Assembly: GCA_947168725.1 (NCBI GenBank) | Contig: CAMVNA010000004.1 | Span: forward strand, 10,110-74,109 | Length of the DNA stretch: 64,000 bases | Origin: an uncultured bacterium | GTDB lineage: Bacteria > Patescibacteriota > Gracilibacteria > Absconditabacterales > Absconditicoccaceae | Direction of reading: 5' to 3' | Part shown: positions 1-64,000 of the stretch, one piece after another | How positions within the stretch are numbered: position 1 is the stretch's first letter | Layout of the letters: each line of letters begins with the position of its first letter | Made by a program: the position numbers and the translations under genes | Notes under the pieces: model-generated | The model's database searches: none | What the model was told of the DNA's origin: nothing | Seen by the model: the letters and a program-made list of their open reading frames with translations, nothing else

Positions 1-902
1 AACGCACATGCTACAAAATTCATTCAAGTCATATTTCACGAACAACTTAAATTTTCTGCCAAATTAGATATTTTTGAATTATCTATTATTTTTACGGAAT
101 TTAACACATCTTTATAAAATTTCTGATTTCATTCTAAAACAGAAACAGTCCTACTATAACTCTTTTTTAAATTATCATATCATGTCTCCATCAAAGAATA
201 TATACCCATAAATTCTTCAACTTTTTTCTTTGGATCAAAATTCTCTATCGTACTCACATGTAGTACTTGTGCATACTTAATTTTAAACAAATCTGACATT
301 ATTCATTCAAAAATTTTTGTAACATAAACAGACAAATCACACCCCTCCAACCCATTATTTTCATTTAATGAACATAAATCTTTTCATTTAGATTTTTGTT
401 GTAAATGTAATAATTTAGATATATCTCATTTATAAACACCCTTCAGCGAACTATTATTTCATAGTTTTTCATCAAAAGATGAACACAAAGCATATAGAAA
501 CAATGATTGATGAGAATCAAAAGTTTGTTCCCATGACACATTATCCGTCTTACTACTAGATACTGCAAAATAAACTCTTCCCGTTCACGAACCTCAAAAC
601 AAAGAATTACAATATGTTTTAATCAAATCTATTGTTTGTATATCAGAACCAATATCTGAAATTTTATTTGTAAAAACCGGCGGAACACAAATTTTTGCAT
701 TATCTATATCCTCATTTCCACGATTAGGTAGAACGCTTGTAACACAATAAGGCTGCTCATAATTCTCGGAGACGGATACACATCATCCATCTTGTTCAAT
801 ATTAATACAGGCCTCATCTTTCCATGAAGCAACAGAAAAACAAGGTAAACACACAATCACACACACAAATAAACGTTTAATACACTTATTATAAACTCTC
901 AT
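1..902 (-). CDS. hypothetical secreted Cys-rich protein (C-terminal part runs off the window)
   Basis: Code-25 ORF with ATG at 902-900. The N-terminus MRVYNKCIKRLFVCVIVCLPCFSVASW looks like a signal peptide. The frame stays open to position 1 with several in-frame TGA codons. Confidence 0.5.
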
Positions 903-935
903 AGTAAAAACAATCAAATAAAAGGTATCCAATAA

Positions 936-2435
936 CTAACCTGAACATTGTTTATCAACAATTTTTTGTAAAACATCCTTTAACTTAGACGTATTATTCA
1001 TGGTCGTATTAACTTGCCTCAAAAGTCAATCACCTTGCGAAACTAAATCAGAAACATCCGATGAAATAGCATTCTCCAAAGACTGTCAATATTGACCCAT
1101 AACTTCCTCAAAGATATTCTCAAAATCAGCATTCAATTCAAAAGAAAAATTAGAATTATACCCAATTTTATCTCAAAACATCTTACTCCACCATAATTTT
1201 CTATCTTGAGTGGACATATAGGATGACAATCATGCAAGATTTTTATTTTGAGAAGTTATATTTTTAGATAAATTATCTTTTTGTTCATTTTTTGATTTTT
1301 TTTCTTTAGAATATCATTTTACCTCAGACCAAACTGAAGAAAAATCTCATAAATCTAAAGAAGCATTAACCCACTTTCAACATGTTCGATTTGGACCCCA
1401 ATAAGCCCTCAATTGAGCCATCTCATAGTCACTTATTCACTCACACATATTACTTCTATTATTTTTAAAGTCCCACCTTCCTTTACCAACAAGAGCCCCC
1501 CACAAAGTATTCATAGAATTTTTTACATCTTGAATCGAATTTTTTACTGAATCCTTACCATTACTTACCGCACCATCAATACTACTCACAAACAAATTTA
1601 CAGATGGATTACATACTGAGAATCCCATTACATCCCTATAATCACCTGTCAATTGATCAATCGCTTTCTGACTAAATTTCAAAGCAAAATTCTGTCCATT
1701 ACAGACATTACCTCAAGCTCAAAGACATCAATAATAAGCAGTCAAACCAGACTTTCACAGTTTTCCACCAACCATAATAAAATGTTTCATTGCCGCATTC
1801 ATCTTTAATAAATCAGACAAAACATCTACCATACTAACATCTGGTACTGAAAAAGTTCTCTTTTCCAATAATCACATTTCTTCATATTTATTAACCAATT
1901 CCCAAAATTCACCCATTAAATTTCACTCAAGTGGACGTGTCAGATTTATTTGTTTTGAACGAAAATATGCAACATCAAATAACTGGCTCTCTATATCTAA
2001 CATTTCTTTATAATCTCTTACAGCTGGGCTATCCTTAAATAATATTGCCAATCATTCTATATTAGATTGAACAACCGAAGACGAAACCAAAAGAAGCAAT
2101 ACCGCTGAAGTAAGTAAATTAGAAACTGAAGATCTAATATTTCAAATAATACCATTCGCAATCAAATCTAGTGCAGATAACCCCAATACTTCTTTTGAAA
2201 ACAAACCTTTTGATGTAAATGTAACTTTTAAAAGCCTTTCATTTACTTTAGTTTCCAAAAGTAAATTTATAGCTTCTTTTTGAAAATTAAAATAATTAGA
2301 CATCATTTCAGATGGTCATGAACATACTTCAGGCTGACTTGTAGTAGTAACACTTGCCTCCACATAAAGAAAAGATGGGGAGAAAGCCCGAAATAACATA
2401 ACCGATACAACAATTAACAAATATTTTCTTCTCAT
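936..2435 (-). CDS. hypothetical secreted protein
   Basis: Code-25 ORF of 499 aa, from ATG 2435-2433 to TAG 938-936. The N-terminus MRRKYLLIVVSVMLFRAFSPSFLYVEA looks like a signal peptide. It absorbs track ORF 1437..1682 by reading through in-frame TGA codons. Confidence 0.55.
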
Positions 2436-2669
2436 AAAACGAAGTACTCAAATAAACACTCACAATTATACTCACTATCTTCAAAAAAAGCAAAAAAGAT
2501 AGCATTAAATTAAAGATTTCAATTTGACTTTAATTCAATTTTATATGGGACATTTAACATAGCAAAATAATAAAAATCAGATTGTTTTATTCTCTGGGAT
2601 TTATATAATCAAAAAACTTGTTAAAGTTTAGCAAGATAAGTACTTTATATTCAATTTATTCGCAAAATT

Positions 2670-5600
2670 ATGTTTGATCGATTAACTAACTTAATTTGAT
2701 GAGATTACAATCAAAAACAAATTAACACTATACGACCTATTGTAAATAAAATCAATGAACGATACGACAAATTTGAAACCCTAACAGACGATGAAATCAA
2801 AGCAAAGACTCCAGAATTTAAAGAAAGATTAAATAATTGAGAAACTCTTGACGATATTCTTCCAGAAGCTTTTGCTGTAGTAAAGCAAGCTTGTAAGAGA
2901 ATGGTTTGAGATACATATGATGTAAAATGAGAGAAGCAAACTTGGAACATGATTCCTTATGATGTTCAGCTTCTTTGATGAATCATTCTTCATCAAGGTA
3001 AAATCGCCGAGATGAAAACATGAGAATGAAAAACTCTCGTTGCTGCAGCTCCTGTATACTTAAATGCCTTATCATGAAACTGAGTACATGTAGTAACAGT
3101 GAATGATTATCTAGCATCTCGTGATGCTCAATGGATTGGATATTTGTATCAATGGTTAGGACTGACTGTTGGAAGCGTAGTAAAATGAACTCCCCTACAA
3201 AAAAGAAGAGAAGAATACTCTAAAGATATTACATATGTTGAAAATTCTGAATTATGATTTGATTACTTGAGAGATAATTTAGTTCAGACAATGGAAAGAA
3301 GAAATCTGATTTGGAGACCTTTGAATTTTGCTATTGTCGACGAAATAGATTCTATCTTGATTGATGAAGCTAGAACTCCATTGATCATTTCTGAAGCTAG
3401 AGAAGAACCTACAGAAAAATACACATATTATGCAAATATCGTAAATATGCTTACTCCATGTAGTGGAAAGAAAAAAGTAAGTAAATGACTTTTGAACGAA
3501 CTCATAAACGACGAGCCAAAAGATCAGGAAGAAGATGGAGATTATTATATCGACGAAAAAACAAAAACTGCTTCATTAAGCTGAAAATGAATCGCAAAAC
3601 TTGAACAACTTTTGAATGTAGAAAATCTTTATAAAGACTTCGGATTTGAAGAGATTCATCATATCGAGAACGCACTTAGAGCAAAAGCTGTTTATATCAG
3701 AGATGTAGATTATATCGTTTCAAACGGAGAAGTTCTTATCGTGGACGAACATACAGGTAGAACTATGCCATGAAGAAGATTTAGTGAATGACTACATCAA
3801 GCCATTGAAGCTAAAGAATGAGTACAAATTCAACGTGAATCTCAAACCATGGCTACAATTACTTATCAGAATTTTTTCAAGCAATATAAAAAATTGGCTG
3901 GTATGACAGGTACTGCTGCCACTGAAGCTGAGGAATTCCAAAAGATTTATGAACTCGAAGTAGTAATTGTACCTACAAATAAACCAATTCTCAGAGTAGA
4001 TAAACATGATAAAGTTTACTATAATCAACAAATCAAACGAAAATTCGTAAAAGATTATATTAAATTTTACCATGAAATCTGACAACCAATCCTAATCTGA
4101 ACTGCAGATATCGCTACATCTGAATATGTTTCTCGTATCCTCGAAAAAGATGCAATTACTCACTACGTTTTGAATGCTAAGTTCCACGAACAAGAAGCGC
4201 ACATTGTTGCGAATGCTGGTAAATATCAATCAGTTGTAGTAGCTACAAATATGGCATGACGTGGAACCGATATTAAATTGGAAGACTGATTAAACGAAAA
4301 AATGGCAACTAATTATGCTAAATGGTGTGGGAAACAATTGAAAAATCAAACTTCCGTAAAAGTAAATATTTATTCAAGAAAAGAATACGAATTAACTATT
4401 GATGCTCTAAAAAATCAATTTGAATTAGATGATGAAGATATCACAAAAGCAGAAAAATCTAGCTTTTCTAAAAATGGAATAAAAATCAACATTCAAACAA
4501 ACAATAAAAAGAAAGAGCAAACTGACGTTTTTGCAAGAATTACAATAGAATCCACCGAATGAAACAAGGAAAGTATCGAAAAAGATTTCCATTATGGATT
4601 ATTCATTCTCTGAACTGAAAAACATGAATCTAGAAGAATCGATAATCAGCTCCGTGGACGTGCTGGTAGACAATGAGATCCAGGAGTTTCCGTTTTCTTC
4701 GTAGCTTTGGATGACACATTAATGAGAAAAATGTGATGAGAAAGAATTCAGGCTATGGCGTGAATGTTACTTTCAAAGGAAGATTTAGCTGAGCTCGAAC
4801 TAACTCAAAAACAATTTACATCAGCCATAACTAGATCTCAAAAAGAAATAGAAGCTCGACATTTCAGTACCAGAAAACACTTATTCGACTACGATTCTGT
4901 AATCGATAAACAAAGAAAGAGAATCTATTTCACGAGAGATAGTATTATTGAAGCCGATGAAGATGAAGAAAAGAAAGCTGAATGGTTAAAAACAGCTAAA
5001 CAGCAATTTATGCTAGATTCACAGGAAATATTGAATACTCAAATTTCTACTGCAGAAGCTACATGACAAAGTACTTCAGATTTATTGTTAGTTCTAAACA
5101 AAGAGTTTTGACTAGAAATCGATGAAAAACAAAAATCTGAATACGAAAAAATGGATTATAAAACTTTAGCAAATAGTCTTGATCGTAGATTAATAGAATA
5201 TTTTACTACAATGCGAGAAAAATATGACCAAAATCTGCTTTTTAATATTTTAAGAGATGTAAATTTACAGGTAATTGATAAATTACGAGTAGCTCACATT
5301 GATGATATGCAATATTTAAAGGATAAAGTTGGATTTATGGGATATGCACAAATGGATCCACTTATCGTTTATAAACAAGAATCTTTTGAAAAATTTGAGT
5401 TATTACAGCAAAATATCAAAGCTGATACAACAACTAAATTAATGAGAATCGATTACCGTGCTGTAGCTGAACAGCAAGAGATGCAAAATCAATTATTTGA
5501 GATGGTACAAGATAATCCAGAGATTATGGAAAAACTAAAACAAGCAAGCAAACAATTCTGATGAAAAGTCCCTGTTCAAATTTCCAAAAAAGACGGTAAA

Positions 5601-5834
5601 GTAGTTATCCAAGCTTGAAACAAACCTATCGCACAAACAAGTAGCGATCCAAGAAAAATGATATTCGAGGATGAAGATTGAGTTGAAGTTTTCGACGCTG
5701 ATGATATCTGAAAATCTTCACCAAGTGAATGAGTAGTATTGCCAACAAGAAAAAAAGTTAGACCAAATGATCCATGTCCATGTGGAAGTGGTAAAAAATA
5801 TAAAAAATGTCATGGTGCTAATGAAGTAAAATAA
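2670..5834 (+). CDS. secA: preprotein translocase ATPase SecA
   Basis: Joins track ORFs 3267, 3849, 4302, 4764 and 5151 (all in one frame) through TGA codons. Motifs seen: [14 protein letters not shown] (both G are TGA), [30 protein letters not shown], and the C-terminal zinc motif [14 protein letters not shown]. Stop TAA at 5832. Confidence 0.95.
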
Positions 5835-5862
5835 GAATATTTTGGTAAAAACACTTAATTAT

Positions 5863-6747
5863 ATGTTAAAAGAAATCGTTAAAGATACAGTTAAGATACT
5901 TATAAACAGGCCTAGAATCATAAGGCTCGCTCTTTTGACATCATATTCATATACATTCTATCAGATTTATTGAATTATCTATTTCATAAATTGACTAGCA
6001 AATATGAAATACAATTCTGGAATAGATGTTTCAAATGCCTTAATATATTTCGTAAATGCCGTACAAAGATTTAATATACTATGGTTAATTATAACCATCG
6101 CTATAATATTTCTTATATGAATATCCATATTCTGACCAATATGAAGACAAGCCGTACTTTATAGTATTGATGACGAAAGTATGAAAACAGGTACAGCATT
6201 CATCAAATGATGGAAAAAATGGTGAATTATGGCAGAATTTGGATGAGTAAATATGTGGTGACTAAGTATGCGATCCGTCTTCATTTTTGTAGTCAGATTT
6301 CGGATGCTTTGATACTTAAATAATCCTGTAATTATAACTGTATTCATTATATGGATAACCTGTGTGTTAGGGAAAATTGTGCTTTGGCCTTATGTAAACT
6401 ATTACATAGTATTAAGAGACTTCTCTGCACGAGATGCTGTAATAAAAAGCATGAATTTAACACTTTCTAATTTATGATTAACTTTTAAAGGCCTCCTAAG
6501 ACAAGCTACCATCAGATGTAGATTTTTGTTCAATTCTTGCATTGCTATCTGAATTCCTCTACTTATAATGATTTTTTTCATACAAATGAATCTAATCAAC
6601 AACTCAGCAATTGAAATCATATCTCGAATACTTATATCTTTTTGAATAATCATATTCATTTATTTAGAAGCTGTCTTTAAAGCTTTTGATTATACTTATC
6701 GACACAAAATATTTTTGGAAGCAGAAAGACGCAATAACCTAAAATAA
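5863..6747 (+). CDS. hypothetical polytopic membrane protein
   Basis: I checked this 294-aa code-25 ORF codon by codon and found no TAA or TAG. It has many hydrophobic stretches (WLIITIAIIFLIG, VIITVFIIWITCVLG, IPLLIMIFFIQ). The minus-strand track ORFs 6159..6347 and 6402..6659 are shadow ORFs of this gene. Confidence 0.6.
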
Positions 6748-6774
6748 ATCTGACTTTATTTTTTGAGGTCCAAA

Positions 6775-7461
6775 ATGTATATTCACATAATCACTATTTT
6801 CCCAGAATTATTTGATTCATTTTTTTCTACATCATTACTAGCAAAAGCACAAGAAAAATGAATTCTGAAAGTGGATTTTTGTAATCCTAGACAATTCTGC
6901 ACAGATAAGCATCAACAAATCGATGACGAAATATACTGATGATGAGTGTGAATGCTAATAAAAGCTCAACCAATAATCGATGCCGTTGAATCTATTATCA
7001 AGAATAACAATCTCAAAAATTCAGATTTTAAAATTATCTTCCCTTCCCCTGCTAAAGAAGTTTTTAATCAAAAACTCTCTTACACATTTTCCAAACAAGA
7101 ACACTTAATTTTTGTATGCTGAAGATATGAATGAATAGATTATCGTCGAGAATTATATATACAAAAACATTATCCAGAACAATTCGAAAAAATTTCATTA
7201 TGACAATTCATCCTACTCTGATGAGAAGTTGCAACTATGACAATGATTGAATCAATTTCTAGACTTATTCCTTGAGTAATTAAAGAATCTGAAAGTTGGC
7301 AAAACGAAAGTTATTCTTTAAAAGAAAATATGCAAAACCTTGAAGAGCCTAATTACACTAGACCAGAAATCGTAGAATGATTCTCTGTGCCCGAAATACT
7401 TTTAACTTGAAATTCTGAAGAAATTGAAATGCGAAGAAAAGAAAACACAAAAACCATATAA
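6775..7461 (+). CDS. trmD: tRNA (guanine37-N1)-methyltransferase TrmD
   Basis: MYIHIITIFPELFDSF..., IDDEIYGGGVGMLIK and FVCGRYEGIDYR, with the conserved Gly residues encoded by TGA. Confidence 0.9.
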
Positions 7462-7500
7462 AATACTACGAAACACCACATATTACACATAATTTTAAAT

Positions 7501-7535
7501 AAAAAAAGTCCTCGGATGGAAACATGCCGAGGACT
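7501..7535 (-). terminator. rho-independent terminator of the minus-strand RNA
   Basis: A perfect 9-bp stem (agtcctcgg/ccgaggact) followed by a T7 run when read on the minus strand. Confidence 0.7.
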
Positions 7536-7720
7536 GGTGCTAGCGTCTTGGAAGTGCGCGCAAAAAGCTTGGACCCAAACGAGCAGGATTATACAAACAG
7601 CCTTAAGACTGATGCTACCAAATCTACGACCAAGTAGGGCACAAGAATTAACCCCGTAGAGAGATATACGCTAGCACAACATATTGGTGTACACTCATAA
7701 GACTCAAAATTCGTGCATGG
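7501..7720 (-). ncRNA. structured small RNA of unknown class (6S-like or SRP-like are untested guesses)
   Basis: A GC-rich island in an AT-rich intergenic region. On the minus strand, a 10-bp closing helix (GTGCTAGCGT...ACGCTAGCAC) is followed by the terminator hairpin AGTCCTCGG-N11-CCGAGGACT and T7. No ORF is present. The 5' end is uncertain. Confidence 0.55.
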
Positions 7721-7803
7721 ATATGCATAAGAAAATGAAAGTTAATTTCAAGAGAAAATAAATTAATTTTTATAGTTATCATCTACTAAGTCTATCATAT
7801 ATA

Positions 7804-7842
7804 CAAAAAATCTGACCGGACAATTAAGTCTAATCAGATTTT
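7804..7842 (-). terminator. possible terminator downstream of dnaK
   Basis: An aaaatctga / tcagatttt stem with a large loop, followed by a T-run on the minus strand. The stem is weak and AT-rich. Confidence 0.3.
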
Positions 7843-7859
7843 CTTTATTCTTTTATTAA

Positions 7860-9746
<1,887 letters not shown>

Positions 9747-9841
9747 TGTTTTATATTAATAAAGGAATAAAATACTGATGTAATTTTTGAGTTGTGAACT
9801 TAACTTTCACTAAAGTTTACATATTCAATATTAGATATAAA

Positions 9842-9869
9842 ATATCACTCAATCATCACAGGTGCTACA
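9842..9869 (-). promoter_or_regulatory. CIRCE-like inverted repeat upstream of dnaK
   Basis: atATCACTC-N9-aGGTGCTAc matches the HrcA operator consensus TTAGCACTC-N9-GAGTGCTAA at 13 of 18 positions. A second AGGTGCTAC half-site lies at about 9922. Confidence 0.35.
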
Positions 9870-9970
9870 AATATAATTATTTTTTTTTCTTTTGCAAGTT
9901 TTTTATCACTTTTTTTATTTAGGTGCTACATTTATCGAGAGAATCATTATTATACCAATACTTTTCATTC

Positions 9971-9997
9971 AAAAAAGCCGCGAGAAACACTCACGGC
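9971..9997 (-). terminator. rho-independent terminator after ORF 10004..10501
   Basis: On the minus strand, an 8-bp stem (gccgtgag/ctcgcggc) with one mismatch, followed by T6. Confidence 0.55.
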
Positions 9998-10003
9998 TAA
10001 TCA

Positions 10004-10501
10004 TTAGATTTCAAGAATTCTTGACGCCAGCTGATAACTTCCCATATCAAACATACCAGTTGAAACGATAAGTTGTGCAACATCCTTAAGCTCTTCTTTT
10101 GCCTCACCAACAGAAACATAATTTTTTTCTCCTGAAACAGTAGCATCAAATCTTGCCTTGAAGAAGTTAAGCTCTTTCATACAAAGAATGTCAAATTCAC
10201 CTACATCGTCTACGTTCAAGAAATCTTTTAAAGAAACAAACGTCTTAAAATTCTCAATGAGCTCATCTGTGGAAATATAATCATCCACGATAATCTCACC
10301 AATCTGCTTTAAAGCAAAGGCTCGCTGACCTGGAGTCGTTGAACACTTATAAAGGGCAACATACATATCCATATCATAGCATACGTAGCCTTCATGATAT
10401 TCTTCGACATAGCCCAGCATAGCATCATAAATGATACTTTTTAAGAACTCACTCTTTGCTGAATTATACTCAGCGACCAGCTTTTTAAAATGATCAGTCA
10501 T
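10004..10501 (-). CDS. hypothetical protein (TGA-free, compositionally atypical)
   Basis: A complete 165-aa ORF under both code 11 and code 25. It is visibly more GC-rich than its neighbours, has no TGA codon, and has its own terminator. Confidence 0.7.
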   Translation of the reverse strand: MTDHFKKLVAEYNSAKSEFLKSIIYDAMLGYVEEYHEGYVCYDMDMYVALYKCSTTPGQRAFALKQIGEIIVDDYISTDELIENFKTFVSLKDFLNVDDVGEFDILCMKELNFFKARFDATVSGEKNYVSVGEAKEELKDVAQLIVSTGMFDMGSYQLASRILEI

Positions 10502-10642
10502 AAAAAAATAAAAATATATTTATGCCTTTTTACGGACAAGATTATAATAAGTATTTAACTTAAAAAGTCAATACTAGGTTTATCCATTGAAAAAATGCTA
10601 AACATTAATAGAGTATAATCAGAATTTAATTATATTTGAATC

Positions 10643-11857
10643 ATGTCTATCCTACGAAAAACAATTAAATTCATATATCATTTCATAGACAAAATTCTGA
10701 CTACAATAACTCTGATTTTGATAAAACTATACCAATTAACCATCTCCCCTGACAAATGAATATTTTCATCAATACTGAAAGATAGAGTCTGCTCACATAA
10801 ACCACATTGCAGTGAATATGCCACTCAAATATTGAAAAGATACTGATTCTGCAAATGATTAGCTCCAATCACCGATAGAGTTTTATCCTGTAAACCAAGT
10901 AATAAAAAAATGTATGATCCAGCTTTTTATCGTATAGTTTTCTTCTGTAGTGCTAATATTTGAATTCCTTTTCTAGAAGAGCTAGATTCTGATAATAGAT
11001 TTGAAATTTGCTGAGTAGTTACACAAGCAGATAAACCAGCATGAAGATGAATGCAACTCAAGGAGAATCCAATCAAAACTAAAGCCAAGGAATTATTTCC
11101 AGATGAAGCTGAAGATTTCATTCAAACTCCATTGAAAATCAATCCAGAAAAAAGCGTAGAATGACAGAATTTTTACGATTGGTTAAAAGCTAGAAATCCA
11201 GATTTTCTAGTAGTTATTTCATATTGAAAGATTTTACCACAATCTATTCTAGATATCCCAACATTTGGACCAATCAATGTTCATTGATCATTATTACCCA
11301 AATACCGTGGAGCGTCTCCTCTCCAATCTATTTTCCTAAATAAAGAAGAAAAAAGCTGAATCACTATTATGCATATGAATGCATGAATGGATACATGAGA
11401 TATTATCGATCAGCTTTCTTTTCCTTTAAAATTTGAGCGAACTGTGAAAGATTTGATAACTGCTTTGGAAAAAGAGTGACCAAAATTTTTGTGTAACACC
11501 TTATGGAATTATGGTAAAAAACAGATTAAAGCTGAAAAACAAGATGAGAAAAAGGCTACAATTTGTCAAAAAATAGAAAAATCTGACTGAGAAATTGATG
11601 TTCATAACGATAAATTGGAAGATATTTATGCTAAATATAGAGCTTATGCAATTTGGCCAAAAATCTGGTTTAAATTGAATGAAAAGACCGTGATTATAGA
11701 AGAACTACAGCTTGATGAGAGTAAATATAATGAAAATAAAAATAAGCCATTAATTGAGTGAAAAAATCTCAGTCCTGCAGTAATAAATATTGCAATCAAA
11801 CCAGAATGAAAAAAAGCTATGGATTGGAAAAGTTTCTGTAATGGATATTTAAGGTAA
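10643..11857 (+). CDS. fmt: YidD-like membrane insertion efficiency factor fused to methionyl-tRNA formyltransferase
   Basis: A single 404-aa code-25 ORF. The N-terminal roughly 90 aa read ISPDKGIFSS...CSHKPHCSEYATQILKRYGFCKGLAPITDRVLSCKP (YidD-type Cys motif). This is followed by RIVFFCSANIGIPFLEEL...VVTQADKPAGRG...NVHGSLLPKYRGASPLQ (Fmt). Confidence 0.8.
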
Positions 11858-11884
11858 TACATTTTATCTTTATATAAATAGATT

Positions 11885-12430
11885 ATGTCTTTAGAAACTC
11901 AAAGATTAATCCTTCGTCCACGGCAAGATTCAGATGCTGAAGATTTATATAAATATGCTAGTTCTCCTGAAGTTTGACCAGCTGCATGATGGCCAATTCA
12001 TACGAGTGTCGAAAATAGTCTTGAAATAATCCATAATGTTTTATCTAAACCTGAAACTTATGCCATCATACCAAAAGACAATGATAATCACCCAGTAGGT
12101 AGTGTTGGATTAATGATTGGAAATAACAGTAATATATGAGTTCAAGAAAATGAGGCTGAAGTATGATATTGGATTGGAGTCCCTTACCAAGGAAAATGAT
12201 TAGTTACAGAAGCTGTACATGAAATACTTCGCCATGGTTTTGAAGATTTAAATCTTAAAAAAATCTGGTGTGGTTATTATGAATGAAACAATAAATCAAA
12301 AAGAGTACAAGAAAAATGTGGATTTAAATACCAATATTCGAATGAAAATACTAAATGCTCTATGTTAAATGAAATAAGAACAGAGATTATATCATGTATA
12401 ACTAAACAAGAACGATTGGATTCAAAATAA
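11885..12430 (+). CDS. GNAT family N-acetyltransferase (RimJ/RimL-like)
   Basis: LETQRLILRPRQDSDAEDLYKY... YWIGVPYQGKGLVTEAVHEIL...KIWCGYYEGNNKSKRVQEKCGF. Confidence 0.8.
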
Positions 12431-12435
12431 TATAT

Positions 12436-12951
12436 TTACTTCAACTGAAAATACTTCTCTAAAATAATCTTAAACCGCTGAGTATAGCTTTCAGAATTCT
12501 CTACTATATTTTTTTTCAATTTTTCAATACTAATCCACTTATAATCGGCTACTTCACCTGGATTCAAATCCATTTCTCCATCATAATATCATAAAAACAC
12601 ATGATCATACTCATTTTCAATTAATCAATTATCAAAATGAGCGGTATAACGAAACTCAAATATTTCTTCTAAATCTGTATCGAATCACATCTCTTCTTGC
12701 AATCTTCTATGAGCTGCATCAATATTACCTTCGCCAGGAAAAGGATGTGTACAAGTTGCATTACTCCACAATCATCCACAATGATATTTGTTTAAAGCTC
12801 TCTGCTGCAAAAGCATTTCTCATTTCTGATTTAAGATTAAAACAGAAATTGCCCTATGCAATACTCACTTCTTATGCACATCCATTTTTTCTCAAAGTCA
12901 GATTTCTTTATCATCTTCATCTACCAATACTATCTCCAATTTATCACCCAT
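12436..12951 (-). CDS. idi: isopentenyl-diphosphate delta-isomerase, type 1 (Nudix fold)
   Basis: VLVDEDDKEIGLGEKMDVHKKGVLHRAISVLILNQKGEMLLQQRALNKYHCGGLWSNATCTHPFPGE...EYDHVF. Confidence 0.8.
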
Positions 12952-12984
12952 TCTCTTCTCAAAAATCCAAAATAAAAACTGCAA

Positions 12985-13191
12985 CTATTCATCATCCAAA
13001 GAGCTTCTTATATTTTCTATCATAATTCTAGACATTCACCTAGGGTCTTTCATAACATCATGAAGTGCTTTTAACCAATCATCATGAGAATAATGCTTTG
13101 ATGTTGTTGAATCTATAGACGCTTTTGATTCAGCCTCACTTTCATCTTTTTTTAATTCCTCTTCTCTAGGAACATCACAAGATTCATGCAT
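12985..13191 (-). CDS. small acidic hypothetical protein
   Basis: A 68-aa ORF (MHESCDVPREEELKKDESEAESK...). It ends with TAG in the same frame as idi, 11 codons upstream of the idi ATG. Confidence 0.3.
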
Positions 13192-13227
13192 TTCTTTTTA
13201 TAATTAATTAATAAAAAATTTTTCAAA

Positions 13228-13764
13228 TTACTTTTCATTTATAAACTCAGAAATTAAATCAAAAATCTGATCTTCTACTTCATTTATTAAATCCTTTTCA
13301 TTTGGTTTGAATTTTGAAAGAACATAATCCACAACCATATTTGAAGTAGCAGGTCTACCTACTCCAATTCTAATACGATTAAAATCTTTTGTTCATAATT
13401 TTTCTATTATGTTTTTTAATCCATTATGTCATGCAGAACTTCATCATTTTTTCAAAGCCACTCTTCATACTACGAAATCTATCTCATCATGAAGAACTAA
13501 AATATTTTCAGGTTTAATCCTGTAAAATTTAGCTAATGGTCATACTGATTCTCAGCTAAGATTCATAAATGTTTGAGGGAAACAAAAAATTACTTTGTCT
13601 TCAAAATCATCTGAAACTAAGATTTCAGCTTTCCATTTATTATCATATTTTAATTTTCAGAGTTTTTCCCAATCCAAAAATTTTTCAAGCATTTCTGCTC
13701 AAATATTGTGGCGAGTAGCCTTATATGATTGTCATGGGTTCCCAAGTCAAACTACTAGTTTCAT
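13228..13764 (-). CDS. pth: peptidyl-tRNA hydrolase
   Basis: MKLVVGLGNPGQSYKATRHNIG...FPQTFMNLSGESV...VLHDEIDF..GGSSAGHNGLKNI...RIRIGVGRP. Confidence 0.9.
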
Positions 13765-13952
13765 AACATAATTTTTATTAAAAAACAATTAATTATATAA
13801 ATATACTTATTCAAGTCTAGAAGAAAATTTTGACTTTAAAAATCATTAAAAAAGGAACCTAACGGCTCCTTTTAAGAAATTTTACTAAAGTATTCTATAG
13901 CTTCTCTACCTATCTCTTTTTTTACTATTTTTTCAGTAGATCCTTATACATT

Positions 13953-14492
13953 TTATTCTCTAAACTCATCTTCAGCTACTTCATCTCCATAAGTCACTCA
14001 CAGACTTCAATCAACAAAATCCGCAACACATTCAGCACTAATTGCATATCAAATTCTATTTTTTCTATATGTAATAACTCCATTTCTAACGAAACTAGCT
14101 CATCCTTCAGACTCTTCTCCCCATTTAATTGTCACATTTTCTGCTCATTCTACATAATCTTTTATCCATCACTGTGCACTTTCTTCACAACCAGCTAAAC
14201 GTTTTTCTTCTGTATCAATACTTGAAGTATCTGCTTCATAATTACACTCTCCATTCAAAACCATATCATCTTCACATCCTACTCCACTAGGAAATGTACA
14301 TTCTCCATAAACAGCAGTTTGAGAGTGAACTAATGAATGAGTTCCTCAATGCTCTAAACAGAAATCCATAGCTTGCTGTAATCTAACATCTACTTCTTTT
14401 TCTTCATTTTCACAGTTACAATTACTGTTACATCATGTCAAAGTTAAGACACACAATCACAAAGTAGTGATCAATAATCATGTTTTTTTCAT
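13953..14492 (-). CDS. lipoprotein with a Cys-rich DUF333-like domain
   Basis: Lipobox LTLTGC, in which the G is TGA. FCLEHGGTHSLVHSQTAVYGECTFPSGVGCED resembles the DUF333 / putative-hemolysin motif. Confidence 0.6.
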
Positions 14493-14569
14493 CTAAAAAA
14501 ATAATAAAATAAAAAACTGATTTATATTTAGTAAAAAAGCCTTAATTTTCAACTATAAAATCATCATCA

Positions 14570-15163
14570 CTATCCAAAAACACATTGACCATCAACAACT
14601 TCAGCTAGTTCAGTTTCCTCTTCTACTCAAGCAAAATCTAAATAACATTTATTGAAATATGTATTTCCATCTTTTCAGCAAACTATATTTTCTCACTGTG
14701 TATCACATCTTGCTAATTCTTCAACTATATCATCTTCATATTTCATATCTCATTTATGACAATCCCCTGCTGCTAGATTTCCAAGATAACAAAATGACTC
14801 ATCTGGATAGAAACAAACATCCTGTATATCTCATCATTCATTCCACTGTTGTACGCTTCATCACTCTTCTTCACACATATCCCTCACTACCGTAATTCGT
14901 TCTCATCATCCAGGATATAATAAATCACATCATCAATCTTCCATATCTTCTAAATAACAAAATTCATCATCAGATAAAATACAAATTTGATTTCAGTCAT
15001 CATCTGTGGAAATCTGTCCATCATTATCTATACATTCCTGCTCTGCTATTGGATATTTAATTTCTCTTTCCATCCCATCTCAATCCCAAATCTTAAAAAA
15101 ATCACAACCAGACAACACTCCTCATAAAATAGGAGTTAAGCAAATTAATAAAGTTTTTTTCAT
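14570..15163 (-). CDS. lipoprotein with Cys-rich repeats and a C-terminal Kazal-type inhibitor-like domain
   Basis: Lipobox VLSGC. The C-terminus CDTQGENIVCGKDGNTYFNKCYLDFAG...DGQC fits the Kazal signature VCG-x-DG-x-TY-x-N-x-C. Confidence 0.6.
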
Positions 15164-15182
15164 TTATATAATATTTTAAGAA

Positions 15183-15383
15183 TTAAATAACATAATTAGT
15201 TATAACAATAACTAGAGCAATCACTAAACATATAGGCCATGCCTCTTTAATAGTCCCTCAAATAGAGAACTTTCACTTACTTTTCTTTGAGAACTTTTTC
15301 TGTAAATATGATACTATTGTATACACGAACAGCACAATCAAATATTCAACAATAAATTCCATAATAAAGTTTACAACACTCAT
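15183..15383 (-). CDS. small membrane protein (hypothetical)
   Basis: A 66-aa ORF with two hydrophobic segments (FIVEYLIVLFVYTIV, WPICLVIALVIVI). Confidence 0.35.
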
Positions 15384-15488
15384 AATAACATATTAATATA
15401 TAAACACATAACTCATTCATAGTATTTTCTCTTGAAATTACAATACTTATAAAAATATATAAATTAATTTATCTATACAACAATCCAC

Positions 15489-15743
15489 ATGAAGAAAAAA
15501 CATAAAATACTCCACGTTAACAACAAAAAAATCAGAATTATTTGAGCAATTATATGTGTAATTGTTCTAGTATGTTTTGTTGCATGAATAGTTATATGAG
15601 TGATTTGATGACATAATTATGATATAAAATTAATGAAACTATGAATACGAACAAGTGTAATAGCCACAATATTTATGTGAATATTACATATCATATATTT
15701 CAGAACTCCAAAAAGACTTAAAAAGCTCTTATACAGTGAATAA
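15489..15743 (+). CDS. small membrane protein (hypothetical)
   Basis: An 84-aa code-25 ORF, verified codon by codon. Two hydrophobic segments are rich in TGA-encoded Gly. Confidence 0.4.
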
Positions 15744-15830
15744 AATCAAATTTATTTTCTCTTGCATTTTGTTCTAATAATTGTAGCATAACATCGTTAT
15801 AATTTTTTATCTTATAACAATTTATTAAAA

Positions 15831-16106
15831 ATGACAAAAACTGCATTAATCGAAAAACTAGCTGCAGAATTAGGAGTATCTAAGAGAATGGCTGGTGAAT
15901 TAGTTAACGCTTTCATCGAAACTGTAATGAAAGGAGTTAAAAAAGAAGGAGAAGTTAGAATCCAAGGATTCGGAACTTTCAAGAAATCTAAGAGAGCTGC
16001 TAGAACTGGAGTTAATCCTCAAAATCCAAAAGAGAAGATTAAGATTCCTGCTATGAACGTTGTAACTTTCAAAGCTGGTTCTGAATTCAAAGGACTTGTA
16101 AAATAG
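15831..16106 (+). CDS. hup: HU/IHF family DNA-binding protein
   Basis: Track ORF containing FGTFKKSKRAARTGVNPQNPKEKIKIPAMNVVTFKAG. It has no TGA codons and is followed by a terminator. Confidence 0.92.
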   Translation: MTKTALIEKLAAELGVSKRMAGELVNAFIETVMKGVKKEGEVRIQGFGTFKKSKRAARTGVNPQNPKEKIKIPAMNVVTFKAGSEFKGLVK

Positions 16107-16124
16107 TTTATTAAATCATAAAAA

Positions 16125-16148
16125 ACTGGTCGTAAAGACCAGTTTTTT
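16125..16148 (+). terminator. rho-independent terminator of hup
   Basis: An actggtc-gtaaa-gaccagt hairpin followed by T6. Confidence 0.75.
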
Positions 16149-16163
16149 AATATTTTTTAATTT

Positions 16164-16559
16164 CTAATCCAATTTAATTTCTCTAGGCTCATCAGTAAAT
16201 GAATAGATAGTTGCTGTAGCATTCTGGAAATACAAAACCTCTGTATTATGATCATTTTCATCATACATACCTCTAAGTTCAGGATATCTATCCAACATTG
16301 ATTTTTTTGCTTCTACACGTTCATCTCTAACTAGTTTCCCTGATACTCTAATCCATTTTCAATCGTAAAATCAACATATTTCTACCTTATTATTCGCCTG
16401 AATCTGTCTAGAAACATTTTTCGATTTACCCGTTTGAATATACAGTTTCCCTTCAAAAACATTTATAGTTCCAAATGGTCTAACTCTAGGTTGATCTCAT
16501 TCAACCGTAGCTAGATAATAAGTTCCACAATCTCTCAAAAAAGTTAATACTTCTTCCAT
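16164..16559 (-). CDS. pyridoxamine 5'-phosphate oxidase-like FMN-binding protein
   Basis: A 131-aa ORF. YYLATVEGDQPRVRPFGT...GKLYIQTGKSKNVSRQIQANNKVEIC is typical of the split-barrel family. Confidence 0.6.
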
Positions 16560-16601
16560 ATTTTATTGATTAATAAATTAAAAATAAGATTTTTTCCCCA
16601 A

Positions 16602-17108
16602 TTACCTCTCTTCCACGATTTCATTCAGATTTTTTCTTTCATAATGCAAAGGACTTACTGGACAATTTTCAGCTTGATAACCCATAGGCAAAAGACAAAC
16701 TGGCACTAAATTCTCAGGGATATCAAATTCCTCTCTAATCACATCTCTATCAAAAAGATCTATCCAAATATTTCCCAATCACTGATTCGTAGCTTCGAGC
16801 AGCATATGAGTAGCAACTATACTTGCATCTACTTCATATGTTGAATGACCATTTCTCTCAAAAGCTGACTCTTTATCTCCACATACTATCAAAACTGTAG
16901 GAGCTCAATATCTACAGCGACTAGCTTTATCAACTTTAGCCAATCATTCCTCTGATTTTACTACATAAATTTTGATAGGTTGAATATTTTTAGCGGTTGG
17001 AGCGAGTCTTCATGCTTCCAAAACTGCATTTAATTTCTCTGGTTCGATAGATTCTGTTGTGTATTTTCTAGCAGAAAATCTACCTTTAATCACTTGTTCA
17101 AATTCCAT
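16602..17108 (-). CDS. nitroreductase family protein
   Basis: RFSARKYTTESIEPEKLNAVLEAGRLAPTAKNIQP...EVDASIVATHMLLEATNQGLG. Confidence 0.8.
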
Positions 17109-17347
17109 AATTACTGATAATTAAAAAATAAATCTGATTTAATAATTATAAAATTATTTCAAAAAAACAAATTATTTTTTTTGGGATAGAGATGAAAGAG
17201 AAAAAACTGAAAATTTTTACAATAAACTGGATAAATAATAAATCAAAGCTATATATAATACAGAATTCTATTGAAATTATATCATTTAAAAATATTTAAT
17301 ATAAACACTTTGAGTAATGTAATTTTTATTGTAATTAAAAATTCAAA

Positions 17348-17869
17348 ATGCAAGAAGCTCTTAAATGATTATATGAAGTATACAGTAAATTGCCACTATG
17401 GATGTATCTTTTGGTAATAGCCGCAATAGTTATAAAAATAATTGAAAATAGAAGAAAGAAAAAGAAGTTTCAAACTAATAAAAATCATATTATTAATGAT
17501 TATAAAGTTGAAGAACCAAAACGAAGGCAGTTTGAAAAAGAAGTAGCTAATTTATTTGAACAAAATTGATGGGAAGTTGTTTTATGACCTTGATATGATG
17601 ATGGTTGAAAAGATATCGTTGTTAGGAGATGATTAGAAATTTATCTAATTCAATGTAAACATTATTACTGAACTTGGTTTGTATGACCTAATCAAATAAG
17701 AGATTTTCAATGAGCTATCGATCTGTACGAAAAGAAAAACAATATGACTGTAAGGTGAATTTTTATTACATCATGAAAAACTACTTCAAAAGCAAGAGAA
17801 ACCGCTAAAATGTTAGCAATTGAATTATGGGATAAATATAATTGGAGAGAAAAAATTAATAGTCTATAA
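17348..17869 (+). CDS. membrane-anchored Mrr-like restriction endonuclease domain protein
   Basis: An N-terminal TM segment (LPLWMYLLVIAAIVIKII), then FEKEVANLFEQNGWEVVLGPGYDDGGKDIVV...IQCKHY...VGPNQIRDFQGAI...GIFITSGKTTSKA, the Mrr catalytic-core pattern. Confidence 0.65.
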
Positions 17870-17939
17870 AGTTTACTTCAGTTTATTTATAAAAAGAGCC
17901 GTCCAATCGCGGACAGCTTTTTATATTTTTTAAACTTAA

Positions 17940-20444
17940 TTATCCTCTCAATTCACCTCCAACCTTACTTACCGCATCAATCGCTTTCTGCATTATAGCT
18001 CCAATCTGCTCACTTGTCATATTTCCATCTCCCATAATCTTTATCTGTAACGAAATCGACTTCTTACCTGCAGGCAAATTCTCTCACTGATAAACATCAA
18101 ATACACGAATATCTTTCACCTCCTCTATCTTACGAAGTGCTGACAAAACTTTAGAAAAATCTGATTTTTCATCTATTACGAAACTCAAATCTCTCCACAA
18201 AATCTGATCCTGCATAGTTTCATAAATATATGTTTTTTCTGTAGCCTGACTTCTAAGCTCTTTAATTTTTTCTAGTGATATTTCTACAAATGTTAAGTTT
18301 GCATTTTCTGGCAATTTACTAACTTTCAAAATCGTTGGATGGATAGTTCAGATTACTCAGATTTCTTGTTTATTGAATAAGATTTTACCTTGCTTTTTTG
18401 GATGAAAATATGGTAAATCTGTAGCTTCATAAGTAATCTTTCCATTCAGCTCATAATCGTGCATAATCTCATCAATTACTGATTTAGCCTCCAATAATGT
18501 ATCTTCATTCCATGAATTGATAGATTTTTTGTACATAAAGAATGCAGCATGTAATTGCTCATCCAAATGTGCAGCAGCAAATTCTGGAGAAACTTCATTA
18601 TTTGGTTCATCCTTTGTCCAAACTTTTCCTGTATCAAAATAACGGATTGTATCAAAAAATTTTGAATTTTTTGAAGCCACCTGTAAGAATTGATACAAGA
18701 ATGTATCACGAAGCAATGGACATTCAGGATTTACTGGATTAGTCAATGTGATAAAATCTTCTCTCGTTTTTCCAAATGGTTGCACCATTTTTTCGCTTAC
18801 CCATGGGTAATTTTCTCATTGGTCGAAGCGACATTTTTCCACCAAAGTTTCCTCTATTATACGAATTACTTCAGTATTTCAAATAAAACTCTGACTTTGA
18901 ATTTGAGTAAGTGGTGCTGTCAATTTAATTTGTTCATAACCCCGTATTCTAGCTACTTCTTCAGCTATATCTGCTGGAATAGTGATGTCATCTGGGCCTC
19001 TCCATAAAGGAACCGTCACTTGATTTCATTCTACCTTGAATCCCAAGTTCGTAAGAATTTCTGTAGCTTTCTCTTGAAAGTCAGGTTTTTTGTCGTCTTT
19101 TCAGAAGATAAATTGATTCATTTCATCCCAATTTACAGTAATTGTAGTTGGCTGAACAGGATGAAGTCCAGGTTTAACATATGAACTTACTCCTCCAATT
19201 TCATAATTTCCCAAATCTTTCGCATAAAATTTCAATTCATCAAGGAATAATAACAATGCATATAATGAATATGTTGGAGCAATATGTTTCTCATTTCTAA
19301 GTTCAGAATCTGAACGTAATCCAAGTCTAACTCCAGTTTTACGAACTCTTACAGGATCAAAATTTGCGATTTCTACCAAAATATTTTTAGTCTCAGCTGT
19401 TACTCAGCTATTAAGTCCTCACATTACTCATCATAGACAAAGAGCCTTTTTATCATCAGCAATTACGATATCCTGTGGTGTAAGAGTATGTTCTTTTTCA
19501 AATAAATCTACAAATTTTTCTCATTCATGGGCATCACGCACATGGATATTTCACTCAATTTTGTCTGCATCAAAGAAATGAACTGGATTTCATGAAATAT
19601 TCATAAAAATATTAGAGAAATCTACCCAGTTATTCACACTTCCATTTCCTAAATCTGCATTTTGCAAACGCATATAAAAATCTGAATCTTTCACCTGTAC
19701 ATTATTGAGTTCAAGTAATATATAGTTATTAAGTCATTCAGTTTCACAAATTACAGACTTCTTTCCTTTCTTCTCTCCATGCTCAAGTAAATCTAACATA
19801 TTTGTCGTTTCAAAATCTTGTTGATATTTTGGCAATGCACTAAATCAGATTTTTCATTGTGGTTTATACATTGAATTGAATTCCCAAGCTACTCCGAAAT
19901 GTCCAGTCAAATCAGGACGATTTGTCAGTCATTTATTATCTATATCGAGAACGTAGCTATCTAGCCACTCGAATTTATCAGTCAATGGAGTTCCTAAATC
20001 TTCGTCTGAAACTTCCAAATCCTTCTCCAATTCCCAGATTCGAGGTTTGTCTGTATCTTCATTAATTCATAATTCATTTTTTGAACATATCATTCCATTT
20101 GAATCTACTCCACGTAATTTTCTAGGCGCGATAGTGATTCATGCTTGTGGAAAATATGCTCACTCCATAGCTACAGCAACATACTTCGCTCCTTGAACAT
20201 TTGCTGCTCCACACACGATTTGGAATTGTCATTTAGGCCCTAAATCCACCTGACAAACACTCATATGGTCAGAATCAGGATGATCTACCGCAGAAATAAC
20301 TTTTCAAATCACTATACGCTTATCTATCTTACGCTGAATCACTTCCTCGATTTCTACTGTCTTGAGAATCAAGTTGTTAGCGATATTTTCTGGAGTATCA
20401 TTAATATCAATATACTTCCTAATCAATTGTGAATGATATTTCAT
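17940..20444 (-). CDS. pheT: phenylalanine--tRNA ligase beta subunit
   Basis: An 834-aa code-25 ORF that joins track ORFs 18084, 18357 and 19101 in one frame. It has an N-terminal tRNA-binding domain (VCQVDLG...QIVCGAANV), B3/4 and B5 regions, and a C-terminal FDVYQGENLPAGKKSISL. Confidence 0.92.
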
Positions 20445-20551
20445 TAATTCAATAAACAAAATAAAAATCTGAAAAGAATGATACTGTTTGAACGCACAAT
20501 TTCAAGTTTTTATAAAATAATTCTCAAAAATAAATTTTCGTACAAAAAAAG

Positions 20552-20580
20552 TTGCAAAATTTTACAAAATGTATTATAAT
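20552..20580 (+). promoter_or_regulatory. sigma70-type promoter (TTGCAA-N17-TATAAT)
   Basis: gTTGCAAaattttacaaaatgtatTATAAT lies 33 nt upstream of the ATG at 20613. Confidence 0.55.
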
Positions 20581-20612
20581 TAGGAACAAAGATTTATACA
20601 ATTTCATTTTTA

Positions 20613-21641
20613 ATGAAAAATTTAAACAAAATATTAATTATTCCAATTATATTAGCTTGTTCTATTTTTGGCGTATCATTTGCCGATAATTCAGACTGCT
20701 GAATTTTTGGAAATTTATTGTATGATAATTGATTTAATATTGTAAACACTTCTCGAGAAACTAACTCTTATAGTTTTACAAATTTTTTATCCATCGATCA
20801 ACAAAAAGCTATTTTAACAAAAAACGATCTAAATACTGCTATATTAAATTTAAAGAAATATTGTTGCGAAAATGAAAGATGATGATTAGAACAAACGCAA
20901 TCTACATGCGAAAATGATAAAGTCTTTTTTAATGATAATGCTTTAGATAGTCCATACCTATTTGATCATATATTCGATGTGATCATGAGAAGACTAAATT
21001 GACTAAGTGGCGATACAAACATTTATACAAAAACAAATATGACATTAGATGATAAATGAGCTGAACGAAGAAGTTTTATCACTAAACAAGCCACATCCAC
21101 TGGATGATCAGATCCTCAAATCATTATAGATGAAGCCAAAAAGTTTCGAACAAGTAGTTCTATTTATGATATCTCACTTTACATTAATAATACGTTCAGA
21201 GAATTAAATAATAATAATTTTTTAATCTATGTTAGTTGAAGTTGAGATAGTGAAGAATCAGAAAAGATAGTAGCTAACGCTATGAAAAATTATAATCAAT
21301 GGACTCTTTATGAGAGATATATCAATGCATGTGCATTAACTGAATATTTTTATGCTCTACTCGATTTATGACTGTCTATTGATAAAAACACTATCGTCAA
21401 TAAATTATCAAATGGATCCTGTGATGAAATAGTTAAAAAACAAATAAATGGAGAAAGTTCATATGTCTCATTAATTGAACAAAGATCTGCAAATAAATTT
21501 TTATCAAACTATATTGAATGATACAAATCATATTTATACGAAAGGCAAGAAAAATTACAAAATCTGCTCAAAGATTCAAAAAACAGGCGACTCGATGTAA
21601 TCAGAGCCGTACCTGGATTACAACGCCAATGCACTAAATAA
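20613..21641 (+). CDS. hypothetical secreted Cys-containing protein
   Basis: A 342-aa code-25 ORF with the signal peptide MKNLNKILIIPIILACSIFGVSFA. I recognised no domain. Confidence 0.55.
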
Positions 21642-21668
21642 CAAATTTTATATAAACCTTAATGAAAA

Positions 21669-22178
21669 ATGAAGCCAAAAAATTTACTAAAAAATTTCAT
21701 AAAGATCTGAACATCTTCCGCATTTATGATTTTATGCATATGCTTTATTCCCAATACATATGCTCAAAATAATAATTTAGCTGTTGATTGATTCAACATT
21801 CTACCTGAATTAACAGAAACCGGAATTTCAAAAGTCAATGAATCAATTGATGCCATTTGAAGGACAGGAAAAAATGTCTGGAATGAATACAACAGAGTTG
21901 CATCATGACTAAGCACATCACAACAAATTGCATCTTGAATTATGAATCGAGACACAATTATGAATTATTTAGTATTTATAGTACAATTTTTAAGCCAACT
22001 ATGACTAGTTGTTTGATTCGGATTTATAATGTATGCTTGATACAAATACATGTTGAGTGTTTTTAGTTGATGAAAAACACCAAGTTCTGCGATTAAAAAC
22101 GCTATTATTTGAATTATAATCGTTATATTTTCTTATGCAATAATGAAAACTCTCACTTCCATAATCGGAATATCTTAA
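21669..22178 (+). CDS. TrbC/VirB2-like (type IV secretion pilin-like) small membrane protein
   Basis: A 169-aa ORF with a signal peptide (..AFMILCICFIPNTYAQ), a short polar region, then two hydrophobic helices (IMNYLVFIVQFLSQLGLVVGFGFIMYAGY and AIIGIIIVIFSYAIMKTL). This is the VirB2-like layout. Confidence 0.45.
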
Positions 22179-22222
22179 TTTTCAATAAAATAAACCTTCT
22201 TAAATAGATTTAATACAGATTA

Positions 22223-22960
22223 TTAGCACTTCTTTTTCATTTCTTCAAATAATCCTGGAAAACTATCTATTGTATGTAACGTTAAAGGACTTGCCGATTT
22301 GATGGTAAAGTTTTCTACATTTCATATAAAGCTCAAAGTAGATACTACATCTCACCATATTTTATATGTTGTTATACACTTAGTCCATTCCTTTTTGAAT
22401 AATGTATCCTTCATCATTCAAATAAAACTTTTAGTTGGACTAGATCATGGATTAAATACTATACAACGTTCTGGATTCCTATGTTTTGTCACAATATAAG
22501 ATATAGTTCATCAAAGTGAATGACCACAAACCCATTTCTTAGCATCAGGATATTTCATTTGAACTTCATCAAAAAAATCTAATGACTGTTGCACACGCCC
22601 ATCTATTCAATTCACTCAAAGCACAATTTGTATATCGCTAAATATATCCTTCACATCCTTAAAATCAGTTCATCTATAACATATTAATACAATATTTTCT
22701 ATGCAATGTTTATATGCTGCATGTACTAAAAAATTTGCATCTTTATCGAGAATCCAATCTCAGACTTTATTTTTACGCTGTTCTGGAGAAATATACACTT
22801 CTTTTACAACTTCAACTATTTGATCATCATGCTCCTGTATCGCTGATCTTTTAAATTTTTTCTTTCATAAAATTTTAGCAAATCGTTCTGCAATCCTCTG
22901 CGTTGCAAAACTAGAATCTCAATTAATACTTTTCTTATTTTTAATAAGAGACTCCACCAT
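22223..22960 (-). CDS. lipase class 3-like alpha/beta hydrolase
   Basis: Nucleophile elbow WVCGHSLGGTISY, in which the GG is TGA TGA. The ATG abuts the stop of the upstream ORF (TAAATG). Confidence 0.6.
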
Positions 22961-23755
22961 TTAAGTTAAAGTAAACAAAGATAAAAACTCTGATTGACGA
23001 AGATAATCCAATGTTCTTTGTTGAAGTGCTGCTTTTTCTTGTTCCGAATATAATTTTGAAGATGATGATAGTCTACTTCAATCACGATCATGCACATCCT
23101 GTAATAAATACAGACAATTTCATGAATAACAACATTTTACAATCCAAAAATCTGTACCCAGTTTTTTCAAAATATTTACAATATCATTCGAGAGCATTAA
23201 AGCATCAGAATGATTAGCATAATTAACAGCAAATCATCCATAATCTACTCTCTTAGTCTTCAAATATTTATTATAAAATACCTTAAATATTCTTCGACAC
23301 AAAAAAGAAAATAATATCCCCCCTCCAATTACATTCAACCAAAATAAAACATGCAAAATTTGTCATTTATCATAAAGCCGAAACAACAAACCAAAAACAA
23401 AAAATCGTCAAAAAAATCATCCTACTAGTGGTCGAACAGATGGATTATCCAGTAAATTTTTCTTCAAATCCAACGAAATATATCCAATATTCTGATATTT
23501 AGGGTTTAAGAATCAGATTTTATAAATTATTCATTTTTCATGCACATCATGATCGACAGTTATTCATTCAAATTCTCACCCCTCAATAAAATAACTCTCA
23601 TGAACTTCCTGAAATGTATATCTAAAGTGTATATCTATCGTCATAGGAGAAATAAATCAAATTTTTTGAAGAATCTGATTCTGATGCTGAAAATATAGCT
23701 TTGACGAAGAAAACTTAAGATCTGATTGTATATATTTTTCAGTATTTCAAGACAT
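22961..23755 (-). CDS. hypothetical membrane protein
   Basis: A 264-aa code-25 ORF with central hydrophobic segments (FFVFGLLFRLY, VLFWLNVIGGGILFSFL). It appears to be in an operon with the lipase-like gene. Confidence 0.45.
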
Positions 23756-23909
23756 TATGCCCTACTTTTTAACAATTAAAGTAGATACTACATTATACCT
23801 AAATACTACATAAAAAGCAAAAAATTACTGACTTTTTATGTTTTTACACAATTTAGATATGTTTAAATAAAAATGTCAATCCATTTATAAGATAAAATGT
23901 TCCAAAAAT

Positions 23910-23938
23910 TTGCAAATTTTCACATTTTAGTCTATAAT
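23910..23938 (+). promoter_or_regulatory. strong sigma70-type promoter of the 23.9-kb RNA
   Basis: aaaaatTTGCAAattttcacattttagtcTATAAT, with a 17-nt spacer. It has the same A-tract/TTGxxAAA context as the effector-gene promoters. Confidence 0.6.
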
Positions 23939-23944
23939 ATACAC

Positions 23945-24210
23945 GAGATAAGTTACTTACCGTAAGGTTCTACCCACACAGTATTCCCTTATACTAGGTT
24001 GCTTACCTCAAGGATGTATTCATCCTATTTTCATCTCAGTATACTACCCATTAGACTGGGATGAGTTTAGATCAACCCGAATTGATTTTATTATGGGTCT
24101 TATTATGGGTCAGTATCTTTACCTTGATAGTTTTAAGATAAAGATACCGATCCATATAATGGATCGCCTTTCGGGTTGGTCATGAACGGAAGGATTGCCT
24201 TCCGTTTTTT
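23945..24210 (+). ncRNA. structured RNA of about 265 nt, unknown class
   Basis: Bounded by a consensus promoter and a strong terminator, and GC-richer than its surroundings. Multiple local hairpins are visible (gtatcttta/taaagatac, gatccat/atggatc, aacccgaa/ttcgggtt), plus a tandem 12-mer TTATTATGGGTC x2 at 24088-24111. There is no convincing ORF. I found no tRNA, tmRNA or RNase P signature motifs. Confidence 0.6.
24185..24210 (+). terminator. rho-independent terminator
   Basis: An acggaagg-attg-ccttccgt hairpin followed by T6. Confidence 0.8.
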
Positions 24211-24213
24211 CTT

Positions 24214-24915
24214 TTATGAAAATTTATTCATCCATTTTAAACTGATTGATAATAATTCATCCATTCATCAATCAAGAAAGCGGTGATCAGCTCCCTGAAT
24301 AATATCCAATTCCTTTGGTTTATTAGCATATTCATAGTATTTTTTAGCAACTTCAGCAAGTCAATCTTCGGCTCAAATTATCTTTATCGGAATATTTATT
24401 TCAGATATCTTTTCTAAAAATTTTTCTGATGGAATCTGGAAATCCTTATATAATTTTTCGCTTATATGGTGTTTATATCCGTCTCACCAATTGATATAAT
24501 GTCATCCATTTCAATCCTCATAAATATCATCTAATAATCATTTTCATCATATAGATGAATCTCGCATTAATAATCATGTTACATTAAACAAATCTGCATA
24601 TAAATTAGCAATTCATCCATAACTATGTCATGCCAAAAATATTGATTTATATCACAGTTCTTTTCAGAATTTTAAGACAGAATTTACATCATCTATATTG
24701 TCTTGTAGAGAGACATTATTTAATTTTCTCTCTTCAGGTCAATCTCCATAAAGATTAAATCTTAACGTGGAAAATCAGTTTTTATTAAAAAATTTTTCTC
24801 ATTGTATGAACATTTCTTCATCCTGACTACTTGTTAATCAATGAACGAAAATAATCAATCATTTAGGATTGGATACTTCACTATATGTATATTGATTCGG
24901 AATAGGGAATTTCAT
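24214..24915 (-). CDS. alpha/beta hydrolase (serine esterase/aminopeptidase-like)
   Basis: LIIFVHGLTSS...IFLAGHSYGGIANLY...IIQGADHRF, a Ser-Asp-His triad pattern. Confidence 0.65.
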
Positions 24916-24947
24916 ATTATTGAATTATAAATAAAAAATCTGAAAAT

Positions 24948-26234
24948 TTATTTATCAGAAAATCTTGGAATTAGTAGAGAATTATCTTTCAAAGTTAAGT
25001 GGTCAATTCACTGTAAAATAAACGATACTAATGTTGTGGCATAACTTCCAGTAGGTAAAAAGAACTGCAATTTGATATCATCATTATCCCATTCAAATTT
25101 CAAATCTGGGACTTTGATAAACAGCACTCTTCTCACTCACCACAAATTATATATTTTACAAACCTGTTGCATTCATTCATCAAATTCAGCTAAATTAAGT
25201 AACTGATTATCACGAATACGAGCTTTGGTTCACTCAAATGGTAACAACAAATTCCATCATAACATTGGTCAGGTTGGGAATCGTTTATTCTCATCATATT
25301 GTTCAACATCAAACTGTCATTCTGAGGCTTTAGCCGAAGCCCCGCCAACGGGGTAAAAATCTTGTGCATTAACCTCTCCCTCCCAACTAGTCGAGATTCC
25401 CTCTCCTATTAGGAGAGGGTTAGGGTGAGGTTCAGGTTCAAAAAAATTCAAATCAGATTTTTCTTTTTTTAATTTTTGGTAATCAAATGGATAAATTTTC
25501 TGAGAATCATAAACCGCAGTTTTCACTCAATTTGAATTAAATCTATCCACCAAAATATCTCATTGCAAGAGAAATAGTCACTTCTCCCAGCGGTTTAGTA
25601 CATATTCATTAAAATACATACTCGGATATGCCTGCAGAAGGAACCTCAAATGATATGGTAAATCTGATTCTTTTAATTTTCATTTTTCATTAAATTCTTC
25701 TGCCAACTGTTTCAAACGGTCTTTTGCTTCATAAAAGTTCTTCTTTCATTTTCCAAATCTTTGCATTCCAAAGCAATTTGGAAATCATTTATCAATTATT
25801 TTTTGCACATTATTTTCAATCTGACTTTTTATTTCTTTTGAAATATTTTGCCTAGCACGCAAACGAATTTCAAATTTATTTCACAGATTACTAGCCACTT
25901 TTAGTCAAAATTCATTATAAGTCTTTTCTAAAATTCTGACTTTTTTTCATAGAGTTTGGATAAATAGCTCTTCTCATCATATCTTATTTAAAGAACGCTG
26001 TGAAATAGAAATCCATTGTCTTGTAATTCACGCTTTATCTTTAAGTCATGCTATTCCAATTTCATCACGCTGCAGATGAAAATTCTTAGTCAAATCATCC
26101 ACAATATCCATCGTAGTCAAATTTTCTTTTTCAAAAAAAACATATAAGAAATCTCATTTTCACGATGGAACTCATTCTCACAAAACTTCTTCTACAACGA
26201 AATCTTTTGGTTTAGATTTAATCTGAAATAGCAT
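24948..26234 (-). CDS. truD: tRNA pseudouridine13 synthase TruD, carrying an in-frame GC-rich insertion
   Basis: IGIAGLKDKAGITRQW and FPNCFGMQRFG are TruD signatures. The 428-aa code-25 ORF includes track ORF 25317..25526. Confidence 0.85.
25323..25436. repeat. GC-rich palindromic repeat element, copy 1 (inside truD)
   Basis: Three hairpins: ggctt/aagcc, ccccg/cgggg, and a perfect 9-bp palindrome CCCTCTCCT-att-AGGAGAGGG at 25399-25419. These are followed by TTAGGGTGAGGTT. The GC content contrasts sharply with the host gene. It is related to the element at 43478-43538. Confidence 0.7.
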
Positions 26235-26243
26235 AACTTTGTT

Positions 26244-26852
26244 TTAATTAAAACTTTTTATATTCTCAATTAATTCAGAAAATTCTTCCATAATCATATG
26301 ACCTCTATCCTCAAAAACTTCAAATTTTGCATTAGGTAAAAATTCGTGCAATCTTTCTCACTGAGAAAATGGTACACAAAAATCATCTTTTGAATGATAC
26401 AAAAATATTTTATCACAGATTTTTTCAATTTCTGAAATCTTTTGAATATCAAAAGCAAAATCTCAAATACATGATTCTTCTGGTGGTAAATCCTTATTAT
26501 CAATTAAAGCTGATACTAAATGTAATTGTTTAATCTTTTTTGGAAATCAGTTTTCAACCAGATATTTCAAAATAAATATAGTTCATAAAGAATGTGCAAT
26601 AATAATCTGACTACCATTTAAATATTCGAAAGTCTTTTCAAACTGTATTTTCCATTCTTTATACAATGCAATGTTTTTATTTGGCATATCAAGTAAAGCC
26701 ACTTGATAATCTTCTCATAGTTCTTTTTGTAAACTATCTTTCCATTTTTTCTTTACTTCAAATGGATCATAATCCCACTTTTTTAATTCTTCTTGAAAAG
26801 CTTCACGACTAGGATAAGCATTTCATCATCATATAAACAATACTTGCTGCAT
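26244..26852 (-). CDS. serine hydrolase, YdeN/RBBP9-like alpha/beta fold
   Basis: VLFIGGGNAYPS...IIIAHSLGTIFILKYL...LYHSKDDFCVPFSQGERL...EDRGHM. Confidence 0.6.
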
Positions 26853-26882
26853 TTTCACATTTCAAAACGATAAAAAATCTGA

Positions 26883-27581
26883 TTATCAAATAATTCAATA
26901 TTTAAAACTTATATCATCTCACTCCTTTCTGAAAAATGTTCATTCTTTATCTAAATCAATTTTTGATAATTCATACTCTCCTACTCTAATTCTCCTAAGC
27001 ATTGTAAGAATTCATCCAAGTCAAAACTGTTCTCAAAGTCGATGTCAAATTGATCTAATATAAGTTCATGACCCTACATCTAATCTTAATCTCAACTCAA
27101 GAAAGTTATAATCCAAAACTTCATATCAATACGTTTTCATCAATCTATTCTCAACTATTTGTTCTCATTTTCTAGCCAAATCGTAAAGTTTTTTTCAATC
27201 TTTTTTCTTTGCACTAAACGGAGTGAGAGGTAATTCATATTCTGGGATAATCAAATCTAATTTTGATTTAATTTCTTCTAATGGAATTTCTTTTCATTCC
27301 ACATTTATCTCCTCATAATAATCTCGATATCACATATCCCACGTATCAGAATTTTTGGAAAAATCTATTACGGTTTCATAGCTTTTATCAAGTCATATTA
27401 AACCATTTAATCTTTTTGTATCATTTCAAGTTCATATTAACATTAACCCACTTGCTAATGGATCTAATGTTCAACTATGTCAGATTTTTTTCTCTCATAA
27501 TTCTCTTTTGAGTACACGAATTACATCAAAACTACTTATTCATTTGGGTTTATCAACAATTATCAACATTAAACATCACAT
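26883..27581 (-). CDS. truB: tRNA pseudouridine55 synthase TruB
   Basis: VDKPKGISSFDVIRVLKR..KIGHSGTLDPLASGLMLIGTG..TKRL...DKSYETVIDFSKNSDTWD...GSGTYIRSIGHRLG. The start could be ATG 27581 or ATG 27569. Confidence 0.9.
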
Positions 27582-27722
27582 CAAAATTTAAAAATCTGAC
27601 TTATTGATATTTTTTTCCTACGTTTTAACAAGAAAACTTTACACCAAAGTTCTCTTGCAATATAAAGAATTATTTATAACCTGAATTATATAAAAAGTAT
27701 TTATTTCTTACAAAAACCAAAA

Positions 27723-28190
27723 ATGGAATATTATTATGACTACGGTACATCTAGCTATGGATGAATCATCTGATTAGCACTATTCATACGAGCAATTGTA
27801 TGCATGTGGAAGATTTTCAAAAAAGCTGGAAGAAAATGACGAGAATCCCTCATCCCAATCCGAAACATTTGGGTATTATTCAAAATTTCAGATCATAAAA
27901 AATGGTTTCGATGATTGTTTATAGTACCATTAGCATGGATTATTGTTTCTATAATTTTCCGATTATTATGAACTACATGAACTTGAGAATCGTTAATCGT
28001 AATCAAAAATGCTATAAACTGGATTTTAGGTATGTGCGCTATATTATTACCACTAATTGCCACTATACTTCTTTGCTTATGATTATCAAAAAAATTCGGT
28101 AAACATTGGGCATTTTGCTTATGATTATTATTTCTAAACCCTATTTTTTATGGAATTTTAGCATTTGACGATTCAAAATACAACTCATAA
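27723..28190 (+). CDS. small polytopic membrane protein (DUF5684-like)
   Basis: WKIFKKAGRKGRESLIPIRNIWVLFKISDHKKW is the typical motif of that family. Confidence 0.5.
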
Positions 28191-28226
28191 TATGAGTTAA
28201 ATACAAGCCACCTTCTAAAAAAAGTC

Positions 28227-28883
28227 TTACTCAACTTCTGAGTGAGATTTTTTCAATATTTTACTTGTAGCTCACACCGTACCCATAGAAATTACAAAAG
28301 ATATCGCATCAGAAACAGGAACATCAGTCTCCACAAAATCTCTAGGATTCAACATAACTAAATACCCATTTGCTGGATTTGGTGTCGTTGGTATAAATAC
28401 AGAAACCAAATTTGTTTCTCATATAGCACTTTCAAAACTGTCTAATTCTTCTCATGTCAAAAATCAAACAGACCATGTTTTTTCTGTTGGGAACCTTGTG
28501 AGAACAACTTTTTTAAATGAATTTGTATTTTGTAAAGTATTCGCAGCTTGATTTGTAATCTTAGTTAAAGAACTTAACAAAGGAACTTTTTCAATCAACG
28601 GATCTAAAAAAGCCTTCACCCTCTCTCAAACACGTCACTGATTCATAACAAATCATAACAACCAGATTAAACCACATAAAACCAAAAATCATAAAAAATG
28701 TACCACAATTTCAGGTAATCATAATTTATCCATCATAACATTAGGGAACAATTCTACAATTTTTCAAACCCGTTTTAATATCAACGAAATCAACCACCAA
28801 AGAATCACAAAAAACAAAACTGTCGGTAAAATCAACAATAATCACGTCAAAAAATGTTTTTTTTTCACTGTTTTATCCCCCAT
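28227..28883 (-). CDS. DUF502 family membrane protein
   Basis: Two N-terminal TM segments followed by VFIPTTPNPANGYLVMLNPRDFVETDVPVSDAISFVISMG. Confidence 0.65.
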
Positions 28884-29127
28884 CAATATGCAAAAAGTCT
28901 CATTTACTAAACAATTTTCATGAATTTATATATAACATTATAAACAAAAAAAACAACTAAAAACAAAAGATTCTCTCACAACAAATAGTTTATATCAACA
29001 AAAGTCAACATTATATATAATAATATCAAATATGTATACAAAATAAACATAAAAATCTTTTGAAAAAAACAATAATATTTCTACTATAAACAGGTAAATT
29101 TAAATTTTATTTATTTCTCAAAATTTC

Positions 29128-31158
29128 ATGAAAAAATCTTCAATTTTTTTAGGAGCGATATCCCTGCTCAGCATCATTTTATTATGAAATTTTATTAATG
29201 CTGAATATCAACTTCAAATAGATGAAAAAGATAATGAAGTTTATCTCACATCATGAGATAACAAAATAACATTAGAAAACGCTGAAAAAGCTTTATCCTG
29301 AGATGTAAATTCTGGATCTACTTTAACTATTTCTATAACATCTCCTAACAGTCAAACTAACACATGAAGCGAAATTAACTCGTGAGATACAACATGAACA
29401 TGAGAAATAAACACATGAACAGTAGTCTGAACATGAACTGAAACAAATACTTGATCAACCACTTCAACATGAACTGAAACGACCCGCACATTATGAGAAA
29501 ATATAAATGCAGAATTGTTAACATGAGATGAATTCGATAAAGCCTTATACTGGATGTACAAAAATTGACTAACAAAATATGATAACGCTGAAGAATTCCG
29601 TCCATATGACAAGCTTACAAGAGAAGAATCTGCAAAAATGATTGGTCAACTTTACAGTGTTCTATGATTCCCTAAAGAAGACAAATGATTCAATTGTAGT
29701 TTTGTAGATACAAACATGTTTGATCCAACTCTATCTGAACATATTTATAACGTTTGTAGGCGATGAATATTCAGATGAAACGATAAAACTCATCAATATA
29801 TGCCTCATGATAATTTAACGAAAGGTCAGCTTTTAGCTGTTCTCTTGAGAATTTTTGAATGAAAAATGTCTAATGAATCCGGGCAACCTCGATGGATTGA
29901 ATATTATGTTAAAGCACTCGCACTGTCAATGACAAACGAAATCAATTTAGCAAAATTTGATCAACCTGTTTCTAGACGGGAAGCATCCCTATTGATATTC
30001 AGGTTTAAAAGCATGGTTATTGACGAGGAACAATACAAGTTATATTTAGCTCGTTTGAACAACTTAGAATGAGATAACGAAAGTTATTTAAAACAAATAG
30101 AAGAACTAAAATCTAAATGGGAAGAATCAAAAATTTCAAACGAATCTGATTCAAATTCAGACAATTCCAATCCTGATTCTAATGAAATCATTTCTGGTAC
30201 ATGAGATAATACATGAACAAGCTGAAATAATGTAAGCTTAGCCATAATTGCATGAAATGAAACATTAACTGACAGTTCTGAATTCATGGAATCATTAAAT
30301 TGGATGTATGATAACGGTATGACTTCCTATAATACAACTGAATCATTCATGCCATACCAAACTATAACACGTGCACAAGTTGCAAAAATGCTTGATAAAT
30401 TTGCCACAGCAACAAACTTAACAACTGTAAGAAATCAATGAAATTGCGAATTTAGCGATGTCGATCCTCAATCTGAATTTAAAGATTCCATCACTAGAGT
30501 TTGTCAATACGGAGTAATGGCTGGATCTAATGATAAATTCTCTCCTGATCAAGTAGTAACAAAAGCTGAATTTATAGCAATGCTAATCAGACTCTTTGAT
30601 TGAGTTAAATTAAACGAAAGCGTAAATCCTCGACGAACTGAATACTACAAAAGAGCGATTGAAATCTGACTTATATCAGCACAAGATACAGTTTCATTTA
30701 CTGATGAAATCGCCAGATATGATGTAGCCACATACTTATACAGGTTAAAAGTTAGACTTACAATGTACAACAACTTGAATTCAACTCAGCTCTCTGATGA
30801 AATAGTAAAAACACTTTCAGAAACAGTAACAACTTGAGATGACTGAAAAATAAATGTAAAAGTTTATGTAGATATACTCGCATTAAATAATTCTGCATTT
30901 ACAGACGGTTACATAGAACTTCTTGACGAAAGATATAAAGTAACTAGATCAGAACTAAATAGTTATAATGTAGGTACAAACAGTTTTGTACGATATGGAA
31001 AACTATATAATATAGAAACTGATGAACAAATCTGAAGTATTTCATTTATACTCACTAATTGAACTTTAGTTGAATGATCTATACGCGCTAATAAAGTTTC
31101 TTACTACCTAGAAAAAGATCCAAACACTACAACATACTATAACCTAACTCAAAAATAA
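29128..31158 (+). CDS. S-layer-homology (SLH) domain surface protein
   Basis: A signal peptide, then a Thr/Gly repeat block encoded largely by ACA-TGA (29361-29490), then at least three SLH-like units (e.g. CEFSDVDPQSEFKDSITRVCQYGVMAGSNDKFSPDQVVTKAEFIAMLIRLF). Includes track ORF 29866..30072. Confidence 0.7.
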
Positions 31159-32381
31159 TGATAAAACTAATTTGAAAAAAAGACAATCAATGGAAAAAAT
31201 TATTTCCTGTTTTTAGCAGACGTCCAGAATTAGTTTATCTAGATAATGCTGCATCGACCCAAAAACCCAAAACTGTAATAGATTGAATTTCAGATTTCTT
31301 AGAAAATGATTATGCAAATATTCATCGCGGATTGTACTCACTATCCGAAAAATCTGAAGAATTATACTACCAGTCAAAATACAAACTTGCTGAATTGATT
31401 AACTGTAAACCAAGTGAAATAATATATTCTTATAATTCCACATATTGCATAAATTTACTTGCACAAGCACTAGTAAATAGTTGAAGACTCTGAAAATGAG
31501 ATAAAGTTTTGCTATGAAATCGAGAACATCATTCAAATATATTACCATGGCAAACTTTGTCCAAAATATTTTGATTTAAAATAGAATTTATAAATGAAGA
31601 TAAAAATTATAATATCGACCGAAAAGACTTTGACAAAAAGTTTGATAAAAAAGTTAAAATCATATCATTATCTCACGTATCAAATGTTACATGACAGATA
31701 ATGGAAATAGAAAAAATTAGAAACAAAATCTGAGAAGATGTATTTTTCATTGTTGATGGATCTCAATCAGTTCCTCATATACCAGTTGATATTGAACAAA
31801 TTCAATGTGATTCTCTAATCATGACTGGACATAAAATGATGGCCTGCACATGACTCTGAATGATGTATCTAAAATACGAATGGATTAAGAATTTGAATCC
31901 TCTCATCCTGTGATGATGAACCGTAAAAGATGTAAGTATTGATGATTTTTCACTACAAAACAATGCAGATAAACGAGAAGCCTGAACCCCTAACATAGTT
32001 TGAGCAGTTAGTCTTTTAAAAGCATTAGAAACCATCGAACAACTATGATGAATAGAGAAAATTCAAGAACATGAAAAAATACTTATTAAACAATTATGCG
32101 AGTGATTCCAAAAAAGAAAAAATGAAATAAATTTGATATGAAGCTACGAAAGTGATAATCGTATATGAACATTTTCGTTCACTGTAAGTAACGAAAAAAA
32201 TTTTAATAAGATATGAGATATTTTTGGCAAAAATAATATATGTATCCGTACATGATGACATTGTGCATATCCTTTACATAAATCACTAAATATTTGATGA
32301 AGTGCTAGGGTTAGTACATACATATACAATACAAAAAAGGATATTGAAAAATTTTTCAATATCCTAGATAAAATTATCTAA
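31158..32381 (+). CDS. sufS: cysteine desulfurase (SufS/Csd, class V aminotransferase)
   Basis: VYLDNAASTQKP, LIMTGHKMMACTGLGMMY (PLP lysine) and IRTGGHCAYPL (catalytic Cys). The ATG overlaps the stop of the preceding gene (TAATG). Confidence 0.8.
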
Positions 32382-32418
32382 CCTATAACCATTAAAATTT
32401 CAAAAAGTCTGATTTTTT

Positions 32419-32447
32419 TTGATTTTTTTGATAATTATATGTATAAT
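32419..32447 (+). promoter_or_regulatory. sigma70-type promoter (TTGATT-N17-TATAAT)
   Basis: The track ATG at 32439 lies inside this promoter, so the ATG at 32484 is preferred as the start. Confidence 0.5.
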
Positions 32448-32483
32448 CATTATAGTTTTTTAATTAATATCAAATTTTTATTA

Positions 32484-33875
32484 ATGGATAATATAGAACT
32501 ACTCAAATTAGAAGCAGATGAAATCAAAAAGTCATTAAATGAATTAAAAAATAATATTTCTATTTCTGAAGATGATAAAAGAAATAAAGCAAATCTACTA
32601 AATAGACGAGCGGAAAAAACAAAACAAAAAATTCAAAAAGAAATAGATTCTTTAACTGACAAAACAGATGAAGAATCGAAGAAGAAAAAAGAAGAAGCTG
32701 AAGCTCTTTTAAATAGTTTTAATGATATCACTGCCTTATATAATTCTATCATAAATCCTTCCTCAAACCCATGAACTCATGATTCAAGAACTCAAAGTTC
32801 TGAGCAAACACCAACTGAAAATAAAAACATATTTACAACAGCTACAGATTGGATAAAGACCCAACGAAACAATATATTAGATACAAAAAAACGAAAAGAA
32901 GAGTGACGAGAGAATTGATTTCGTTTAGCATGATTTGCAGCAACATGAATATGAGCACTTGGTCTAGCATATAAATGAGCAAAAAGCTTACGGAATTGGG
33001 CTTTTTGAAGTGATAAGAAAAAAGAAAAAACAGAATCTAAAAAAAAGAAAAAGAAATTTGGTGACAAATGGTATGGTAAGTTACTAAAATGGGCTGGAAT
33101 CACAACAGCAGCATGAGGATGAATTTATTTTTTAGGTAAGCATTTTAATTTATGGTGAAGTACAGACAATAATACAGACAATAATACAGAAAACCAACCA
33201 GCACAACAACAAGATAAAACTACAGAAAACTCTGAAGAAAAATCGAATGAAACAAAAGACTCAAAAGAGAGTTTTCAACCAACATCAGACAAAATATCAA
33301 ATGAAATGTTTGAGCAACTATTAAAAATGGAAGGAAAACACAAACAAGGCAACAACACCCTCGTCGCAAAAACTGGTAAACAATTTTGAGAAAAATTTCC
33401 TACATGACCTTTTGGTATGGTCTATAAACATATAGACAACGAAGGAAACTTACTTAAAAAAGCTATTCCTTTCAAAGAATGAGAAGAGGTAACAGAAGAA
33501 TGGGGAAGAAAAAATGCAAAAGCCTGCTATGACAAAAGAGCCAAAGAAATAAAGGAGGCATTCGATAATAAATGATACAAGTTATCACAAGATCAACTTG
33601 ATGCTCTTACATCTACATGCGGAGGAACATCTAAATCAAGAAAAAATTGTTTAAATTTTGTCCTGGAAAATTGGAACAATCAAAAAAAAGTCGTTGACTA
33701 CATCAGTACTCATTCCACTACTGCAGCATGAAATCATCAAGTTCAGCCTGGACTAGTTTACCGTAGAAAATTCGAAGCTGACTGGTTCGTATGAAACAAA
33801 ATGACTTTTGCAGAACATAGATCAATGCAAAAAAAATGAAAAAACACAAATCCTAATTACAGTCATTTAGCATAA
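32484..33875 (+). CDS. modular envelope protein 1: coiled-coil N-module + two Gly/Ala-rich TM segments + GH24 (phage/T4-type) lysozyme-like C-domain
   Basis: 463 aa. N-module MDNIELLKLEADEIKKSLNELK...ALYNSIINP. TM segments LAGFAATGIGALGLAY and WAGITTAAGGGIYFLG. The C-domain reads LLKMEGKHKQ...PFGMVYKH...QPGLVYRRKFEADWF, with the GLxxRRxxE..F ending typical of GH24 lysozymes. Confidence 0.7.
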
Positions 33876-33917
33876 ATAAATCAATCCATACAACTAATAT
33901 CAAAATATTTACAATAA

Positions 33918-34613
33918 TTATTTTCAAAAATTCTGACTCTCTAAACTATCATTCCACCGCTCAATAGCTTTTTCAAACTCCTGAACCGTAAACTGAGGAC
34001 AATACAAATCTGTAAAATAAAGCTGAGCATATCAAATTCGCCAAAGCATAAAACCTGACAACCTTTTGGCCAATTTTTGCTTTGTCCTAATAACCAAATC
34101 AACCGTTGGCAATCATCAAAAATCCATATACTTCTCTAAATTTTCTTTATTAATTTTTTCTCAAGAATCGTTTAATTTTTTCATTGCTCTCAAGATTTCA
34201 TCCTGTCATCCATAATTCACAGCTAAAACAAATATTCTCGAACTTTCTAAAAATTTAAATTCAGATTCTTTTTCCTCTAAAAAGTTTACCAAATGAGTCG
34301 GCAAACCAGATTTATCTCATGCTACACGAAAATTAACATGATTTTTACGCATCATATCATACAAATTTTCAGTAATCCTTTTATACAAATTAAAAAGATA
34401 ATTTAATTCCATTTTAGTTCTATTTTTTAAATTTTCCGTACTTAATCACCATAAAGTAAACACTTCAATAGTAGTATTTTCAAAAATATGAACAGCAAGT
34501 TCAATACATCTCTGAAAACCTTCTAAATGTCATTCCAAACTAGCCTTTCATAATTCTTTTGCCCAAGTTCTATTTCCATCAGGAATTAACGCTACATGTT
34601 TTGGATATTGCAT
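33918..34613 (-). CDS. uppS: undecaprenyl diphosphate synthase (isoprenyl transferase)
   Basis: HVALIPDGNRTWAKE...FTLWGLSTENLKNR...AVNYGGQDEI...DLVIRTKQKLAKRLSGFMLW. Confidence 0.9.
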
Positions 34614-34742
34614 TCAAAAAAACTAATATAAAACAAAGAAAATATATCAAATCAGATTATTTATTCAAGAATAGTATTTACACCAATAAATGATTTAATT
34701 CTCTTCCAATAAAAGAACTTTCAAAAAAAGTACCCCCTATTT

Positions 34743-34770
34743 TTGCATTTTTTTTAATTATGGATATAAT
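34743..34770 (+). promoter_or_regulatory. sigma70-type promoter (TTGCAT-N16-TATAAT)
   Basis: ttTTGCATtttttttaattatggaTATAAT lies 33 nt upstream of the ATG at 34803. Confidence 0.55.
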
Positions 34771-34802
34771 TGATTTGAATTGTTTAATTTCATAAAAATG
34801 AT

Positions 34803-36359
34803 ATGAACGATAATATTGACCTCTTAAAAACAGAGGTAGATAAAATCAAAAAATCATTAAATGAACTAAAAGATAATATCACTTTTTCTGAAACAGAAAA
34901 AAAAGACCAAGCTGAAATTCTAAACAAACAAGCAGAAGTAACAAAACAAAAAATTCAGAAAGAAATAGATTTTTTAGCGAACAAAACGGATGAAGAATCA
35001 AAAAGAAAAAAGGAAGAAGCTGAAGCTCTTTTAATTAGTTGTAATGATATCACCGCCCTATATAATTCTATCATAAATCCTTCTACAAGCTCAACAACTC
35101 AAAGTCCCAGTCAATCACCCACTGAGAGCACAAACATATTTACAAAAGCAAAAGATTGGATAAAAAACCAACGAAACAGCATCCTAGACAGGGGAAAGTG
35201 GAAAACAGAATGATGAAAAAATTTATTACGTGCAGCATGAGGTGCAACTTCACTTGTTCTGTTATATAAATGAGCTAAGAAATTATGGAATTGGGCATTT
35301 TGAGACAATGAGAAAGAAGATAACAACGAAAATTACGAAAGTAAAGAAAACACGAGTGAAAACGATGAAGAAAAAACAGAAGTAAGAACAAATGAAGAAA
35401 CAAATGAAGAAGAAAATAACAATAATGACAATTATGCGGAAACAACTGAAGGCAATACTAAAGAAGAAAAGAAAGAAAGCATCTGGAGTAAACTGTGGTG
35501 AAAAGCTTTAGCTTGGTTATGAATTGCACCTGCTGCTTGAACCGCTGCTGCCGCCTGAGCTGCTACCGCCTGAGCTACTGATAAAGAATCAGATTCATGA
35601 ACAAGCGAAGATGTGGGAAAAGATGAAAGTACATCTAATGAACCTGATAAAGAAAATAGTTCTGATCCTTCTACTAATACAAATGAACCTGAAAATAGTC
35701 CCGATAAAAAAGAATCCAACGAGAACACCACAAAAAAAGATACAAAAAATTCAACTAATTCTAATGAATCTAAAGAAGTAGATAAAGGAAAAAATACTTA
35801 TACTAATCCCATAAGTGGATTAACTTATAAACGTATTGATCAAGTTACAGACCCAGCAGGAAAATTGAGATACTCATGAAAAAGAAGTGGTAAAACTGTA
35901 GCCAATATTTGATGTTTACTAGCTTCTGGATGTACTGTAACCTCTGCTCTCTGCCCAGAAGTAACCTTAACAGATTGTTTTAATAATGTTAGACATTGGA
36001 CCGCCGATAAAGCTGTTGCAAAAATGTCGAACAATAAATGGAAATCGGAAGCTCTTTTATCATGAGAACATGGAAACAGAACAAAGACACAAGAACAAAA
36101 AGCAAAAGAAAAAATAATAGAAAACTTAAAAAAATGATATCCTGCTGTCATCGGTGCCAGACATTCAGGTATTGATGGAATAAATAACAGTATAGTATCA
36201 CAACATTACCGTGCTATTTTAGGTATAAGAACTGAAAATGGGAAGAATGAATTCTTCGTTTGAAATACTTATAAAAATGGATCATGAGGATGGATGGATG
36301 AAGATAAAATATTTAAAAACATGATACACGCTTCTATATTTACTCCAAATCAAGCATAA
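34803..36359 (+). CDS. modular envelope protein 2: same N-module + Gly/Ala-rich TM segments + acidic/Ser-Asn linker + C39-like (papain-fold) Cys peptidase C-domain
   Basis: 518 aa. The N-module is about 75-90 percent identical at DNA level to gene 32484. TM segments GGATSLVLLY and ALAWLGIAPAAGTAAAAGAATAGA. The C-domain has SGCTVTSALC (candidate Cys nucleophile) and SQHYRAILGIR (candidate His). Confidence 0.7.
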
Positions 36360-36394
36360 TAAATAATTTATTTTAATTTTTAATAAAAAATATT

Positions 36395-37786
36395 ATGACA
36401 AAAATCGAACAATTGGAAAGTAAGACATCTCAAATCAAAGATGATTTGAACAAATTAAAAAACGATGTTAATCTTTCAGAAGAACAAAAGAGAGAAAAGG
36501 CTCAAGAAATCTTTACTGGTGCAAAAGATATTGAACTGAAAATTAACGAACTGGAATCTCAAACATGAGAAGGATCACAAAGAGACACAGACAGAGCAAA
36601 ATTACTACTAAAAAATTTTGAAGAAGTAAAGACATTATATAACGATATAATGTGAGAAGAAACTAGGAATCAAAATCTAAATCAAAACAATACAAATCAA
36701 ATAGAGGATAAAGATCAAACAACGAATACTCCAACTTCTGAAGTTCAGGATGAAGACAAATCAATTTTATGAACAATTGGAAACTGGTTCTGAAGTGCAA
36801 AAGAATGGATATGAAACCAATGGTCAGATATATGGAATACAGATAAACGAAAAGAAGATTGACTGAAGAATTGATTACGTACAGCATGATTTTTATGAGC
36901 AGCTGGTTTTATATATGAATGAGCGAAAAGTCTGTGGAATTGGGCTTTTTGAGATGACGAGGAAGAACATGAAGAAAAAACAGAATCTAAAAAAAAGAAA
37001 TCTGGTGATAAACGGTATAGTAAATTGTTAAAATGGGCTGGAATCACAACAGCAGCATGAGGATGAATTTATTTTCTAGGTAAACATTTTAACTTATGGT
37101 GAAATGACACATCTATCGAATCACAAAAACCAGAATCTTCGACAGAAACCCAGATTGAACCTACTTCAGAGAATAAAAATAATAACCAGGAAGAAAAGCC
37201 ACAAACTGATAAAACATCAGAAAAACCAACCACATGAGAGCAAAAGACTGCAGAACAAAAGAATAATAATCAAAAAGAAAACTTACAAGTCAGTAATTCA
37301 TGATATACAACTTGAGAAGACTTAACTAAAAAACAACAAAACATTATGGGACAAAAGCTTAACAAAATAAATTCTCCAATTACAGTAAAAATGGTACAGG
37401 ATTCTTGTAGTACTCATAATGTACCAGTTGAATACTTATTAGGTTTTATGCAAAATGATAGCAGTTTATGAACAAAATGAAAATGAGCAAAAACCCATAA
37501 TCCATGAAATGTATGAAACACCGATAGTTGAGGTACCAAAGATTTTTGAACACGAGAAAAATGAGTGGATGCTTGTGCAGAAAATCTAGAGAAACGTATC
37601 GTCGCCTACTCCAAAGCAAAAAAAGAACATAATTGAAAGTGATTTAATGACTTCCCTACTCCTAAAGAATTAGCCACATGAAAAAGCGAGGGATGAACCA
37701 AATTTTTTGGAGTTTACATGACAAGTAAAACTTGACCAACTAATGTTACAAAAATAATAAATTCTCGAGCTGACTCTTTATCATAA
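36395..37786 (+). CDS. modular envelope protein 3: divergent coiled-coil N-module + the same TM2 block as protein 1 + lysozyme-superfamily-like C-domain
   Basis: 463 aa. LKWAGITTAAGGGIYFLGKHFNLWG is encoded by a block about 94 percent identical to 33081-33159. The C-domain reads VPVEYLLGFMQNDSSLG...HNPGNVGNTD...ACAENLEKRI (SLT/glucosaminidase-like motif order). It is a paralogue of 42072..42890. Confidence 0.65.
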
Positions 37787-37850
37787 ATTGAATCATTATT
37801 TATTTTATTCAATAATGATTTCTATTATCAAAATAAAAAAACCTAAAAAT

Positions 37851-37879
37851 TTGACAAAATTTATTCAAAATGAATATAA
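37851..37879 (+). promoter_or_regulatory. consensus promoter AAAAATTTGACAAA-N17-TATAAT
   Basis: TTGACA at 37851-37856 and TATAAT at 37874-37879. Confidence 0.6.
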
Positions 37880-37917
37880 TAAAACTATAATATTTTATCA
37901 TATTAACCACATTAACA

Positions 37918-38601
37918 TATGATTAAGACAAACACCTCTAATACTATAGAAAATCCAGAAACTCCTTCTTCAAACTTTTCTCATGAATTGAGGACTTTAT
38001 GAGACGAAATAAGTAAAATCAATAATTTAGATAAATGGTATATCCAAAACAATAGAAAAGAAAAATAAACCAGAAAAGACTCACACAAATCCCAAAAGTG
38101 ATCTAACTTATAATCAATATGATCAAGATGACCCTCGTTGGAAAGACATCAATCTTATAGAGAGGTACTACAATAGGAAAGATTGGATGAACTGTAACAG
38201 CAATTGCTTGCATCGCTTCACCAGCTAACCCTTTAATAACTCCTAAGGATACTGCGGAATATCGTTGACGATTCCCTGATCGTGCCATCCCCAAAATAAC
38301 AAATGATAAAATAAAATCAGATCGCTTAACAATAGATGATAACACAAACAATAGAATAAAAAAATATTTAGAGAAATGATACCCTGCAATTATAATGGTA
38401 AAATGTAGAATGGGCTGAGGACAAAACAAACTAATTAGATGACAACAATATTTAGCAATTGTCGATTATAGAAACAACAATGGGAAAGAAGAAGTTTTTA
38501 TAGCGAACACAGATAATGGTAAATGAGGAGGATGGATGCCTCTAGATAAAGCTTTTGTTAGTATAAAGGAAGCTACATTGTTTACTCCCACAGGAAAGTA
38601 A
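37918..38601 (+). pseudogene. decayed paralogue of the C39-like modular protein (multiple frameshifts or stops, catalytic Cys codon changed)
   Basis: Homology to the family is spread over three frames. 37949-38068 reads HELRTLGDEISKINNLDKW. 38067-38228 reads THTNPKSDLTYNQYDQDDPRWKD. 38161-38601 reads RGTTIGKIGGTVTAIAC...KGYPAIIMV...QQYLAIVDYRNNNGKEEVFIANTDNGKGGGWMPLDKAF. The only ATG ORF (37918) stops at 38014. The TM and linker modules are missing. Confidence 0.6.
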
Positions 38602-38604
38602 TAT

Positions 38605-39507
38605 CTATAAATAATATACTTCATATTCCACATTATCCCTCAGAGAACACTTTCCTTCTGCAATATACCTACGGAACCGTGTTCTCTGTTTTTTTGCTAA
38701 ATAATGCGTGTTTTTTCTCAAAGATTCTTCCATAGTATCATAATCATATTCTCAGTAAATATATCAAACAACTTCCTTATAACCAATTCATTGCATAGAT
38801 TGTAAACTCGGTGAATATCATTTATCCAAAAGTCATTTTACCTCATCTATCAGTCAACTTTTCAGCATCTCTTTAATTCTAGCATTTATACGCATATTTG
38901 TTTCCTCTTTTTCACGCCAAAGTCACAACATTAATAAAGGATGCTTAACTGGCTGATGAAGGAAAAGTTCTGTTTTTGTTTTTCAAGTTTCATAATAAAT
39001 TTCCAACGCACGAATAATATACCTGGTTGCATTCGGATGTAATTTACTCGCCTCTTCTGGATCTACTTGCTTAAGAAGATTATATACATATCAAGGTTCA
39101 GAATCTTCTTTTTTTTGTAATTTTTCACGATATTCATAATTTGGTGGACATTCTGGCATTTGAAAATTTTTATAAATCGTATCTATATAAAGTCCAGTTC
39201 ATCCAACTATAACAGGAGTTTTTTTACGTCAAAGAATATCTTCAACTTCACTTTCTACATCAAACTTCCACTGTCATGCAGTGTATGTTTCATCCGGATT
39301 TACTATATCAATCTGATAATGTGGAATTTTTTTACGCCATTCCAATGGAACTTTATCCGTTCAAATATCCATTCCACAAAAAATCTGTCTACTATCCGCC
39401 GATATTATTTCTATATCAAAAAAATCTGAAAGTAATAACGATAGTTTACTTTTTCATGTAGCCGTAGCTCACCAAATAATTATCGTTCAATCTGAAAACT
39501 GATTCAA
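38605..39507 (-). CDS. miaA: tRNA dimethylallyltransferase MiaA
   Basis: P-loop IIIWGATATGKSKLS (G is TGA), EIISADSRQIFCGMDIGTDK and VGGTGLYI. There is no in-frame ATG upstream of the P-loop, so a TTG at 39507-39505 is proposed as the start (uncertain). Confidence 0.8.
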
Positions 39508-39581
39508 AAAACTTTGACAACAATACTTGATTTTAGGCAATATATCAACTATCTCCATAAACTATACCCTTCACAGATAAA

Positions 39582-40505
39582 CTATCTCATCAATCCAAAC
39601 TCTTCTGGTCAAAAAATTGGATGACCTCAACATTTACTTGAAACACAATAAATTCTCGAAATTTTCCACTTTCAAGCATAATTACTTGGTACAAATTCCC
39701 ATGTTTCATCATATTGTTCATGAGTTGACTCCAATATATACGAGATATCAAATTTATAAATATTTTTTCATTTATATACTCCTGCCGTTTTCTGTATATT
39801 CTGAGGCTCTATCGATTTTCATTCAATTCACTCAAAAAATGGTTGCATTTTAAAAGCCCCAAAATATCATCTTATCTTCTGATCATTTTGTGCTGAACTA
39901 TCAAACAACTCAAACGACTCATCAAATTTTCAATCAGACATATATGCAAAGAAACTCTGAATCAATTCTTCTGGAGTTTGTGGATTAGATACAATATTTT
40001 GATTTTCATCTGGCTTTTTTACAACATTATTTTCCTCTATATCATCAGATAATTCAACATCTAATTTTTCTCCATCAATTTCAGATAAATTTCCCAAAGA
40101 AACACTATTCTCTACAGCATCCTCTGCCATTTTAATTTCCACCTGTGGACGGAGTATTACAGCCTGATAAAAAGATATGCAAAAGAACATCAAAGAACAC
40201 CCAAAAAATATCCACGCCCAAAGAGGAATTTTGGCATTTGAGGCTACATTTTGTTTATTTTGATTAATATCAGAATTTGCAACTTTTTCGATCAATGCTT
40301 GTTTTTTTGCACGATTTGCCTGAGATGCTATCGCTACCGCACTTGCTCTACTTGGTTTTAAATCCACTTTCCTCCTCTTAACTACCACTTTCTTTGTCGT
40401 ATTTTTTTTCATTTCTAATTTTGATTCCATTTTTTTGTGTACATCCTCAAAATTTCCACTCTTAACACTATTTTTTAATTCTGATTTTTTTGTTTTTTTG
40501 ACCAT
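39582..40505 (-). CDS. membrane-anchored hypothetical protein (basic N-terminus, one TM, NTF2-like-looking C-domain)
   Basis: Track ORF 39930..40505 continues through TGA for 116 further codons to TAG at 39584-39582. TM segment IPLWAWIFFGCSLMFFCISFY. Confidence 0.6.
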
Positions 40506-40681
40506 AAAAGAATCAAAGAAAATAAAAACGATTAATTCATAATACTATTTTTAACAAAATATGCAAGAAAGTTTTTCGCAATAAAAACTTACATTGAAAA
40601 AATTTTACTAAAAAAGAAAAAACATATTCTATCATACAAAAAAACAATTAATATCTAAAATCAAATTTTCCTCTGAAAAAT

Positions 40682-40709
40682 TTGACAAATTAAAAATTTT
40701 AATTATAAT
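40682..40709 (+). promoter_or_regulatory. consensus promoter AAAAATTTGACAAA-N16-TATAAT
   Basis: TTGACA at 40682-40687 and TATAAT at 40704-40709. Confidence 0.6.
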
Positions 40710-40766
40710 TTTAATTGAATATAAAAAAATTTAATTCACTAGGTTTTATTTTTAAAAATCTATAGG

Positions 40767-42026
40767 ATGTCCAAAGATACATACAAATGAGAGGGAAAAA
40801 AAGAAGTAACAGAACACCGTAAAACCGAGTGACGTTCAACTGAAGTCGAAAAAAAAGAATATAAAGAGAACAAAAAGCAAAAGAAAGAATCATCAGAACA
40901 AGAAGTAAATAAATCAAAACAGCAACTTACAGGTTTAGAAAAATGGTTAAAAGAATATAAAAAAATAGAAAAAAGGAAAAAAGAATTAGAAGAAGAAATA
41001 TTAATATATTTTAAGAAAAAATGAAATAATATTAAAAATGAAGTAAAAAAGGATACAGAAACAGAAAATAAAGTAAAAAAGGAAAACGAAGAAGAACCAA
41101 AGAAAAAACATAGAAAATGGAGAGAAAAATACAAAAAAGCGTTAAAAGAAAAAGGAATATTATTAACAAACAAAGAGCGAGAAAATATAATTAAAAAACA
41201 TGATAAAAAAGAATTTAAACATTTTTATAAAGACTTAAAAAAAGCAATAAAAAAAGATGAAATAGATAAATTTTTAAAAAAATGGAAAAATAAAGGTTTT
41301 GATGGTTTATTAGAACAATTTTCAAAAGAAGACAAAAAAGAAAAGAAAAAAGAAAAGAAGGAGAAAAAAAGCTCACATAAGCATAGAAAACATTCGAATA
41401 AATCAACAGATAACTCTTCAAGTTCAAGTGGATGATCTTCTTCTGAATCAACAGACAACTCTCCAAGTTCAAGTGGAGGATCTTCCGATTCAACGGACAA
41501 TTCTTCAGAATCAAATAATGAATCCTCTGAAACAAATAATTCCTCAGAATCTGAAAACAACTTAAATGCTTATACAAATGAATATATACCTGAAGAAAAA
41601 GTAAAAGAAGCTCGAGATTATATTGCAAACTGATGAACATTTCATTCCCCTAGTAAATGAACTATTAAGTGGGGTCGAAGTGATTATAAGCATGTTTGTT
41701 CAACTTGATCATTTAATGTATTATGGAAATTAGGATTACCAAAAGTATCCAATTCTACTGAATGTGATTTAAAATGAAAAATATTACCAAAAATGGGGTT
41801 AAAATATATTTGAGAAGTAGATCCAGACAATCCGGAAAAAGATTGATATAAACCACAGAATTGAGACACAGCAGTACGGCCAAGATTCAATGGTACTCAA
41901 CATCAAGCTACATTTATAAATTGACATTGGGTATCAGACACCATACAGAAGAAAATGTCTTGTTATAACGCAAAAAATGAACCAAATGTTAAAATATATC
42001 GCTATACATGAGAACAGACTGCTTAA
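40767..42026 (+). CDS. Lys/Glu-rich coiled-coil protein with Ser-rich linker and papain-fold (NlpC/P60- or CHAP-like) C-domain
   Basis: 419 aa, frame verified. It has about 200 aa of K/E-rich helix, STDNSSSSSGGSS repeats, then YKHVCSTGSFNVLWKLGLP (Cys) ... GTQHQATFINGHWVSD (His). The long minus-strand track ORFs here are shadow ORFs. Confidence 0.6.
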
Positions 42027-42071
42027 TATTGCATTAATTCATAATTATTTATTATTTATCATTCATTTAAA

Positions 42072-42890
42072 ATGATAGAAGTCGAGCAAAACAATAATCA
42101 AGAAAAAGAAAGTTATGAAAACACTCTCAAAAAAGTTGAGACAGAGATTGCTGAATTAAATGATGACAATGTAGATAATGACAAGATTGAATTAGACTGA
42201 CTACTCACACAGTGATTTGCGGAATATCTCTGAGCAGAAAAAGCAAAAAAAATCCTTGATTCCATTAGTAATATGGAAGACAAACCTGAATGATTACAAC
42301 AACTTGAAGATTTCCTTAAATCTGCTTCGTTATCTTTGAATCAATGAATAGGTGAAAATGAGAGACAACAAGAAAACCTTATTAAGTGACCTGATAAGTA
42401 TATATATTGATATAATTTAACAGAAAATCATCTAAATAAGATATCAAATACGTTTAAAAAGCTAAACTCTCCATTGGAACCACAAATGATAAAAGATTCT
42501 TGTTTAAATTTTCCTTATCTACCTGCCGAATATCTTTTGTGATTTATGCAAAACGATAGTAGATTATGAACTGCCTGAAAAAGAGCAATAAATAATCATA
42601 ATCCATGAAATGTATGAAATACTGATGACTGAAAAAATAGGTATTTTGAAACACGGGCAGATTGAGTTAATGCTTGCGCAGAAAATTTAAAAAAACGTAT
42701 TGATGCTTATTCTAAAGTAAAAAAAGAACATAATTGAAAATGATTCAACGATTTTCCAACTCCAGAAGAATTAGCAACTTGAAAAGCTAAAGGTTGAACT
42801 AGATTTTTTGGAGTTTATATGACAAATCCTAGTTGACCATCGACTGTTGCGTGAATAGTAAATCATCGAAACAAAAAACTCAGAACATAA
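42072..42890 (+). CDS. short paralogue carrying the lysozyme-superfamily-like C-domain of protein 3
   Basis: 272 aa. LPAEYLLGFMQNDSRLG...HNPGNVGNTDDG...ACAENLKKRIDAYSKVKKEHNGKGFNDFPTPEELATGK, about 78 percent DNA identity to 37420-37780. The N-terminal GLLTQGFAEYLG...LQQLEDFLKS motif is shared with gene 44716. Confidence 0.65.
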
Positions 42891-42971
42891 TATTTTCAAA
42901 AATTATGTGTGCTATCTTTTGTTATAATGGACAAAATTTATATGAAGATGCTAATGAGAAAATCTTAATTA

Positions 42972-43448
42972 TTATAGATTTAAGCTAGCTAATTCACATT
43001 TATCTCAAATATGGAGTAATCATTTTTCACTAATTAATCATTGATTAATTTCTAGAACATATTGAGCTTCTGTTTTTGGTTTATATGATGGACATTCATC
43101 AGTTTTACAAGGATCCATTTGGATAATATCTACGATTTTCAAATCTGAATCTAATCGAATTCACGCAAGTGGAATAAGTGTATTTTTCATCCAAAACGAA
43201 TAAGTTCACATTTTATCGAAAATAAAAAACATTCAATTTTCATCAGGCAGTGATTCTCTATACATGAGTCATAATTGGCGAGATTCATTATCATCTGCTA
43301 TTTCAATATTGAAACAACTTTCATTACAACAAATCTTTGGAGTTTGATTTTCTGTTTTTCATGCTTCATATTTGAATACGAGAAAAGATGTGATTAAAAG
43401 TAAGATGAATATCGTTATTCAGATTATGATTCTTAATGATTTTTTCAT
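42972..43448 (-). CDS. DUF192 domain protein (membrane-anchored or secreted)
   Basis: An N-terminal TM segment, then ADDNESRQLGLMYRESLPDENGMFFIFDK...FWMKNTLIPLAGIRLD. Confidence 0.65.
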
Positions 43449-43477
43449 GGCATGGTTATACTTGATAAAATTTATGA

Positions 43478-43538
43478 GGTAACCTCACCCACCACTACGT
43501 ATTTTCTCTCTCCTATTAAGAGAGGGGGTGGGGAGAGC
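43478..43538. repeat. GC-rich palindromic repeat element, copy 2 (intergenic)
   Basis: AACCTCACCC...CTCTCTCCT-att-AAGAGAGGGGGTGGGGAGAG. It shares AACCTCACCC, the CTCTCCTAWTARGAGAGGG palindrome and a GGGAGAG tail with the reverse complement of 25323-25436. Confidence 0.65.
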
Positions 43539-43541
43539 TTT

Positions 43542-44234
43542 TTAAACATATCTCCACTCTCCTTCTGATAAATCGTTTGGTAAAGTGTATTGAGCTTCTT
43601 TAATACGCTGTAAATCTATCAAATGATATCATAAGTTTTTAATAACTCTCCTTATATGGCGTTTTTTTCATTCATTTAAAATCACTTTATATATAAGTAG
43701 CTGTTTTGTTGGCTGAATATCCAGGAATTTTAACTGTTCTCATTCATCGATGATTCAGCTTTTTACTTTTTGCTTATCTTCAGCTTTGAATGGGGAAGAA
43801 AGCTGGATGAGATACTCTTTTTCGACTTCAAATTTTGGATGTTCAAATTGGTGGACTAATGATGGAGTGTCTGTAAGCAACACCAATCCACGACTATCCT
43901 TATCCAGACGTCCAATGTAGTACCAATTTTTAAACTGTTCTGGAAGTAATTCATAAATTGTAGCATTATGGGGATCTGATTTGGAAACTACATATCATTT
44001 TGGTTTATTGAAAATAACCAATTTTCATTTCAGTTTGCTACCATCTTCTGAAATTATAATATTTTCTTTACTTCAATTTTCATTTATAAAAATAAGAACA
44101 TCTCCGTTTTCAAGTTCAGATTTAAATGATTCCATTTTTTCATTATTTAAAAAAATCTGACCATTTTGAATGAGTGACACAATTTTACGACGTGATCGTC
44201 ATTTAGAATTTTGCAAAAATGGAATAATTTGCAT
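43542..44234 (-). CDS. pseudouridine synthase, RsuA/RluB family (S4 domain + catalytic domain)
   Basis: SRRKIVSLIQNGQIFLNN (S4-like), VIFNKPKGYVVSKSD and YYIGRLDKDSRGLVLLTDT. Confidence 0.85.
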
Positions 44235-44324
44235 AAAATAGACCAAAATTTAAAGATTCTTTTACATTCTATATGGGTATATTTTTATTTTTTTATTTCA
44301 AGATATAAAAAAGTCCCCAAAAAT

Positions 44325-44353
44325 TTGACAAATTTTATAAATTTGGCTATAAT
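44325..44353 (+). promoter_or_regulatory. consensus promoter AAAAATTTGACAAA-N17-TATAAT
   Basis: TTGACA at 44325-44330 and TATAAT at 44348-44353. Confidence 0.6.
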
Positions 44354-44394
44354 TTAGTAGATAAATTTAATCATTTATAATATCAAAAAACAAA

Positions 44395-44697
44395 ATGACA
44401 AAAAAAGATTATTTAATAAAAATTCTAGAAAACCTCGAATCAATCTGGGACTTGGCTCCAGGTCTAAAAATACTTGTTGAACAATGAGCCCTATGAGATG
44501 ATACACTAGACACTCTCATTAGTGCTGTAGAATCTGGGATTCATTCCGCAAGATCTGAGGTTGCAAAATTAAAAATGAAAAAATGATTAGACGCATTGGA
44601 TAAGATGAAACAAATAGAAAAACAAAGCGCTATGCAAGATGAAAAAGAGTTAATAGAATTAGATAAACTAATAGACGGTTTATCAGACGATTTTTAA
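44395..44697 (+). CDS. small helical hypothetical protein
   Basis: A 100-aa code-25 ORF directly upstream of the large PG-binding protein. It looks coiled-coil-like (KLKMKKGLDALDKMKQIEKQSAMQDEKELIELDKLI). Confidence 0.5.
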
Positions 44698-44715
44698 TCC
44701 TTATTTGTAATTAAT

Positions 44716-47103
44716 ATGACTTTTGAACAATTTGGTGAATCTACTGCGGCAACTACTCCATTAGTAACAACAAATGGTGAACCAATTACGCCCGATGGTA
44801 ACGCAACTACAACCACAAATACTGGCGAGACACAAACAACAACTGTTGAACAAGGGCCTGATGCTGATTTAAATCAAAGATATGAAACTGTTAGACAAGA
44901 ACTACTTCAAGTCGGTGGAGTTGATACAAGTGACGATAATATCGAAATCGCTGATTGACTTCTAGATTGAAAATTTGCCGAATATTTACTAAAAAACGAA
45001 ACATCTCTGAACGCGCTGAAATGATTTGTTAATACGATAAAAAAAGATTGACTTAAAAACAAAGCTTGAAATGATTTAAAAAAATTAGAAGACTTCCTAA
45101 ACAACATCTGAAATAATGAGAAGATGGAAAAGGATTTCAAAAAATTTATGGATAAATTACAGAAACCAAAAGATTTACATAAAGTTAAAGAAAAAGAACT
45201 TAGTGCTATCACCATGCACCTATCATTGAATCAAAACGATGCAATGCTTGCATATAAAAGTATGAAAGCCATTCTTGACAACCATCAAAACTTTTTTGGT
45301 ACAGGTATGAAATTGGATGATGTAAATGTTTTTCAAGCTGTTTGGAATTCATTAAAGAATAATTACCAAAATAATGAAACATTCATTGAAGCAGAATACC
45401 CTGGATATTCAGCATTATCTGATAGAGCGATCAGTATTCAAGCATTTCTTATGGCAAATAAATGAATAATATCTTGACCATGACTAGAATGGGAATGAGA
45501 TGAGATAACAGTAGCACATCTAGAGAACAAACCTAACTCTATAGTAAGCAGAGAAGCAATTGTTACTAAACTTAACGAACTCAACAACCAAAGAGTCGCT
45601 AAAAATAAAAGTTTAGTAGAAGCTGTGGACATCAACATACCAACTGCAGACTTTACTAAAACAGCAGAATGAGGGTTAAAGTTTAAATGAACTGAATTCT
45701 CAGCAAATGATGTGATGATGTATAGTGATGAAATAAGTGCGGCAGTTAATGGTGGAGATTTTGTAAATGATAAAGAAAAATGGAGAACTATAAATGAATG
45801 TAGAAATTCATTATATGAAAAAATTAAAGCAAAATTATTAGCTGATCCTTCAGTAGCACAAGAAGGTTCAACAAACAACCCTAGTCAAAACACTAATCCT
45901 GAACAAAACACTAACCCTGGTCAGAACACTAATCCCGAACAAAACACTAACCCTGATCAAAACACTAATCCTGAACAAAACACTAATCCTGATCAAAACA
46001 CTAATCCTGATCAAACTAATGAAACATGATGAGAAAATGTTGAACTTGATGCAAGGTTGAATCTTAAGAGTAGTGTAAAAAATAAACTTGTAGAATTATG
46101 AATTTTCGAAAACGCTGAAAGCCATACAGTAAAAGAACCAGCTATGAAATCTTTTATCGATACCATAAAAGATAAACCATGGAGTGAATTACAAGGTCAA
46201 GGACATGTAGACAAGAGAGCATGGATTGCCACAGTACAAATAGCATTAAATTTTATAGGCGTAAAAAATGAGAAAAGTGAATACAAAGTAAAAACAATTG
46301 ACTGAATACGTGGTAAAGAAACAAGGAGGGTCATCAGAGCATTCCAAAAAGATAACGAATTGGGAGTAGATGGTAAACCATGACCAAAAACTCTTACCAA
46401 AATTTTAGAAACACTTGGATGAATCAGAAGTAGTAATGAATCTACAACGAACAAACCAAATGAAAAAGTTTTTGACTATGATAGTGCTACATCATTAGAT
46501 AATACAAAGGTTCAAGAAATTTTGGATGCTCGTAAAAAATATGATGAATCTGATGAATGAAAAAATGATAATAACGTACGTGTGCTCAAATTAAATGGGC
46601 TTACTAGCCTAACAGAAGAAAATGCTACTGCTCTATCTGCATGGGAATGAAATATACAAGTTAATAAACTATTAACAGATGCAGCTGGTGAAAAAGGTGA
46701 ACAAACCATAACAGTATTAAGCAAGCTAGCACCTAAAGGTGGTAAAGCTATTATCGAGACTTCAGATAAGGATACTTTCGATAAATTGAAAGATAAATGA
46801 TTTGAACTCAAGCTAATAGAGACAACTCAACCTGAGACTCCAACTGAGACTCCAACCGCAACTGAGACTTCAACTGAAACTCCAACCGCAACTGGGACTT
46901 CAACCGAGACTCCAACCGCAACAGAGATTTCAACTGAGACTCCAACCGCAACTGAGACTTCAACTGAGACTTCTGTACAGACTACAACTACAGTGGACAA
47001 CAATAACAGTGTAACTGTTTGATGAGATAACAATTGAACCATTATACAAGATAATGACTCCAGTGTCACCAACAATAGCACAGTAGACGACATGGGAGAC
47101 TAA
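44716..47103 (+). CDS. large surface protein with peptidoglycan-binding (PG_binding_1-like) domain and two tandem-repeat linkers
   Basis: 795 aa, joining track ORFs 44716, 45124 and 45712 in one frame. AWIATVQIALNFIGV...IDGIRGKETRRVIRAFQKDNELGVDGKPGPKTLTKIL is a PG_binding_1 pattern. It carries NTNP(E/D/G)Q and TETPTATETS repeats. Confidence 0.7.
45886..46014 (+). repeat. 18-nt coding tandem repeat (about 7 units, QNTNPE/D)
   Basis: Units of caaaacactaatcctgaa with synonymous or near-synonymous variation. Confidence 0.85.
46831..46972 (+). repeat. 30-nt coding tandem repeat (about 4.5 units, TETPTATETS)
   Basis: Units of actgagacttcaactgagactccaaccgca. The minus-strand track ORF 46827..47093 is its shadow. 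Confidence 0.85.
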
Positions 47104-47151
47104 AAATAATTATTTATCAAAATTGTACTTTTATATTTATAATGTATTAAA

Positions 47152-50100
47152 ATGTTAATTTACAAAAGAGCTAACTTTGCACCAAATGGATGACCTGAAC
47201 AACAATCTCAGGAACCCACACCTGAAGTAAAAATCCAGGATCTCAAAAGAGAAATCAAGGAATTAAGTGATAATGATGCTAAAAATGATGGATTCGAAAG
47301 TAAGATCATCGTCGACAACCAACTTAATGGCTCATTAAGTACTGAATTATTAAAACCTGAAAATAAAAAAACTCTCAATAACCTAGTAAAAGAGCTTTCT
47401 AAAATCCTTGAGAAAAAAAACTATGACACAAACGGTGCAGATTTATTAAATTTATTAACTTGAGTACAAAAAAAAGCTGAATTTAATAGACTCAATAAAA
47501 TTATGACAAATCCAAAAGAAGCAGGAGGAATAAAACTAGATGATTTATGAAAATTTAATGATCAAGAAATAAAGTTGGTTTGTGATTATATAAAGGATAA
47601 TATTGTATCTCCTGAATGTGCAAACTTACATAAACTGTTTGTTACATATAAATCCATGGAACAAAGCATAACCGACAAAAAAGCAAAAGAAAATTTTCTA
47701 AATATTCAAAAATCACTATTAGATTCTTGATGAAATTCTACTGTTGCAGTTGAAATAGAACTATCTCATAAACAATTAGCTGAAATTTTTACAGATTTAA
47801 GCGTTGAAAAATTTAATTCAATAATAACAGAATATACGAACCTTACTGATTGGAAAGGTACTCCCCTCGAAGGACAGATTGGATTTAAAAATAATTGAAA
47901 AAATTTTACTGAAGGTGAATTTGTTGCATATTTTAATGGAGCTAATGAATCCAGAAAACAAGCTAACGAAGCAATAGCTACTGATTTCCGTCTATGAGAT
48001 ATAACACAAGATACATTGAAAAATTTTAGAGTTAAAGATAATAAATTGCTCTATAACTGACAACCATGTAGAAACGAGGATATCAAGGCAGTTTTTTGAG
48101 AGACAAAAATCAATCCAGCATTAAAAGAATGAATTTTCTTTTGAGATGAAAAAGCAGCTATTGAATCAAAAATCTGTGACAAAATAACAAATGAGATAAA
48201 GGATAAACTTCAGAATTCAGATCAAGAGGTAAATAAAGAAAAATGGACTATGAAACCTGAAAACTTTGACAAAATAAAAAGTACCCTATGAGACAGAATG
48301 TTTATTAATATGGATGCTGAAGATAAGGTAACCTATATTCCTCAAAAAGCCAAAGCTTACCTATCAGAATATAGAAATAAAGAATGGCAAGATATCAAAA
48401 AAGACTTTAACACACCAAACTGAATGGCTTATGTCGCAGCCTTACAAATTTTATTGAATGTTGATCATGACGCAAATATAAACGTAGATGGAATATGGAA
48501 ATATAGTGGACAAACCCAAGAAGCAGTAAGAAAATTCCAAGAAAATTATAATAACAATTTGCCAACAGATTGAGTAAAAATAGAAAAAGTAGATGGACTC
48601 CCATGAAAGATAACATTAGAAGCTCTACTTGATGGTCAATATGGAGATGCCGGACTCGACGGACAATGGAAAGTAAATCCAGATTGAACATGAGAATTTT
48701 TAGACTGAACAGAAATCAAAGAAAAAGATGGTAAAAAGTATATTACAATAGATGGACAAGACTATTATGAATACACAGAAGGAATGGAGGGACCGGGATA
48801 TCGATTTTGAAAGAATGATGATCATGACAGTCGACTTTATGTTTGAAATTTTAAAAATGGGAAATCACAATGAGAATGAACTTGTACTCGAAATAATTGA
48901 GAGAAATATGTATGAAAACGAGAGAAAGATTGTAGAACAGAGTGAACATATACTTGGCCTGCCGGTACTCCCGATAATTTCCGTGAATATGTATGAAAAT
49001 TTGATTATAAAAATGATAAATATGTAATGACTGATTGAACGATGACCTATGAAGATAACGATAAATATAAGTGAGCATTTAATGAAAAAAATGAAAAGCA
49101 GTGAAAGTGAACATATACTTGGGCTAATTGAAATATCCTCAATTGAACTTGGGAGAGGGATCATCTTGAGGGAGAAGGTACAGTTTCATTCCCTAATACT
49201 GACATACCTGATCTAAAAGTAGTTTTAGATGGAGATAAATTAAAAGTAACATCTGACTTACCAGCATTTAAAGATAAATTAATTTATGTCGAAACATGAG
49301 AATTTGTCGATGCTACTAACACAACTCCTGAGGCACCAGAGAAGAATCCTGCCGTCGTTGAATGAATTTGAAAGTTTGAAGGTGATACATTCAAATTTGA
49401 TAATGTAAATGAATTAAATGGAAACAAGTATGTGAATATATGATGAAAAAATTACTATGAATACAGAAATGGTATGAACGGTGACTGATATATGGTAGTC
49501 CCAAAGACAAACGAGCATTCTGCATATGTATTATATTGACATTACGAAAATGGAGTAATCATGAATTGAACTGTACATGATGCAGAGGGAAATAAATATG
49601 AATGAGAATTCAAAGATGGTGAACGTTCTTGAAAATGAAAGGCAACGATGTTTGACTGAACAACTTTGTCATGTGACACGTTTGTAAAGGGTCTTCCTAC
49701 ATGAAAATGTACTATTGAATATTGAAGTTCAGAGGACTGGAAAGATGAACTTGGAAAATGGGAAAAATATGAATGAGAAATACAAAACAGAGTACCTTCT
49801 TGAAAAGATTGAACTATGACTTGGAAAAACTGAGACAAATATACATGAGAATGGAAGGATGGAAGAATGGACTGAGATTGAACTTATACTTTCCAGAACG
49901 GTACAACAATCGAATGAACAATTGTTTGAAAATTTGAAAAAGGAAAGCTTACAACATGAACTCTTACCTTTAAGGATTGACAAACATTCAACTGAGCATT
50001 TAATGAGACTTGGACTCCTGATACAGGAACTTTCAAAAAAGATCAAAATGATCAAGGGGTACATGTAGAATCAGATGAAGTTTGATTAAAGGATGATCAA

Positions 50101-50193
50101 GGTAACTACGTTTATAGACGAGAAGGTCAGATGCCAGCTACAAACCAAGCTTCTTCAAGAAGAAGAGAGTAATAGCTCCAGATCAATTATAAT
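47152..50193 (+). CDS. giant surface protein: PG-binding domain + MORN-repeat array
   Basis: 1013 aa, with the frame checked at six positions. YVAALQILLNVDHDANINVDGIWKYSGQTQEAVRKFQ...VDGLPGKITLEALL is PG_binding_1-like. There are many YxGxxxxGxxxGxG units (e.g. GDKYTGEWKDGRMDGDGTYTFQNG), with most Gly residues encoded by TGA. Confidence 0.7.
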
Positions 50194-50218
50194 CTAGAAA
50201 TCTAATCACATATCTATA

Positions 50219-50253
50219 TAATTACATCCGGTTTATACTGGATGTAATTTTTT
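50219..50253 (+). terminator. rho-independent terminator
   Basis: An attacatccgg-tttata-ctggatgtaat hairpin followed by T6. The T-run abuts the ATG of the next gene. Confidence 0.7.
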
Positions 50254-52821
50254 ATGATAAATTTATTAGTTGCATATTACGAAAATATTTGACCATTCAG
50301 GGATACTTGTTGTTCTTTATTTTTTGATGAATGAAAATATTTAATTAAAGCACCGATATGAAGCTGAAAGAGTTTCTTATTTTTTGATGCTCCGAGATAT
50401 GCACTATATAAGGATAGCTCTAGAAATATGCTGAATCTACAGAGTAAAAATGGAGAGATTACTCTGATTTTTGAGGTAGATTGAGCTTATTACTTGATAA
50501 AAAGAATCCTAAAATCCACTAAGATGTGAAATGATAGCTGTAGTTCTCAGTTATTCACGGTAAGTTATAATTGAGAAAATTTATTAAAAGATATCAAAAA
50601 TCTGACCTGAAATACAGAGATTTTGCAGTGGTGAGAAAATGTAATTGAAAAGTTTGAATCTGAAAGTGGAAAACTTTGGAATTTGGAAGAGATTCCTTTC
50701 AAAAATGAAACAGATTGTCAATCTACTTTGGAATCTTTGTTACCTCCGAAAGAGGTATTTCTAAGTACCGTCTTTCTTTTGCAAGATGCTGATAATATCT
50801 TTGAAATGAGACCTGCTGATAGGCTGATTGTGCTCAAAAATGTATTCAATCTTCTTTGAATCGATGATGCGAAAGAAAAAGTTCAAGAAAAGAAAAAAGA
50901 AGTCTGATATAAATTGAAGGCATTACAAGACCATTCATTGCAGGATAATAAACTCAGAGCAACCCTGAAATCATTATGGAGTAATTTGAAAACTCTCGAA
51001 GAAGATGAGGAATTGAAAAGCATTTTGTCTGCAAATGATGAGTTTTTTGAGAATATTGAATGATTTTTTGATCAAATTTCTCTCAGTGATTTTAGTTTAA
51101 ATTGACTCGACAACTCCCCTTTTGAAAAAGCTCAAAATCTGATTCAAACAAAAATGGATGCTGTGATAAAATTAGATACTCAGTTGAATGAATTGCAGCA
51201 ACAACTTTCGAATCTCAATACTCAAAAACAGAAAATCTGAAATGATATTTCTAGTACCAAACTGAGTATTGCAGATTTACAGAAAAAAATAGAAAATATT
51301 GATACTAAAAAATGAAATGAACTCAAAGAAAAGAAAATGGAGCTTTATAAAAAATGAGAGTCATTGAGCTTGAATGCTAAATATTCAGATTTTTCTGAAT
51401 TGATTGAATTTTGGAATAAGTCTGCTGAAAATGATGACAGTTTTGAAAAACTAGATATGCCAAAAAATTTGAAATCAGCTTTTGATATTTTGCAAATTGT
51501 AAAAAATGCGTGAATATCATTAAGAGCCTTGATAGAATCTGGAAACGTTAAATTAGAAAATATTGATTTACAGGCAAAAAATCGGAAAGAAAATCATGAT
51601 AGAGAAGTAGAAAAATTGAAAGAATTGAAATCTAGAAAGGAAGATGAAATCAAATTACAGCAAACTAGAATTGAGGAGTTAGATAAAATGTGGACAGAAA
51701 ATTCTGATTTTGATTGTCCTGATCTGTGCAAAAAATGTCCTCATATTAATGCAATAAACAAACAGCAATATGAGCAGTATTCTCAGCAAAAGGAGAAATT
51801 AAATCAAACTTTGGAAGCTATGAAAACTGAATATGAGAAGCAGGATTTTGATAATAAAATTAAGGAACTTGAAAATCAGAAGAATCCTGAATGAGGTGAT
51901 TTGAAAAAAGATTTGGAGAAAAAAATCAAAGAGCAAACAGAATTTTCTGATTCTTTGAGAGAATATTTAATAAAGATTTGATTCGCTGAATGGGAAAAAT
52001 CTTATCGTGAATGGGAATCTATTCAAACTGAGATTCAGGTAATTGATAAACAATTATTTCAGCGAGAGGAAGAAAGTAAAAATCTAGATAAATATCAGCA
52101 AGATAAAGTAGCTGCTGAAACTTCATTGCAACATTTAGAAAAATCTTTACAGGAGCAAGATAAACAGATCGAAAACTTGAGTGTAAAAATCCAGTGAGCA
52201 AAATCTGAAAAGGAAAAATCAAACTGACCAAAATTACAGCAACAGCAAACTGAAATTAAGCAGATTTTTCAGACTATTTCTCAGATTGAGCAGTTAGTTC
52301 AGGATAGTGTGAATAATAAGAATCTAGCTAAACAATTACAGGAAGATGAAAAGAAATTAGGACGTTTGTATTCCATTCTCTCCAAGGAAATAGTATTTTT
52401 GGCCTTGGATGATTATTTACCGGTTCTGAGTGATGTGATAAATAATTATCTTTCTCAGTGTGTAGATTATACTTTGAAAATGCAGATAGATGAAAATGGA
52501 GATAAACTTGAACTGAATGTTAAAGTAATTGACTCAAAATGAGAAAGAGAAGTAAAAAGTCTGAGTGGAGGACAGAGAACTATTTTGAAATTGGTATGGA
52601 TGCTCGCTGTCTCATCATATTTACATACTCCCCTTTTATTTTTGGATGAAACGATTAATAATTTAGATGTAGATACGGTTTGAAAAGTTTCAGAAATGAT
52701 TAATAATTTTGTGAAGCAGAGAACTATGAAATTTTATACAGTTACGCATAATAAGGAAATTCAAGATATGCAGATTTGGGATGACGTGATTGAAATAAGT
52801 AAATCTGGTTTTAATTCGTAA
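50254..52821 (+). CDS. sbcC: SbcC/Rad50-like SMC-family ATPase with zinc hook
   Basis: 855 aa. Walker A KAPIGSGKSFLFDA (G is TGA), a long coiled coil with DCPDLCKKCPH (a CxxC hook-like motif), the signature SLSGGQRT, and Walker B PLLFLDETINNLD. Joins track ORFs 51529 and 52309. Confidence 0.75.
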
Positions 52822-52830
52822 AAATTATGT

Positions 52831-53274
52831 ATGAAATACGATGATTATTTATTAAAAATATTAAAAGAAGAATGTCCTTTTTGTGATATAAAAAAAGAAT
52901 ATATTATTGAAAAATGAAAACATTTTACAGTTTTGCTTGCGAGAGCACCTTATGTTCATGATCATATTTTAATTGTCCCAAATAGACATTTAGTTCGTTT
53001 GTCAGAAATTGCTCCGAAAGAGTGGTGAGATTTAATATTGATGATAGAGAAATGGATGAGAAAAATGGAAACAATTCATAGTGAAGTAAATCTTTTACTT
53101 AGGGATTGAATAGCAAATTGAAAAGTTGGGAAGAGTATTGATCATTTGCATTTTCATATAATTCCTGAGATCCCGATTTATTCTACTAATTCATGATGAA
53201 ATAGAGAAATATATACTGATCATCAGCTATCCAAAGAAACGGAAACTTTTAAAACTAAATTTAATTGAAATTAA
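52831..53274 (+). CDS. HIT family hydrolase
   Basis: CPFCDI...HILIVPNRH...SIDHLHFHIIPE (histidine triad). It starts 10 nt after the sbcC-like stop. Confidence 0.8.
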
Positions 53275-53280
53275 TTTCCG

Positions 53281-54372
53281 ATGACTGTATTGTTTGACCA
53301 AGAAAACTTAGAAAATCGAACAAAAGAGCATAAAATTCCACAGTTCAAAGTGAAACAGATTTTTTTCGAATTATTTAAAAATCAGCATATTGAGTGGGAT
53401 GAAATGACTACCCTTTCGAAGCAGCTAAAAGATGAATTAAAATCAGATTTCTCTCCTATATCTCTAAAATGTATAGAAACTGTGGAAGCTGAGACTACTA
53501 CAAAATTTGCATTCCAAACGAAAGATGGATATACTGTTGAGGCGATTTTGATGTATCATTGGCAAGATGAGAAATATATAAAAAATAATAAAAGAAAGCT
53601 GAATCGTATCACACTTTGTATCTCTTCACAGATTGGGTGTCCTGTTAATTGTTTATTCTGTGTAACATGAAAATTATGATTTACTAGAAATTTGACTTGG
53701 GATGAGATTATAAGTCAGATTTTATACGCTAATGCTTATATATTTAAGCGTTTTGGAAAAAAAGAAGACTGAACTCGTCGATGAATAAGGAATGTGGTTT
53801 TTATGTGAATGGGAGAACCTCTTTTGAATTATGATGAAGTTAAGAAGGCTATTGAAGTTATGCTTCAGCAAGATAGACTATCTTTATGACGTAGGCATGT
53901 AACAATCTCAACGGCTGGAATTATTCCGTGAATTGAACGTTTGATTGAGGATAAATTAGATGTAAAGTTGGCGGTTAGTCTCCATGCTCCTAACCAAACT
54001 TTGAGAGAAAAAATTATGCCAATTGCAAGAAGATATAAATTAGATGAATTGATGGAGGTAATTGATAGATATGTAAAAGTTACTGATAATAGAATTTTTT
54101 ATGAATACATTATGATAGCTTGAATTACAGACAAACCTGAATTAGCCGAGGAACTGGTTAAACTTTTATGAAATAGATTGGCGCATGTAAATTTGATTCC
54201 ATATAATGCTAATCCAGTTATAGATTTGAAAGAATCAAGTCAAAAAAGTATTCAGAATTTTAAAAAAATTTTAGAAAAAGGCTGAATTACGGTTACAGTT
54301 CGTGAATCTATGTGAAGAGAAGCCAAATGAGCTTGTGGTCAGCTTGGTTATGAAAAAGTGAAAAAAGAATAA
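53281..54372 (+). CDS. rlmN: 23S rRNA/tRNA adenine-C2 methyltransferase RlmN (radical SAM)
   Basis: CISSQIGCPVNCLFCVTG (CxxxCxxC), NVVFMGMGEPLLNY and the C-terminal GACGQL. Joins track ORFs 53281 and 53941. Confidence 0.92.
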
Positions 54373-54383
54373 AATCCTAAAAT

Positions 54384-54412
54384 TTGACAAAGTTTAATAT
54401 TTTGTATATAAT
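54384..54412 (+). promoter_or_regulatory. consensus promoter AAAATTTGACAAA-N17-TATAAT
   Basis: TTGACA at 54384-54389 and TATAAT at 54407-54412. Confidence 0.6.
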
Positions 54413-54445
54413 ATTTTATATTATTTATTTTTTTATTAGTAAATA

Positions 54446-55255
54446 ATGAAAAATCCTGCAATTATAGAAGAAATATGATGAATAGAAGATATGCATTTAG
54501 GTGAAATCACTGATAATGAAAAATCAACAAAAAAAGAAATTAATATATTAAAAGATAGTATAGTAGATAATTTTTATCAAGTAGAAGGAATATGAAAATT
54601 TAATAACCGATCTTTTATTTTTGATAATGGTGTAGAATGAAAGGATGAAAAATGAAAATATATAACTATTGATTGAGAAAAATATTATAAATATGAAGAA
54701 TGAATAAACGATAAATGATATCAATATTATATTTCGGAAGATAATATAGCTTGCTTATATATTTGAGATTTTGTGGAAGGGGAAATGGAATGAAAATGAA
54801 TACAATTTATGGATAATTGAAACAAATTTGAATGAATTTGGAAAAATGGAGAGCCTGTAAAATGAATACTTACATATGCTGATTGAGATAAATATGAGTG
54901 AGATTTTAAAAATCATTATATTTGTTGAAGGTGAATATATACGTACTTAAATTGAGATAAATATGAGTGAGATTTTGTAAATAATGGTTTTGAATGAAAA
55001 TGAAAATATACTTTTGTGAATTGAGACAAATATGAATGAGATTTTAAAAATGGTACTTATAATTGAGAATGAACATTAACTTGGGAAAATAGTTGAGAAA
55101 TTTTAAAATGAGAATGGAAAAATGGTAAATGCGTTTCCTGAAAAATTACACTAAATCCATGAAATCGCATATTTGATGTAACAGAAGATGAAAAATGACT
55201 TAAGATAATTACCCCTTGAGAATACGAAGGTAAATACACAAAAGAAATAATTTAG
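54446..55255 (+). CDS. MORN-repeat protein
   Basis: 269 aa, with repeated DGDKYEGDFKNG / NGDKYEGDFVNNG units encoded by near-identical gattgagataaatatgagtgagatttt blocks. Most Gly residues are TGA. Confidence 0.7.
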
Positions 55256-55323
55256 TAATCTTTTTAGACTATTTTCCACGTTTATTCAGGAAAATATTAC
55301 ATATATAAAAAGTCTTCAAAAAT

Positions 55324-55351
55324 TTGACAAATAAAAAATTTTGTATATAAT
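55324..55351 (+). promoter_or_regulatory. consensus promoter AAAAATTTGACAAA-N16-TATAAT
   Basis: TTGACA at 55324-55329 and TATAAT at 55346-55351. Confidence 0.6.
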
Positions 55352-55391
55352 ATAGTGAACATAAAAATTTTTATCCTTTAATTTTACTAAA

Positions 55392-55922
55392 ATGGCACCA
55401 AATTACGAAAAAGCAGTAGAAGCATATGAAAATAGTTTGGAATCTGGTAGAGAAGATTTAAACAATCTTAAAAAAGAAATTATTCCTGATCTAGTTTATA
55501 AGGAAACTCTTTCAGATGAAGAAATGAAGAAACTAATTGATCACGAGATTAGTAAAGGTAGCGATTCGCTTTACTTGTACAATATTGAATCTTTGACAGA
55601 CGAGCAAGCAAGAATGATAAATGAAAATTCAAATAAGCTCAAAACACTTTTTATGCCTAGCTTAAATCATTTAACAGCTAATCAAGCAAACTTATTATCT
55701 AATATTAAAAATCTTGATTTACGCTGAATGAAAGAGATTTCAGATGATGTGTTAAAAGATTTATGAAAATGAAATATTGAACATCTAACATTGTTATGAT
55801 TAGAAAGAATGCCAGATAACCAAGCAGAAATTTTAGCAAACTCTAATATTAAACAAATAGAAATGGAATCTCAAGTACTATCTACTAAATGATTGGATAT
55901 TCTTAAAAACAAATTATCATAA
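55392..55922 (+). CDS. hypothetical protein with leucine-rich-repeat-like units
   Basis: Track ORF 55392..55727 extended through TGA to TAA at 55920. Repeated L..L(T/S)..QA..L units. Confidence 0.55.
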
Positions 55923-55943
55923 TACATAACTTTTCACCATCAC

Positions 55944-55971
55944 AAAAAGCTGAACCTACATCAGCTTTTTT
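55944..55971 (+). terminator. rho-independent (possibly bidirectional) terminator
   Basis: An aaagctga-acctaca-tcagcttt hairpin flanked by A5 and T6, lying between convergent genes. Confidence 0.7.
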
Positions 55972-56045
55972 GCTATACTAAATATTTTTATTATTTATAA
56001 CTAAGAAACCATAAGTTTAAACACACTTTTCTTTATATTTTTTCT

Positions 56046-57192
56046 TTTAATTCGTTATCAAAGGTCTAACTACATATCTATAAACCTCATTTCATTTATC
56101 AGTAATTATCATAGGCTTTTGATCAGTAACAAGATTGAATTGGATTTCATCAGATTCCATCATTTTGATGAAATCAGTAATATATCTTCAATTGACTGCA
56201 AATACAATTGGCTCTCATGAAATAATTGCGTTGATCTTGGTCTTTCACGCTCATTTATCAGTTTTTCACGATGAAATAATTATTGAACTGTCTCACTGAG
56301 TTTCGATTTGAATGAAGTTGTTCATGTCTCTAGTAAGAATTCAAATTTTTCTGATAGCTTTTTCACATAATGTTTTATCTACCAAAATTGTGTGATTAAA
56401 TTGAGTCGGCATAATTTCTTCTCTTTCGTAATCAGGGAAATTTCATTGAATCAATAATGAAGTTGCAGAAATCTTAATATCTCAGATTGAAAATTCAAAT
56501 CAGATTAAATTATCCGAATATTTCATTTGCATATCAGGAGACTCACCCTTCACTGCATATTCAGCGATAGATGTGACATCATTTATTGCTGATTTTGGAA
56601 TAAGAAGAGAAAAATCTGATTCAATATCTGCAGGAATTTTAAATTCAGCGATTCTGAAAGAATCTGTTCCAACAAAAACTAATTTTTTAGTATCTCATTC
56701 AGATTTAGTTTTAATTAAAACTCAAGTAAGGACTGGTGAAAAATTCTTTTCTGTGATTGTGTATTCTACCATATTTACTCAGTTTATGAATGTCTGAGTT
56801 TCTAAGTTTATATTTGTAGTATTCATTAGTTCTGGCAACGCTACATATTCACTTGCGGAAATTCAGTTAATTGTGAAATCATCATCTGCAGAAGTGATTT
56901 GCATTACATTATTTTGCATATTTACAGAAATTTCTATTGCTTTTTCTTCGATTGTTTTTAACAAATCTGAAAACATTTTAGCATTTACAGTGATTGCTCA
57001 TTCTAATTTTATTTCACATGGAATTTCGATATCTACGTATTTTTCCATATCAGTAGCTCTAATATTTAGAGTGTCAATACTCGCCTTCATGTAAATATTC
57101 TGCAAAATTGGCAATGTAGAATTTTTGGATACAAACCTAGATGCGATATCGCATACTTCAACAAGTTTTTCACGATCAATAACGATTTTCAT
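56046..57192 (-). CDS. dnaN: DNA polymerase III beta sliding clamp DnaN, with an apparent 1-nt frameshift near 56280
   Basis: The N-terminal 312 codons (MKIVIDREKL...PVLTGVLIK...FVGTDSFRIAEF...LIQGNFPDYEREEIMP...IETQGDSSI) run in one frame to TAA at 56256-56254. The conserved C-terminus (IISSGKTDKG...EPIVFAVNGRYITDFI...YRYVVRPLITN) is in another frame, open from 56279 to TAA at 56048-56046. The total length of 1147 nt is not a multiple of 3. Confidence 0.85.
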
Positions 57193-57369
57193 GTGATATT
57201 ATGATAGAAAATATAAAGCAAAATCAAAAAAATTTTCCCTTAACCACTTTTAATTTTTTTTATATGATTTTCAAATGTAAATAGAGAAAAATTTTTGATT
57301 TATAAAAAAGGATTACTTATACATGTAATCCTCACTTTATTCTAAATGTATTTTTTAGAAATTATTGTT

Positions 57370-58206
57370 CTATTCATCAGTTTCTGCTATATTTTGATCA
57401 ATATCGTCATCATCTCACTGAGTATCTAAGTTAATAAAATATCTATCGTAATATGCTCTGACCTTTTTTAATTGTTTTTTTAATTTATCTTTACTAGCTA
57501 ACTCAGTTGGTTTAAAATCTAGTTTAATACTAACCGGACGATTGTATCAGCTTTTCTTGAGTCTTTTTAAGAATAATCATAAATCTAATGTTCATGCACC
57601 AGGAATTAAATGTCCTTTTCAATTATTTGTTTTATCTGAAAAATAAATTACCGATATATATGGAGCATAATCATCAATTTTGCGAGTAAGTTCATTTTCA
57701 AACAAATCTGCATCGATATTACTGATATCTAGTCAAATATAGCAATCATATTTTTTTACTATATCAATAATATTGCTGAAACGATATTCAGGTATTGGCA
57801 ATACGAATAATTTACTATCTTTTGGATTAAGAACTGAAAAATGGATATCTGGATTATTCTTTTTATAATTCGCTAAATTATTTGATATGAAATCAAATGC
57901 TTTAAAATCAATTATTTTTGGAGCATTTATACAAATTGTATCGCAATTTGTAGCTTGGCATATATCAAGAGCTTTATCTAGTTCTTTTTGATTTAATTTT
58001 GCAGAAGTCTGAACAATATATACTGGTAAGTCGTGGTCTGTAGATAATTTTTGTACGTATTCTTCATCCCATGCATCAAATCATTTTCGCATAGCTAGAT
58101 CGATACCATCAAATCCTGTACTTTTTGCTATAGAAAATACTAAATCTAGTCCATAATTTGGTAAAGAATCTGTACTTAGTAATAATGCATTATCTTTTTT
58201 TTGCAT
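57370..58206 (-). CDS. sugar phosphate isomerase/epimerase-like (xylose isomerase-like TIM barrel) protein
   Basis: 278 aa. SIAKSTGFDGIDLAM... and the C-terminal GKGHLIPGAGTLDL pattern, followed by an acidic tail. Confidence 0.5.
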
Positions 58207-58323
58207 TTATGTATTTATAGAAAAATTAAAATTTTGTTCCTCTAAACAATTGTATTCACTTTCTTAATAAATGCAAATTTTTATTTAGATTTTTTATAAA
58301 ATATAAAAATTCTGGAATATTTT

Positions 58324-58352
58324 TTGCTTTTTTGAGTGCATCTGAATATAAT
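58324..58352 (+). promoter_or_regulatory. sigma70-type promoter (TTGCTT-N16-TATAAT)
   Basis: Lies 29 nt upstream of the ATG at 58381. Confidence 0.4.
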
Positions 58353-58380
58353 CTAGGTAATTTTATTATAATAAGGGACA

Positions 58381-60195
58381 ATGAAAGTTATTAGAAATTT
58401 GCTATTAATTATATGATGATTATATTTCAGCCTAAATTTTTGAAATTTTTCATTCGCAAATGACTACGAATATGAAAAATTTGATGTTTTAGCTGATTTA
58501 AAAATAGATTGATCTATCAATGTAAAAGAGACTTTTACAGCAAATTTTTTTGAACATAAACATTGAATTATAAGATTTATTCCACTTAATTATTCTGTTT
58601 TATGAAAAGATTTTCATATTGATATATCAGATATTTATGTAGAATGAAATAAATTTACTAAAACTATAAATAACTGAGAATTGGAAATAAAAATTTGAGA
58701 TGCAAATAGGACTATTATTTGAGAACAAATTTATCCAATATTTTATTCGGCTTATGGTTTAATTAGAAACTTTTCGTGAATGTGATATGCGGAACTTTAT
58801 TGGAATCTTGTATGATATGATTTTGATACTAATATAAATAGCTTTAAAGCTGAAATACTATTACCTAAAGGGTATACGTGATTTTCGAGTGATGACTTTT
58901 TGATTACTGTAGATTGAAAAACTTCAAATGTGAAAGATTTTGCTTGAAGTGTAAATCGAAGTAAATGAGATAGAATATCAATAAATTATAATAAAAAATT
59001 ATCTGCTGGAGAATGAATAACTCTTGCAATTAAGTTTCCAAGTGATTATTTTGAATTTGACCATAAAAAACAGTCTAAATTGATTGGATATGTATGATGA
59101 AAGTTTAATACAAACTTAGATTTTTTCCCTTGGAAATACCTATGAATCTGAATTATTATAATAATTATATTCGTTATGATAACGAGTCATGGTGATAAAT
59201 GATCTAAAATTAAAGAATCTGAGCTTGCGAATAAACTTGAAAAAGAGTCGCCCATAGTTGTTAAATACACTCCTCCAGAATGAATAAATTGTGCTGAAGC
59301 TTGAATGCTTTATGATTGTTATTTACAAGAAAAGGATTTAACAAGTTTATTGTATAAACGAGCCGTTGAATGATTTATCTCTATAACTTTGGATGAGAAT
59401 TGAACTTTTAATAGAAAAACTTGATTTATTATGACTAAATTAAAAGATATTAATAGTTCATTTCCTCAATATGAAATAGATTTATTTAATTCTATTCTAC
59501 CAAGAGGTATAAATTCAAAAAAATATGTTTCTACGGCTTCAGAATTTGATATCGTTCGGTCTTTAAAGTCACTAAGAAATTATGGTAAAGGAAATTGATG
59601 GATTAGTGTCTGATGGTTTAATAATTCAAAAAAGTATATTTGATTTTTTGTAGCAATAATTTTACTATTTGTTTTAGGTAAGATGGGAGTAAATATGGAG
59701 GCCGTTATTTTTATAACCGTTGTTTTATTTTCAATATTTAATGCAGATTCATCATCTCCTAGCCAAAAACAAATATCATTAACTGATAAGTGAAAACAGA
59801 TAGCAAAAGATGTTATATGATATGCAAAATTTATTCAAATGTGTGATGAAAATAAACTTAGATTATTTTTAAAACAAGATTCGACATTTTTTGATAAGAC
59901 GTTACCATATGCTGTAGCTTTTTGATTTGAAACAGATTTTATCAATAAAATTACACCTGTATTAGCAGAATTGGATATGAGACCTTCCTGGTTTGGATGA
60001 AACGTAAATGAAATAGATTCTGTATCTAGAATTGTGAGAGATTCAACTAGAGCAGCAGAATGGAGAAGAGCTAAGGAAAGAGAAAGACTTTCAACTTATA
60101 GTAGTGATAGCTGATTTTCAAGTGGATCATCATTTTCGTCTTGATGATTTTCTTTTTGATGATGAGGTGGATGATGAGGCTCAAGAAGCTGGTAA
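58381..60195 (+). CDS. DUF2207-like membrane protein with poly-Gly C-terminal tail
   Basis: 604 aa, invisible in the standard-code track. It has a signal peptide, a beta-rich ectodomain, TM segments, YTPPEGINCAEAGMLYD, LPYAVAFGFE, and the tail FGGGGGGGGSRSW, in which five of the eight Gly residues are TGA. Confidence 0.65.
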
Positions 60196-60220
60196 TTGTT
60201 TATATTATTTTGAAGATATT

Positions 60221-61276
60221 ATGCATAAATTTTATGGGTCTATGGATAAAAAAAAGGATAACTGGTGATCGATAGTTGGTTTAATAATATTTTCTATACT
60301 ACTTATTTTCAATTCAATTATAAAATCTGGACATTTGCCTTTTTTTATTATGTGTTTATTATCATGAACGGCGATTTATTTTATATTTAATTGGCGAGAA
60401 AAGAAAAATAGAGATAAACCTGCATCATTATGAAGAGAATTTGAGAAGAAATATCCAATTATCATACAATATACACCTCCGAAATGAATTAATCCTGCGG
60501 AAGCGTGATTATTATATAATTGTAAAGTAGATCCAACCGATCTTACAAGTCTAATTTATCAGTGGAAATTTGAAAATTTAATTGATATAAAAACTTTTTC
60601 ATGAGAGAAATCTAAAAAAGAATATGTTAAATTGATAAAGAAGGAAGAAATTCCTTTAACTCGCCCATTATTTGAAACTGAAATTTTTGACTCCATATTT
60701 TCTATGGGGAATGTAAAAATCATTGAATGAGCGTTTCAGTTGAGATATGCTTTGATGTTAGAAGATTTAGAGTATCATTGAATTAAAAAATGATGGGTAC
60801 TTAGACCTAAATTATGAGTTAAGTGGAAATATGTATATAATTTTTTGGTAGTTCTGTTATTTTTATGAGTTTATTTATTATTTTCTATAGAAATTTGGTA
60901 CCATTTTCCATGGTTTTTAATTTTACTAATAATCTTATTTTTTGCTTGTGTGTTTTTGTGATGATTGGTATATTGATGATGAAAATTAAGATTTACCGAT
61001 AGATGAGCAGAATTAGCATCTCATCTGATTGGTTATAGAAACTTTATAAAAAGCTGTGATGAAAATAAAATTAAACTTCTTTTGAAAGAAGACCCATTAT
61101 TTGTTGATAGGACTCTCCCCTTTGCAACTGCTTTTGGTTTAGAAACTGAATTTTTGAAAAAAGTATCTCCACTAATAAAAGATCGAAATGCTAAATATGT
61201 CAGATGACAAAAGGTGCCTGATTTAAGTATTTTACGTTTTTTCTTTTGATGATGAGACGACAATTCTTTTTTCTAA
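60221..61276 (+). CDS. DUF2207 C-terminal-half paralogue (membrane protein)
   Basis: 351 aa. YTPPKGINPAEAGLLYN, LPFATAFGLE and the tail FFFGGGDD parallel the C-terminal half of the previous gene. Confidence 0.6.
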
Positions 61277-62272
61277 TTAATTTTCGAGTCAAAATTTGAA
61301 TAAAAAGGAACGGTGATCTGATCATGTTAGATTTTCTATAACCACAGGAGAGATTTTTATTTCTGGAGAAATAAATAATTGATCTATGTGTGAACGGAAT
61401 ATTTTCTGTTGTAATAAACTTCGTGTATAGTTAGGTGATTGAAAACTTAATGCATTTAGTATTTTGAAATGCTTAGTAAATTGTTTGTAGTAATATGACC
61501 GTGGAGATAGATTAAAATCTCAAATAATCATGGTTGGAGTTCAGTCTATATGGTTTTTTAGGAGGTCCGATAATAATTTACCAATCTGGGTATTTCTCAT
61601 TTCAAAATTTTTAAATGAAACAGGAGCGGCTGTATGAATGACATATAAATCTATTCAATCTGCACATTTATCGCATAATATTTTCATATAACTATAATTT
61701 CGAGCTCAGGCTTCAACAAGATGAGTTTCAGTAATATTTTCTAGTGGAATTTTACTGAAAACAACGTCTCATGCGAGAGTGATGGATCGTGAATTTCTGT
61801 TCATGTATGGGTAATTTTCTTTGAAAAATTCTTTCATTTCATCCTCATGTTCATCTGAAAATTCAACTAAAACCACAATATCTGGATTTTCTGCTTCTAT
61901 TTTTTCTTTAAGGGATTGATAATCTGTGTTTTTATATAAGATATTTGCATAAAAAACTTTAATTCAATTTTCATCTGTTAAACGGATTAATTCATCATTT
62001 TGATTATAAAATCAAAAGTATTCTGAACTATATAAAGTTCAAATTCAGATTGTCAGGATTGCTGCAAGTATAGTTAATAAAATTTTTAATGATTTGTGTT
62101 TTCTCCTCCTTTTACTTTCACGTATAATTAAATATATTTCTATTATTACAGCTAGTATACAAAATCAAATTATATATGGAATAAAGCTGATTGCTAATTC
62201 GGCTAAAAAACTTTCACGAAAAAAGAATATGTATGTTATGAATAATATAGATACCCATAAGAAAATTAACAT
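61277..62272 (-). CDS. endonuclease/exonuclease/phosphatase (EEP) family membrane protein
   Basis: Three N-terminal TM segments, then DIVVLVEFSDEH...YVIHTAAP...MIIGDFNLSP...LTGSDHRSF. Confidence 0.7.
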
Positions 62273-62381
62273 TTATTTATAATCTGAATATAAATCTCTT
62301 TCTACTTTTAAATTTTTCATAAATTATTGCAACAAGGATTGGTTATAATTTTTACTTGACTTTTAAAAATTTTTATTATAT

Positions 62382-62741
62382 ATGGCATACAAACAAAAAA
62401 ATATTATAATCATGAGACCTAAAAAGTTACTCAAAAATGAGGCCAGGTTCGCTGGAACTATTGGTCTTTGGTTGTCAGATGAACTTACAGATGACCAAAA
62501 GAACGAGCTGGAACAAATGTTTAGCCTGGATTATGGTGGTTTGGTGAATGCCTGTAACCGCTACATGCTACGCACGATTAAAGCAATCAAAAAAGGTTAC
62601 ATGTCTTTGGATAGCTTTACAATCAAAGATGCTGAGGAATTTCGTAAGCTTCTAGACTCGGAAAAACTTGATCAGAGCCTTCAAAATGAACTTTCTCATT
62701 TGCTTTATGGAGCTGATGAGCGAGCTCGTTACCTGGACTAA
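62382..62741 (+). CDS. hypothetical protein (TGA-free, GC-richer than context)
   Basis: Track ORF of 119 aa. It uses CTG, GGC and CGC codons that are rare elsewhere here, and it has its own terminator. The true start may be the internal ATG at 62412. Confidence 0.65.
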   Translation: MAYKQKNIIIMRPKKLLKNEARFAGTIGLWLSDELTDDQKNELEQMFSLDYGGLVNACNRYMLRTIKAIKKGYMSLDSFTIKDAEEFRKLLDSEKLDQSLQNELSHLLYGADERARYLD

Positions 62742-62766
62742 CCTAATTCTTTATTACGGAACAGTT

Positions 62767-62800
62767 AAAAATGCGATAGTTATCTACTATCGCATTTTTT
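62767..62800 (+). terminator. rho-independent terminator
   Basis: An aatgcgatagt-tatct-actatcgcatt hairpin followed by T6. Confidence 0.8.
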
Positions 62801-62868
62801 AATTAAAAATGGAAAATTAAAAGTAAATCGTTATAAAAAATCAAATTTTTATTGAAGCTTTTGAATTT

Positions 62869-64000
62869 ATGTTAAAGAAATTCCATATAATTACGTTATG
62901 ATGTCAGATGAATTATGCTGATTCTGTTAGAATTAAGTCAGTTTTAACAAATTGTGGTTTTGAATATGTGGATAATCAAGATGAAGCAGATATACTAATT
63001 TTTGATACTTGTTCAGTTCGTCAAAAAGCTGAAGATAAAATAACATGAAGTTTAAAAGATGTGGATAAAGAGAAAAAAATCTGGATTACTTGATGTATGG
63101 TTCAGCATAATTTTAGAAATATTTTGAAAAAGAATACACCAAATCAATTTAAACGTGGAAATTTCTTGTGAACCACTGAATGAAAACAGATTAAAGTTTA
63201 TTGATCTGAAAATGAGGAAATTAAGGAGATTATTGACCATAAACAGACTTCACTTGAGAATATGGTGTTTATCAATCATGCGTTTAATCCTCTATTCTTT
63301 AATCTGAAGCAGACTTATCCTAATTTAGAATTATGTTTTAGAATTGATGATACAGGATTTTTGCCATTAATGCTAGAGAAAATTTGATATAAATGACTGA
63401 AATATGATATAGAATTATTGAATGAATATGAAAAGATAATTCCGCAGGAGAATGCCAATATGTCGGATCATCAAACTACAGCTTATGTCCCAATTTCTAC
63501 AGGATGTAATCAATTTTGTTCGTATTGCATTGTGCCTTATGCGAGATGATTAGAAAGATATTTTAGTGTGGAGCAAGTAGTAAAGGAAGTTAAATCTCAT
63601 TTGAAGAGTTGAGCGAAAGAAATAGTTTTACTTGGTCAAATCGTGAATAAACATCCAGAATTTTTGACTATTTTGAAAGAGGTTTTGAAATTAGATTGAT
63701 TAGAGCGATTAAGATATACATCACCATATCCAACTTATTATTCTGATGAATTATTAGCTTTACATGAAAATGAAGAGAAGCTTTGTCCACACATTCATAT
63801 TCCATTTCAATCTGGTTCTGATGAGGTTTTGAAAAGAATGTTTCGTGGATATAAAGCAGAAGATTGTTTCAATTTTGTTGATAAAATCCATAAATTAAAA
63901 AGAAAGATTTCAATAACTACGGATATGATAATTTGATTTTCTTGAGAGACTGATTCAGATTTTGATGAAAGTTTGAAGTTAGTTGAGGCTGGAAAATTTG
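62869..64000 (+). CDS. miaB: tRNA methylthiotransferase MiaB-like radical SAM enzyme (3' end outside the window)
   Basis: [18 protein letters not shown]...[16 protein letters not shown] (UPF0004 domain) and [21 protein letters not shown] (CxxxCxxC). An unusually long insert lies between the two domains. Confidence 0.75.

Follow-up and report, generated by a model that had tools for sequence, protein, structure and literature searches.

CPR/Patescibacteria have tiny genomes, and very few noncoding RNAs (ncRNAs) have been described in them. Among described RNAs, those closest to the locus analyzed here are the small RNAs (sRNAs) RsaE/RoxS and 6C RNA, 6S RNA (RF00013), and the raiA motif RNA, OLE, ROOL and GOLLD. 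6S RNA refolds: a strand displaced from a helix pairs with the central bubble on its 3' side and forms a hairpin (PMC8876501). RNase P RNAs of CPR bacteria can be so divergent that they fall below Rfam thresholds, and are still found by RF00010 at lowered scores (PMC8172020).

Here, we analyze a 64-kb stretch of DNA (the window, to which all coordinates refer) with a 458-bp gap between two minus-strand genes. The earlier note on this DNA had claimed a stand-alone structured RNA in the gap, and a promoter and terminator of its own together with a conserved, covarying fold uphold that claim. We lean toward reading the locus as the gene for a structured RNA that acts in trans, is specific to its clade and has not been described before.

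Results

Genetic code and gene neighborhood

Open reading frames (ORFs) of at least 100 aa amount to 15.6 kb in the window when read with table 11 and to 91 kb when TGA is read as sense, and TGA is found where the GHxGTLDP motif of TruB and the GxSxG nucleophile elbows have an invariant glycine. The host therefore uses code 25 (UGA = Gly), the usage of Absconditabacteria and Gracilibacteria, and the CPR host assumed in the earlier note was the right one.

The gene neighborhood of the RNA is ordinary. Its upstream-side neighbors in the window are PheT, two secreted or membrane proteins, a class-3-lipase-like protein and a 264-aa protein; on the downstream side follow, in order, a hydrolase, TruD, another hydrolase, TruB and DUF502. 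Of these, truD and truB, which encode tRNA pseudouridine synthases, are at a distance of 0.7-3.6 kb from the RNA gene. No paralogues of the RNA were found within the 64-kb window, and the other large gene-free gaps of the window gave no signal against Rfam. The features of the gap and its flanks are:

22961-23755, minus strand: gene for a 264-aa membrane protein of no known family, the upstream flank of the RNA gene
23910-23938, plus strand: sigma-70-type promoter with an A tract before it (TTGCAA at 23910-23915, 17-nt spacer, TATAAT at 23933-23938)
23945-24213, plus strand: predicted RNA with predicted ends, about 269 nt here and 250-267 nt in relatives
24184-24216, plus strand: intrinsic terminator, GAACGGAAGG-AUUG-CCUUCCGUUU, with a 10-bp G+C-rich stem (24184-24207) followed by TTTTTCTTTT, a U tract
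24214-24915, minus strand: alpha/beta-hydrolase gene, the downstream flank, convergent with the RNA gene

The 264-aa protein belongs to a clade-restricted family of 107 clusters, all at least 46% identical and none named, and no Pfam domain was found in it. Its AlphaFold model, for which the input was database sequences carrying W at UGA sites, begins with a beta-sheet domain, continues through two long helices and ends in an alpha/beta domain (pLDDT 72.6, pTM 0.69). A structure search with the model returned a weak TtfA/NTF2-like match, the best being the mycobacterial lipid-transport factor TtfA (E = 0.013). The protein was considered as an RNA-binding partner and rejected, as the model shows no RNA-binding fold and only this weak match. 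The constant adjacency of the two genes may be simply inherited synteny.

Transcription signals and folding

The earlier note had described a consensus promoter and a strong terminator around an interval that is GC-richer than its surroundings and contains several local hairpins. Both signals are present at the coordinates listed above and are conserved in homologues, and G+C is 0.345-0.38 across 23900-24299 compared with 0.22-0.29 on both sides. A promoter match alone is uninformative in such AT-rich DNA, since 3 kb held 19 promoter-like sites compared with 20.2 expected. This promoter is credible because the 40-sequence alignment of homologues shows no change in either hexamer (AATTTGCA and TATAAT) or in the distance between them, whereas the spacer and the flanking upstream sequence vary. 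The first transcribed nucleotides are conserved among homologues and the downstream DNA is not. From the promoter and the first base of helix P1 we infer a 5' end near G23945, and from the terminator U tract the 3' end. The terminator is kept in all homologues; 100% of its alignment cells pair, with compensatory changes from A-U to G-C at 256-275 and from G-C to A-U at 259-272. The gene looks strongly expressed.

The plus strand folds at -101.2 kcal/mol, compared with -58.9 +/- 4.6 kcal/mol for 200 dinucleotide shuffles (z = -9.25; 0 of 200 shuffles as good), and the minus strand gives z = -6.31 by the same kind of shuffling. Five helices are conserved among homologues, and the features described in the earlier note are all present where it placed them.

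Homologues and distribution

Homologues were collected by three routes: TruD synteny, DNA patterns and the adjacent 264-aa protein, the last chosen to avoid pattern bias in contig retrieval. Through TruD synteny, the RNA was located in two MAGs, at 84% identity over 316 nt in one and at 71% over 303 nt in the other. An 18-mer of the conserved core led to a third GTDB genome, in which the RNA is on another contig than TruD, and a two-block pattern led to 53 metagenome contigs. With the 264-aa-protein route, every locus that extended far enough gave an nhmmer match to the RNA (E = 1e-69 to 1e-82). The 44 distinct full-length homologues are all in Absconditabacterales-type contigs with UGA=Gly (code 25), which are mostly metagenomic and which we read, from sample names, as being of rumen or gut origin.

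Two different pattern scans of GTDB gave the same three species representatives and one spurious match each (L006 and L070), so that only three species representatives carry the RNA. One Absconditabacterales lineage carries the RNA as a single-copy core gene, and the family is real but narrow, extending over only a few genera. Searches of viral contigs, phage records and plasmids gave no match to the RNA, and therefore the element is not mobile.

Coding potential and autonomy of the gene

With UGA read as glycine, a stop-free frame runs from 23952 to 24302 in the window, but no conserved ORF was found among the homologues, whose longest ORFs differ in strand, frame and sequence and in which single-base indels are frequent. 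The claim that the interval has no credible ORF therefore stands.

The RNA gene adjoins the 264-aa gene in every locus. In more than 50 loci, transcription of the RNA points away from the 264-aa gene and toward the 3' end of the downstream gene. In three others (L028, L041 and L054), an RNA cassette of about 330 bp is inverted in place, with the neighbors unmoved. Some genomes have the hydrolase gene between the RNA and TruD, and others lack it. The in-place inversion in three loci shows that the RNA gene is an autonomous cassette, and since its orientation relative to the neighbors can be flipped, the RNA is not cis-acting on them. The locus thus combines what is generally found in genes for trans-acting sRNAs: a promoter, an intrinsic terminator, a noncoding product and a unit independent of neighbor orientation.

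Secondary structure and covariation

A structure model was built with RNAalifold and hand refinement and was tested on the 40-sequence alignment. It consists of H1, H2, H3, a 3' domain that is closed by P4 and holds P4a with either a P4a extension or P4b, and the terminator. Its parts, all on the plus strand, are:

23945-24009, plus strand: H1, long irregular 65-nt hairpin (5' domain), in which P1 pairs GAGAUAAGU with GCUUACCUC
24011-24026, plus strand: H2, 6-bp hairpin AGGAUG-UAUU-CAUCCU, from folding and the alignment
24031-24064, plus strand: H3, hairpin of 10 bp whose 14-nt loop carries the invariant UACUACCCA(U/A)UAG (24042-24054)
24070-24181, plus strand: 3' domain, closed by the 12-bp helix P4, in which GAUCAACCCGAA (24070-24081) pairs with UUCGGGUUGGUC (24170-24181)
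24088-24111, plus strand: tandem 12-mer, TTATTATGGGTC x2, a duplication of the linker and the upstream switch segment
24105-24111, plus strand: switch segment a, upstream copy AUGGGUC, which pairs with the middle arm and extends P4a (conformation A)
24112-24147, plus strand: P4a, 15-bp hairpin of variable sequence and apical loop, from covariation
24148-24155, plus strand: switch segment a', the middle arm CGAUCCAU, common to both alternative helices
24159-24166, plus strand: switch segment a, downstream copy AUGGAUCG, which pairs with the middle arm and forms P4b

Conservation and covariation in relatives, which the earlier note had named as a test of its RNA, are both present. Standard pairs make up 96.7% of alignment cells in the model, compared with about 40% (31-48%) when the partners are slid by 1-3 columns, and 20-22 pairs have changes on both sides, compared with 6.8-7.8 in column shuffles. 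None of 500 shuffles matched the observed percentage paired, the double changes or the covariation score. G-U pairs are frequent (for example, G-U in 21 sequences at 140-238 and in 19 at 260-271). Because many of the conserved G-U pairs would become A-C mismatches if the RNA were read from the opposite strand, the plus strand is the functional one. An all-versus-all comparison of column covariation, aimed at pseudoknots, yielded no usable signal above the noise from phylogeny and G-U pairing.

Most of the covariation falls in H3, P4a, P4b and the terminator. Half of the ten H3 stem pairs have changes on both sides, and pair 97-116 is A-U in 17, G-C in 16 and G-U in 7 sequences. In P4a, changes on both sides affect 7 of the 15 pairs, and the loop is conserved in neither length nor sequence. 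P4 is an inverted repeat with 99.6% of cells paired, and its changes are one-sided, with A/G and C/U on the 5' strand opposite an invariant, G/U-rich 3' strand. The outer pair of H2 is A-U, G-U, G-C or U-A among homologues; the five inner pairs are all but invariant, with a single change from G-C to G-U.

A nearly invariant 5' half

In the eight sequences retrieved by protein synteny alone, 82 of 121 columns of the 5' half are identical, including a 23-nt run, UACCGUAAGGUUCUACCCACACA, as well as GGAUGUAUUCAUC and the UACUACCCA of the H3 loop. In the same genomes, the 264-aa protein is 46-65% identical in the most divergent homologues and TruD is 61-83% identical. The RNA likely does something that cells need, because a 120-nt core is frozen behind a strong promoter while neighboring proteins drift to 46-65%.

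The inner stem of H1 pairs GUAAGG with CCUUAU, and of its 19-nt apical loop the 5' half is invariant, GGUUCUACCCACACA (23966-23980). P1 shows exchanges of G3-C for C3-G and several one-sided changes among U-G, C-G and U-A. H1 also has a G-C to G-U change in one homologue (L069) and an A-C mismatch of the inner stem in two sequences. These few changes mostly agree with the model; outside P1, H1 is almost without variation, and its fold there is therefore a prediction. The H3 loop holds a second copy of the CUACCCA motif, so that the loops of H1 and H3 display the same nonamer, U(U/A)CUACCCA.

A predicted two-state 3' domain

The 3' domain is predicted to be bistable, with two conformations of near-equal predicted energy. 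In conformation A, the middle arm pairs with the upstream switch segment; in conformation B, which is a three-way junction, it pairs with the downstream segment to form the P4b hairpin with an AUA loop. The middle arm is complementary to both partners in 44 of 44 sequences, although it occurs in seven sequence versions. For P4b, these are GAUCCAU/AUGGAUC, AAUCCAU/AUGGAUU, GAGCUU/AAGCUC, GGGCUU/AAGCUC, GAUGGC/GCCAUC, GAUUC/GAAUC and GGAUCUCU/AGAGAUCC. The upstream partner changes along with them, as in the upstream/middle/downstream triplets GGAUU/AAUCC/GGAUU, GUUC/GAGC/GCUC, GCUAUC/GAUGGC/GCCAUC, GGAAUC/GAUUC/GAAUC and GGAUCU/GGAUCUCU/AGAGAUCC. Among the pairs of conformation A, 169-215 is A-U, G-U, U-G or C-G and 171-213 is C-G or U-A.

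Three-way covariation of this type marks helices that exclude each other and are each maintained by selection; here it comes from about 5-6 independent lineages. Constrained folds gave E(B) - E(A) = 0.3 +/- 1.6 kcal/mol in nearest-neighbor model energies, and the unconstrained RNAfold optimum was often a third, rod-like arrangement lower by 3-6 kcal/mol. The switch leaves the terminator stem untouched and is therefore not an attenuator; it also leaves P4 unaffected.

The tandem 12-mer to which the earlier note had drawn attention is present (24088-24099 and 24100-24111). It occurs, among the 40 aligned sequences, only in the window and in its closest relative (L031), and it is best read as a lineage-specific duplication, not a family feature.

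Screens against known RNA families

The earlier note had found no hallmarks of tRNA, tmRNA, RNase P or SRP domain IV and had proposed a comparison with Rfam, which returned no confident match to any known family. The whole 64-kb window had no match in Rfam 15 at gathering thresholds. At E <= 10, window positions 23700-24400 and the most divergent homologue (L004) gave only chance miRNA-type hairpins, and ARAGORN detected no tRNA or tmRNA in the window, permuted forms included, in keeping with the missing hallmarks. The literature, searched both for the sequence and for ncRNAs described in the phylum, yielded nothing. Because Rfam 15, ARAGORN, the phage and plasmid sets and the literature all came back blank, we assign the RNA to a putative new family.

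Discussion

A proposed trans-acting RNA

In the reading toward which we lean, the near-invariant 5' half would be the working part of a trans-acting RNA, and the two loops with U(U/A)CUACCCA would form a bivalent surface for a partner. As the partner we favor a protein, or a structured RNA (tRNA, for example), over an mRNA, because stems and junctions are frozen as well as loops. In the bistable 3' module, the middle arm would form a long rod with the upstream copy and a three-way junction with the downstream copy, and the module would gate or time the activity of the RNA or guide co-transcriptional folding.

A more specific form of this proposal, which we regard as unlikely, is a housekeeping-like ribonucleoprotein or tRNA-binding RNA. 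Two T-loop-like modules would dock a tRNA elbow or a dimeric tRNA or translation factor, the 3' domain would be a two-state switch, and the RNA would represent a new class confined to the Absconditabacterales that read UGA as glycine.

Alternative explanations

The locus could encode a base-pairing regulatory sRNA, in which the CUACCCA loops would be seeds for UGGGUAG-like mRNA sites and the rest would be scaffold. The RNA has its own promoter and Rho-independent terminator, and its narrow range (three GTDB species) would be more usual for a regulatory sRNA than for a ribonucleoprotein RNA. Exposure of the same motif in two loops also fits, this being the usual anatomy of Gram-positive-type sRNAs such as RsaE/RoxS, whose C-rich loops, like those of 6C RNA, anneal to mRNAs. 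Likely targets are scarce, however. Upstream of start codons, GGAG is present in 0 of 54 genes and GGG in only 3, and outside the RNA gene the 64-kb window contains GGGTAG twice, compared with about 8 expected, both times deep in coding regions. An mRNA partner is disfavored because the genome is without G-rich Shine-Dalgarno sites to target and because the window shows no excess of GGGTAG sites and has none of them close to a start codon. Moreover, a molecule of more than 250 nt with five helices is large for the class, and some 120 frozen nucleotides, stems included, go beyond the needs of a seed-plus-scaffold design. We therefore consider an sRNA of this kind improbable, though it is a serious rival, since the narrow distribution and the promoter-terminator layout fit the class well.

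There is a slim chance that the RNA is a divergent RNase P, SRP, 6S or tmRNA that Rfam does not recognize. The strong, constitutive-looking promoter and the extremely conserved core would suit a housekeeping RNA, and the known cases of CPR RNase P RNAs below Rfam thresholds (PMC8172020) make such an oversight conceivable. Neither the window copy nor L004 has a sub-threshold match at E <= 10, however, and the family is limited to a few genera. The 5' end of the RNA pairs locally with nucleotides 57-65, in P1 of H1 and with covariation, and not with the 3' end; it therefore forms no RNase P P1, tmRNA acceptor stem or 6S closing stem.

Each of the four can also be considered by itself. For RNase P RNA, there is no RF00010 or RF00011 match at E <= 10 in the window copy or L004, and the family consensus has no conserved block of the GGAAAGUC type or of the ACAGAA...GGCUUA type. 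A tmRNA was rejected for want of a tRNA-like end, a tag ORF and an Rfam match. SRP domain IV would need a conserved tip, whereas the only long hairpin here, P4a, has a tip that varies in sequence and length on a stem that covaries freely, and SRP RNA has no Rfam match either. The most plausible of the four is 6S RNA, because the 3' domain is rod-like with a conserved alternative hairpin, and 6S refolding superficially resembles the a/a'/a arrangement (PMC8876501). Here, however, the helix that opens is on the terminal-loop side of the unpaired linkers, and in 6S RNA it is on the closing-stem side. This mirrored geometry led us to reject the argument for 6S membership, and neither a 5'-3' closing stem nor an RF00013 match was found.

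It is very improbable that the RNA acts in cis on the 264-aa gene or the hydrolase, be it as a leader, a riboswitch or a repeat RNA resembling a type III antitoxin. The two genes always adjoin, and in the three inverted loci (L028, L041 and L054) the RNA is upstream of the 264-aa gene on the same strand; in the other loci, which number more than 50, it is transcribed away from that gene and is convergent with the downstream gene, as it is in the window. A bistable element and a terminator would be in place for riboswitch-type control, but the alternative pairing excludes both the terminator stem and P4, and no riboswitch or T-box matched in Rfam. The tandem 12-mer of the window copy might recall a ToxI-like repeat, but it is a single 2 x 12-nt duplication private to 2 of the 40 sequences, and no neighbor is toxin-like.

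Lastly, the idea that there is no RNA gene, and that the interval is a small protein gene using UGA as sense or a DNA element (binding sites or origin-associated repeats), could draw on the stop-free frame, on a GC skew that changes sign within the window and on the resemblance of TACCCACA to a DnaA box, but it has next to no credibility, since the ORFs differ in strand, frame and sequence among homologues rich in single-base indels, the helix substitutions are compensatory with G-U specific to one strand, the skew change is about 16-20 kb away from the RNA, and the second copy of the motif departs from a DnaA box at four positions.

Implications

The proposed trans-acting RNA offers a compact natural two-state RNA element supported by three-way covariation, and the alignment can serve directly as the basis of a covariance model with which to annotate related MAGs. 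Gene callers currently put spurious ORFs over the RNA locus in MAGs. Should its partner be a translation factor or tRNA, the RNA could be relevant to life with a recoded stop codon, and if the docking form of the proposal is true, it would have a core cellular role without counterpart in cultivated bacteria.

Comparison with described RNAs

Similarly to RsaE/RoxS and 6C RNA, the RNA is encoded by a stand-alone gene with its own promoter and intrinsic terminator, shows an identical C-rich motif in more than one loop and is very highly conserved within its range. Those sRNAs are about 80-115 nt long, however, whereas this RNA has 250-270 nt and five helices. Their UCCC/CCCC motifs target Shine-Dalgarno sequences, whereas the motif here is U(U/A)CUACCCA in a genome without Shine-Dalgarno sites, and this RNA has no match in Rfam.

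With 6S RNA (RF00013), it shares a likely abundance, a promoter-driven gene and a long irregular rod, as well as a conserved alternative hairpin formed by a helix strand and a neighboring unpaired segment (PMC8876501). In contrast to 6S RNA, it has neither the 5'-3' closing stem nor a large central bubble, its refolding helix is on the opposite side, it adds 125 nt of invariant 5' structure, and it is not matched by the covariance model.

The RNA was also compared with the double T-loop binders of the tRNA elbow (T-box stem I, the RNase P S-domain and the 23S rRNA L1 stalk) and with the tRNA T arm. In this comparison, the loop sequence GUUCUACCC would be a T-loop-like motif, and truB and truD are nearby. 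Both loop motifs read (G/A)-U-N-C-U-A-C-C-C, which can be written as a T loop, G53-U54-U55-C56-N57-A58-N59-N60-C61, and which we take as a lead only. Unlike those systems, the RNA has no T stem beyond one closing pair and no tRNA, T-box or RNase P covariance-model match.

The raiA motif RNA, OLE, ROOL and GOLLD resemble it in being intricate, covarying ncRNAs whose biochemical role is undescribed, encoded by independent genes and with near-invariant nucleotides in loops and junctions. All of them are in Rfam 15 and none is matched by this RNA, which differs further in its host phylum and in a much narrower distribution. As judged from its sequence, it is a new RNA family within a known general kind, the stand-alone bacterial structured ncRNA.

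Orientation and neighbourhood of the RNA cassette

Among the homologous loci, three from metagenomes (L028, L041 and L054) have the complete RNA cassette, promoter and terminator included, flipped in situ with respect to the neighbouring genes. At these three loci the RNA lies on the plus strand, as does the gene for the 264-aa membrane protein, which starts about 430 nt downstream of it. The RNA carries no annotation in the source assemblies, and short hypothetical ORFs in public gene calls adjoin the RNA locus in two homologous loci, L065 and L068. The ORF of L068 (1140-1301) overlaps the RNA (nhmmer match 1313-1060), and that of L065 (2441-2869) lies in the interval that separates the RNA from the 264-aa gene, outside the nhmmer match (2358-2104).

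Features on the 264-aa side of the RNA:
22223-22960, minus strand, class-3-lipase-like gene, next after the 264-aa gene
22961-23755, minus strand, clade-restricted two-helix membrane protein of 264 aa, constant neighbour of the RNA
23782-23811, direct repeat, two copies of (T)A(G/A)ATACTACAT, flanking a minus-strand TATAAT

The minus-strand TATAAT flanked by the direct repeat probably serves as promoter for the 264-aa gene. The repeat and the loop motif of the RNA have ATACTAC in common, and the repeat is not conserved in the homologous locus L001. The 264-aa protein gave a weak fold match to TtfA/NTF2-like proteins, and its gene, together with the class-3-lipase-like gene, may represent a lineage-specific lipid or envelope module.

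Genetic code and translation initiation

Judging from the codons at conserved positions, UGA encodes glycine (code 25) throughout the window, with examples at 26883-27581, 24214-24915 and 22223-22960. The invariant glycine of the TruB GHxGTLDP motif is encoded by TGA, as is that of GxSxG nucleophile elbows. Tryptophan stands at these glycine positions in the public protein clusters of the clade, which indicates that those proteins were translated with code 4 and hence mistranslated.

When the 25 nt upstream of the 54 called genes in the window were scanned, GGAG preceded the ATG in none and GGG was present in only three; these upstream regions are A/T-rich. From these upstream sequences, translation initiation in this genome appears to be Shine-Dalgarno-independent.

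Other features and strand organization of the window

Further genes and gaps in the window:
15164-15830, gap of 667 bp in which no gene of 90 aa or more was called
17348-17869, plus strand, small protein combining a membrane helix at its N terminus with an Mrr-type restriction-endonuclease catalytic domain (PF04471, E = 7e-20)
32439-33875, 34803-36359 and 36395-37786, plus strand, three tandem genes with paralogous products (from translations only)
37787-38604, gap of 818 bp in which no gene of 90 aa or more was called
56047-57192, minus strand, DnaN-like gene

Neither gap had a match in Rfam, even at E <= 1. In their translations, the three paralogues share a hydrophobic segment and, at the N terminus, about 100 aa of coiled-coil-like sequence. 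The C-terminal halves differ, and some resemble the product of 42072-42890.

At about 28.9 kb the gene-strand bias switches, with most genes on the minus strand before this point and on the plus strand after it. The sign of the GC skew changes at about 40-44 kb, and the DnaN-like gene is at 56-57 kb. The window may contain a replication origin or terminus.

Follow-up and report, generated by a model that had tools for sequence, protein, structure and literature searches.

We found that truD, the gene for a tRNA-modifying enzyme, contains in this AT-rich, rumen-type bacterium a GC-rich palindromic insertion of ~113 nt, a net gain of 111 nt relative to empty-site alleles (about 37 codons; the boundaries are uncertain by a few bases). 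The insertion lies in a 64,000-nucleotide stretch of DNA, called the window below. We think it likely, with a probability of about 0.8, that the insert consists of selfish palindromic repeats that are translated and tolerated, and that it works in the manner of Rickettsia palindromic elements (RPEs). We read it as selfish DNA tolerated as a loop of the protein because the corresponding site in relatives is either empty or filled with other repeats.

A composite insert in an intact truD

The host gene is intact. Its ORF matched Pfam PF01142 (TruD) with E = 4e-50 and also matched TruD entries of the PDB. The catalytic GxKD motif is present: IAGLKDKAGIT (with TGA read as Gly) aligns with FAGQKDKHAVT of E. 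coli TruD. The genome reads genetic code 25 (TGA = Gly), and TGA was found at invariant Gly positions of both DnaK and TruD. An ORF listing made with translation table 11 breaks truD into fragments because TGA is recoded to Gly; code 25 makes the ORF whole. An earlier note on this DNA had described the insert as in frame and free of stops. This holds for the truD frame, but the ORF is whole only with TGA as Gly. We compared the truD flanks of insert-bearing alleles and found pS of 0.31-0.41 and pN of 0.03-0.04. truD is under purifying selection, and the pN/pS of ~0.1 indicates that the gene is therefore functional with the insert in place.

The insert differs from its surroundings in composition and fold. 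The GC content of 60-nt windows across 25290-25439 was 47-52%, compared to a mean of 29.7% for the 64-kb window. The fold of the 129-nt region was more stable than that of shuffled sequences, both as DNA (z = -4.2) and as sense-strand RNA (z = -2.7), and the insert folds as nested hairpins. A perfect palindrome, CCCTCTCCT-ATT-AGGAGAGGG, is located at 25399-25419; it is one of only two perfect GC-rich hairpins in the 64 kb, compared to 0-2 per shuffle in 20 shuffles. Across the insert, all frames but that of truD are interrupted by stops (one of six is open). These results confirm the earlier description of a GC-rich palindromic block in frame within truD.

We infer that the insert is translated. 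The insert peptide, ...FFEPEPHPNPLLIGEGISTSWEGEVNAQDFYPVGGASAKASE(G)QFD..., is in frame inside the 428-codon ORF and accounts for about 37 extra residues (HPNPLLIGEGISTSWEGEVNAQDFYPVGGASAKASEG). The insert presumably forms a disordered surface loop of TruD, as judged from the hypervariability of the empty site. Sequence and profile searches of the PDB aligned the catalytic halves of TruD and did not align the TruD-specific domain that holds the insert. An AlphaFold model of one homologue (P0003), made from a shallow alignment with TGA mistranslated as W, had a mean pLDDT of 36 and was unusable. An example of a predicted peptide from an insert-bearing TruD is NPLLIGEGISTSWEGEVNAQDFYPVGGASAK.

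The earlier note had treated the block as one element. Comparison of alleles revealed instead a composite of several elements (Table 1): a 62-nt Y-shaped palindrome (family A), a 14-nt mini-hairpin, and one arm of another palindrome (family B). The outer blocks of family A, AACCTCTCCC (25371-25380) and GGGTGAGGTT (25423-25432), have a main hairpin and a small hairpin between them, and the same architecture is found in Patescibacteria loci L094, L022 and L011. The small hairpin is a perfect CCCGACTAGTCGGG in loci L130 and L173. The mini-hairpin splits the family B arm and is missing from the family-B-only alleles with which it was compared (L142, L154). The spacer next to it (cf. ATGCAAATGGATTCTT in L142) looks like what is left of the central loop of family B, with homology judged by eye. 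The right arm of family B is common to all filled truD alleles. Complete family B palindromes, with a roughly 70-nt consensus of GTCATTYTGAG...CTCAGAATGAC, are present in truD (L007, L137, L142, L149, L153, L154) and between genes (L005, L007, L143, L171). Families A and B are both palindromic from end to end, that is, they have terminal inverted repeats.

Table 1. Coordinates of truD, the parts of its insert, and the region of the second family A copy (window numbering)
Feature	Position	Strand	Details and basis
truD CDS	24948..26234	-	428 codons including stop codon, TGA = Gly; stop-to-stop ORF
Composite GC-rich insertion	25316..25432	-	alignment to empty allele L001, 46-locus allele series, GC profile, single open frame
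Family B palindrome, right arm	25316..25339	-	CTTCGGCTAAAGCCTCAGAATGAC (sense strand); single occurrence in window
14-nt mini-hairpin	25340..25353	-	CCCCGTTGGCGGGG (sense strand); fold; window compared with L142, L154
Spacer	25354..25369	-	ATGCACAAGATTTTTA (sense strand)
Family A element, Y-shaped palindrome	25371..25432	-	nhmmer E = 1e-15; predicted three-way-junction fold
Small hairpin inside family A	25382..25395	-	CTCGACTAGTTGGG (sense strand)
BoxC/PIT/TMECO-like core	25399..25431	+	CCCTCTCCT-ATT-AGGAGAGGG-TTA-GGGTGAGGT; order C-block, loop, G-block, TTA, mirror G-block
DUF192 gene, downstream of copy 2	42972..43448	-	Pfam PF02643, E = 4e-26
Terminator-like hairpin, from end of copy 2	43474..43488	-	GTGAGGTTACCTCAT then AAATTTTATC; consensus scan
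Second family A copy, more decayed	43481..43540	-	nhmmer E = 2e-16; fold z = -2.55
RluB-like pseudouridine synthase gene, upstream of copy 2	43542..44234	-	Pfam PF00849, E = 7.5e-19

Empty and filled alleles at two sites

The insert is not part of ancestral TruD. Among the 120 closest TruD proteins, 71 are 391 aa long and lack it. A length of 428 aa is common to the query and five further proteins, and proteins of still other lengths carry different inserts at the same columns. This alignment, which the earlier note had proposed, indicates a lineage-specific insert. The note had set against its own reading the case of a segment conserved in TruD of distant relatives, together with no further copies in the genome; we found the segment to be missing from close relatives and unconserved in distant ones.

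In a series of 46 truD loci, 32 had an empty site of 80 nt. Filled alleles were longer by 60, 63, 75, 78, 93, 108, 111, 162 or 198 nt, each a multiple of three (3n), and they carry different hairpin modules at one codon position. With at least eight separate indel events, the chance that all increments would be 3n if frame were irrelevant is p ~1.5e-4. In locus L173, a further 51 nt is nested within the loop of the family A hairpin. The anatomy of the truD insert is composite and nested, and the insert is constrained in frame.

The second site holds the other copy of family A. The core CTCTCCTAWTARGAGAG is present in the window at 25401 and 43508 only. An nhmmer profile aligned 62 nt (25371-25432) and 60 nt (43481-43540) in identical orientation, in agreement with the earlier report of a second copy near 43.5 kb. 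A 93-nt spacer holds this copy, with the rluB-like stop codon directly before it and the DUF192 gene downstream. The earlier note had placed it between convergent genes, where it might act as a terminator. The arrangement was mistaken, as the two genes are co-directional and both on the minus strand. For the terminator proposal, a consensus scan gave weak evidence, namely one short terminator-like hairpin (1 found vs 0.2 expected). In its 3'-UTR or intergenic position, copy 2 may at most help to terminate or stabilise the upstream transcript. Alleles of this spacer are also variable: it is empty (13 nt) in L192-L194 and contains a different element in L188-L191. That element, family C, is also found in truD of L135.

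Insertion polymorphism at both truD and the rluB-DUF192 spacer is lineage-specific. The empty sites in 32 truD loci, and the presence of the same families at unrelated sites with empty alleles, bear out the view that this is a REP- or MITE-like mobile palindrome tolerated as a peptide. Empty and filled alleles at two sites, together with nesting, are direct comparative evidence that these sequences are gained as discrete units. There are two family A copies in the 64 kb, and ~660 kb of mostly syntenic DNA from the lineage adds one partial match. In other Patescibacteria genomes there are at least 3 to 7 matches to the family A pattern each, among the matches listed.

We looked for features of known transposition systems. 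No target-site duplication flanks the insertions at truD or the rluB-DUF192 spacer when filled and empty alleles are compared, at a resolution limited by the divergence of the empty alleles. An all-against-all BLAST of 1589 ORFs from 119 element loci revealed recurring host genes and no recurrent transposase. Ten small ORFs of the window had no Pfam match to a transposase or IS, and a partial search of the window and the 119 element loci revealed no gene for a RAYT (Y1 HUH transposase).

Relation to BoxC/PIT/TMECO and other small elements

Judged by sequence, the family A core is a BoxC/PIT/TMECO intrastrand-triplex motif with 8-nt blocks. Elements of this type have been described by Bachellier et al. 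(1990s), Hoyne et al. (2000) and Holder et al. (2015). The family A core can be written as CCCTCTCC-N5-GGAGAGGG-TTA-GGGTGAGG. The published triplex motif is 5'-CCCTCNCCC N3-6 GGGNGAGGG N3 GGGNGAGGG-3'; it can form a hairpin or an intrastrand triplex, its strict form has been surveyed in 262 proteobacterial genomes, and one large study suggested spread by horizontal transfer (PMC4666352). A strict regular expression with 9-nt blocks had no match in the window and matched the E. coli control locus (L197) on both strands. The strict pattern fails because the blocks in the window are 8 nt rather than 9 nt; each of them (CCCTCTCCT, AGGAGAGGG and GGGTGAGGT) fits 8 of 9 positions. A relaxed expression (8-nt blocks, type A TTA loop) matched 25400-25430 on the plus strand (CCTCTCCTATTAGGAGAGGGTTAGGGTGAGG) and also matched L131, L133 and L130. 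When reversed, GGGTGAGG reads GGAGTGGG, which has seven positions identical to GGAGAGGG and one T opposite A. The mirrored G-blocks leave a purine-motif third strand possible.

The likeness to BoxC/PIT/TMECO extends beyond the order of C-block CCCTCTCC, loop, G-block GGAGAGGG, TTA (type A) and mirror block GGGTGAGG. A 19-nt string, GGAGAGGGTTAGGGTGAGG, is common to the window core and the E. coli copies. In both cases the motif is often part of a larger palindrome with a fourth block and is tied to locally variable regions, and no transposase is associated with it (PMC4666352; none seen here in the window and 119 element loci). There are also differences. The elements described here have an extra small hairpin between the blocks that gives the Y shape, their host has a 30%-GC, code-25 genome of the Patescibacteria type, and one copy is within a CDS, whereas the TMECO of E. 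coli K-12 are reported to be always intergenic (PMC4666352). Literature searches with the exact hairpin, peptide and family B strings found nothing relevant; the E. coli-like string led to the BoxC/TMECO paper.

Copies within genes are found elsewhere. The family A pattern is present in many phyla, where it often lies in frame within genuine genes, with cyanobacteria among the richest hosts among the matches listed. In other phyla, we found in-frame copies in genes verified with Pfam (IleRS, UvrB, HypF, PheT, urease alpha and Eco57I-type methylases) and one copy is inside a pglX CDS annotated in RefSeq. Two matches in viral contigs lacked the outer blocks; we took these as chance.

In its way of working, the insert resembles RPEs (Ogata et al. 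2000, 2002), palindromic repeats of ~100-150 nt. As set out in PMC10969869, an RPE is a palindromic repeat in frame in a housekeeping gene of an AT-rich, reduced host; the ORF stays intact, the extra segment is translated and compatible with the fold, and there are intergenic copies too. Each RPE is a single ~150-bp element with a conserved encoded peptide. In contrast, the truD insert is a stack of 14-70 nt modules from several families that have hit one codon position repeatedly. The host phylum and genetic code also differ, and the likeness is one of working mode and not of sequence membership, no kinship in sequence being expected. Like MITEs, REPs and REPINs (ERIC, Correia, REPIN-RAYT), the repeats are short, non-coding, palindromic and dispersed, and are polymorphic for presence or absence; they form clusters and nests as in BIMEs and may be located at the 3' ends of genes (PMC3184786, PMC3116915). 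Unlike these, the families described here had no target-site duplication, and no parent IS or RAYT was found in the window and 119 loci. REPs are usually specific to one species; the family A core, in contrast, shows conservation across phyla.

Two other systems resemble the insert. The small dispersed repeats (SDRs) of cyanobacteria (Elhai et al. 2008) are reportedly hairpins of tens of nucleotides that insert into each other and into conserved genes. They share with the truD modules the form of very small nested hairpin elements in genes. The GC clusters and byp elements of yeast mitochondria are GC-rich palindromic mini-elements that have invaded an AT-rich genome, coding regions included. 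The ribosome skips byp elements, which are thus free to be out of frame; in contrast, the truD insert strictly keeps the frame.

Low divergence of the insert and alternative explanations

We found that the insert has changed more slowly than the gene around it. In three allele comparisons that are not independent, divergence in the insert was 4-5 times below that in the flanks, with 2-3 differences in 113 nt vs about 10% (8-11%) in the flanks (Fisher p = 0.004-0.03). There were 0-1 synonymous differences in the insert vs 9-12 expected from the flanks (Poisson p 2e-3 to 2e-5). The trough of divergence covers the insert plus or minus 20-40 nt and is no wider. Such low divergence is not the behaviour of plain junk that evolves neutrally in a genome with an AT bias.

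The low divergence might indicate that the insert is kept by selection for a function of the nucleic acid, such as an mRNA or DNA structure slowing ribosomes or polymerases, a site for protein binding, or local recombination promoted by a triplex or cruciform. Besides the deficit of synonymous and total differences, 5/6 variable sites fall in loops or form G.U pairs (in sense RNA), GC is held at about 50% in a 30%-GC genome, and the core is nearly identical across phyla. A non-complementary T/T is kept in 9/16 two-armed copies, which is more in keeping with the third strand of a triplex than with a plain stem. We nevertheless consider such a function unlikely. Most relatives do well with an empty site, unrelated modules fill the same site in truD, and published tests in E. 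coli in vivo found no role of the motif as a promoter, terminator or polymerase block (PMC4666352). The comparisons are just three and non-independent, and recent spread or conversion could equally give low divergence. In this alternative reading, the insert or parts of it would be young, having spread recently among already diverged strains by short-tract homologous recombination or by conversion from other copies in the genome, with no selection on the sequence. We consider it a real possibility, but less likely than not. The trough reaches 20-40 nt past the insert in some pairs, the central loop has a flipped base in L133 (TAATA vs TATTA), and in L134 the small hairpin has been swapped wholesale (GCCACGTAGTGGC vs CTCGACTAGTTGGG in the window) in an otherwise similar element, a pattern that conversion from another copy would give. 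However, a distinctive host sequence downstream, AGTTTGATGTTGAACAATATGATGAGAAT, is common to the insert-bearing alleles and the family-B-only alleles L142 and L154, which indicates vertical descent of the filled site, and nhmmer found no donor copy identical to that in truD.

Two other explanations would remove the insert from TruD or from the genome altogether. The earlier note had also suggested removal of the segment at the RNA or protein level. We considered that the segment might be absent from mature TruD as a small intron, through translational bypassing (as in Magnusiomyces byp or T4 gene 60) or by protein excision. A cluster of GC-rich hairpins in an AT-rich gene is superficially like the bypass elements of yeast mitochondria. 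Yet every allele is 3n and stop-free with the truD frame alone open, none of which is needed if the segment is removed. The same palindrome is also in frame in many unrelated genes and phyla, where it reads PLLxGEG or PSPxRRG. With Rfam, no part of the window scored at the gathering threshold for an intron, a ribozyme or any other family; relaxing the cutoff to E = 10 for 25200-25560 brought up just noise. We regard removal as very improbable. An intein was ruled out, since 37 aa is far too short. A chimeric join in assembly or binning could have placed GC-rich DNA from elsewhere in truD; the insert is unlike the genome in composition, and other bacteria commonly have its core motif. However, the same insert, with flanks 8-11% diverged, is present in several independent assemblies (L130-L134, L173, L006; at least six contigs) from different samples and assemblers, and therefore is not an artefact of assembly. 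The insert is moreover in frame, and the flanking halves of truD are collinear, leaving the chance of an artefact negligible.

With translated, tolerated selfish repeats as the preferred reading, a variable acidic stretch of the TruD-specific domain would have turned, in one sub-lineage, into a place where small GC-rich palindromic repeats land. The family B palindrome of roughly 70 nt would have entered first, the 62-nt family A palindrome would later have replaced its left arm, and the 14-nt mini-hairpin would have landed in the leftover arm. Because truD is still needed, the insertions that survive would be those of 3n bases without TAA or TAG, and the 113 nt would therefore be transcribed and translated into about 37 residues. 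Existing palindromes may attract new ones, with other copies serving as the source in template switching or short-tract conversion, or alternatively the attraction could be driven by a single-strand HUH-type enzyme acting in trans. We give roughly even odds, or a little less, to hairpin-dependent copy-in without target-site duplication as the way in which the repeats move.

More tentatively, and with the balance of probability against it, BoxC/PIT/triplex palindromes could be more than a peculiarity of enterobacteria: a class of tiny mobile DNA found throughout bacteria and able to do without a dedicated transposase. Such elements would move between and within genomes as diverse as those of E. 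coli, cyanobacteria and code-25 Patescibacteria, would land preferentially in or beside hairpins, would routinely colonise coding sequences in frame (as PLLxGEGxG or PSPxRRG), and would resist decay through structure-templated self-correction or selection on DNA or RNA structure. If so, colonisation could be followed at the truD hot spot as in a natural time series.

The sequences suggest that BoxC-type repeats can sit in genes of the essential type as translated insertions, here and in other phyla, so that the RPE phenomenon would take in far more hosts, among them a bacterium whose genetic code is altered. BoxC/PIT elements have been known since the 1990s; this locus adds the copies in coding sequences, the evidence from alleles, and the unexpectedly slow change inside the insert, on which selection vs conversion can be tested. 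Such inserts inflate protein lengths and add low-complexity segments to alignments, and together with TGA = Gly they break gene calling in Patescibacteria bins.

Genetic code and the GC-rich block in truD

We found that code 25 (TGA = glycine), of the Gracilibacteria/Absconditabacteria type, is in use in the window (29.7% GC), because TGA encodes the invariant glycine of TruD (IA-G-LKDKA) and invariant glycines of DnaK (gIDLgTTNS, DLggGTFD, LVgGSTRMP), because it is the main Gly codon of the 56 called genes (842 TGA vs 492 GGN), and because coverage by stop-to-stop ORFs (minimum 100 aa) is 89 kb with TGA read through vs 15 kb with TGA as a stop. Public protein sets translate TGA as Trp in genes of this type, and thus ~7% of TruD residues are wrong there.

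The GC-rich palindromic block that the earlier note had described inside truD was confirmed. Windows of 60 nt across 25290-25439 are 47-52% GC, and the block lies in an open frame. The 64 kb contain just two perfect GC-rich hairpins (shuffled sequences contain almost none), one of them being CCCTCTCCT-ATT-AGGAGAGGG at 25399-25419, and the block, with nested hairpins, folds better than shuffles (z = -4.2 as DNA, -2.7 as sense-strand RNA). The other perfect hairpin, AACGGAAGG-ATTG-CCTTCCGTT at 24185-24206, is followed by TTTTTC and looks like an ordinary intrinsic terminator.

A second copy near 43.5 kb was also borne out. The hairpin core occurs in the window only at 25401 and 43508, and a profile alignment paired 62 nt at 25371-25432 with 60 nt at 43481-43540 in the same orientation. 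Reading the genes in code 25 led to two corrections: the genes around copy 2, described as convergent, are both on the minus strand, and the truD block, described as one element, is a composite of several. Copy 2 is a family A element in a 3'-UTR position (families A, B and C are distinct types of small palindromic element). At most it may act as the suggested terminator: a single weak terminator-like hairpin is built from its end.

Features of the window; the four parts of the truD insert are read along the sense (minus) strand from 25432 downward
Feature	Position	Strand	Description
truD	24948-26234	minus	428 codons under code 25; Pfam PF01142, E = 4e-50
dnaK	7860-9746	minus	example of a gene with TGA as Gly
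RluB-like gene (PF00849)	43542-44234	minus	Pfam; borders copy 2
DUF192 gene	42972-43448	minus	Pfam; borders copy 2
Family A	25432-25371	minus	outer block AACCTCACCC, then TAA
Family A main hairpin	within 25432-25371	minus	CCCTCTCC-TAATA-GGAGAGGG
Family A small hairpin	within 25432-25371	minus	CTCGACTAGTTGGG, after main hairpin
Family A closing outer block	within 25432-25371	minus	GGGAGAGGTT, after small hairpin
Spacer	after family A on sense strand	minus	ATGCACAAGATTTTTA
Mini-hairpin, 14 nt	after spacer on sense strand	minus	CCCCGTTGGCGGGG
Family B arm	after mini-hairpin on sense strand	minus	CTTCGGCTAAAGCCTCAGAATGAC, right arm of second palindrome

The truD product matches the TruD entries 1SZW, 1SB7 and 1SI7 in the PDB, and the catalytic segments that can be aligned to these solved structures, N- and C-terminal, lie on either side of the insert. 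Purifying selection acts on truD while it carries the insert, since pN (0.03-0.04) is far below pS (0.31-0.41) in the flanking truD sequence of insert-bearing alleles. The insert's own Gly codons are GGN, which fits a foreign origin.

Alleles at the truD site and in the rluB-DUF192 spacer

The insert is lineage-specific, and the truD site is a hot spot. Of the 120 TruD proteins closest to the query (reported identity 74-88%, part of the gap being due to TGA read as W in them), 71 have 391 aa. The query and five others have 428 aa and the same ~37-aa insert, and about 25 more differ in length and have other peptides at the alignment columns of the insert. We extracted the segment equivalent to window 25475-25285 from the DNA of 46 related loci (L numbers, from other contigs or genomes). 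The site is empty, at 80 nt (...TTTTTTGAACCTGATATTTCAGATAAATGAAATGATTTTGAT...), in 32 loci. Relative to this, the increments are +60 (L007), +63 (L137), +75 (L142, L149), +78 (L154), +93 (L153), +108 (L134), +111 (window, L130-L133), +162 (L173) and +198 (L135). The empty target TTTCAGATAAATGAAA (e.g., L136, L150, L158) is similar to the family B terminus CTCAGAATGACA, a likeness that may reflect microhomology or target preference, or that may make the exact insertion boundary ambiguous.

The alleles suggest how the composite arose. Complete family B (GTCATTTTGAGCGATAGCGAAAAATCC, ~18 nt, then GGATTCTTCGGCTAAAGCCTCAGAATGAC) is present in L007, L142, L149 and L154, and a variant form in L137 and L153. 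The window state would derive most simply from a family-B-only state, because L142 and L154, with family B only, and the window have the same distinctive host sequence, AGTTTGATRTTGAACAATATGATGAGAAT, downstream. Family A, predicted to fold as a three-way junction, would have replaced the left arm of family B, and the mini-hairpin would have been inserted into the right arm. L173 is of the window type, except that the loop of its family A main hairpin holds 51 further, nested bases; the small hairpin of L134 differs (GCCACGTAGTGGC); and in truD of L135 the module is another one with several hairpins, family C.

The rluB-DUF192 spacer is also polymorphic. It is empty (13 nt) in L192-L194, 93-95 nt with family A in the window, L186, L187, L195 and L196, and 116 nt in L188-L191 with the same family C element as in truD of L135. 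At each of two unrelated sites, then, some alleles are empty and others are occupied by different families, A and C being found at both, as expected from discrete, mobile repeat units. Family B is also intergenic upstream of a hydrolase gene (L005, L007, L143, L171) and in a few other places.

Some further observations concern these families. Family C is ~110 nt (CCCCTTTATGAAAGGGG...GCTCCTTTCAAAAAGGAGC; L135:2290-2500 in truD and L188:3694-3809 in the spacer of L188-L191), and the DUF192 gene call runs on through it in L188 and L189. A hairpin module of the type CCCC(T)TCTAAATCYTCCCC is nested in the family A loop of L173 (96-208) and adjoins family B in L153 (10878-10920). An arm of family B type (ATTCTTCG...TCAGAATGAC) is found at L078:7580-7609 in bacterium RGIG2479 (goat jejunum), whose genome also has family A matches (L041, L078), so that A and B co-occur outside the truD lineage. 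Sample origins (rumen or gut) were read from contig and sample names only.

Taken with the polymorphic second site, the allele series upholds the earlier note's main reading, a mobile palindrome tolerated as a peptide insertion. We suggest, with a probability of about 0.8, that the insert is selfish palindromic DNA, tolerated and translated, whose elements are stacked in a permissive and hypervariable part of the TruD-specific domain. At least six independent contigs, whose flanks have diverged, rule out an assembly artefact. Removal of the insert by splicing, bypassing or protein excision is very improbable: all truD length increments are multiples of 3 (p ~1.5e-4 if frame were irrelevant, with at least 8 separable indel events), and of the six frames through the window insert, that of truD alone has no TAA or TAG; Rfam, with no intron or ribozyme match even at E = 10, also argues against removal. 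For movement we give somewhat less than even odds to a hairpin-dependent copy-in process, by template switching or conversion or by a trans-acting single-strand enzyme. This possibility is raised by the loop nesting, the arm replacement, the lack of visible target-site duplications in filled vs empty alleles at the truD site or the rluB-DUF192 spacer, and the lack of a linked transposase among small ORFs of the window and ORFs around 119 element loci.

The insert diverges 4-5 times more slowly than its flanks; a neutral GC-rich insert under this AT bias should decay faster. In three comparisons that are not independent (window vs L132, L133 and L130), the insert (25320-25432) has 2-3 differences in 113 nt vs 101-126 in 1174 nt of flank (Fisher p = 0.028, 0.004 and 0.005, respectively), and 0-1 synonymous differences vs 9-12 expected (Poisson p from 1.6e-3 to 2e-5). 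The trough is limited to the insert +/- 20-40 nt. Of six variable sites, three are in loops, two change to G.U pairs on the sense RNA and one to a C.A mismatch. Such slow change could come from selection acting on the structure, from structure-templated correction or conversion by other copies, or from recent spread through short-tract recombination. Recent recombinational spread is a rather doubtful account of the low divergence, and a function at the nucleic-acid level an unlikely one.

Family A in other genes and phyla

The core of family A belongs to a known repeat family, BoxC, later named the PIT element and TMECO (Holder et al. 2015, PMC4666352). TMECO has the pattern CCCTCNCCC N3-6 GGGNGAGGG N3 GGGNGAGGG, the second loop being TTA in type A. 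There are 23 copies in E. coli K-12 ("always located intergenically") and 3610 in 262 proteobacterial genomes, and cyanobacteria are rich in related G/C-rich motifs. TMECO forms an intrastrand triplex in vitro and is linked with variable regions, without a nearby transposase or a known function (PMC4666352). The window core, CCCTCTCCT-ATT-AGGAGAGGG-TTA-GGGTGAGGT, agrees at 8/9 positions per block and matches a regex of 8-nt blocks but fails the strict TMECO regex; for this reason family A is classed here as BoxC/TM-type, in a variant form. Two G-blocks of the core are mirror repeats of each other. The outer blocks CCTCTCCC...GGGTGAGG have a non-complementary T/T position, and so are not a perfect palindrome, in 9/16 two-armed copies (L011-L129 and the window). 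By mirror-repeat logic, this position fits a putative triplex third strand better than a plain stem.

We scanned one genome per species for CCTCNCCC N2-30 CTCTCCTANTANGAGAGG and found at least 119 loci, a result conditioned on that pattern. Hosts among the matches listed include cyanobacteria (Nostoc, Calothrix, Xenococcaceae), Acinetobacter, Ignavibacteria, Bacteroidota, Chloroflexota, Treponema, Leptospiraceae and several Patescibacteria. The E. coli gntP-fimH spacer carries a sequence of this type (CCCTCACCCTAACCCTCGCCCCTCCGGGGAGAGGGTTAGGGTGAGGGG). The basic unit is a palindrome of ~45-49 nt; a Y-shaped variant with an extra small hairpin (xCAC-GWA-GTGx) occurs in both window copies and in Patescibacteria L094, L022 and L011.

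In-frame copies inside genes are not confined to truD and occur in many phyla. Stop-to-stop ORFs of 150 aa or more contain 36 of the 121 matches listed, and at least 20 of these 36 are clearly internal, read as PLL(L/I/V)GEGxG or xSPxPSPxRRG. The main hairpin is open in 2/3 frames on either strand, which makes residence in frame easy. Pfam domains flank the element on both sides in IleRS of unrelated genomes (L054, 1516-4542; L074, 2-1870; same position, opposite orientations), in Eco57I/MmeI-type methylases (L047, 1750-5193; L106, 820-4722; L119), and in UvrB (L098), HypF (L076), PheT (L110), urease alpha (L023) and a large kinase (L112). A copy on a Nostoc plasmid is within a RefSeq-annotated pglX CDS. 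The methylases have the element at a similar position in at least three phyla. Repeated gene positions could reflect site preference or horizontal transfer of host genes. In L080 (1540-1780; Ignavibacteria UBA2360) the palindrome is inside a ~207-nt tandem unit in an ORF (TSPPSPLLIGEGGNDSEI... repeated), so that amplification of the element within coding sequence, as a tandem repeat, is possible.

The core is already described, and the behavior has precedent in Rickettsia palindromic elements (RPEs), the closest functional analogue, with no sequence relationship implied. The host with an altered genetic code, the Y-shaped variant, the nesting of several families at one hot spot together with its full series of alleles, the wide occurrence of copies in frame and the slow divergence of the insert appear to be new. 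A literature search found no description of families B and C.

Further features of the window

The most GC-rich non-repeat island outside genes (7501-7603, up to 60% GC) sits between a gene ending at 7461 and dnaK and opens with a hairpin (GTCCTCGG...CCGAGGAC). It has no Rfam match even at E = 0.1 and could represent a small RNA that lacks annotation, or a terminator together with a leader. A conserved motif of ~50 nt (CCAAAAATTTGACAAA...TATAAT) upstream of genes (20544-20594, 23902-23952, 44317-44367, 54376-54426) looks like a canonical strong -35/-10 promoter cassette.

Three tandem paralogous genes (32439-37786; 478, 518 and 463 aa) with coiled-coil N-termini have common segments at 70-85% nucleotide identity and look like a diversifying family of secreted or surface proteins. 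They have a C-terminal module of ~350 nt in common with the gene at 42072-42890 (37414-37768 vs 42512-42869). Finally, a 795-aa ORF (44716-47103) contains in-frame tandem repeats of 18 nt and 12+18 nt (45859-46033 and 46823-47001), of the types NP(S/G/E)QNT and TETPTA, which give a low-complexity linker rich in Thr, Pro and Asn.

Follow-up and report, generated by a model that had tools for sequence, protein, structure and literature searches.

The arrangement in which one anchor serves many wall enzymes is already familiar. The surface-anchored modular autolysin families of Gram-positive bacteria include the choline-binding hydrolases of pneumococci (the amidase LytA, the GH73 enzyme LytB and the GH25 enzyme LytC), the Cwp proteins of Clostridioides difficile, in which CWB2 repeats accompany a variable domain such as the cysteine protease Cwp84, and SLH-anchored enzymes. 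Hydrolases regulated through a coiled coil form another group, represented by PcsB, CwlO, RipC and EnvC with FtsEX. Here we describe a variant with an undescribed N-terminal module, which in a code-25 candidate-phyla bacterium precedes what appear to be three different wall enzymes in three genes that lie close together (g1, g2 and g3). The reading that we favour, with about even confidence, is that these genes encode a lineage-specific family of envelope-associated (tethered) modular peptidoglycan hydrolases.

The window, as we call the whole stretch of 64,000 nucleotides that was analysed, reads in genetic code 25 (TGA = glycine), with 98 open reading frames of at least 100 aa under this code and 24 under table 11. 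In SufS, approximately 13 of the 28 TGA positions align with glycines of 1t3i, including those of the GPTGIG, GGG and EAGTP motifs, and none with tryptophan. Translated accordingly, g1 (32484–33875, 463 aa), g2 (34803–36359, 518 aa) and g3 (36395–37786, 463 aa), all on the forward strand, lie where an earlier note on this DNA had placed them, and uppS (undecaprenyl-diphosphate synthase, 33918–34613, reverse strand) is antisense between g1 and g2, as had also been claimed. This housekeeping gene, convergent with g1 and useful as a marker of the conserved locus, carries a TGA at the conserved glycine of its NYGG motif, is 83–90% identical in relatives and is identical in L004, where PF01255 (Prenyltransf) is assigned. 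The surroundings are chromosomal housekeeping genes, with many wall or surface genes (an SLH protein, uppS, two PG_binding_1 proteins) and no phage genes in the annotated neighbourhood.

An N-module of ~240 aa is common to the three proteins, with BLASTP homology over the N-terminal ~190–325 aa (g1/g2, 60% identity, E 1e-56; g1/g3, 39%, E 2e-53; g2/g3, 32%, E 1e-22), and their C-domains give no significant BLASTP match to one another; the proposed paralogy, with a common N-module and differing C-domains, is therefore well founded. The expected anatomy is present in all three: a helical, coiled-coil part of ~90 aa (32484–32759 in g1, 34803–35081 in g2, 36395–36655 in g3), a WI(K/G)xQ box (WIK in g1, 32838–32915, and g2, 35139–35219; g3, 36773–36868), and two Gly/Ala-rich hydrophobic segments (g1, 32916–32981 and 33081–33143; g2, 35220–35270 and 35493–35582; g3, 36869–36922 and 37025–37087) on either side of a charged loop, which is Lys-rich in g1 (32982–33080) and long and acidic in g2 (35271–35492; g3, 36923–37024). 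A disordered, low-complexity linker of 58–70 aa, rich in N/S/E/T/Q, leads to the C-domain (33144–33317, 35583–35792 and 37088–37294, respectively). The N-module family is small (155 clusters in 1.84 billion representatives), always occupies residues ~1–240 of the protein, and has no match in Pfam, NCBIfam, PHROGs, PDB or IMG/VR (2.9 million viral contigs). It is previously undescribed and restricted to code-25 Patescibacteria.

g1, which matches the N-module HMM at E 3e-79, has a C-domain (33318–33872) that its sequence assigns to the GH24 lysozymes, in agreement with the earlier call. With PF00959, its relative P0038 reaches 27 bits (cutoff 22.3), the family profile matches the PDB lysozyme 6et6 (E 7e-5), and E5, E25 and T29 are invariant in the family. 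The start at 32484 is favoured over 32439 because a promoter-like site (10/12 match) lies at 32419–32447.

For the C-domain of g2 (35793–36356), the AF2 model of a proxy 97% identical to it (pLDDT 82, pTM 0.83) found staphopain C (8oig, E 2.7e-4, probability 0.99) in a Foldseek search of the PDB, along with the C-terminal domain of the Bacteroides T6SS effector BtaeB (9jdd) and PeiR (8z4h). In BFVD it resembled papain-like domains of phi29-gp13-type phage tail hydrolases, a tape-measure protein (TMq 0.66) and an endolysin. Q20, C44, H141 and N161 are invariant in the family and follow the clan CA layout, with Cys at a helix N-terminus, His in the strand block that comes after it and Asn one strand further on. 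The model thus points to a papain-like (clan CA) cysteine-peptidase fold that keeps Q/C/H/N; of the C39-like Cys/His peptidase proposed earlier, the cysteine peptidase stands and the C39 family assignment lacks support. The searches that could have shown the C-domains of g1 and g2 not to be hydrolases instead returned GH24 and a papain-like fold. We infer that the substrate role of g2 is that of a stem-peptide or cross-bridge endopeptidase or amidase.

Three-frame translation of 37918–38601 (forward strand) revealed psi, a frameshifted pseudogene of a short-form cysteine peptidase of the g2 type, 36% identical to the g2 C-domain (BLASTP, E 4e-26) and 44% to that of P0032, in which the catalytic Cys aligns with Gly (TGA) and the His with Gln. 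L004 and L005 carry it in broken form too, and its 92.8% identity with 11 gap openings, versus 98.3% in the flanks, is a divergence comparable to its neighbours' dS of 0.03–0.12. The "decayed fourth copy" of the earlier note is therefore a true pseudogene, but one without the common architecture: by BLASTP it matches the g2 C-domain only, with no N-module, coiled coil or hydrophobic segments. A possible remnant of the WIK box can be seen by eye. Just upstream of its ATG lies a 12/12 sigma-70 consensus match (TTGACA-18 nt-TATAAT, 37851–37880, forward strand), a candidate promoter by this match only.

g3 starts 35 nt past the end of g2, with promoter-like matches of only 9/12 in the gap, and is probably co-transcribed with it. 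PF01832 is the sole family to recur for its C-domain (37295–37783), below threshold in four of seven family members (best E 0.0018). The AF2 model is poor (pLDDT 53); its top Foldseek neighbour is LytB (4q2w, E 1.8), and SagB (6u0o), Auto, glucosaminidase B and MltC are among the other hits. We tentatively regard the domain as a GH73-like glycosidase: the SLT/glucosaminidase-like call is retained in so far as the GH73-like tendency recurs, and is weakened by the sub-threshold matches and by an Asp at the position of the GH73 catalytic Glu. Downstream, and overlooked before, orf272 (42072–42890, forward strand) encodes a soluble protein whose C-terminal 176 aa are a paralog of the g3 C-domain (58.5% identity, E 3e-68; 58% to the uppS–miaA slot gene of L017), with no N-module, hydrophobic segment or signal peptide and no Pfam match at E <= 0.01. 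It belongs to the same wall-enzyme neighbourhood as g1–g3, so the cluster of three paralogs is real and its described extent too small. Between them, orf419 (40767–42026, forward strand) shows on inspection a Lys/Glu-rich N-region, then a Ser/Asn/Gly linker and, in the last ~130 aa, a Cys...His pattern; with no Pfam match and no BLAST match to the other cluster genes, it may be one more wall hydrolase.

The logic of a constant N-module with interchangeable C-domains reaches far beyond the window. The 88 C-tails behind this module fall into at least 13 unrelated classes, and these C-domains are also found with N-termini of other, unrelated kinds. The annotatable tails are GH24, Peptidase_M15 (E 1e-17 and 9e-24), YkuD_2 (1e-18), GH25 (1e-11), weak SLT (E 2e-3), weak CHAP (E 4e-3) and the papain-like and GH73-like domains; peptidoglycan is the predicted target of most of these enzymes, with which the N-module has repeatedly been combined. 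The two largest classes, the A430 and B800 tails, are large, non-enzymatic-looking and unannotated (no Pfam or NCBIfam match), and stand in a separate conserved tandem operon of an N-module–A430 gene, an N-module–B800 gene and an ORF of ~1,450–1,480 aa, all three with additional Gly-rich hydrophobic stretches (complete in L002; first two genes in L011 and L016, last two in L009). Their presence there is easier to reconcile with a general module for envelope anchoring or assembly than with a domain for toxin delivery. It also lends something to a rather unlikely reading, in which the N-module would be a docking or co-assembly module common to g1–g3 and the A430/B800 proteins, and the hydrolases would open the wall locally like the VirB1-, CwlT- or PrgK-type enzymes of Gram-positive T4SS. 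An identical module on functionally different proteins is what a common assembly interface would produce, and, according to the literature, glycosidases other than VirB1 may take over its role in the type IV systems of CPR bacteria. Yet no known machine component was detected near either locus, the hydrolase genes are unlinked to the tandem operon, and, with the large tails matching no Pfam or NCBIfam family, the existence of a machine is speculation.

Gene order separates g1 from the remainder of the cluster. An N-module–GH24 gene lies between SufS and uppS in L001, L003 and L006 and, in the shorter L010 and L017 contigs, adjoins uppS; all the relatives examined thus have g1 in its place next to uppS. 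The uppS–miaA slot is empty in L006, holds a gene of the g3 C-domain type in L017 and contains g2, g3 and psi in the window; other genes, including a GH24 gene in L003, follow uppS in L001 and L003. With g2, g3 and psi absent from the slot in L001 and L006 and other genes present instead in L003 and L017, only g1 behaves as part of a conserved, non-variable set. Its orthologs are 42–51% identical, compared with 70–92% for flanking housekeeping proteins, which is fast for a housekeeping autolysin and counts against the favoured reading. g1 is also a mosaic, closest to g2 in the coiled-coil region (75% nt identity over 570 nt) and to g3 in the hydrophobic region (79% nt over 294 nt, up to 95% aa). 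Between two strains, g1–g3 are nearly devoid of synonymous differences, while flanking genes have dS of 0.03–0.12, which suggests that a sweep or an exchange of alleles took place recently.

Those Absconditabacteria that have been cultured are epibiotic predators, and secreted peptidoglycan hydrolases have been proposed to degrade the host wall (PMC8080830). We hold it possible, if somewhat doubtful, that the N-module serves in targeting or delivery and presents interchangeable wall-degrading domains, at the attachment site, to the envelope of a bacterial host or prey; as part of that reading, and with the same reservation, the uppS–miaA slot would be a diversifying effector island. The many C-tail classes on one module, a slot that differs among close relatives and includes a pseudogenised copy, recombination between paralogs, the rapid divergence of g1, the missing synonymous differences and the likeness of the g2 fold to a T6SS effector and phage tail-associated peptidases all agree with this, as does the lack of a signal peptide in g1–g3 and of any export signal in some related hydrolase genes. 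It is opposed by the fixed position of g1, by the conservation of the commonest N-module proteins (A430, B800) in a non-polymorphic operon, and by the context: immunity genes are lacking and the gaps (42, 35 and 131 nt) leave no room for any, there is no secretion-system marker in the annotated 24.9–52.8 kb or beside the tandem operon, as the earlier note had observed for this locus, and the N-module matches no trafficking domain such as LXG in Pfam, NCBIfam or PDB. The polymorphic-toxin logic suggested before is partly supported, by the swappable C-domains.

Topology bears on a further alternative. The hydrophobic segments begin ~145 residues from the N-terminus and reach Kyte-Doolittle peaks of only 1.0–1.7 (15-aa window), and the net charge of the loop is +10 in g1, -13 in g2 and 0 in g3. 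Two relatives, P0010 and P0018, share the GH24 domain but have one segment each (the first and the second, respectively), so a fixed two-span hairpin does not suffice as an explanation, and the "membrane hairpin" of the original description is weak. Short, weak segments, a loop of changing sign and the missing signal peptide count against the favoured reading, as do orf272 and the L017 slot gene, which lack any hydrophobic segment, and the Asp-for-Glu exchange and poor fold model in g3. The proximity of the membrane-anchored GH73 enzyme SagB to the g3 C-domain counts for it, as does the lack of a phage link in IMG/VR or PHROGs. Very improbable, in our view, is a phage-derived lysis function, either programmed lysis or a prophage remnant, in which the segments would act in a SAR- or holin-like manner to hold and then release an endolysin-type domain. 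We take the segments to resemble SAR domains in composition; GH24, M15, GH25 and CHAP are typical endolysin domains, and the g2 C-domain is like phage tail and endolysin peptidases. However, the segments are not at the N-terminus, phage genes are missing nearby, the N-module is absent from the viral collections, and g1 keeps its housekeeping neighbours from one relative to the next.

In the N-module, a conserved amphipathic WI-x-x-Q box stands between the coiled coil and one or two Gly/Ala-rich segments separated by the charged loop. Under the favoured reading of tethered peptidoglycan hydrolases, its hydrophobic part would keep the protein at the cytoplasmic membrane, oligomerisation or docking would fall to the coiled coil, and the long linker would let the interchangeable catalytic domain reach the wall. 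Together, g1–g3 would cut the glycan strand and, if g2 acts as proposed, the peptide part of murein. g1 would be the conserved core member, most likely an autolysin or remodelling enzyme of the cell's own wall, and g2, g3 and psi lineage-specific additions to the variable slot, which arose as genes were duplicated, paralogs recombined and domains were swapped.

Set against described systems, the proteins share with phage tail-associated lysins, with tape-measure proteins that embed a peptidase or lysozyme domain and with the VirB1-like enzymes of Gram-positive T4SS (TraG, PrgK and CwlT) the combination of coiled coil, Gly-rich stretches and muralytic domain, and the g2 C-domain aligns structurally with the papain-like domains of the phage proteins; they differ in having no phage or conjugation context. 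Polymorphic toxins (LXG-T7SS, Rhs/PAAR-T6SS, CdiA) likewise join a conserved N-terminal region to enzymatic C-terminal domains that can be exchanged, at variable loci where paralogs recombine and some C-domain copies are decayed or orphaned. Here immunity genes, secretion linkage and trafficking-domain homology are missing, g1 is a syntenic core gene, and instead of toxins the main members of the family are large conserved proteins. PcsB, CwlO, RipC and EnvC also place a coiled coil before a C-terminal hydrolase domain, but are secreted via a signal peptide, have no hydrophobic hairpin and show no detected sequence relationship to g1–g3. Staphylococcus aureus SagB, a housekeeping GH73 glycosidase in complex with SpdC, is similar in that a hydrophobic element at its N-terminus tethers a glucosaminidase-type domain to the membrane; it uses one canonical N-terminal TM, whereas here a ~145-aa coiled-coil region comes before weak Gly-rich segments and the glucosaminidase assignment is itself sub-threshold. 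With the modular autolysins of Gram-positive bacteria, the family has in common one constant anchor module, different catalytic domains of the same kinds (lysozyme, glucosaminidase, peptidase) and several paralogs per genome. Its module differs in matching none of CW_binding_1, CW_binding_2, SLH, LysM or SH3 in Pfam, in its restriction to code-25 Patescibacteria, and in being N-terminal, helical and hydrophobic without a signal peptide, features that suggest association with the membrane rather than with a wall polymer.

Three neighbouring genes, g1 (32484-33875, + strand), g2 (34803-36359, +) and g3 (36395-37786, +), here translated with code 25, encode proteins whose N-termini are homologous (E of 1e-56, 2e-53 and 1e-22) and whose C-terminal parts are not, as the earlier note had read them. 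The gene uppS, also translated with code 25, lies between g1 and g2 on the opposite strand (33918-34613, -). The best-supported reading is that g1, g2 and g3 make up a family of wall hydrolases tethered to the envelope. The common N-module of ~240 aa would provide membrane association together with oligomerisation or docking, and a long disordered linker would give the catalytic domain its reach. The product of g1 would be the conserved core enzyme, with g2 and g3 as accessory additions in a variable slot, the interval between uppS and miaA.

The window has 98 ORFs of 100 aa or longer when translated with table 25, versus 24 with table 11, under which ORFs are short and broken. When the SufS homolog, with TGA masked as X, was compared with solved cysteine desulfurases, ~13 of 28 TGA codons fell on Gly of 1t3i, including positions in the GPTGIG, GGG and EAGTP motifs, and none fell on Trp, which confirms that TGA is read as Gly; no tRNA genes were found in the window, and hence no direct support from a tRNA-Gly(UCA). 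The homologous proteins from public collections (P0001-P0220) are translated with TGA as Trp (code 4), for example NPWNVWNT for NPGNVGNT. Such Trp residues at conserved Gly positions defeat back-translation scans and weaken profile and structure predictions for the code-25 lineage. An alternative start of g1 at an upstream ATG (32439) is less likely, because homologs begin with MDNIE and a 10/12 promoter-like site overlaps this codon. Antisense code-25 ORFs lie over the N-module part of all three genes (32450-33103, -, 217 aa; 34784-35326, -, 180 aa; 36373-37047, -, 224 aa) and are probably a by-product of Lys/Glu-rich codon composition.

In all three proteins a helical, Lys/Glu/Leu-rich region of ~90 aa is followed by a Ser/Thr/Asn linker, a box of the form (A/T)K(D/E)WI-x-x-Q and two Gly/Ala-rich hydrophobic segments with a charged loop (33-74 aa) between them; a linker of 58-70 aa, rich in N, S, E, T, Q and K, then leads into the C-domain. 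The hydrophobic segments, which begin at residue ~140-160, are short and weak, with a SAR-like composition. None of the three proteins has a signal peptide, the net charge of the loop differs between them (+10 in g1, -13 in g2 and 0 in g3), and two GH24-bearing relatives retain one segment each, P0010 the first and P0018 the second. Related hydrolase genes, among them orf272 downstream of the cluster and one in the slot of a relative (L017), encode no export signal whatever. These features of topology and export keep alive a rival explanation, in which the N-module hydrolases are effectors that act on the host.

A profile of the N-module matched 155 clusters (50% identity) among 1.84 billion representatives, always over residues ~1-240, in proteins of ~250 to 1,793 aa. 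Scans with its back-translated, TGA-free coiled-coil part recovered at least three loci in genome contigs and at least 13 in metagenomes. The family appears to be confined to TGA-recoded lineages, as indicated by database members that carry Trp where the window has TGA-encoded Gly. No match to the N-module was found in Pfam (g1-g3, E <= 1), PHROGs, NCBIfam or PDB, and NCBIfam returned nothing for g1-g3 or for representatives of the large tails. No relatives were detected in 2.9 million viral contigs, and the literature searched held no description of the module. PDB sequence-profile searches with the N-module and with the C-domains of g2 and g3 gave non-significant noise (IscU, a cell-wall-binding repeat, SidH, TRAP-gamma).

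The 88 C-terminal tails of at least 120 aa found behind the N-module fall into 13 unrelated classes. The most populated are A430 (~430 aa, 26 tails) and B800 (800-1,545 aa, 19 tails), both devoid of annotation, followed by GH24 lysozymes (19 tails) and an unannotated class of ~320 aa (10 tails). Smaller classes comprise the papain-like peptidase type of g2 (three tails), the tentatively GH73-like type of g3 (three tails) and Peptidase_M15 (two tails; Pfam E of 1e-17 and 9e-24). YkuD_2, GH25, a weak SLT, a weak CHAP, DUF4073 and one unknown domain occur once each.

Of the enzymatic labels proposed in the earlier note, that of a GH24-type lysozyme for the C-domain of g1 is upheld through its homologs. 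Although g1 alone gave no Pfam match at E <= 1 and nothing useful in a PHROG scan, a 43%-identical protein (P0038) scored 27.0 bits against PF00959 (Phage_lysozyme), the gathering cutoff being 22.3, and a profile of 13 sequences matched lysozymes and endolysins in PDB (6et6, E 7e-5; 9kbs, 1.3e-4; 7m5i, 1.2e-3). Invariant in the 13 homologs are E5-G6, E25 and T29-G30-P31-x-G33, which, judged by motif only, may correspond to the E11/D20/T26 triad of T4 lysozyme (Glu in E-G, an acidic residue, Thr), the N-terminal part of the domain lying outside the PDB alignment. On these profile and motif matches we take the domain to be GH24.

For the C-domain of g2, Pfam (E <= 1) and PHROG scans were likewise uninformative. 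An AlphaFold (AF2) model of a 97%-identical proxy, one of the code-4 database translations with Trp at Gly positions on which all our structure predictions were made, reached a pLDDT of 82 and a pTM of 0.83. Foldseek placed it against staphopains in PDB (8oig, 1cv8 and 1y4h; E 3-6e-4, probability 0.99-1.0); other neighbours there were the C-terminal domain of a Bacteroides T6SS effector, Lpg2622, cathepsins (including cathepsin B), calpain and the pseudomurein endoisopeptidase PeiR, and TM-scores against papain-like PDB structures were modest (0.33-0.47). Among viral models (BFVD), the domain resembled papain-like domains in tail hydrolases of the phi29 gp13 type, a tape-measure protein (TMq 0.66) and phage endolysins; these viral neighbours are wall-degrading. 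Four residues are invariant in 11 sequences (Q20, C44, H141 and N161), and in the model C44 caps the N-terminus of a helix (44-53) and two strands follow at 140-151 and 154-161, so that Q, C, H and N are placed as a papain-like fold requires. Because of these structural matches and the correctly placed invariant residues, the domain is a predicted clan CA papain-like cysteine peptidase. The previous label of C39-like (PF03412, PF13529) is not supported, as neither Pfam nor PDB profiles matched and the closest folds, none of them C39, belong to C47 staphopains and to papain-like domains of phages and T6SS effectors.

The decayed gene described earlier as the fourth copy, psi (~37918-38601, +, in translation a frameshifted remnant), does possess a g2-type C-domain but lacks the coiled coil and hydrophobic segments. 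It is 36% identical to the g2 domain and 44% to a related domain (P0032), resembles a short-form peptidase made of a WIK-like box, linker and domain (P0061-P0068), and gave no match in Pfam (E <= 1) and nothing useful in PHROGs. Its catalytic Cys has become a TGA-encoded Gly and its His a Gln. L004 and L005, two near-identical relatives, carry broken copies as well. Against L004, psi is 7.2% divergent, with 11 gap openings, and the surrounding 17.6 kb are 1.7% divergent; the value for psi is on a par with dS in adjacent genes (0.03-0.12). For these reasons we regard psi as a genuine pseudogene and not an assembly error. A 12/12 sigma-70 consensus (TTGACA-18 nt-TATAAT) is located at 37851-37880 (+), immediately upstream of its start codon.

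The SLT/glucosaminidase-like label for the C-domain of g3 has weaker backing. Single-sequence Pfam and PHROG scans of g3 itself were uninformative. PF01832 (GH73, Glucosaminidase) was the sole recurring family, matched sub-threshold by four of seven family members (E 0.0018-0.012), but the scores of 17.2 bits for g3 and 18.2 for its most distant relative (P0073) remain below the cutoff of 30.2. The catalytic Glu of the GH73 motif (Q/L)-E-S-x-x-G is likewise missing from all code-25 members, which have Q-N-D-S-x-L-G; Q-E-S-S-L-G occurs only in P0073, a sequence free of code-4 Trp artefacts. The Asp might nevertheless serve as general acid. PDB profile searches with two alignments of the family gave no significant match, and an hhalign comparison of the g3 profile with a single bona fide GH73 domain (P0033) was uninformative. 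The AF2 model of a proxy, built from a five-sequence alignment with code-4 Trp artefacts, is all-helical and of low confidence (pLDDT 53, pTM 0.58); the Trp residues probably contributed to its poor quality. With this low-confidence model, the top Foldseek match was LytB (4q2w, non-significant at E 1.8), and ~10 of the 32 matches listed were GH73, GH23 or lytic-transglycosylase enzymes; the list also included MltC, g-type lysozymes, SagB, Auto and glucosaminidase B. The domain is thus probably GH73-like, which falls short of being established. A second copy of this type in the window, orf272 (42072-42890, +, 272 aa), had been overlooked; over the C-terminal 176 aa it shares 58.5% identity with the g3 domain (E 3e-68), and it carries neither N-module, hydrophobic segment nor signal peptide. 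Overall, the cluster announced in the earlier note is real and somewhat larger than described, with several of its labels corrected.

The 13 tail classes on one N-module agree with the proposal that C-domains are exchanged while the N-module is kept, and the content of the slot varies among relatives. The nearest loci, L004 and L005, are 98.3% identical to the window with unchanged gene order, and genus-level relatives share 70-92% identity with it in the flanking proteins. A gene combining N-module and GH24 adjoins uppS on the SufS side in five loci (L001, L003, L006, L010 and L017), its product being merely 42-51% identical to g1. The slot holds g2, g3 and psi in the window and is empty in L006, where miaA directly follows uppS; in L017 it contains a 450-aa protein whose g3-type domain follows an unrelated soluble N-region. 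After uppS, L003 has a coiled-coil remnant of 97 aa and a GH24 protein of 334 aa, with no miaA homolog seen, and L001 has unrelated genes. Relatives have a 142-aa ORF between SufS and the g1 ortholog (L001, 9511-9939; L006, 9504-9932; L015, 2291-2719); the window lacks it, SufS ending at 32381 and g1 beginning at 32484. Rapid divergence and a variable slot favour host-directed effectors, whereas the conserved position of g1 speaks against them.

At the DNA level g1 is a mosaic, its coiled-coil part being nearest to g2 (75%, 570 nt) and its hydrophobic part to g3 (79%, 294 nt). Synonymous divergence (dS) from L004 is 0 for g1, 0.0065 for g2 and 0.0038 for g3, and 0.03-0.12 for uppS, which lies between g1 and g2, and the flanking genes; substitutions in g1-g3 are too few for a dN/dS selection test. 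Small as the counts are, this patchiness suggests recent recombination or allele exchange, or a gene-specific sweep.

Relatives carry a conserved tandem operon of N-module proteins, one with an A430 and one with a B800 (~800-900 aa) tail, flanked by housekeeping genes (L002, 6979-17400; L009, 9815-17826; L011, 6591-11733; L016, 1301-7153), followed by an ORF of ~1,450-1,480 aa where the contig reaches far enough. All three kinds of protein have additional Gly-rich hydrophobic stretches, which resemble GxxxGxxxG once W is corrected to G, and no known domains were found in them. That the N-module also sits on such conserved large proteins counts against the host-directed rival.

Neighbours of the cluster include TruD, TruB, DUF502, an SLH surface protein, SufS, UppS, MiaA and PG_binding proteins. 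Downstream, orf419 (40767-42026, +) has a very Lys/Glu-rich N-region, a Ser/Asn/Gly linker and ~130 C-terminal aa with a Cys...His pattern (HVCSTGSF...GTQHQATFINGHWVSD), and may be another wall hydrolase; it had no Pfam match, BLAST linked it to none of the cluster genes and none of their homologs, and it differs from L004 with a dN/dS of 0.49 (29 nonsynonymous differences). The wall and surface theme continues with two large proteins, one with PG_binding_1 (44716-47103, +, E 4e-11) and one with PG_binding_1 and MORN repeats (47152-50172, +; E 1e-3 and 3e-21). Together with the SLH protein, orf272 and the possible orf419 domain, they make 29-50 kb rich in wall and surface genes. A prophage lysis cassette is rejected, because the context is housekeeping and viral relatives are none. 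As noted previously for secretion systems, no marker of these was found in the annotated stretch of 24.9-52.8 kb, nor any of phages, and the gaps of 42, 35 and 131 nt contain no ORF and leave no space for an immunity gene; none was seen beside the counterparts in L001, L003, L006 and L017 either. Cultured relatives of this lineage are predatory (PMC8080830), a lifestyle that host-directed effectors would suit, but the missing immunity genes, secretion markers and known trafficking domain argue the other way.

We consider it unlikely, if worth stating, that the N-module marks a new, signal-peptide-independent system of export or delivery found in code-25 Patescibacteria alone. Its coiled coil and SAR-like segments would then enable a whole protein family, with wall hydrolases of eight or more enzyme types as well as the glycine-zipper A430/B800 proteins, to exit the epibiont and to attack the host envelope or insert into it, the slot being a diversifying effector island that breaches the prey wall. 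As an export or delivery signal the module would represent a new secretion principle; as an anchor only, a new instance of a familiar design. Wall remodelling and host-wall breaching by epibiotic or predatory candidate-phyla bacteria is a largely unknown field, to which the family contributes candidate wall enzymes as a defined set restricted to one lineage, with a core g1 beside uppS and a variable accessory slot. The N-module could also help to find wall-active and surface proteins of code-25 Patescibacteria, a proteome that public translations, with TGA taken as stop or Trp, leave poorly annotated.

Among known anchors, choline-binding, CWB2, SLH, LysM and SH3b domains were not detected in g1-g3 (Pfam, E <= 1). 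SAR endolysins and pinholins share the weakly hydrophobic, Gly/Ala-rich composition, but their signal-anchor transmembrane segment stands at the extreme N-terminus, whereas the segments of g1-g3 begin at ~140-160, and they belong to phage lysis cassettes, whereas here there is neither a phage setting nor a relative in viral contigs. Polymorphic toxin systems likewise join a constant N-terminal domain to variable C-terminal enzymatic domains, of which the 13 tail classes are reminiscent. In those systems, however, a cognate immunity gene directly follows, which is not the case here, and the N-module matches no known trafficking domain in a cluster without linkage to a secretion system. One anchor serving many wall enzymes is a familiar design; the new part is the previously undescribed, lineage-restricted N-module.

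Follow-up and report, generated by a model that had tools for sequence, protein, structure and literature searches.

Three paralogous genes, P1, P2 and P3, lie in the window (the whole 64,000-nt stretch of DNA analysed here), interspersed with uppS and followed by a pseudogene, miaA and two further genes, G40767 and G42072 (Table 1). Genetic code 25, in which TGA is read as Gly, is required for the P1, P2 and P3 ORFs to make sense: the longest ORF lengthens from 205 to 1065 aa once TGA is treated as coding, and the DnaK motif GIDLGTTNS is readable only with TGA as Gly. One homologue is labelled Candidatus Absconditabacteria, and the source is probably a CPR bacterium of the Absconditabacteria type from the rumen. 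An alternative ATG for P1 lies upstream at 32439; the start chosen is that at which homologues begin (MDNIE), and promoter-like -10 elements (32442–32456) fall downstream of the alternative. The orthologue P0001 differs from P1 only by G/W coding and a few changes, and P0030 is identical to P2 apart from G/W coding. All three are complete genes, each having promoter-like signals of its own, and the chromosomal context consists of housekeeping and envelope genes (uppS and those for an SLH protein and a PG_binding_1 protein).

Table 1. Features of the locus, in window coordinates
Feature	Position	Strand	Description
P1	32484..33875	+	HEAD-TM N-module + C1 (GH24-type lysozyme, predicted), 463 aa, code-25 ORF
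P1 HEAD, three-helix bundle	32484..32759	+	AlphaFold2 pLDDT 91–96, helices 5–25/31–60/65–92
P1 amphipathic helix and first weakly hydrophobic Gly/Ala-rich helix	32838..33008	+	core aa 146–166, about 32919–32981
Block B in P1	33024..33159	+	Lys-rich loop end + second Gly/Ala-rich helix (LLKWAGITTAAGGGIYFLG)
C1 cassette (GH24/phage-type lysozyme)	33284..33872	+	left edge is a strain-level replacement junction
uppS (undecaprenyl-diphosphate synthase-type prenyltransferase)	33918..34613	-	PF01255 on orthologue; conserved anchor between two variable slots
P2	34803..36359	+	HEAD-TM N-module with long acidic loop + C2 (Peptidase_C39_2-like cysteine peptidase, predicted), 518 aa
C2 cassette (C39-like)	35690..36356	+	93–100% nt identity to L007
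P3	36395..37786	+	divergent HEAD + P1-like TM2 (block B', 36974–37103) + C3, 463 aa
C3 of P3 (GH73/Glucosaminidase-like)	37295–37783	+	family-level profile
Promoter	37851..37880	+	perfect sigma70-type TTGACA-N18-TATAAT, kept upstream of pseudogene
Pseudogene remnant of N''-C2' gene (C39-like)	38057..38601	+	intact L004 homologue 363 aa
miaA (IPPT)	38605..39558	-	PF01715 on orthologue; right-hand conserved boundary of slot B
G40767	40767..42026	+	Lys/Glu-rich N-terminus + Ser-rich linker + C4
C4 of G40767	41568–42023	+	Cys/His domain, predicted papain/NlpC-P60-like fold
G42072	42072..42890	+	different, TM-less N-terminus + C3 (42414–42881)

A Common N-Module with Varied Cargo

The N-terminal module (N-module) common to P1, P2 and P3 is uncharacterised and consists of a three-helix head, a disordered linker, two weakly hydrophobic Gly/Ala-rich helices around a highly charged loop, and a low-complexity linker that leads to the C-terminal enzyme. 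The zone of P1 with the first of these helices is alike in all three paralogues. For the AlphaFold2 model, TGA-encoded Gly was written as Trp in the input sequences; Foldseek searches with this model returned generic three-helix-bundle matches and nothing more specific, and neither Foldseek nor a Pfam-type domain search matched the module to a known trafficking domain. Proteins of the P1, P2 and P3 types have no N-terminal signal peptide. Their hydrophobic helices are 43%–74% Gly, Ala, Ser or Thr and are predicted to be marginal for membrane insertion (summed Hessa ΔG +3.3 to +7.5 kcal/mol). The second of them, preceded by a Lys cluster, may act as a signal-anchor, so that a flexible tether would hold the enzyme on the outer side of the cytoplasmic membrane.

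Proteins with this N-module form a small family, with 152 clusters among 1.84 billion proteins. The module is always N-terminal, in proteins of about 400–700 aa, some up to 1.8 kb, and is joined to at least 13 cargo clusters, of which every identifiable one is predicted to act on peptidoglycan. The cargo differs among our three paralogues (predicted GH24-type lysozyme, C39-like cysteine peptidase and GH73-like glucosaminidase), and M15, YkuD, GH25, SLT and CHAP domains occur on the same module elsewhere. At least two other carriers, N' and N'', draw on the same cargo pool; the C4 domain of G40767, for instance, is found behind the HEAD-TM module in P0085 and behind N' in L020, L029 and L032. 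Judged by their sequences, P1, P2 and P3 belong to a small, lineage-restricted modular protein family. The domain assignments come from family-level profiles, the window proteins' own Pfam scores being below curated cut-offs: PF00959 matches 7 of the 9 C1 family members (best 1.5e-6; P1 itself 0.0016), and C1 matches lysozymes and endolysins in the PDB down to 1e-4.

Mosaic Structure of the Paralogues

A sequence-only reading of this DNA had proposed that near-identical blocks are shared pairwise between different paralogues. Block A (32619–32762 in P1, 34941–35083 in P2), put at roughly 90%, is identical in 131 of 145 aligned columns (90.3%), and block B links P1 to P3 (36974–37103) with 120 of 136 identical positions (88.2%); random pairs of window segments are 48 ± 3% identical, with a maximum of 58%. 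Block A had been placed at the end of the N-module, and it actually lies within the head, at its end. A perfect 46-nt run in block B does occur exactly twice (33086 and 37030), although its true length is 47 nt (33085/37029); it is the longest exact match among the three genes (P1–P2, 25 nt; P2–P3, 17 nt).

Rather than diverging uniformly, the three genes change sharply in identity along their length. Codon-guided alignment gives 74%–94% for P1–P2 and 45%–60% for P1–P3 in the head, versus about 42% and about 90%, respectively, in the loop-end/TM2 region. In a three-sequence breakpoint test the informative sites are strongly clustered (maximum chi-square 93.8, permutation p ≤ 2e-4), with a breakpoint near 32872 upstream of which P1 is P2-like and downstream of which it is P3-like; third codon positions agree. 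Nearest neighbours disagree from segment to segment, as the earlier reading held. The shared blocks are 88%–90% rather than 100% identical, which suggests that the exchanges are not very recent, and their direction is indicated only by nearest-neighbour patterns.

Two further pairings had been proposed for the C-domains. That of P3 with G42072 was found, although at 72.3% (37420–37780 versus 42520–42880) and not the 78% or so claimed; the two C3 domains are 61% identical in aa and 72% in nt. The proposed close DNA match between the P2 C-domain and the fragment at 38161–38601 did not hold (53.5% identity against a baseline of 49%). The two are of the same domain type with homology seen at the protein level only (33%–34% aa), and their relation is one of ancient paralogy, not recent exchange. 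The pseudogene to which the fragment belongs has a frameshift near 38125–38164, a deleted N'' part, and substitutions at the catalytic Cys (to Gly, TGA) and His (to Gln); its promoter is homologous to that of the intact gene in L004.

Cassette Turnover among Related Strains

We collected 80 uppS-anchored loci. Slot A shows 8 architectures in 20 loci and slot B 8 in 12, so that, throughout the clade, the intervals on either side of uppS are both hot spots for cassettes. Several relatives have empty slots, and presence/absence, pseudogenisation and replacement are seen among strains with 92%–98% identical flanks, indicating that no single member is essential.

In strains with such flanks, one and the same cargo also follows different N-modules, and the sequences switch sharply at the module boundaries. 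In L003 and L004 (flanks 94%–98%) an unrelated N-terminus precedes the P1 lysozyme domain, which is 97% identical in nt, and the junction is sharp at 33284, where the conserved residues of that domain begin. In L007 the P2 peptidase cassette is 93%–100% identical in nt from about 35690, with an N-module only 60%–85% identical, and the C3 of L010 is 88% identical to that of P3 behind a head about 32% identical. In L012, which belongs to the same lineage, the P1 allele is a three-way mosaic of a P1 head (92%–100%), a P3-like block B (95%–96% to P3 versus 78%–88% to P1) and the L007 lysozyme allele (92%–99%); all sequences are short-read metagenome assemblies, and single contigs such as this one (6.9 kb) carry a chimera caveat. 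The mosaic of the window itself recurs in two independent assemblies, L001 (96.6%) and L002 (98.6%), which argues against an assembly chimera. Together, the breakpoint statistics and the swaps between strains support the earlier proposal of module shuffling by recombination over simple duplication and divergence.

Discussion

We consider it probable (roughly 0.78) that P1, P2 and P3 are modular carriers of peptidoglycan enzymes whose mosaic was built by homologous recombination at two levels. At the first, ectopic gene conversion acts between paralogues inside the shared N-module, as P1 shows with its P2-like head and P3-like loop/TM2, and the L012 allele with a tract still more P3-like. At the second, strains differ by the replacement of whole N-modules or whole cargo cassettes, and the junctions fall at module boundaries adjoining low-complexity linkers. 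DNA uptake is common in CPR bacteria and probably aids this exchange. The enzymes may be active at the cell surface, either on the producer's wall or on that of a host or prey bacterium, and the strain-level turnover may reflect diversifying or accessory-gene selection.

Housekeeping autolysins that act on the producer's own wall during growth, division or pilus insertion and turn over neutrally, with no link to other cells, would fit the housekeeping and envelope neighbours, the non-lytic remodelling enzymes among the cargo (YkuD L,D-transpeptidase, M15), the absence of immunity genes and the membrane-anchor-like module. We regard this as possible though rather unlikely, given gene loss, decay and replacement among closely related strains, empty slots, and the many cargo clusters on one carrier; fast turnover of this combinatorial kind is more usual in accessory genes linked to interaction, such as polymorphic effectors. 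Predatory Absconditabacteria are, moreover, thought to apply secreted peptidoglycan hydrolases to prey walls (PMC8080830).

A classical polymorphic toxin-immunity system, with the N-module for delivery, the C-domains as toxins and the downstream fragment as an orphan displacement cassette, would account for the conserved N-terminus and variable, strain-specific C-terminus, for the C-domain remnant downstream of P3, and for identifiable cargo that is all peptidoglycan-targeting, like many T6SS/T7SS effectors. It is improbable, as P1, P2, P3, G40767 and G42072 are followed by gaps of 36–45 nt or a convergent gene, with no immunity-sized code-25 ORF after any of them, no match to a known trafficking domain was found for the N-module, and the neighbourhood showed no secretion-system genes. 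The orphan-cassette reading of the fragment was rejected: it is what remains of a separate gene, with a promoter of its own, dead catalytic residues and no shared junction sequence.

More doubtful still is that the paralogues are old duplicates whose mosaic look arose from segment- and copy-specific purifying selection. Other species (L011, P0011–P0020) conserve the TM2 peptide LLKWAGITTAxGGG at the protein level, so constraint contributes to the P1–P3 similarity. Uneven protein-level constraint nevertheless fails as an explanation, because the switch extends to third codon positions and the same synonymous codon is used at 76%–86% of identical-aa positions inside the blocks, versus about 50% expected at saturation and 36%–46% for other pairs in the head. 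Per-segment dS is not uniform along the paralogues; the P3 head is an outlier (≤42% aa to any other member), yet its TM2 is 78%–81% identical to P1-type sequences; and constraint cannot yield abrupt within-gene jumps from about 60%–85% to 93%–100% nt between strains.

The least credible reading is that shared k-mers led an assembler to switch between paralogues or between strains present together, for all the short-read contigs, the 47-nt exact run and the lone L012 contig, as the arrangement is collinear over 14.5–21 kb in independent projects (L001, JGI; L002, ENA) and recurs in separately deposited proteins (P0001, P0030, P0053), the blocks have not collapsed to identity, the repeat falls short of the final k that assemblies typically use (k141 in contig names), and the P3-like tract in L012 would require two crossovers within about 120 nt.

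Several known systems resemble these recombining carriers in part. Polymorphic toxins (Rhs, CdiA, LXG, MafB), as known from surveys of the Zhang/Aravind type, likewise join a conserved N-terminal region to many unrelated C-terminal enzymatic domains, swap C-domains by recombination at the junction, and have strain-specific repertoires with degraded C-domain remnants nearby. P1–P3 differ in lacking adjacent immunity genes, a recognised secretion or trafficking domain and a secretion-system neighbourhood, in the small size of the proteins, in identifiable cargo that is all peptidoglycan-active, and in an N-module that is itself mosaic and shares its cargo pool with N' and N''. Modular phage endolysins and bacterial autolysins use the same catalytic families (GH24, GH25, GH73, CHAP, M15) and exchange modules across flexible linkers; in P1–P3, however, the variable catalytic module is C-terminal and its constant partner is a helical bundle with a hydrophobic hairpin, not a cell-wall-binding domain. 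PHROG searches gave no match, phage genes were absent, and no relatives turned up on viral contigs. SAR (signal-arrest-release) endolysins also carry a muralytic domain on a weakly hydrophobic, Gly/Ala/Ser/Thr-rich helix marginal for insertion, although theirs is at the extreme N-terminus, whereas the helices of P1–P3 are paired and lie 145–230 residues in, after a folded three-helix domain.

Membrane-anchored VirB1-like/conjugation hydrolases of Gram-positives (CwlT, PrgK, TcpG), like the T6SS/T7SS effectors that target peptidoglycan (Tae, Tge, Tlde1), combine N-terminal membrane association with lysozyme, SLT, NlpC/P60, CHAP or L,D-transpeptidase-type domains. P1–P3, in contrast, have no conjugation or secretion genes nearby, carry one cargo per protein, and vary combinatorially in their alleles at one fixed place in the chromosome. 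Segmental gene conversion, as in Neisseria pilE/pilS, Borrelia vls and Mycoplasma MgPar, similarly copies short tracts between paralogues and leaves segments of one gene with different closest relatives. Those systems have a single expression site and promoterless silent cassettes, whereas P1–P3 are complete genes with their own promoter-like signals, in which whole enzymatic domains are replaced too.

Modular hydrolases and polymorphic effectors are an already known theme, under which the P1–P3 cassettes fall. These are predicted cell-wall enzymes with interchangeable front and back halves, which recombination keeps swapping, as the related strains show.

Genetic Code and Gene Models

ORF calling with the standard bacterial code yields only short ORFs and gene fragments in this region. 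Reading TGA as a sense codon extends the longest ORF in the window from 205 aa to 1065 aa, and long ORFs then sum to 91.3 kb in place of 15.6 kb; TGA outnumbers TGG by ~5:1, and the DnaK gene (7860-9746, minus strand) encodes the canonical GIDLGTTNS only with TGA as Gly. We therefore conclude that the window (29.7% G+C) uses code 25 (TGA = Gly), a code already documented in Gracilibacteria and Absconditabacteria. Nearly all related contigs derive from rumen metagenomes; one homologue takes its name from a Candidatus Absconditabacteria MAG, and one related contig belongs to a Patescibacteria MAG (UBA3291). Public databases translate these proteins with code 4 and put Trp wherever TGA encodes Gly, with 18-30 such G-to-W differences in each protein, which weakens domain detection and structure prediction. 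With genes fragmented by the standard code and Trp carried for Gly in databases, the locus is a clear case for retranslating code-25 genomes. Two ORFs (10004-10501, minus strand; 62382-62741, plus strand) contain no TGA, though TGA-Gly is common elsewhere; the genes are short enough for this to arise by chance, or they could be of recent foreign origin.

The genes of interest are collected in the table. P1, P2 and P3 are three paralogues that share an N-terminal module (the N-module: a HEAD and two Gly/Ala-rich helices, TM1 and TM2) and end in different C-terminal domains (C1, C2 and C3). All three are complete ORFs with promoter-like sites upstream. No RNA genes were found in the window by ARAGORN or Rfam. 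Two further pairs of paralogues encode MORN-repeat proteins (47152-50172, 1006 aa; 54446-55255, 269 aa; 33-37% identity over repeated segments) and DUF2207-type membrane proteins (58381-60195 and 60032-61276; 31% identity); the latter are adjacent and apparently overlap, perhaps because the start of the second gene was wrongly assigned. A 795-aa envelope/peptidoglycan-associated protein (44716-47103), with a PG_binding_1 domain and NTNP(E/D)Q and TETPTA tandem peptide repeats, is encoded close to the hydrolase cluster.

Coordinates of the paralogues, their shared blocks and associated genes
Feature	Position	Length and code	Remark
P1	32484-33875	463 aa, code 25	alternative start 32439
P2	34803-36359	518 aa, code 25
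P3	36395-37786	463 aa, code 25
Block A	32619-32762 and 34941-35083		shared by P1 and P2
Block B	33024-33159 and 36974-37103		shared by P1 and P3
C-domain fragment (pseudogene)	~38057-38601
G40767	40767-42026	code 25	carries C4
G42072	42072-42890	code 25	carries C3
142-aa gene	L003 4203-4631; L004 2711-3139; L011 5511-5939	142 aa	many uppS loci

Segmental Exchange between Paralogues

The sequence-only reading had described near-identical blocks linking P1 to P2 (block A, ~90%) and P1 to P3 (block B), and both stand: identities are 90.3% and 88.2%, against 48 ± 3% for random segment pairs. The perfect 46-mer quoted from block B sits inside a 47-nt exact run (33085/37029), the longest exact match among all pairs of the three genes. 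By codon-guided alignment, the head is 74-94% identical between P1 and P2 and 45-60% between P1 and P3, the zone of the first hydrophobic helix is 65-75% identical in every pair, and the loop end and TM2 are ~90% identical between P1 and P3 versus ~42% between P1 and P2. As a recombination test we applied a maximum chi-square analysis to 258 informative sites grouping P1 with P2 or with P3; it gave a value of 93.8 with a significant breakpoint near 32872, reached in none of 5000 permutations (p ≤ 2e-4). The switch from P2-like to P3-like is equally seen at third codon positions. At positions with the same amino acid, identical codons are used in 82% of cases in block A (P1-P2), and in 86% in the TM1 zone and 76% in block B (P1-P3); synonymous saturation would give ~50%, and the remaining pairs have 36-46% in the head. 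Segments of the N-module have thus been exchanged between paralogues. The proposal of recombinational module shuffling is supported, at the level of sequence comparison, by the breakpoint test, the excess of shared synonymous sites and the strain comparisons below.

The pairings proposed for the C-terminal domains were borne out in part. That of P3 is related to G42072 (72% nt, 61% aa), at less than the claimed ~78% identity. The P2 domain and the pseudogene are related as proteins (33-34% aa), but their DNA identity of 53.5% is essentially baseline.

A perfect sigma70-type promoter survives upstream of the pseudogene at 37851-37880; an intact gene in the related locus L004 has a homologous one. 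The pseudogene is frameshifted, has lost its own N-terminal part (N''), and has its catalytic Cys changed to Gly (TGC to TGA, code 25) and its His to Gln; the copy in L001 bears different lesions. A separate promoter, a frameshift and the loss of both catalytic residues mark it as a decaying independent gene, not a functional silent cassette. A promoter motif, CCnAAAAATTTGACAAA..., recurs at 37835-37864, 44309-44338 and 40682-40709, with two perfect TTGACA-N16/18-TATAAT copies, before the pseudogene and before G40767.

Strain Variation around uppS

Many contigs share a synteny consisting of an SLH protein gene, a class-V aminotransferase gene, a variable slot A (P1 in the window), uppS, a variable slot B (P2, P3 and the pseudogene) and miaA, with uppS and miaA on the opposite strand. 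Two independent assemblies (L001, 96.6%; L002, 98.6%) have the window's arrangement. In L003 and L004, whose flanks are 94-98% identical to the window, the C1 domain is 97% identical in nucleotides but is preceded by an unrelated, TM-less N-terminus; the junction is abrupt at 33284, at the first conserved C1 residues. Slot A of these loci contains an extra 142-aa gene, and slot B contains one intact 363-aa gene (N'' joined to a C2-like domain, C2') or its 5'-deleted remnant. L007 (flanks 92-98% identical) has a P2-type gene with a C2 cassette 93-100% identical from ~35690, but an N-module only 60-85% identical. In L010, a P2-type C2 (81% aa) follows N'', and a C3 88% identical to that of P3 sits on an N-module with a head ~32% identical. 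The slot-A gene of L012, a locus 96.5% identical to the window over 5.3 kb, combines three affinities: from HEAD to TM1 it is 92-100% identical to P1, in block B it is 95-96% identical to P3 versus 78-88% to P1, and its C1 is 92-99% identical to the L007 allele versus 53-88% to P1. Whole N-modules or cargo cassettes have been replaced between strains, with exchange junctions at module boundaries adjoining low-complexity, A-rich linkers.

Across 45 N-modules, per-segment nearest neighbours are incongruent. The P3 head is an outlier, while the P3 TM2 clusters with sequences of the C1 lineage; these affinities point to P3 as the recipient of a P1-type TM2. A uppS-anchored metagenome scan recovered 80 loci. 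Where both flanking markers are present, slot A has eight architectures in 20 loci and slot B eight in 12, empty slots included. The slots beside uppS are two hypervariable chromosomal sites that differ among strains with near-identical flanks.

The 142-aa gene is conserved, often lies directly upstream of the slot-A C1 gene and is absent from the window; it has no match in Pfam or PHROG, and could encode a partner, regulator or chaperone for the lysozyme gene. Just upstream of the slot-A replacement junction (~32377), at the 3' end of the aminotransferase gene, lies a perfect 28-nt palindrome (32338-32365) with a minus-strand T-run, resembling a terminator. Synteny with L003, L004 and L007 stops at 40576-40591, a second plasticity point beside hydrolase genes: beyond it the window and L001 have the cargo-bearing G40767 and G42072, and those three strains an ATP-cone gene and a 736-aa gene, both missing from the entire window. 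A DUF5684-like gene (27723-28190, within 27628-28248) is missing at the syntenic site of L007, a small strain-specific indel.

C-Terminal Enzyme Domains and the Cargo Pool

No Pfam match to the window proteins themselves reaches the cut-off, and the domain calls rest on family-level profiles. PF00959 (GH24/Phage_lysozyme) is matched by seven of nine C1 family members (best 1.5e-6), with P1 itself at 19.2 bits, under the 22.3 cut-off. The P1 C-domain alone has no match among PDB sequences, and the C1 profile matches lysozymes and endolysins at 1e-4 to 0.03. The catalytic-type Glu of LLKMEG, near the start of the domain, is invariant; profile match and conserved Glu both identify C1 as a predicted GH24/phage-type lysozyme. 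C2, in P2 and the pseudogene fragment, is predicted to be Peptidase_C39_2-like: three of seven family members match PF13529 (best 3.2e-7; P2 at E = 0.025, under the cut-off), PDB sequences give no match, and the Cys (NIGCLLAS) and His (SQHYRA) present in P2 and L004 are lost in the pseudogene. C3 (P3 and G42072) is a putative Glucosaminidase/GH73-like domain (lysozyme-like clan). PF01832 is matched by 14 of 15 members (best 2e-7), with P3 itself at E = 0.012, under the cut-off; matches to SLT are weaker, and those to MltC in the PDB are weak. C4 (G40767) has no Pfam match and invariant Cys46 and His123. Its confident model (pLDDT 84.5) has as nearest Foldseek neighbours papain-fold hydrolases (NlpC/P60 SAV0400, SpvD, staphopain, Cg1735), a suggestive resemblance in which none is significant (all E ≥ 0.13).

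The phyletic distribution is based on an exhaustive HMMER search against 1.84 billion representative proteins, which places 152 clusters in the N-module family, 104 of them at E ≤ 1e-10. The module is N-terminal in all, in proteins of ~430 to 1793 aa. A HEAD profile search of genome contigs confirmed one genome, UBA3291, among the matches listed. The 95 complete N-module members carry at least 13 cargo clusters, which beyond C1-C4 include Peptidase_M15 (2e-23), YkuD L,D-transpeptidase (2e-24), GH25 muramidase (3e-19), SLT (9e-7) and a weak CHAP match; all identifiable cargo is predicted to be peptidoglycan-active. Three large cargo clusters have no identifiable domain. The two largest (P0034-P0048 and P0121-P0134, outside the window) have no recognisable domain; members of one are ~670 aa long and have a further hydrophobic, Gly-rich region, those of the other range from 431 to 1793 aa, and both may represent non-enzymatic or novel wall-active cargo. 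Each of C1-C4 is also found after unrelated N-termini, and another N-terminal carrier, N', bears C1, C4 or another cargo depending on the genome. The N-module is a lineage-specific, uncharacterised carrier with an interchangeable pool of peptidoglycan-enzyme cargo. Our literature search turned up neither a description of this family nor any account of polymorphic toxins in Absconditabacteria.

Anatomy of the N-Module

No Pfam family matches the N-module. AlphaFold2 models were built from exact slices of database homologues, and are approximate because these carry Trp where the organism has Gly. They predict a confident three-helix bundle (pLDDT 91-96) followed by a disordered linker, an amphipathic helix and two long helices kept apart by a disordered, highly charged loop. 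Foldseek matches are confined to generic three-helix bundles (BAG, spectrin, Habc; all E > 0.1), and none connects the module with LXG, WXG, colicin, holin or tape-measure folds. Coded with Gly, the hydrophobic segments are 43-74% Gly/Ala/Ser/Thr, and their summed Hessa deltaG lies between +3.3 and +7.5 kcal/mol, which makes them marginal membrane helices and not anchors of the classical kind. In P1 they occupy aa 146-166 and 200-221, behind a folded 95-aa head. There is no N-terminal signal peptide. The second P1 helix has a Lys cluster before it and an acidic or polar flank after it, which fits an N-in/C-out signal-anchor topology.

Comparison with Known Systems

As in polymorphic toxin systems, the N-module is always N-terminal and joined to varied, unrelated C-terminal domains. 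The immunity gene expected directly downstream in such systems is, however, absent. Under code 25 no small ORFs follow P1, P2, P3 or G40767: only 42 nt separate the P1 stop from the convergent uppS, 36 nt P2 from P3, and 45 nt G40767 from G42072, and the next element after P3 is the pseudogene promoter. The N-module also belongs to no recognised secretion or trafficking class (no Pfam match; Foldseek E > 0.1), and there are no orphan cassettes with shared junction sequence, the fragment being 53.5% identical in nucleotides to the P2 C-domain. No secretion-system linkage was found; the neighbours are housekeeping and envelope genes. Systems of the pilE/pilS kind resemble the locus in segmental transfer between paralogues, the P3-like tract in the L012 P1 allele being polymorphic, but here there is no single expression locus with promoterless silent donors. 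SAR endolysins carry their SAR helix at the extreme N-terminus, whereas here the Gly/Ala-rich helices follow a folded head. A phage or prophage origin is rejected, as there is no PHROG match, no relatives were found on IMG/VR viral contigs, and the chromosomal synteny is conserved. The architecture works like a polymorphic toxin/effector family and like modular endolysins, yet is a member of neither.

Function and Significance

The N-module would tether or export its enzyme to the cell surface, and the hydrolase repertoire would be accessory and under diversifying selection, plausibly tied to host or prey walls. For the predatory absconditabacterium Vampirococcus, it has been proposed that secreted peptidoglycan hydrolases degrade prey walls (PMC8080830). 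The main functional rival is a housekeeping autolysin role. More speculatively, and at odds that we put at roughly one in four, the HEAD and Gly/Ala hairpin would be a new CPR-specific export or delivery device that would display interchangeable peptidoglycan-degrading "warheads", or translocate them, at host or prey contact, and the uppS islands an arms-race locus reassorting carriers and warheads by recombination, a polymorphic effector system without immunity genes. In this delivery-device reading such genes would not be needed, since chemistry or location would protect the producer's own wall.

Absconditabacteria and their relatives have tiny genomes, live as episymbionts or predators and have hardly been cultured, if at all. 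Ideas on how such cells breach or remodel walls are largely guesswork, and the locus offers a concrete, testable candidate, with a recognisable cargo range of GH24, GH25, GH73-like, SLT, C39-like, NlpC/CHAP-like, M15 and YkuD domains. Should host or prey walls be the target of these enzymes, host range could be determined or tracked by the cassette repertoire, and recombination here would visibly mark an arms race in the rumen.

Follow-up and report, generated by a model that had tools for sequence, protein, structure and literature searches.

The closest described counterparts of the locus analyzed here are found among wall-cutting enzymes, wall-binding proteins and paired secretion substrates. 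Tae3, a family 3 type VI amidase effector (4HZ9/4HZB), and the CHAP and NlpC/P60 families have a small alpha+beta papain-like fold, in which the nucleophilic cysteine opens a helix and the histidine lies on a strand that follows, and their relatives, such as phage virion lysins, breach foreign cell walls. Tae3 itself reportedly cleaves the mDAP-D-Ala cross-link of peptidoglycan. GH73 enzymes (Glucosaminidase, PF01832; FlgJ, AcmA) and SLT proteins belong to the lysozyme-like group, and PG_binding_1 and MORN modules occur in wall-binding proteins (endolysins, surface proteins) with a modular, repeat-linked architecture. In the LXG and Lap proteins of type VIIb secretion, whose pairing principle is described in PMC10801868, and in the PE/PPE proteins of mycobacterial ESX systems, an all-helical protein of about 100 aa is encoded directly upstream of a leaderless protein whose N-terminus is helical and conserved and whose C-terminus is polymorphic, and the pair is expanded to a multi-copy family. 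In Vampirococcus, secreted peptidoglycan hydrolases and giant surface proteins have been proposed as host-attack and attachment factors (PMC8080830).

The window, that is, the whole stretch of 64,000 nucleotides analyzed here, contains the five plus-strand genes considered here. Our preferred reading, which we hold tentatively and rate at somewhat less than an even chance, is that they form a strain-variable island of peptidoglycan-directed hydrolases and adhesins that acts at the cell envelope or the host interface and relies on leaderless export. A wall-directed toolkit is of the kind expected for host-dependent bacteria; its organization and the proposed mode of export are new.

Translated with table 11, the region falls apart into short open reading frames, whereas treating UGA as a sense codon takes the coding density from 9% to about 100%. 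UGA is read as glycine (code 25) rather than tryptophan: TGA codons occupy consensus glycine positions of the MORN repeats and pair with glycine in standard-code homologues; for example, residue 366 of g40767, encoded by TGA, aligns with glycine in seven of seven. The tiny bacterium that uses this code is most likely a member of the Absconditabacteria/Gracilibacteria group. The five plus-strand genes described in a previous sequence-only reading were recovered under this code, and only under it, as was the reported interruption by two genes of the conserved backbone:

42972..43448, minus strand: DUF192 protein whose N-terminus carries a hydrophobic segment (TM aa 7-25); Pfam E=4e-26; 73-97% identity in relatives
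43542..44234, minus strand: RluB-like pseudouridine synthase (PseudoU_synth_2); Pfam E=7.5e-19; 82-96% identity in relatives

Of the earlier interpretation, the papain fold and, by Pfam, the PG-binding domain and the MORN repeats stood; the lysozyme-like assignment is suggested by sub-threshold matches, and the surface or effector role is conjectural. The proposal that nearly a third of the window is devoted to envelope-targeting proteins did not stand, the eight envelope genes amounting to 12,177 nt, or 19%.

The first gene of the island encodes a candidate wall hydrolase:

40767..42026, plus strand: g40767, 419 aa, with a K/E-rich N-half, a Ser/Asn-rich repeat linker and a C-terminal papain-fold domain; no signal peptide
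41580..42023, plus strand: aa 272-419 of g40767, predicted to be a cysteine amidase domain with a papain fold of the Tae3/CHAP-like type; Cys311, His379 and Asp391 are the candidate triad

The N-half is indeed rich in lysine and glutamate, which make up 50% of residues 1-205. The C-terminal domain has 34 close homologues, none with Pfam hits. Its family is very small, at 38 of 1.84 billion representatives, and Cys, His, Ser-Asp, Gln, Tyr and Arg residues are invariant across the wider family. The AF2 model (pLDDT 84, pTM 0.78) is that of a standard-code homologue and not of g40767 itself, the identity of about 48% being the value to the related standard-code homologue P0063 rather than directly to g40767. 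The best Foldseek match of this model in the PDB is Tae3 (4hzb/4hz9; prob 1.0, a modest E=4e-3, target TM-score 0.55-0.66); Tse1, Tae4, a CHAP amidase and NlpC/P60 match less well. Remote relatives of the domain form the C-terminus of phage virion-type proteins of 1006-2022 aa, and the best viral matches occupy the positions of virion-associated lysins (baseplate hub, tape measure, lysin). Some of the remote relatives show sub-threshold CHAP (15.7-18.7 bits against a cut-off of 26) or Amidase_5 matches, and one, P0084, unites the domain with Hydrolase_2, PG_binding_1 and Peptidase_M15_4. The papain-fold assignment, already made in the sequence-only reading, is borne out by the invariant Cys, His and acidic third residue and by the match of the model to Tae3 and other papain-like or CHAP amidases. 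Probably, g40767 is an amidase-like enzyme that cuts the cell wall. It differs from the Tae3 and CHAP proteins in the lack of a Pfam hit and of sequence-level membership, and from Tae3 in the lack of a T6SS context and of a Tai-like immunity gene, as well as in a 270-aa N-terminal extension, rich in K/E and in Ser, that is fused to the domain. Unlike in the Tae3 setting, the host of g40767 is presumably a monoderm-type CPR bacterium. None of the window's own proteins has a hydrolase domain above the curated Pfam threshold.

The second gene is a candidate for a different type of hydrolase:

42072..42890, plus strand: g42072, 272 aa, with an N-terminal helical motif and a C-domain paralogous to that of g36395; no signal peptide
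42186..42317, plus strand: N-proximal motif IELDGLL..FAEYL...LEDFL of g42072, aa 39-82
42357..42881, plus strand: putative lysozyme-superfamily (GH73/SLT-like) domain of g42072, aa 96-270, with the invariant FMxNDS...HNPGNVGN

As noted previously, the C-domain is common to g42072 and g36395 (aa 290-462; 59% identity, E=7e-67). Two of its 17 homologues (P0005 and P0007) are fused to PG_binding_1, and two distant relatives show a sub-threshold match to Glucosaminidase (26.6 bits against a cut-off of 30.2) along with others to SLT_4, MltC and a PHROG transglycosylase; every one of these families is of the lysozyme-like group. By our own reading, the motif xFMxNDSxxG...HNPGNVGN resembles the GH73 motif xxLESGWG...NNLFGIK. 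In contrast to GH73 and SLT proteins, the family nowhere exceeds the gathering score, and the position of the expected catalytic Glu appears to carry Asp (in the motif NDS); an hhalign comparison of the domain with E. coli FlgJ was negative. Taken together, these resemblances are compatible with a second peptidoglycan hydrolase, possibly one of the lysozyme-superfamily, glycan-strand type. The N-proximal motif had been proposed to be shared with g44716, and although the pairwise match is weak (E=0.006), the motif recurs in relatives, including the N-terminus of an 833-aa protein (L006_11254; 46% identity, E=3.6e-9), and is also recovered by HMM iteration.

The remaining three genes form a second group, in which a small protein precedes two large modular ones:

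44395..44697, plus strand: g44395 (small100), 100-aa all-helical leader protein of a cassette; no Pfam or PDB match
44716..47103, plus strand: g44716, 795 aa, built of a helical N-module, NTNPEQ repeats, PG_binding_1, an unknown domain and TETPTA repeats; no signal peptide
46231..46401, plus strand: aa 506-562 of g44716, PG_binding_1 domain; 43.3 bits in Pfam (cut-off 23), E=4.3e-11
47152..50172, plus strand: g47152, 1006 aa, with a paralogous N-module, a PG_binding_1-like domain, an internally duplicated C-half and two MORN blocks; no signal peptide
48433..48636, plus strand: aa ~428-495 of g47152, PG_binding_1-like domain; its 19.4 bits fall short of the cut-off (23)
48838..50031, plus strand: two MORN blocks of g47152, aa 563-685 and 793-960, ~11 units; Pfam MORN E=2.8e-21

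The end of g47152 had been placed at 50193, giving 1013 aa; the length listed here is counted from the first ATG. The PG_binding_1 domain and the two repeat linkers reported for g44716 are both present, the latter as an 18-nt unit repeated 7.3 times and a 30-nt unit repeated 4.7 times, and so is the MORN array of g47152 (74.5 bits). For the PG_binding_1 domain of g47152, the claim holds in part: the protein's own score is insufficient, but its orthologue L001_14063 reaches 40.8 bits, and a BLAST comparison of the region with L006_14089 gives E=1.6e-13. The N-modules of the two large proteins are homologous (hhalign prob 81%, E=1.3e-5, 302 columns), which makes g44716 and g47152, by sequence comparison, distant paralogues; this relationship had gone unremarked. 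In contrast to known PG_binding_1 and MORN proteins, they lack a catalytic domain and a signal peptide, share a novel helical N-module of about 330 aa, are always led by the small helical gene, and show extreme allelic divergence between strains.

A two-gene cassette recurs, with the small protein g44395 as its conserved leader: in 21 of 21 copies examined, a large, highly variable gene follows on the same strand after 2-19 nt. The family of g44395 comprises 369 clusters in the protein database; no TM segment is present, and no similarity to known chaperone or secretion-substrate families was detected. The sequence-only reading had listed the protein without this role. The arrangement resembles LXG/Lap and PE/PPE on paper, but no sequence similarity was detected and no T7SS ATPase was seen, and we do not claim membership. 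Signal peptides and TM segments were predicted in none of the five proteins, as opposed to the DUF192 protein and g29128 of the same window, and no export machinery for the five was identified within the window. Because Sec signals are lacking in all five, an extracellular location is an assumption that would entail a leaderless export route.

The island is hypervariable between strains and is set in a conserved housekeeping backbone (RluB, MiaA, UppS, SbcC-like, RlmN, DnaN). In a near-identical strain, with a 96-100% identical backbone, the two large proteins are only 85% and, in the case of g47152, 54% identical, in a mosaic pattern; across species, the backbone genes are 73-100% identical and the large proteins 25-39% identical or unalignable. 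Equivalent slots in relatives are filled by further wall enzymes or surface-type modules, namely an Amidase_3 and two SLT proteins, which bear lipobox-like leaders, as well as a Rib domain and PG_binding_1 combined with either a calpain-like protease or MORN. In the L008 and L011 cassettes, a mod1-type C-domain is joined to the same kind of N-termini. The papain-fold domain, in contrast, is highly conserved (55-81% identity), with one gene copy per locus compared. The hypervariability of the locus was not part of the earlier description.

Under the preferred reading, the proteins would work beyond the cytoplasm, either at the cell wall or where epibiont and host are in contact; there, the hydrolases would open peptidoglycan locally and the PG-binding proteins would anchor or adhere. 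The Tae3/CHAP-like g40767, as an amidase or endopeptidase, would cut peptide stems or cross-links through its candidate triad, and g42072 might cut glycan strands. PG_binding_1 would hold g44716 and g47152 on murein, with their rapidly diversifying C-terminal parts (repeat linkers, MORN arrays) touching a partner or host surface, and the shared N-proximal helical motif and the small helical protein could serve as a targeting or chaperone pair in leaderless export.

It is unlikely, albeit far from negligible, that the genes instead serve housekeeping wall maintenance, with the cell's own autolysins acting in growth or daughter-cell separation, the PG-binding proteins as structural components of its own murein, and no role toward a host. 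The single-copy papain-fold gene, the housekeeping neighbours and the leader-bearing Amidase_3 and SLT proteins of relatives, which resemble typical autolysins, would all suit such a function, although the conservation of the papain fold fits a weapon equally well. However, a 46% difference between strains with nearly identical neighbour genes is unexpected for wall-maintenance proteins, as is the swapping of MORN, Rib and calpain-like modules among genomes, and the nearest structural relatives of the amidase (a T6SS effector, phage virion lysins) are weapons against foreign walls. An interbacterial polymorphic-toxin system, in which the small protein and the N-module would form a composite secretion signal like those of Lap with LXG or of PE with PPE and the variable C-termini would be toxins or adhesins for competitors or hosts, is improbable. 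The large leaderless proteins with a common N-module and exchanged C-terminal modules, the invariant small gene directly upstream, the large paralogous family and the hydrolase domain joined to like N-termini in the L008 and L011 cassettes are consistent with it; in contrast, Pfam similarity to LXG, WXG100 or PE/PPE and an EssC/EccC-like ATPase in the window are absent, no adjacent immunity-like gene was identified, g44716 and g47152 bear binding modules rather than recognizable toxin domains, and a brief search at the level of abstracts, whose top hit mentions both terms, turned up no paper reporting that Patescibacteria encode type VII secretion.

Similarly, we give little credence to the notion that the proteins are cytoplasmic, the amidase recycling imported muropeptides in the manner of the YkfC-type NlpC/P60 enzymes and the PG_binding_1 and MORN proteins binding a non-murein ligand. 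An auxotrophic, scavenging lifestyle, presumed for the present organism from general knowledge of CPR bacteria and from PMC8080830, would fit recycling, as would the fact that signal peptides and TM segments are lacking altogether, but PG_binding_1, Rib and MORN-type modules, Thr/Pro-rich linkers and strain hypervariability are hallmarks of exposed proteins, and in relatives the enzymatic domains are found fused to others that bind peptidoglycan or lyse walls. It is very improbable that the genes are left over from a prophage, as a lysis or virion-lysin module with leaderless, endolysin-like proteins released by a holin. Leaderless peptidoglycan hydrolases, like PG_binding_1, are a typical feature of endolysins, the amidase domain has relatives among phage virion proteins, and PHROG endolysin families match g44716 (best, phrog_1493, aa 361-619) as phrog_7324 matches g47152. 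Nevertheless, the endolysin matches cluster around the PG_binding_1 domain, with three of four hits confined to about aa 500-600, there is no holin, small100 being devoid of a TM segment, phage structural, integrase and packaging genes are absent from the window and from every syntenic locus, and the genes lie in a chromosomal backbone conserved across species.

The island is organized in two transcription units, g40767 with g42072 and g44395 with g44716 and g47152, each preceded by a perfect sigma-70 promoter:

40682..40709, plus strand: promoter of unit 1, perfect sigma-70 type, TTGACA-N16-TATAAT; the start codon of g40767 follows 57 nt downstream
44325..44353, plus strand: promoter of unit 2, perfect sigma-70 type; the start codon of g44395 follows 41 nt downstream
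50220..50249, plus strand: strong intrinsic-terminator-like hairpin (13-bp stem and T-run) closing unit 2

The window contains five perfect matches to this promoter type, compared to 0.17 expected from shuffles.

Five plus-strand genes, each named g plus its start position in the window, make up a block that appears to form two transcription units, g40767 with g42072 and g44395 with g44716 and g47152, as indicated by perfect promoters before g40767 and g44395 and a terminator after g47152. The units are split by opposite-strand genes for a DUF192 protein (Pfam E=4e-26) and a PseudoU_synth_2 protein (E=7.5e-19); within the second unit, the intergenic gaps are 18 nt (g44395 to g44716) and 48 nt (g44716 to g47152). 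Perfect promoters (TTGACA-N16-18-TATAAT) occur five times in the window compared to 0.17 expected by chance, and the −35 element of this lineage seems to be extended and canonical to an unusual degree.

Perfect promoters and terminator. All five promoters begin TTGACAAA.
37851-37880, perfect promoter
40682-40709, perfect promoter of the first unit (plus-strand genes), just 5' of g40767
44325-44353, perfect promoter of the second unit (plus-strand genes), just 5' of g44395
50220-50249, terminator with a 13-bp stem, 3' of g47152
54384-54412, perfect promoter
55324-55351, perfect promoter

The gene block recognized in the sequence-only reading is real and its domain calls are largely right; the end of g47152 had been misplaced by 21 nt, and the envelope proteins, credited with nearly a third of the window, account for 19% of it by measurement. 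The gene set itself is recovered exactly once TGA is treated as a sense codon, whereupon ORFs of 100 aa or longer cover ~100% of the window instead of 9%. Table-11 ORF calling, which produced only short fragments on both strands, was rejected. Judging from alignments, TGA is read here as glycine and not as tryptophan, because the TGA codons of g47152 occupy the consensus Gly positions of its MORN repeats, those of g40767 are aligned with Gly of standard-code homologues (for example, in an invariant GD motif, with Gly in 7 of 7), and six TGA positions of g42072 correspond to Gly in both standard-code references. Outside the Absconditabacteria/Gracilibacteria branch of the CPR, this code (table 25) is not known to occur. 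The window contains neither a tRNA nor any other Rfam family by which the code could be confirmed directly.

The N-terminal half of g40767 consists of Lys and Glu to 50% and is followed by a Ser/Asn-rich linker with a 45-nt repeat. The C-terminal 150 aa have no match in Pfam, PHROG or PDB sequence searches, and direct PDB sequence searches with the enzymatic domains of g40767 and g42072 returned nothing meaningful. The g40767 domain has 34 close homologues (55-76% identity), all unannotated, and an exhaustive profile search of 1.84 billion representatives yielded a wider family of only 38 proteins. Remote relatives match CHAP (15.7-18.7 bits, cut-off 26) and Amidase_5 (18.2 bits, cut-off 21) below the Pfam cut-offs, and one of them, P0084, combines a domain of this type with Hydrolase_2, PG_binding_1 and Peptidase_M15_4/VanY. 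Across 34 diverse sequences of the wider family, Cys, His, Ser-Asp, Gln, Tyr and Arg are invariant, the Cys, His and Asp being Cys311, His379 and Asp391 in g40767. The AF2 model of the homologue P0065 has an alpha+beta papain-like fold, with the Cys at a helix N-terminus followed by a beta-sheet that bears the His. When this model was compared to PDB with Foldseek, Tae3, which in Ralstonia pickettii serves as a type VI amidase effector, came first (4hzb/4hz9; prob 1.0, E=4e-3 to 7e-3, target TM-score 0.55-0.66), with weaker matches to papain-like, CHAP, Tse1, Tae4 and NlpC/P60 structures. The designation of g40767 as papain-fold and amidase-like is therefore well supported by fold and active site, outside any curated family model.

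The likeness to papain-like amidases (the CHAP and NlpC-P60 clan, and Tae3) extends to the fold and to the invariant Cys, His and polar third residue, but g40767 does not match these families above any gathering score in Pfam or PHROG. Moreover, whereas Tae3 comes with a T6SS and the cognate immunity protein Tai3, no T6SS or immunity-like genes lie beside the g40767 gene in the window or in the syntenic loci of related contigs (L001-L002, L005-L009, L011, L013, L015 and L035), where its neighbours encode DUF192, RluB, UppS, MiaA and modular hydrolases. We consider g40767 to be a putative peptidoglycan-cutting enzyme. Among predicted viral structures, the papain-fold model best matches a protein of Campylobacter phage CP220 that carries no annotation beyond hypothetical membrane protein (E=1.3e-4), together with lysins, a gp27 baseplate hub and a tape measure protein. 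In two phage contigs from IMG/VR, L018 (172-6240) and L023 (21-3041), the last ~130 residues of proteins of 2022 and 1006 aa, respectively, are remote relatives of the g40767 domain, with the motif GHICM..G..W.SDF.Q; from length alone, both are presumed to be virion proteins.

Public collections translate this lineage with UGA as Trp (database proteins P0001-P0051). Of the 34 homologues of g40767, 32 carry 7-11 Trp-for-Gly errors in each 150-aa domain, and two truncated ones carry 5 and 8; such mistranslation probably suppresses Pfam matches. AF2 on P0018, with Trp at the UGA positions, gave an unusable model (pLDDT 49), compared to pLDDT 84 and pTM 0.78 for the standard-code P0065 with a more diverse alignment, a difference in which mistranslation and alignment depth are confounded. 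The practical lesson is that UGA=Trp translations in databases can mask domains from profile searches and may impair structure prediction.

The second gene of the first unit, g42072, shares its C-terminal domain (aa 96-270) with g36395, one of three modular proteins of the upstream 32-38 kb cluster (59% identity, E=7e-67). This much of the earlier description holds, whereas the profile support for calling the domain lysozyme-like falls below cut-off throughout. The family is small (17 homologues) and is marked by the motif FMxNDS...HNPGNVGN, in which the Ser is invariant and the Asp nearly so. Pfam searches with the g42072 and g36395 domains gave no match; two distant members give below-cut-off matches to Glucosaminidase and SLT_4, the best being P0016 (PF01832, 26.6 bits, cut-off 30.2), and SLT_4 reaches 19 bits in a relative (cut-off 27). 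Single members match MltC (E=0.012) and a PHROG transglycosylase (E=0.07). With the GH73-like profile, PHROGs and NCBIfam gave just hints at E>0.01, a PDB profile search gave nothing, and hhalign against E. coli FlgJ was negative. All the weak matches fall in the lysozyme-like group of families and none is significant; measured against the GH73 and lysozyme-like superfamily, the domain has no match above the gathering score to PF01832 or the SLT models. In P0005 and P0007, a domain of this type is fused to PG_binding_1. Taken together, a lysozyme-like nature of the g42072 domain is plausible and unproven. The acid residue appears to be Asp (Asp162 of g42072, in MQNDS at aa 159-163) instead of the Glu of the GH73 (L)ES(G) motif, the two being equated by eye on the motif and not by alignment.

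The large proteins of the second unit carry better defined domains. PG_binding_1 (PF01471) is found at aa 506-562 of g44716, between two tandem-repeat linkers (43.3 bits, gathering score 23), and g47152 contains ~11 MORN units (PF02493, 74.5 bits compared to 22.5) in two internally duplicated blocks, where MORN is taken to mean tandem ~23-aa YxGxWxxGxxxGxG units above the gathering score. These two assignments of the sequence-only reading are borne out, whereas the PG_binding_1 that it assigned to g47152 stays under the cut-off of 23 in that protein (19.4 bits) and exceeds it in the orthologue L001_14063 (40.8 bits). A MORN/PG_binding_1 relative of g47152 is also present in the related contig L029. 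The ~330-aa regions that precede the PG-binding domains of g44716 and g47152 (hereafter N-modules) are homologous in profile-profile comparison (prob 81%, E=1.3e-5, 302 columns), which makes the two proteins distant paralogues. The first ~80 residues of the N-module hold the motif GLLxxxFAEYL...LEDFL, previously noted in g42072 and g44716; it is indeed present in both, and also in unrelated-looking large proteins of relatives. PDB searches with two segments of g44716 produced nothing but insignificant ankyrin/DARPin matches (E 0.2-0.9). Such matches recurred for the domain after PG_binding_1 (~46540-46710, aa ~608-665), the sequence of which looks like one or two ankyrin repeats. In L029, a 646-aa protein (5880-7820) combines the N-terminal helical motif and PDKPDT repeats with a cysteine protease domain of calpain type (Peptidase_C2, E=4e-7) and a PG_binding_1 match that stays under the cut-off (21.0 bits compared to 23; E=3.9e-4).

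The second unit opens with g44395, a member of a family of ~96-100-aa helical proteins (small100) that comprises 369 clusters at 90% identity. Beyond scattered chance-level hits, neither g44395 nor the N-modules match Pfam, and a PDB profile search with the small100 alignment gave nothing relevant. Gene order around small100 is the most regular feature of the locus: each of the 21 copies in the window and the related loci examined has, 2-19 nt downstream and usually after exactly 18 nt, a large gene on the same strand, which encodes 358-1231 aa where complete and is cut by the contig end in 6 of the 21. The proteins in this position differ, with PG_binding_1 only, MORN plus PG_binding_1, a Rib domain, the C-domain of the modular protein g32439, or unrecognized sequences. 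In L029, the calpain-type protein described above is encoded by a neighbouring gene. The g32439-type domain follows a small100 copy in L008 (10177-11253); in g32439 itself (32439-33875), it resembles by eye a GH24 phage-type lysozyme (LLKMEG...T.G.FG...RR..E..WF), with no match in Pfam.

Every related contig keeps the same backbone order, with DUF192 and RluB first, small100 and its large protein or pair of large proteins next, and an SbcC-like ATPase, HIT and RlmN last, while the content of the variable slots changes. The g42072 gene is missing from L001, L006, L025, L029 and L032; L005 has two such genes, upstream of the papain-fold gene instead of after it, and there the papain-fold gene is followed (6101-9695) by Amidase_3 and two SLT proteins with lipobox-like leaders, in the slot that the leaderless g42072 occupies in the window. 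Elsewhere, the papain-fold gene lies directly beside UppS or MiaA, or comes after a modular hydrolase of the g32439 kind. Identity between species is 73-91% for backbone proteins, compared to 25-39% or no alignment for the large proteins. Between the window and the closely related L035, backbone proteins are 96-100% identical and g44716 is 85% identical, with a mosaic of ~100% over residues 1-350, 64-76% over 401-550 and 46% in the C-terminal repeat; g47152 (47152-50172) is 54% identical over its full length to its counterpart at 12770-15832, ranging from 18% to 90% per 50 residues. This pattern suggests that g44716 and g47152 may have become mosaic between strains by allelic replacement or recombination, and it would be expected of proteins that are exposed and either recombine often or are under selection to diversify.

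Taken together, the folds and domains, the fusions in relatives, the co-located wall enzymes and this hypervariability suggest that the proteins work outside the cytoplasm, on or at peptidoglycan. The main weakness of this argument is localization: none of the five plus-strand proteins has a signal peptide or TM-type hydrophobic segment, while such segments are evident in DUF192 and g29128, also encoded in the window. The missing signal peptides and the lack of an identified translocon leave room for a cytoplasmic role and for a purely housekeeping autolysin role, both of them less likely; evolution in the manner of exposed proteins favours action outside the cell. A prophage origin was rejected, given that there are no phage genes and no holin; compared to a phage holin-endolysin cassette, small100 has no hydrophobic segment and the syntenic loci carry no phage genes. 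If the proteins do reach the wall, the enzymes of the first unit would cut murein, PG_binding_1 would hold the second-unit paralogues on it with their variable C-terminal modules displayed, and the shared N-terminal motif and the small helical protein could take part in leaderless export or targeting.

The closest architectural parallel is with T7SS LXG/Lap and PE/PPE systems, in which a small helical partner is likewise encoded directly 5' of a leaderless polymorphic substrate; however, neither small100 nor the N-module belongs by sequence to the LXG/Lap, WXG100 or PE/PPE families, the likeness being one of architecture alone. No EssC/EccC-type ATPase was seen in the window or its flanks of up to 10 kb when the ten largest proteins and the gene tables were inspected by eye. 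By analogy, small100 and the shared N-terminal helical motif might make up a leaderless route of export or targeting in code-25 CPR bacteria that has not been described before, one functionally like Lap-LXG or PE-PPE that delivers a polymorphic, fast-recombining repertoire (peptidoglycan hydrolases, proteases and PG-anchored adhesins, including MORN, Rib, calpain-like and GH24-like proteins) to the epibiont-host interface, with g47152-type alleles then setting host range, a proposal that we regard as unlikely in this full form. If the cassette were such a device, it would represent a new secretion logic for the phylum. The parts of the literature on the phylum that were consulted hold no description of such a small-protein export system and, at the keyword level, neither MORN proteins nor effectors that hydrolyse peptidoglycan nor leaderless proteins of the present type appear in the CPR literature consulted.

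A life spent attached to other bacteria, or preying on them, is assumed for the code-25 members of the CPR (Absconditabacteria/Gracilibacteria). To our knowledge, the molecules with which they breach the host wall and that decide host specificity are essentially unknown. The locus provides candidates for host-wall breach and host specificity: a Tae3-like amidase family otherwise found only in presumed phage virion lysins, a putative glycosidase family, and a multi-copy cassette of a small helical and a polymorphic leaderless protein that differs sharply between near-identical strains. Wall hydrolases and PG-binding surface proteins are the expected kind of thing in a host-dependent CPR bacterium; the novelty lies in which families are involved, in the small-protein cassette, in the leaderless design and in the hypervariability between strains. 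In Vampirococcus, an epibiotic CPR predator, host attack and attachment are proposed to involve giant surface proteins and peptidoglycan hydrolases that are secreted (PMC8080830).

Hidden paralogy of small100 was ruled out by negative hhalign comparisons with the N-modules of the large proteins (prob 0.5%) and with the 132-aa leader of a 1168-aa protein in L025. In other genomes, as at 2633-6580 of L025, the slot upstream of DUF192 holds a protein of 106-132 aa followed by the 1168-aa protein, which has a Gly-zipper/hydrophobic C-terminal region. A weak alignment (hhalign prob 52%, E=1.4e-4, 38 columns) links the second half of small100 to the N-terminal helix of the modular proteins g32439, g34803 and g36395 (32439-37786); this helix could be a fused version of the helper, or the match could reflect mere K/E compositional bias. 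The aligned segments share the ending ...KE.AE.LL..F.
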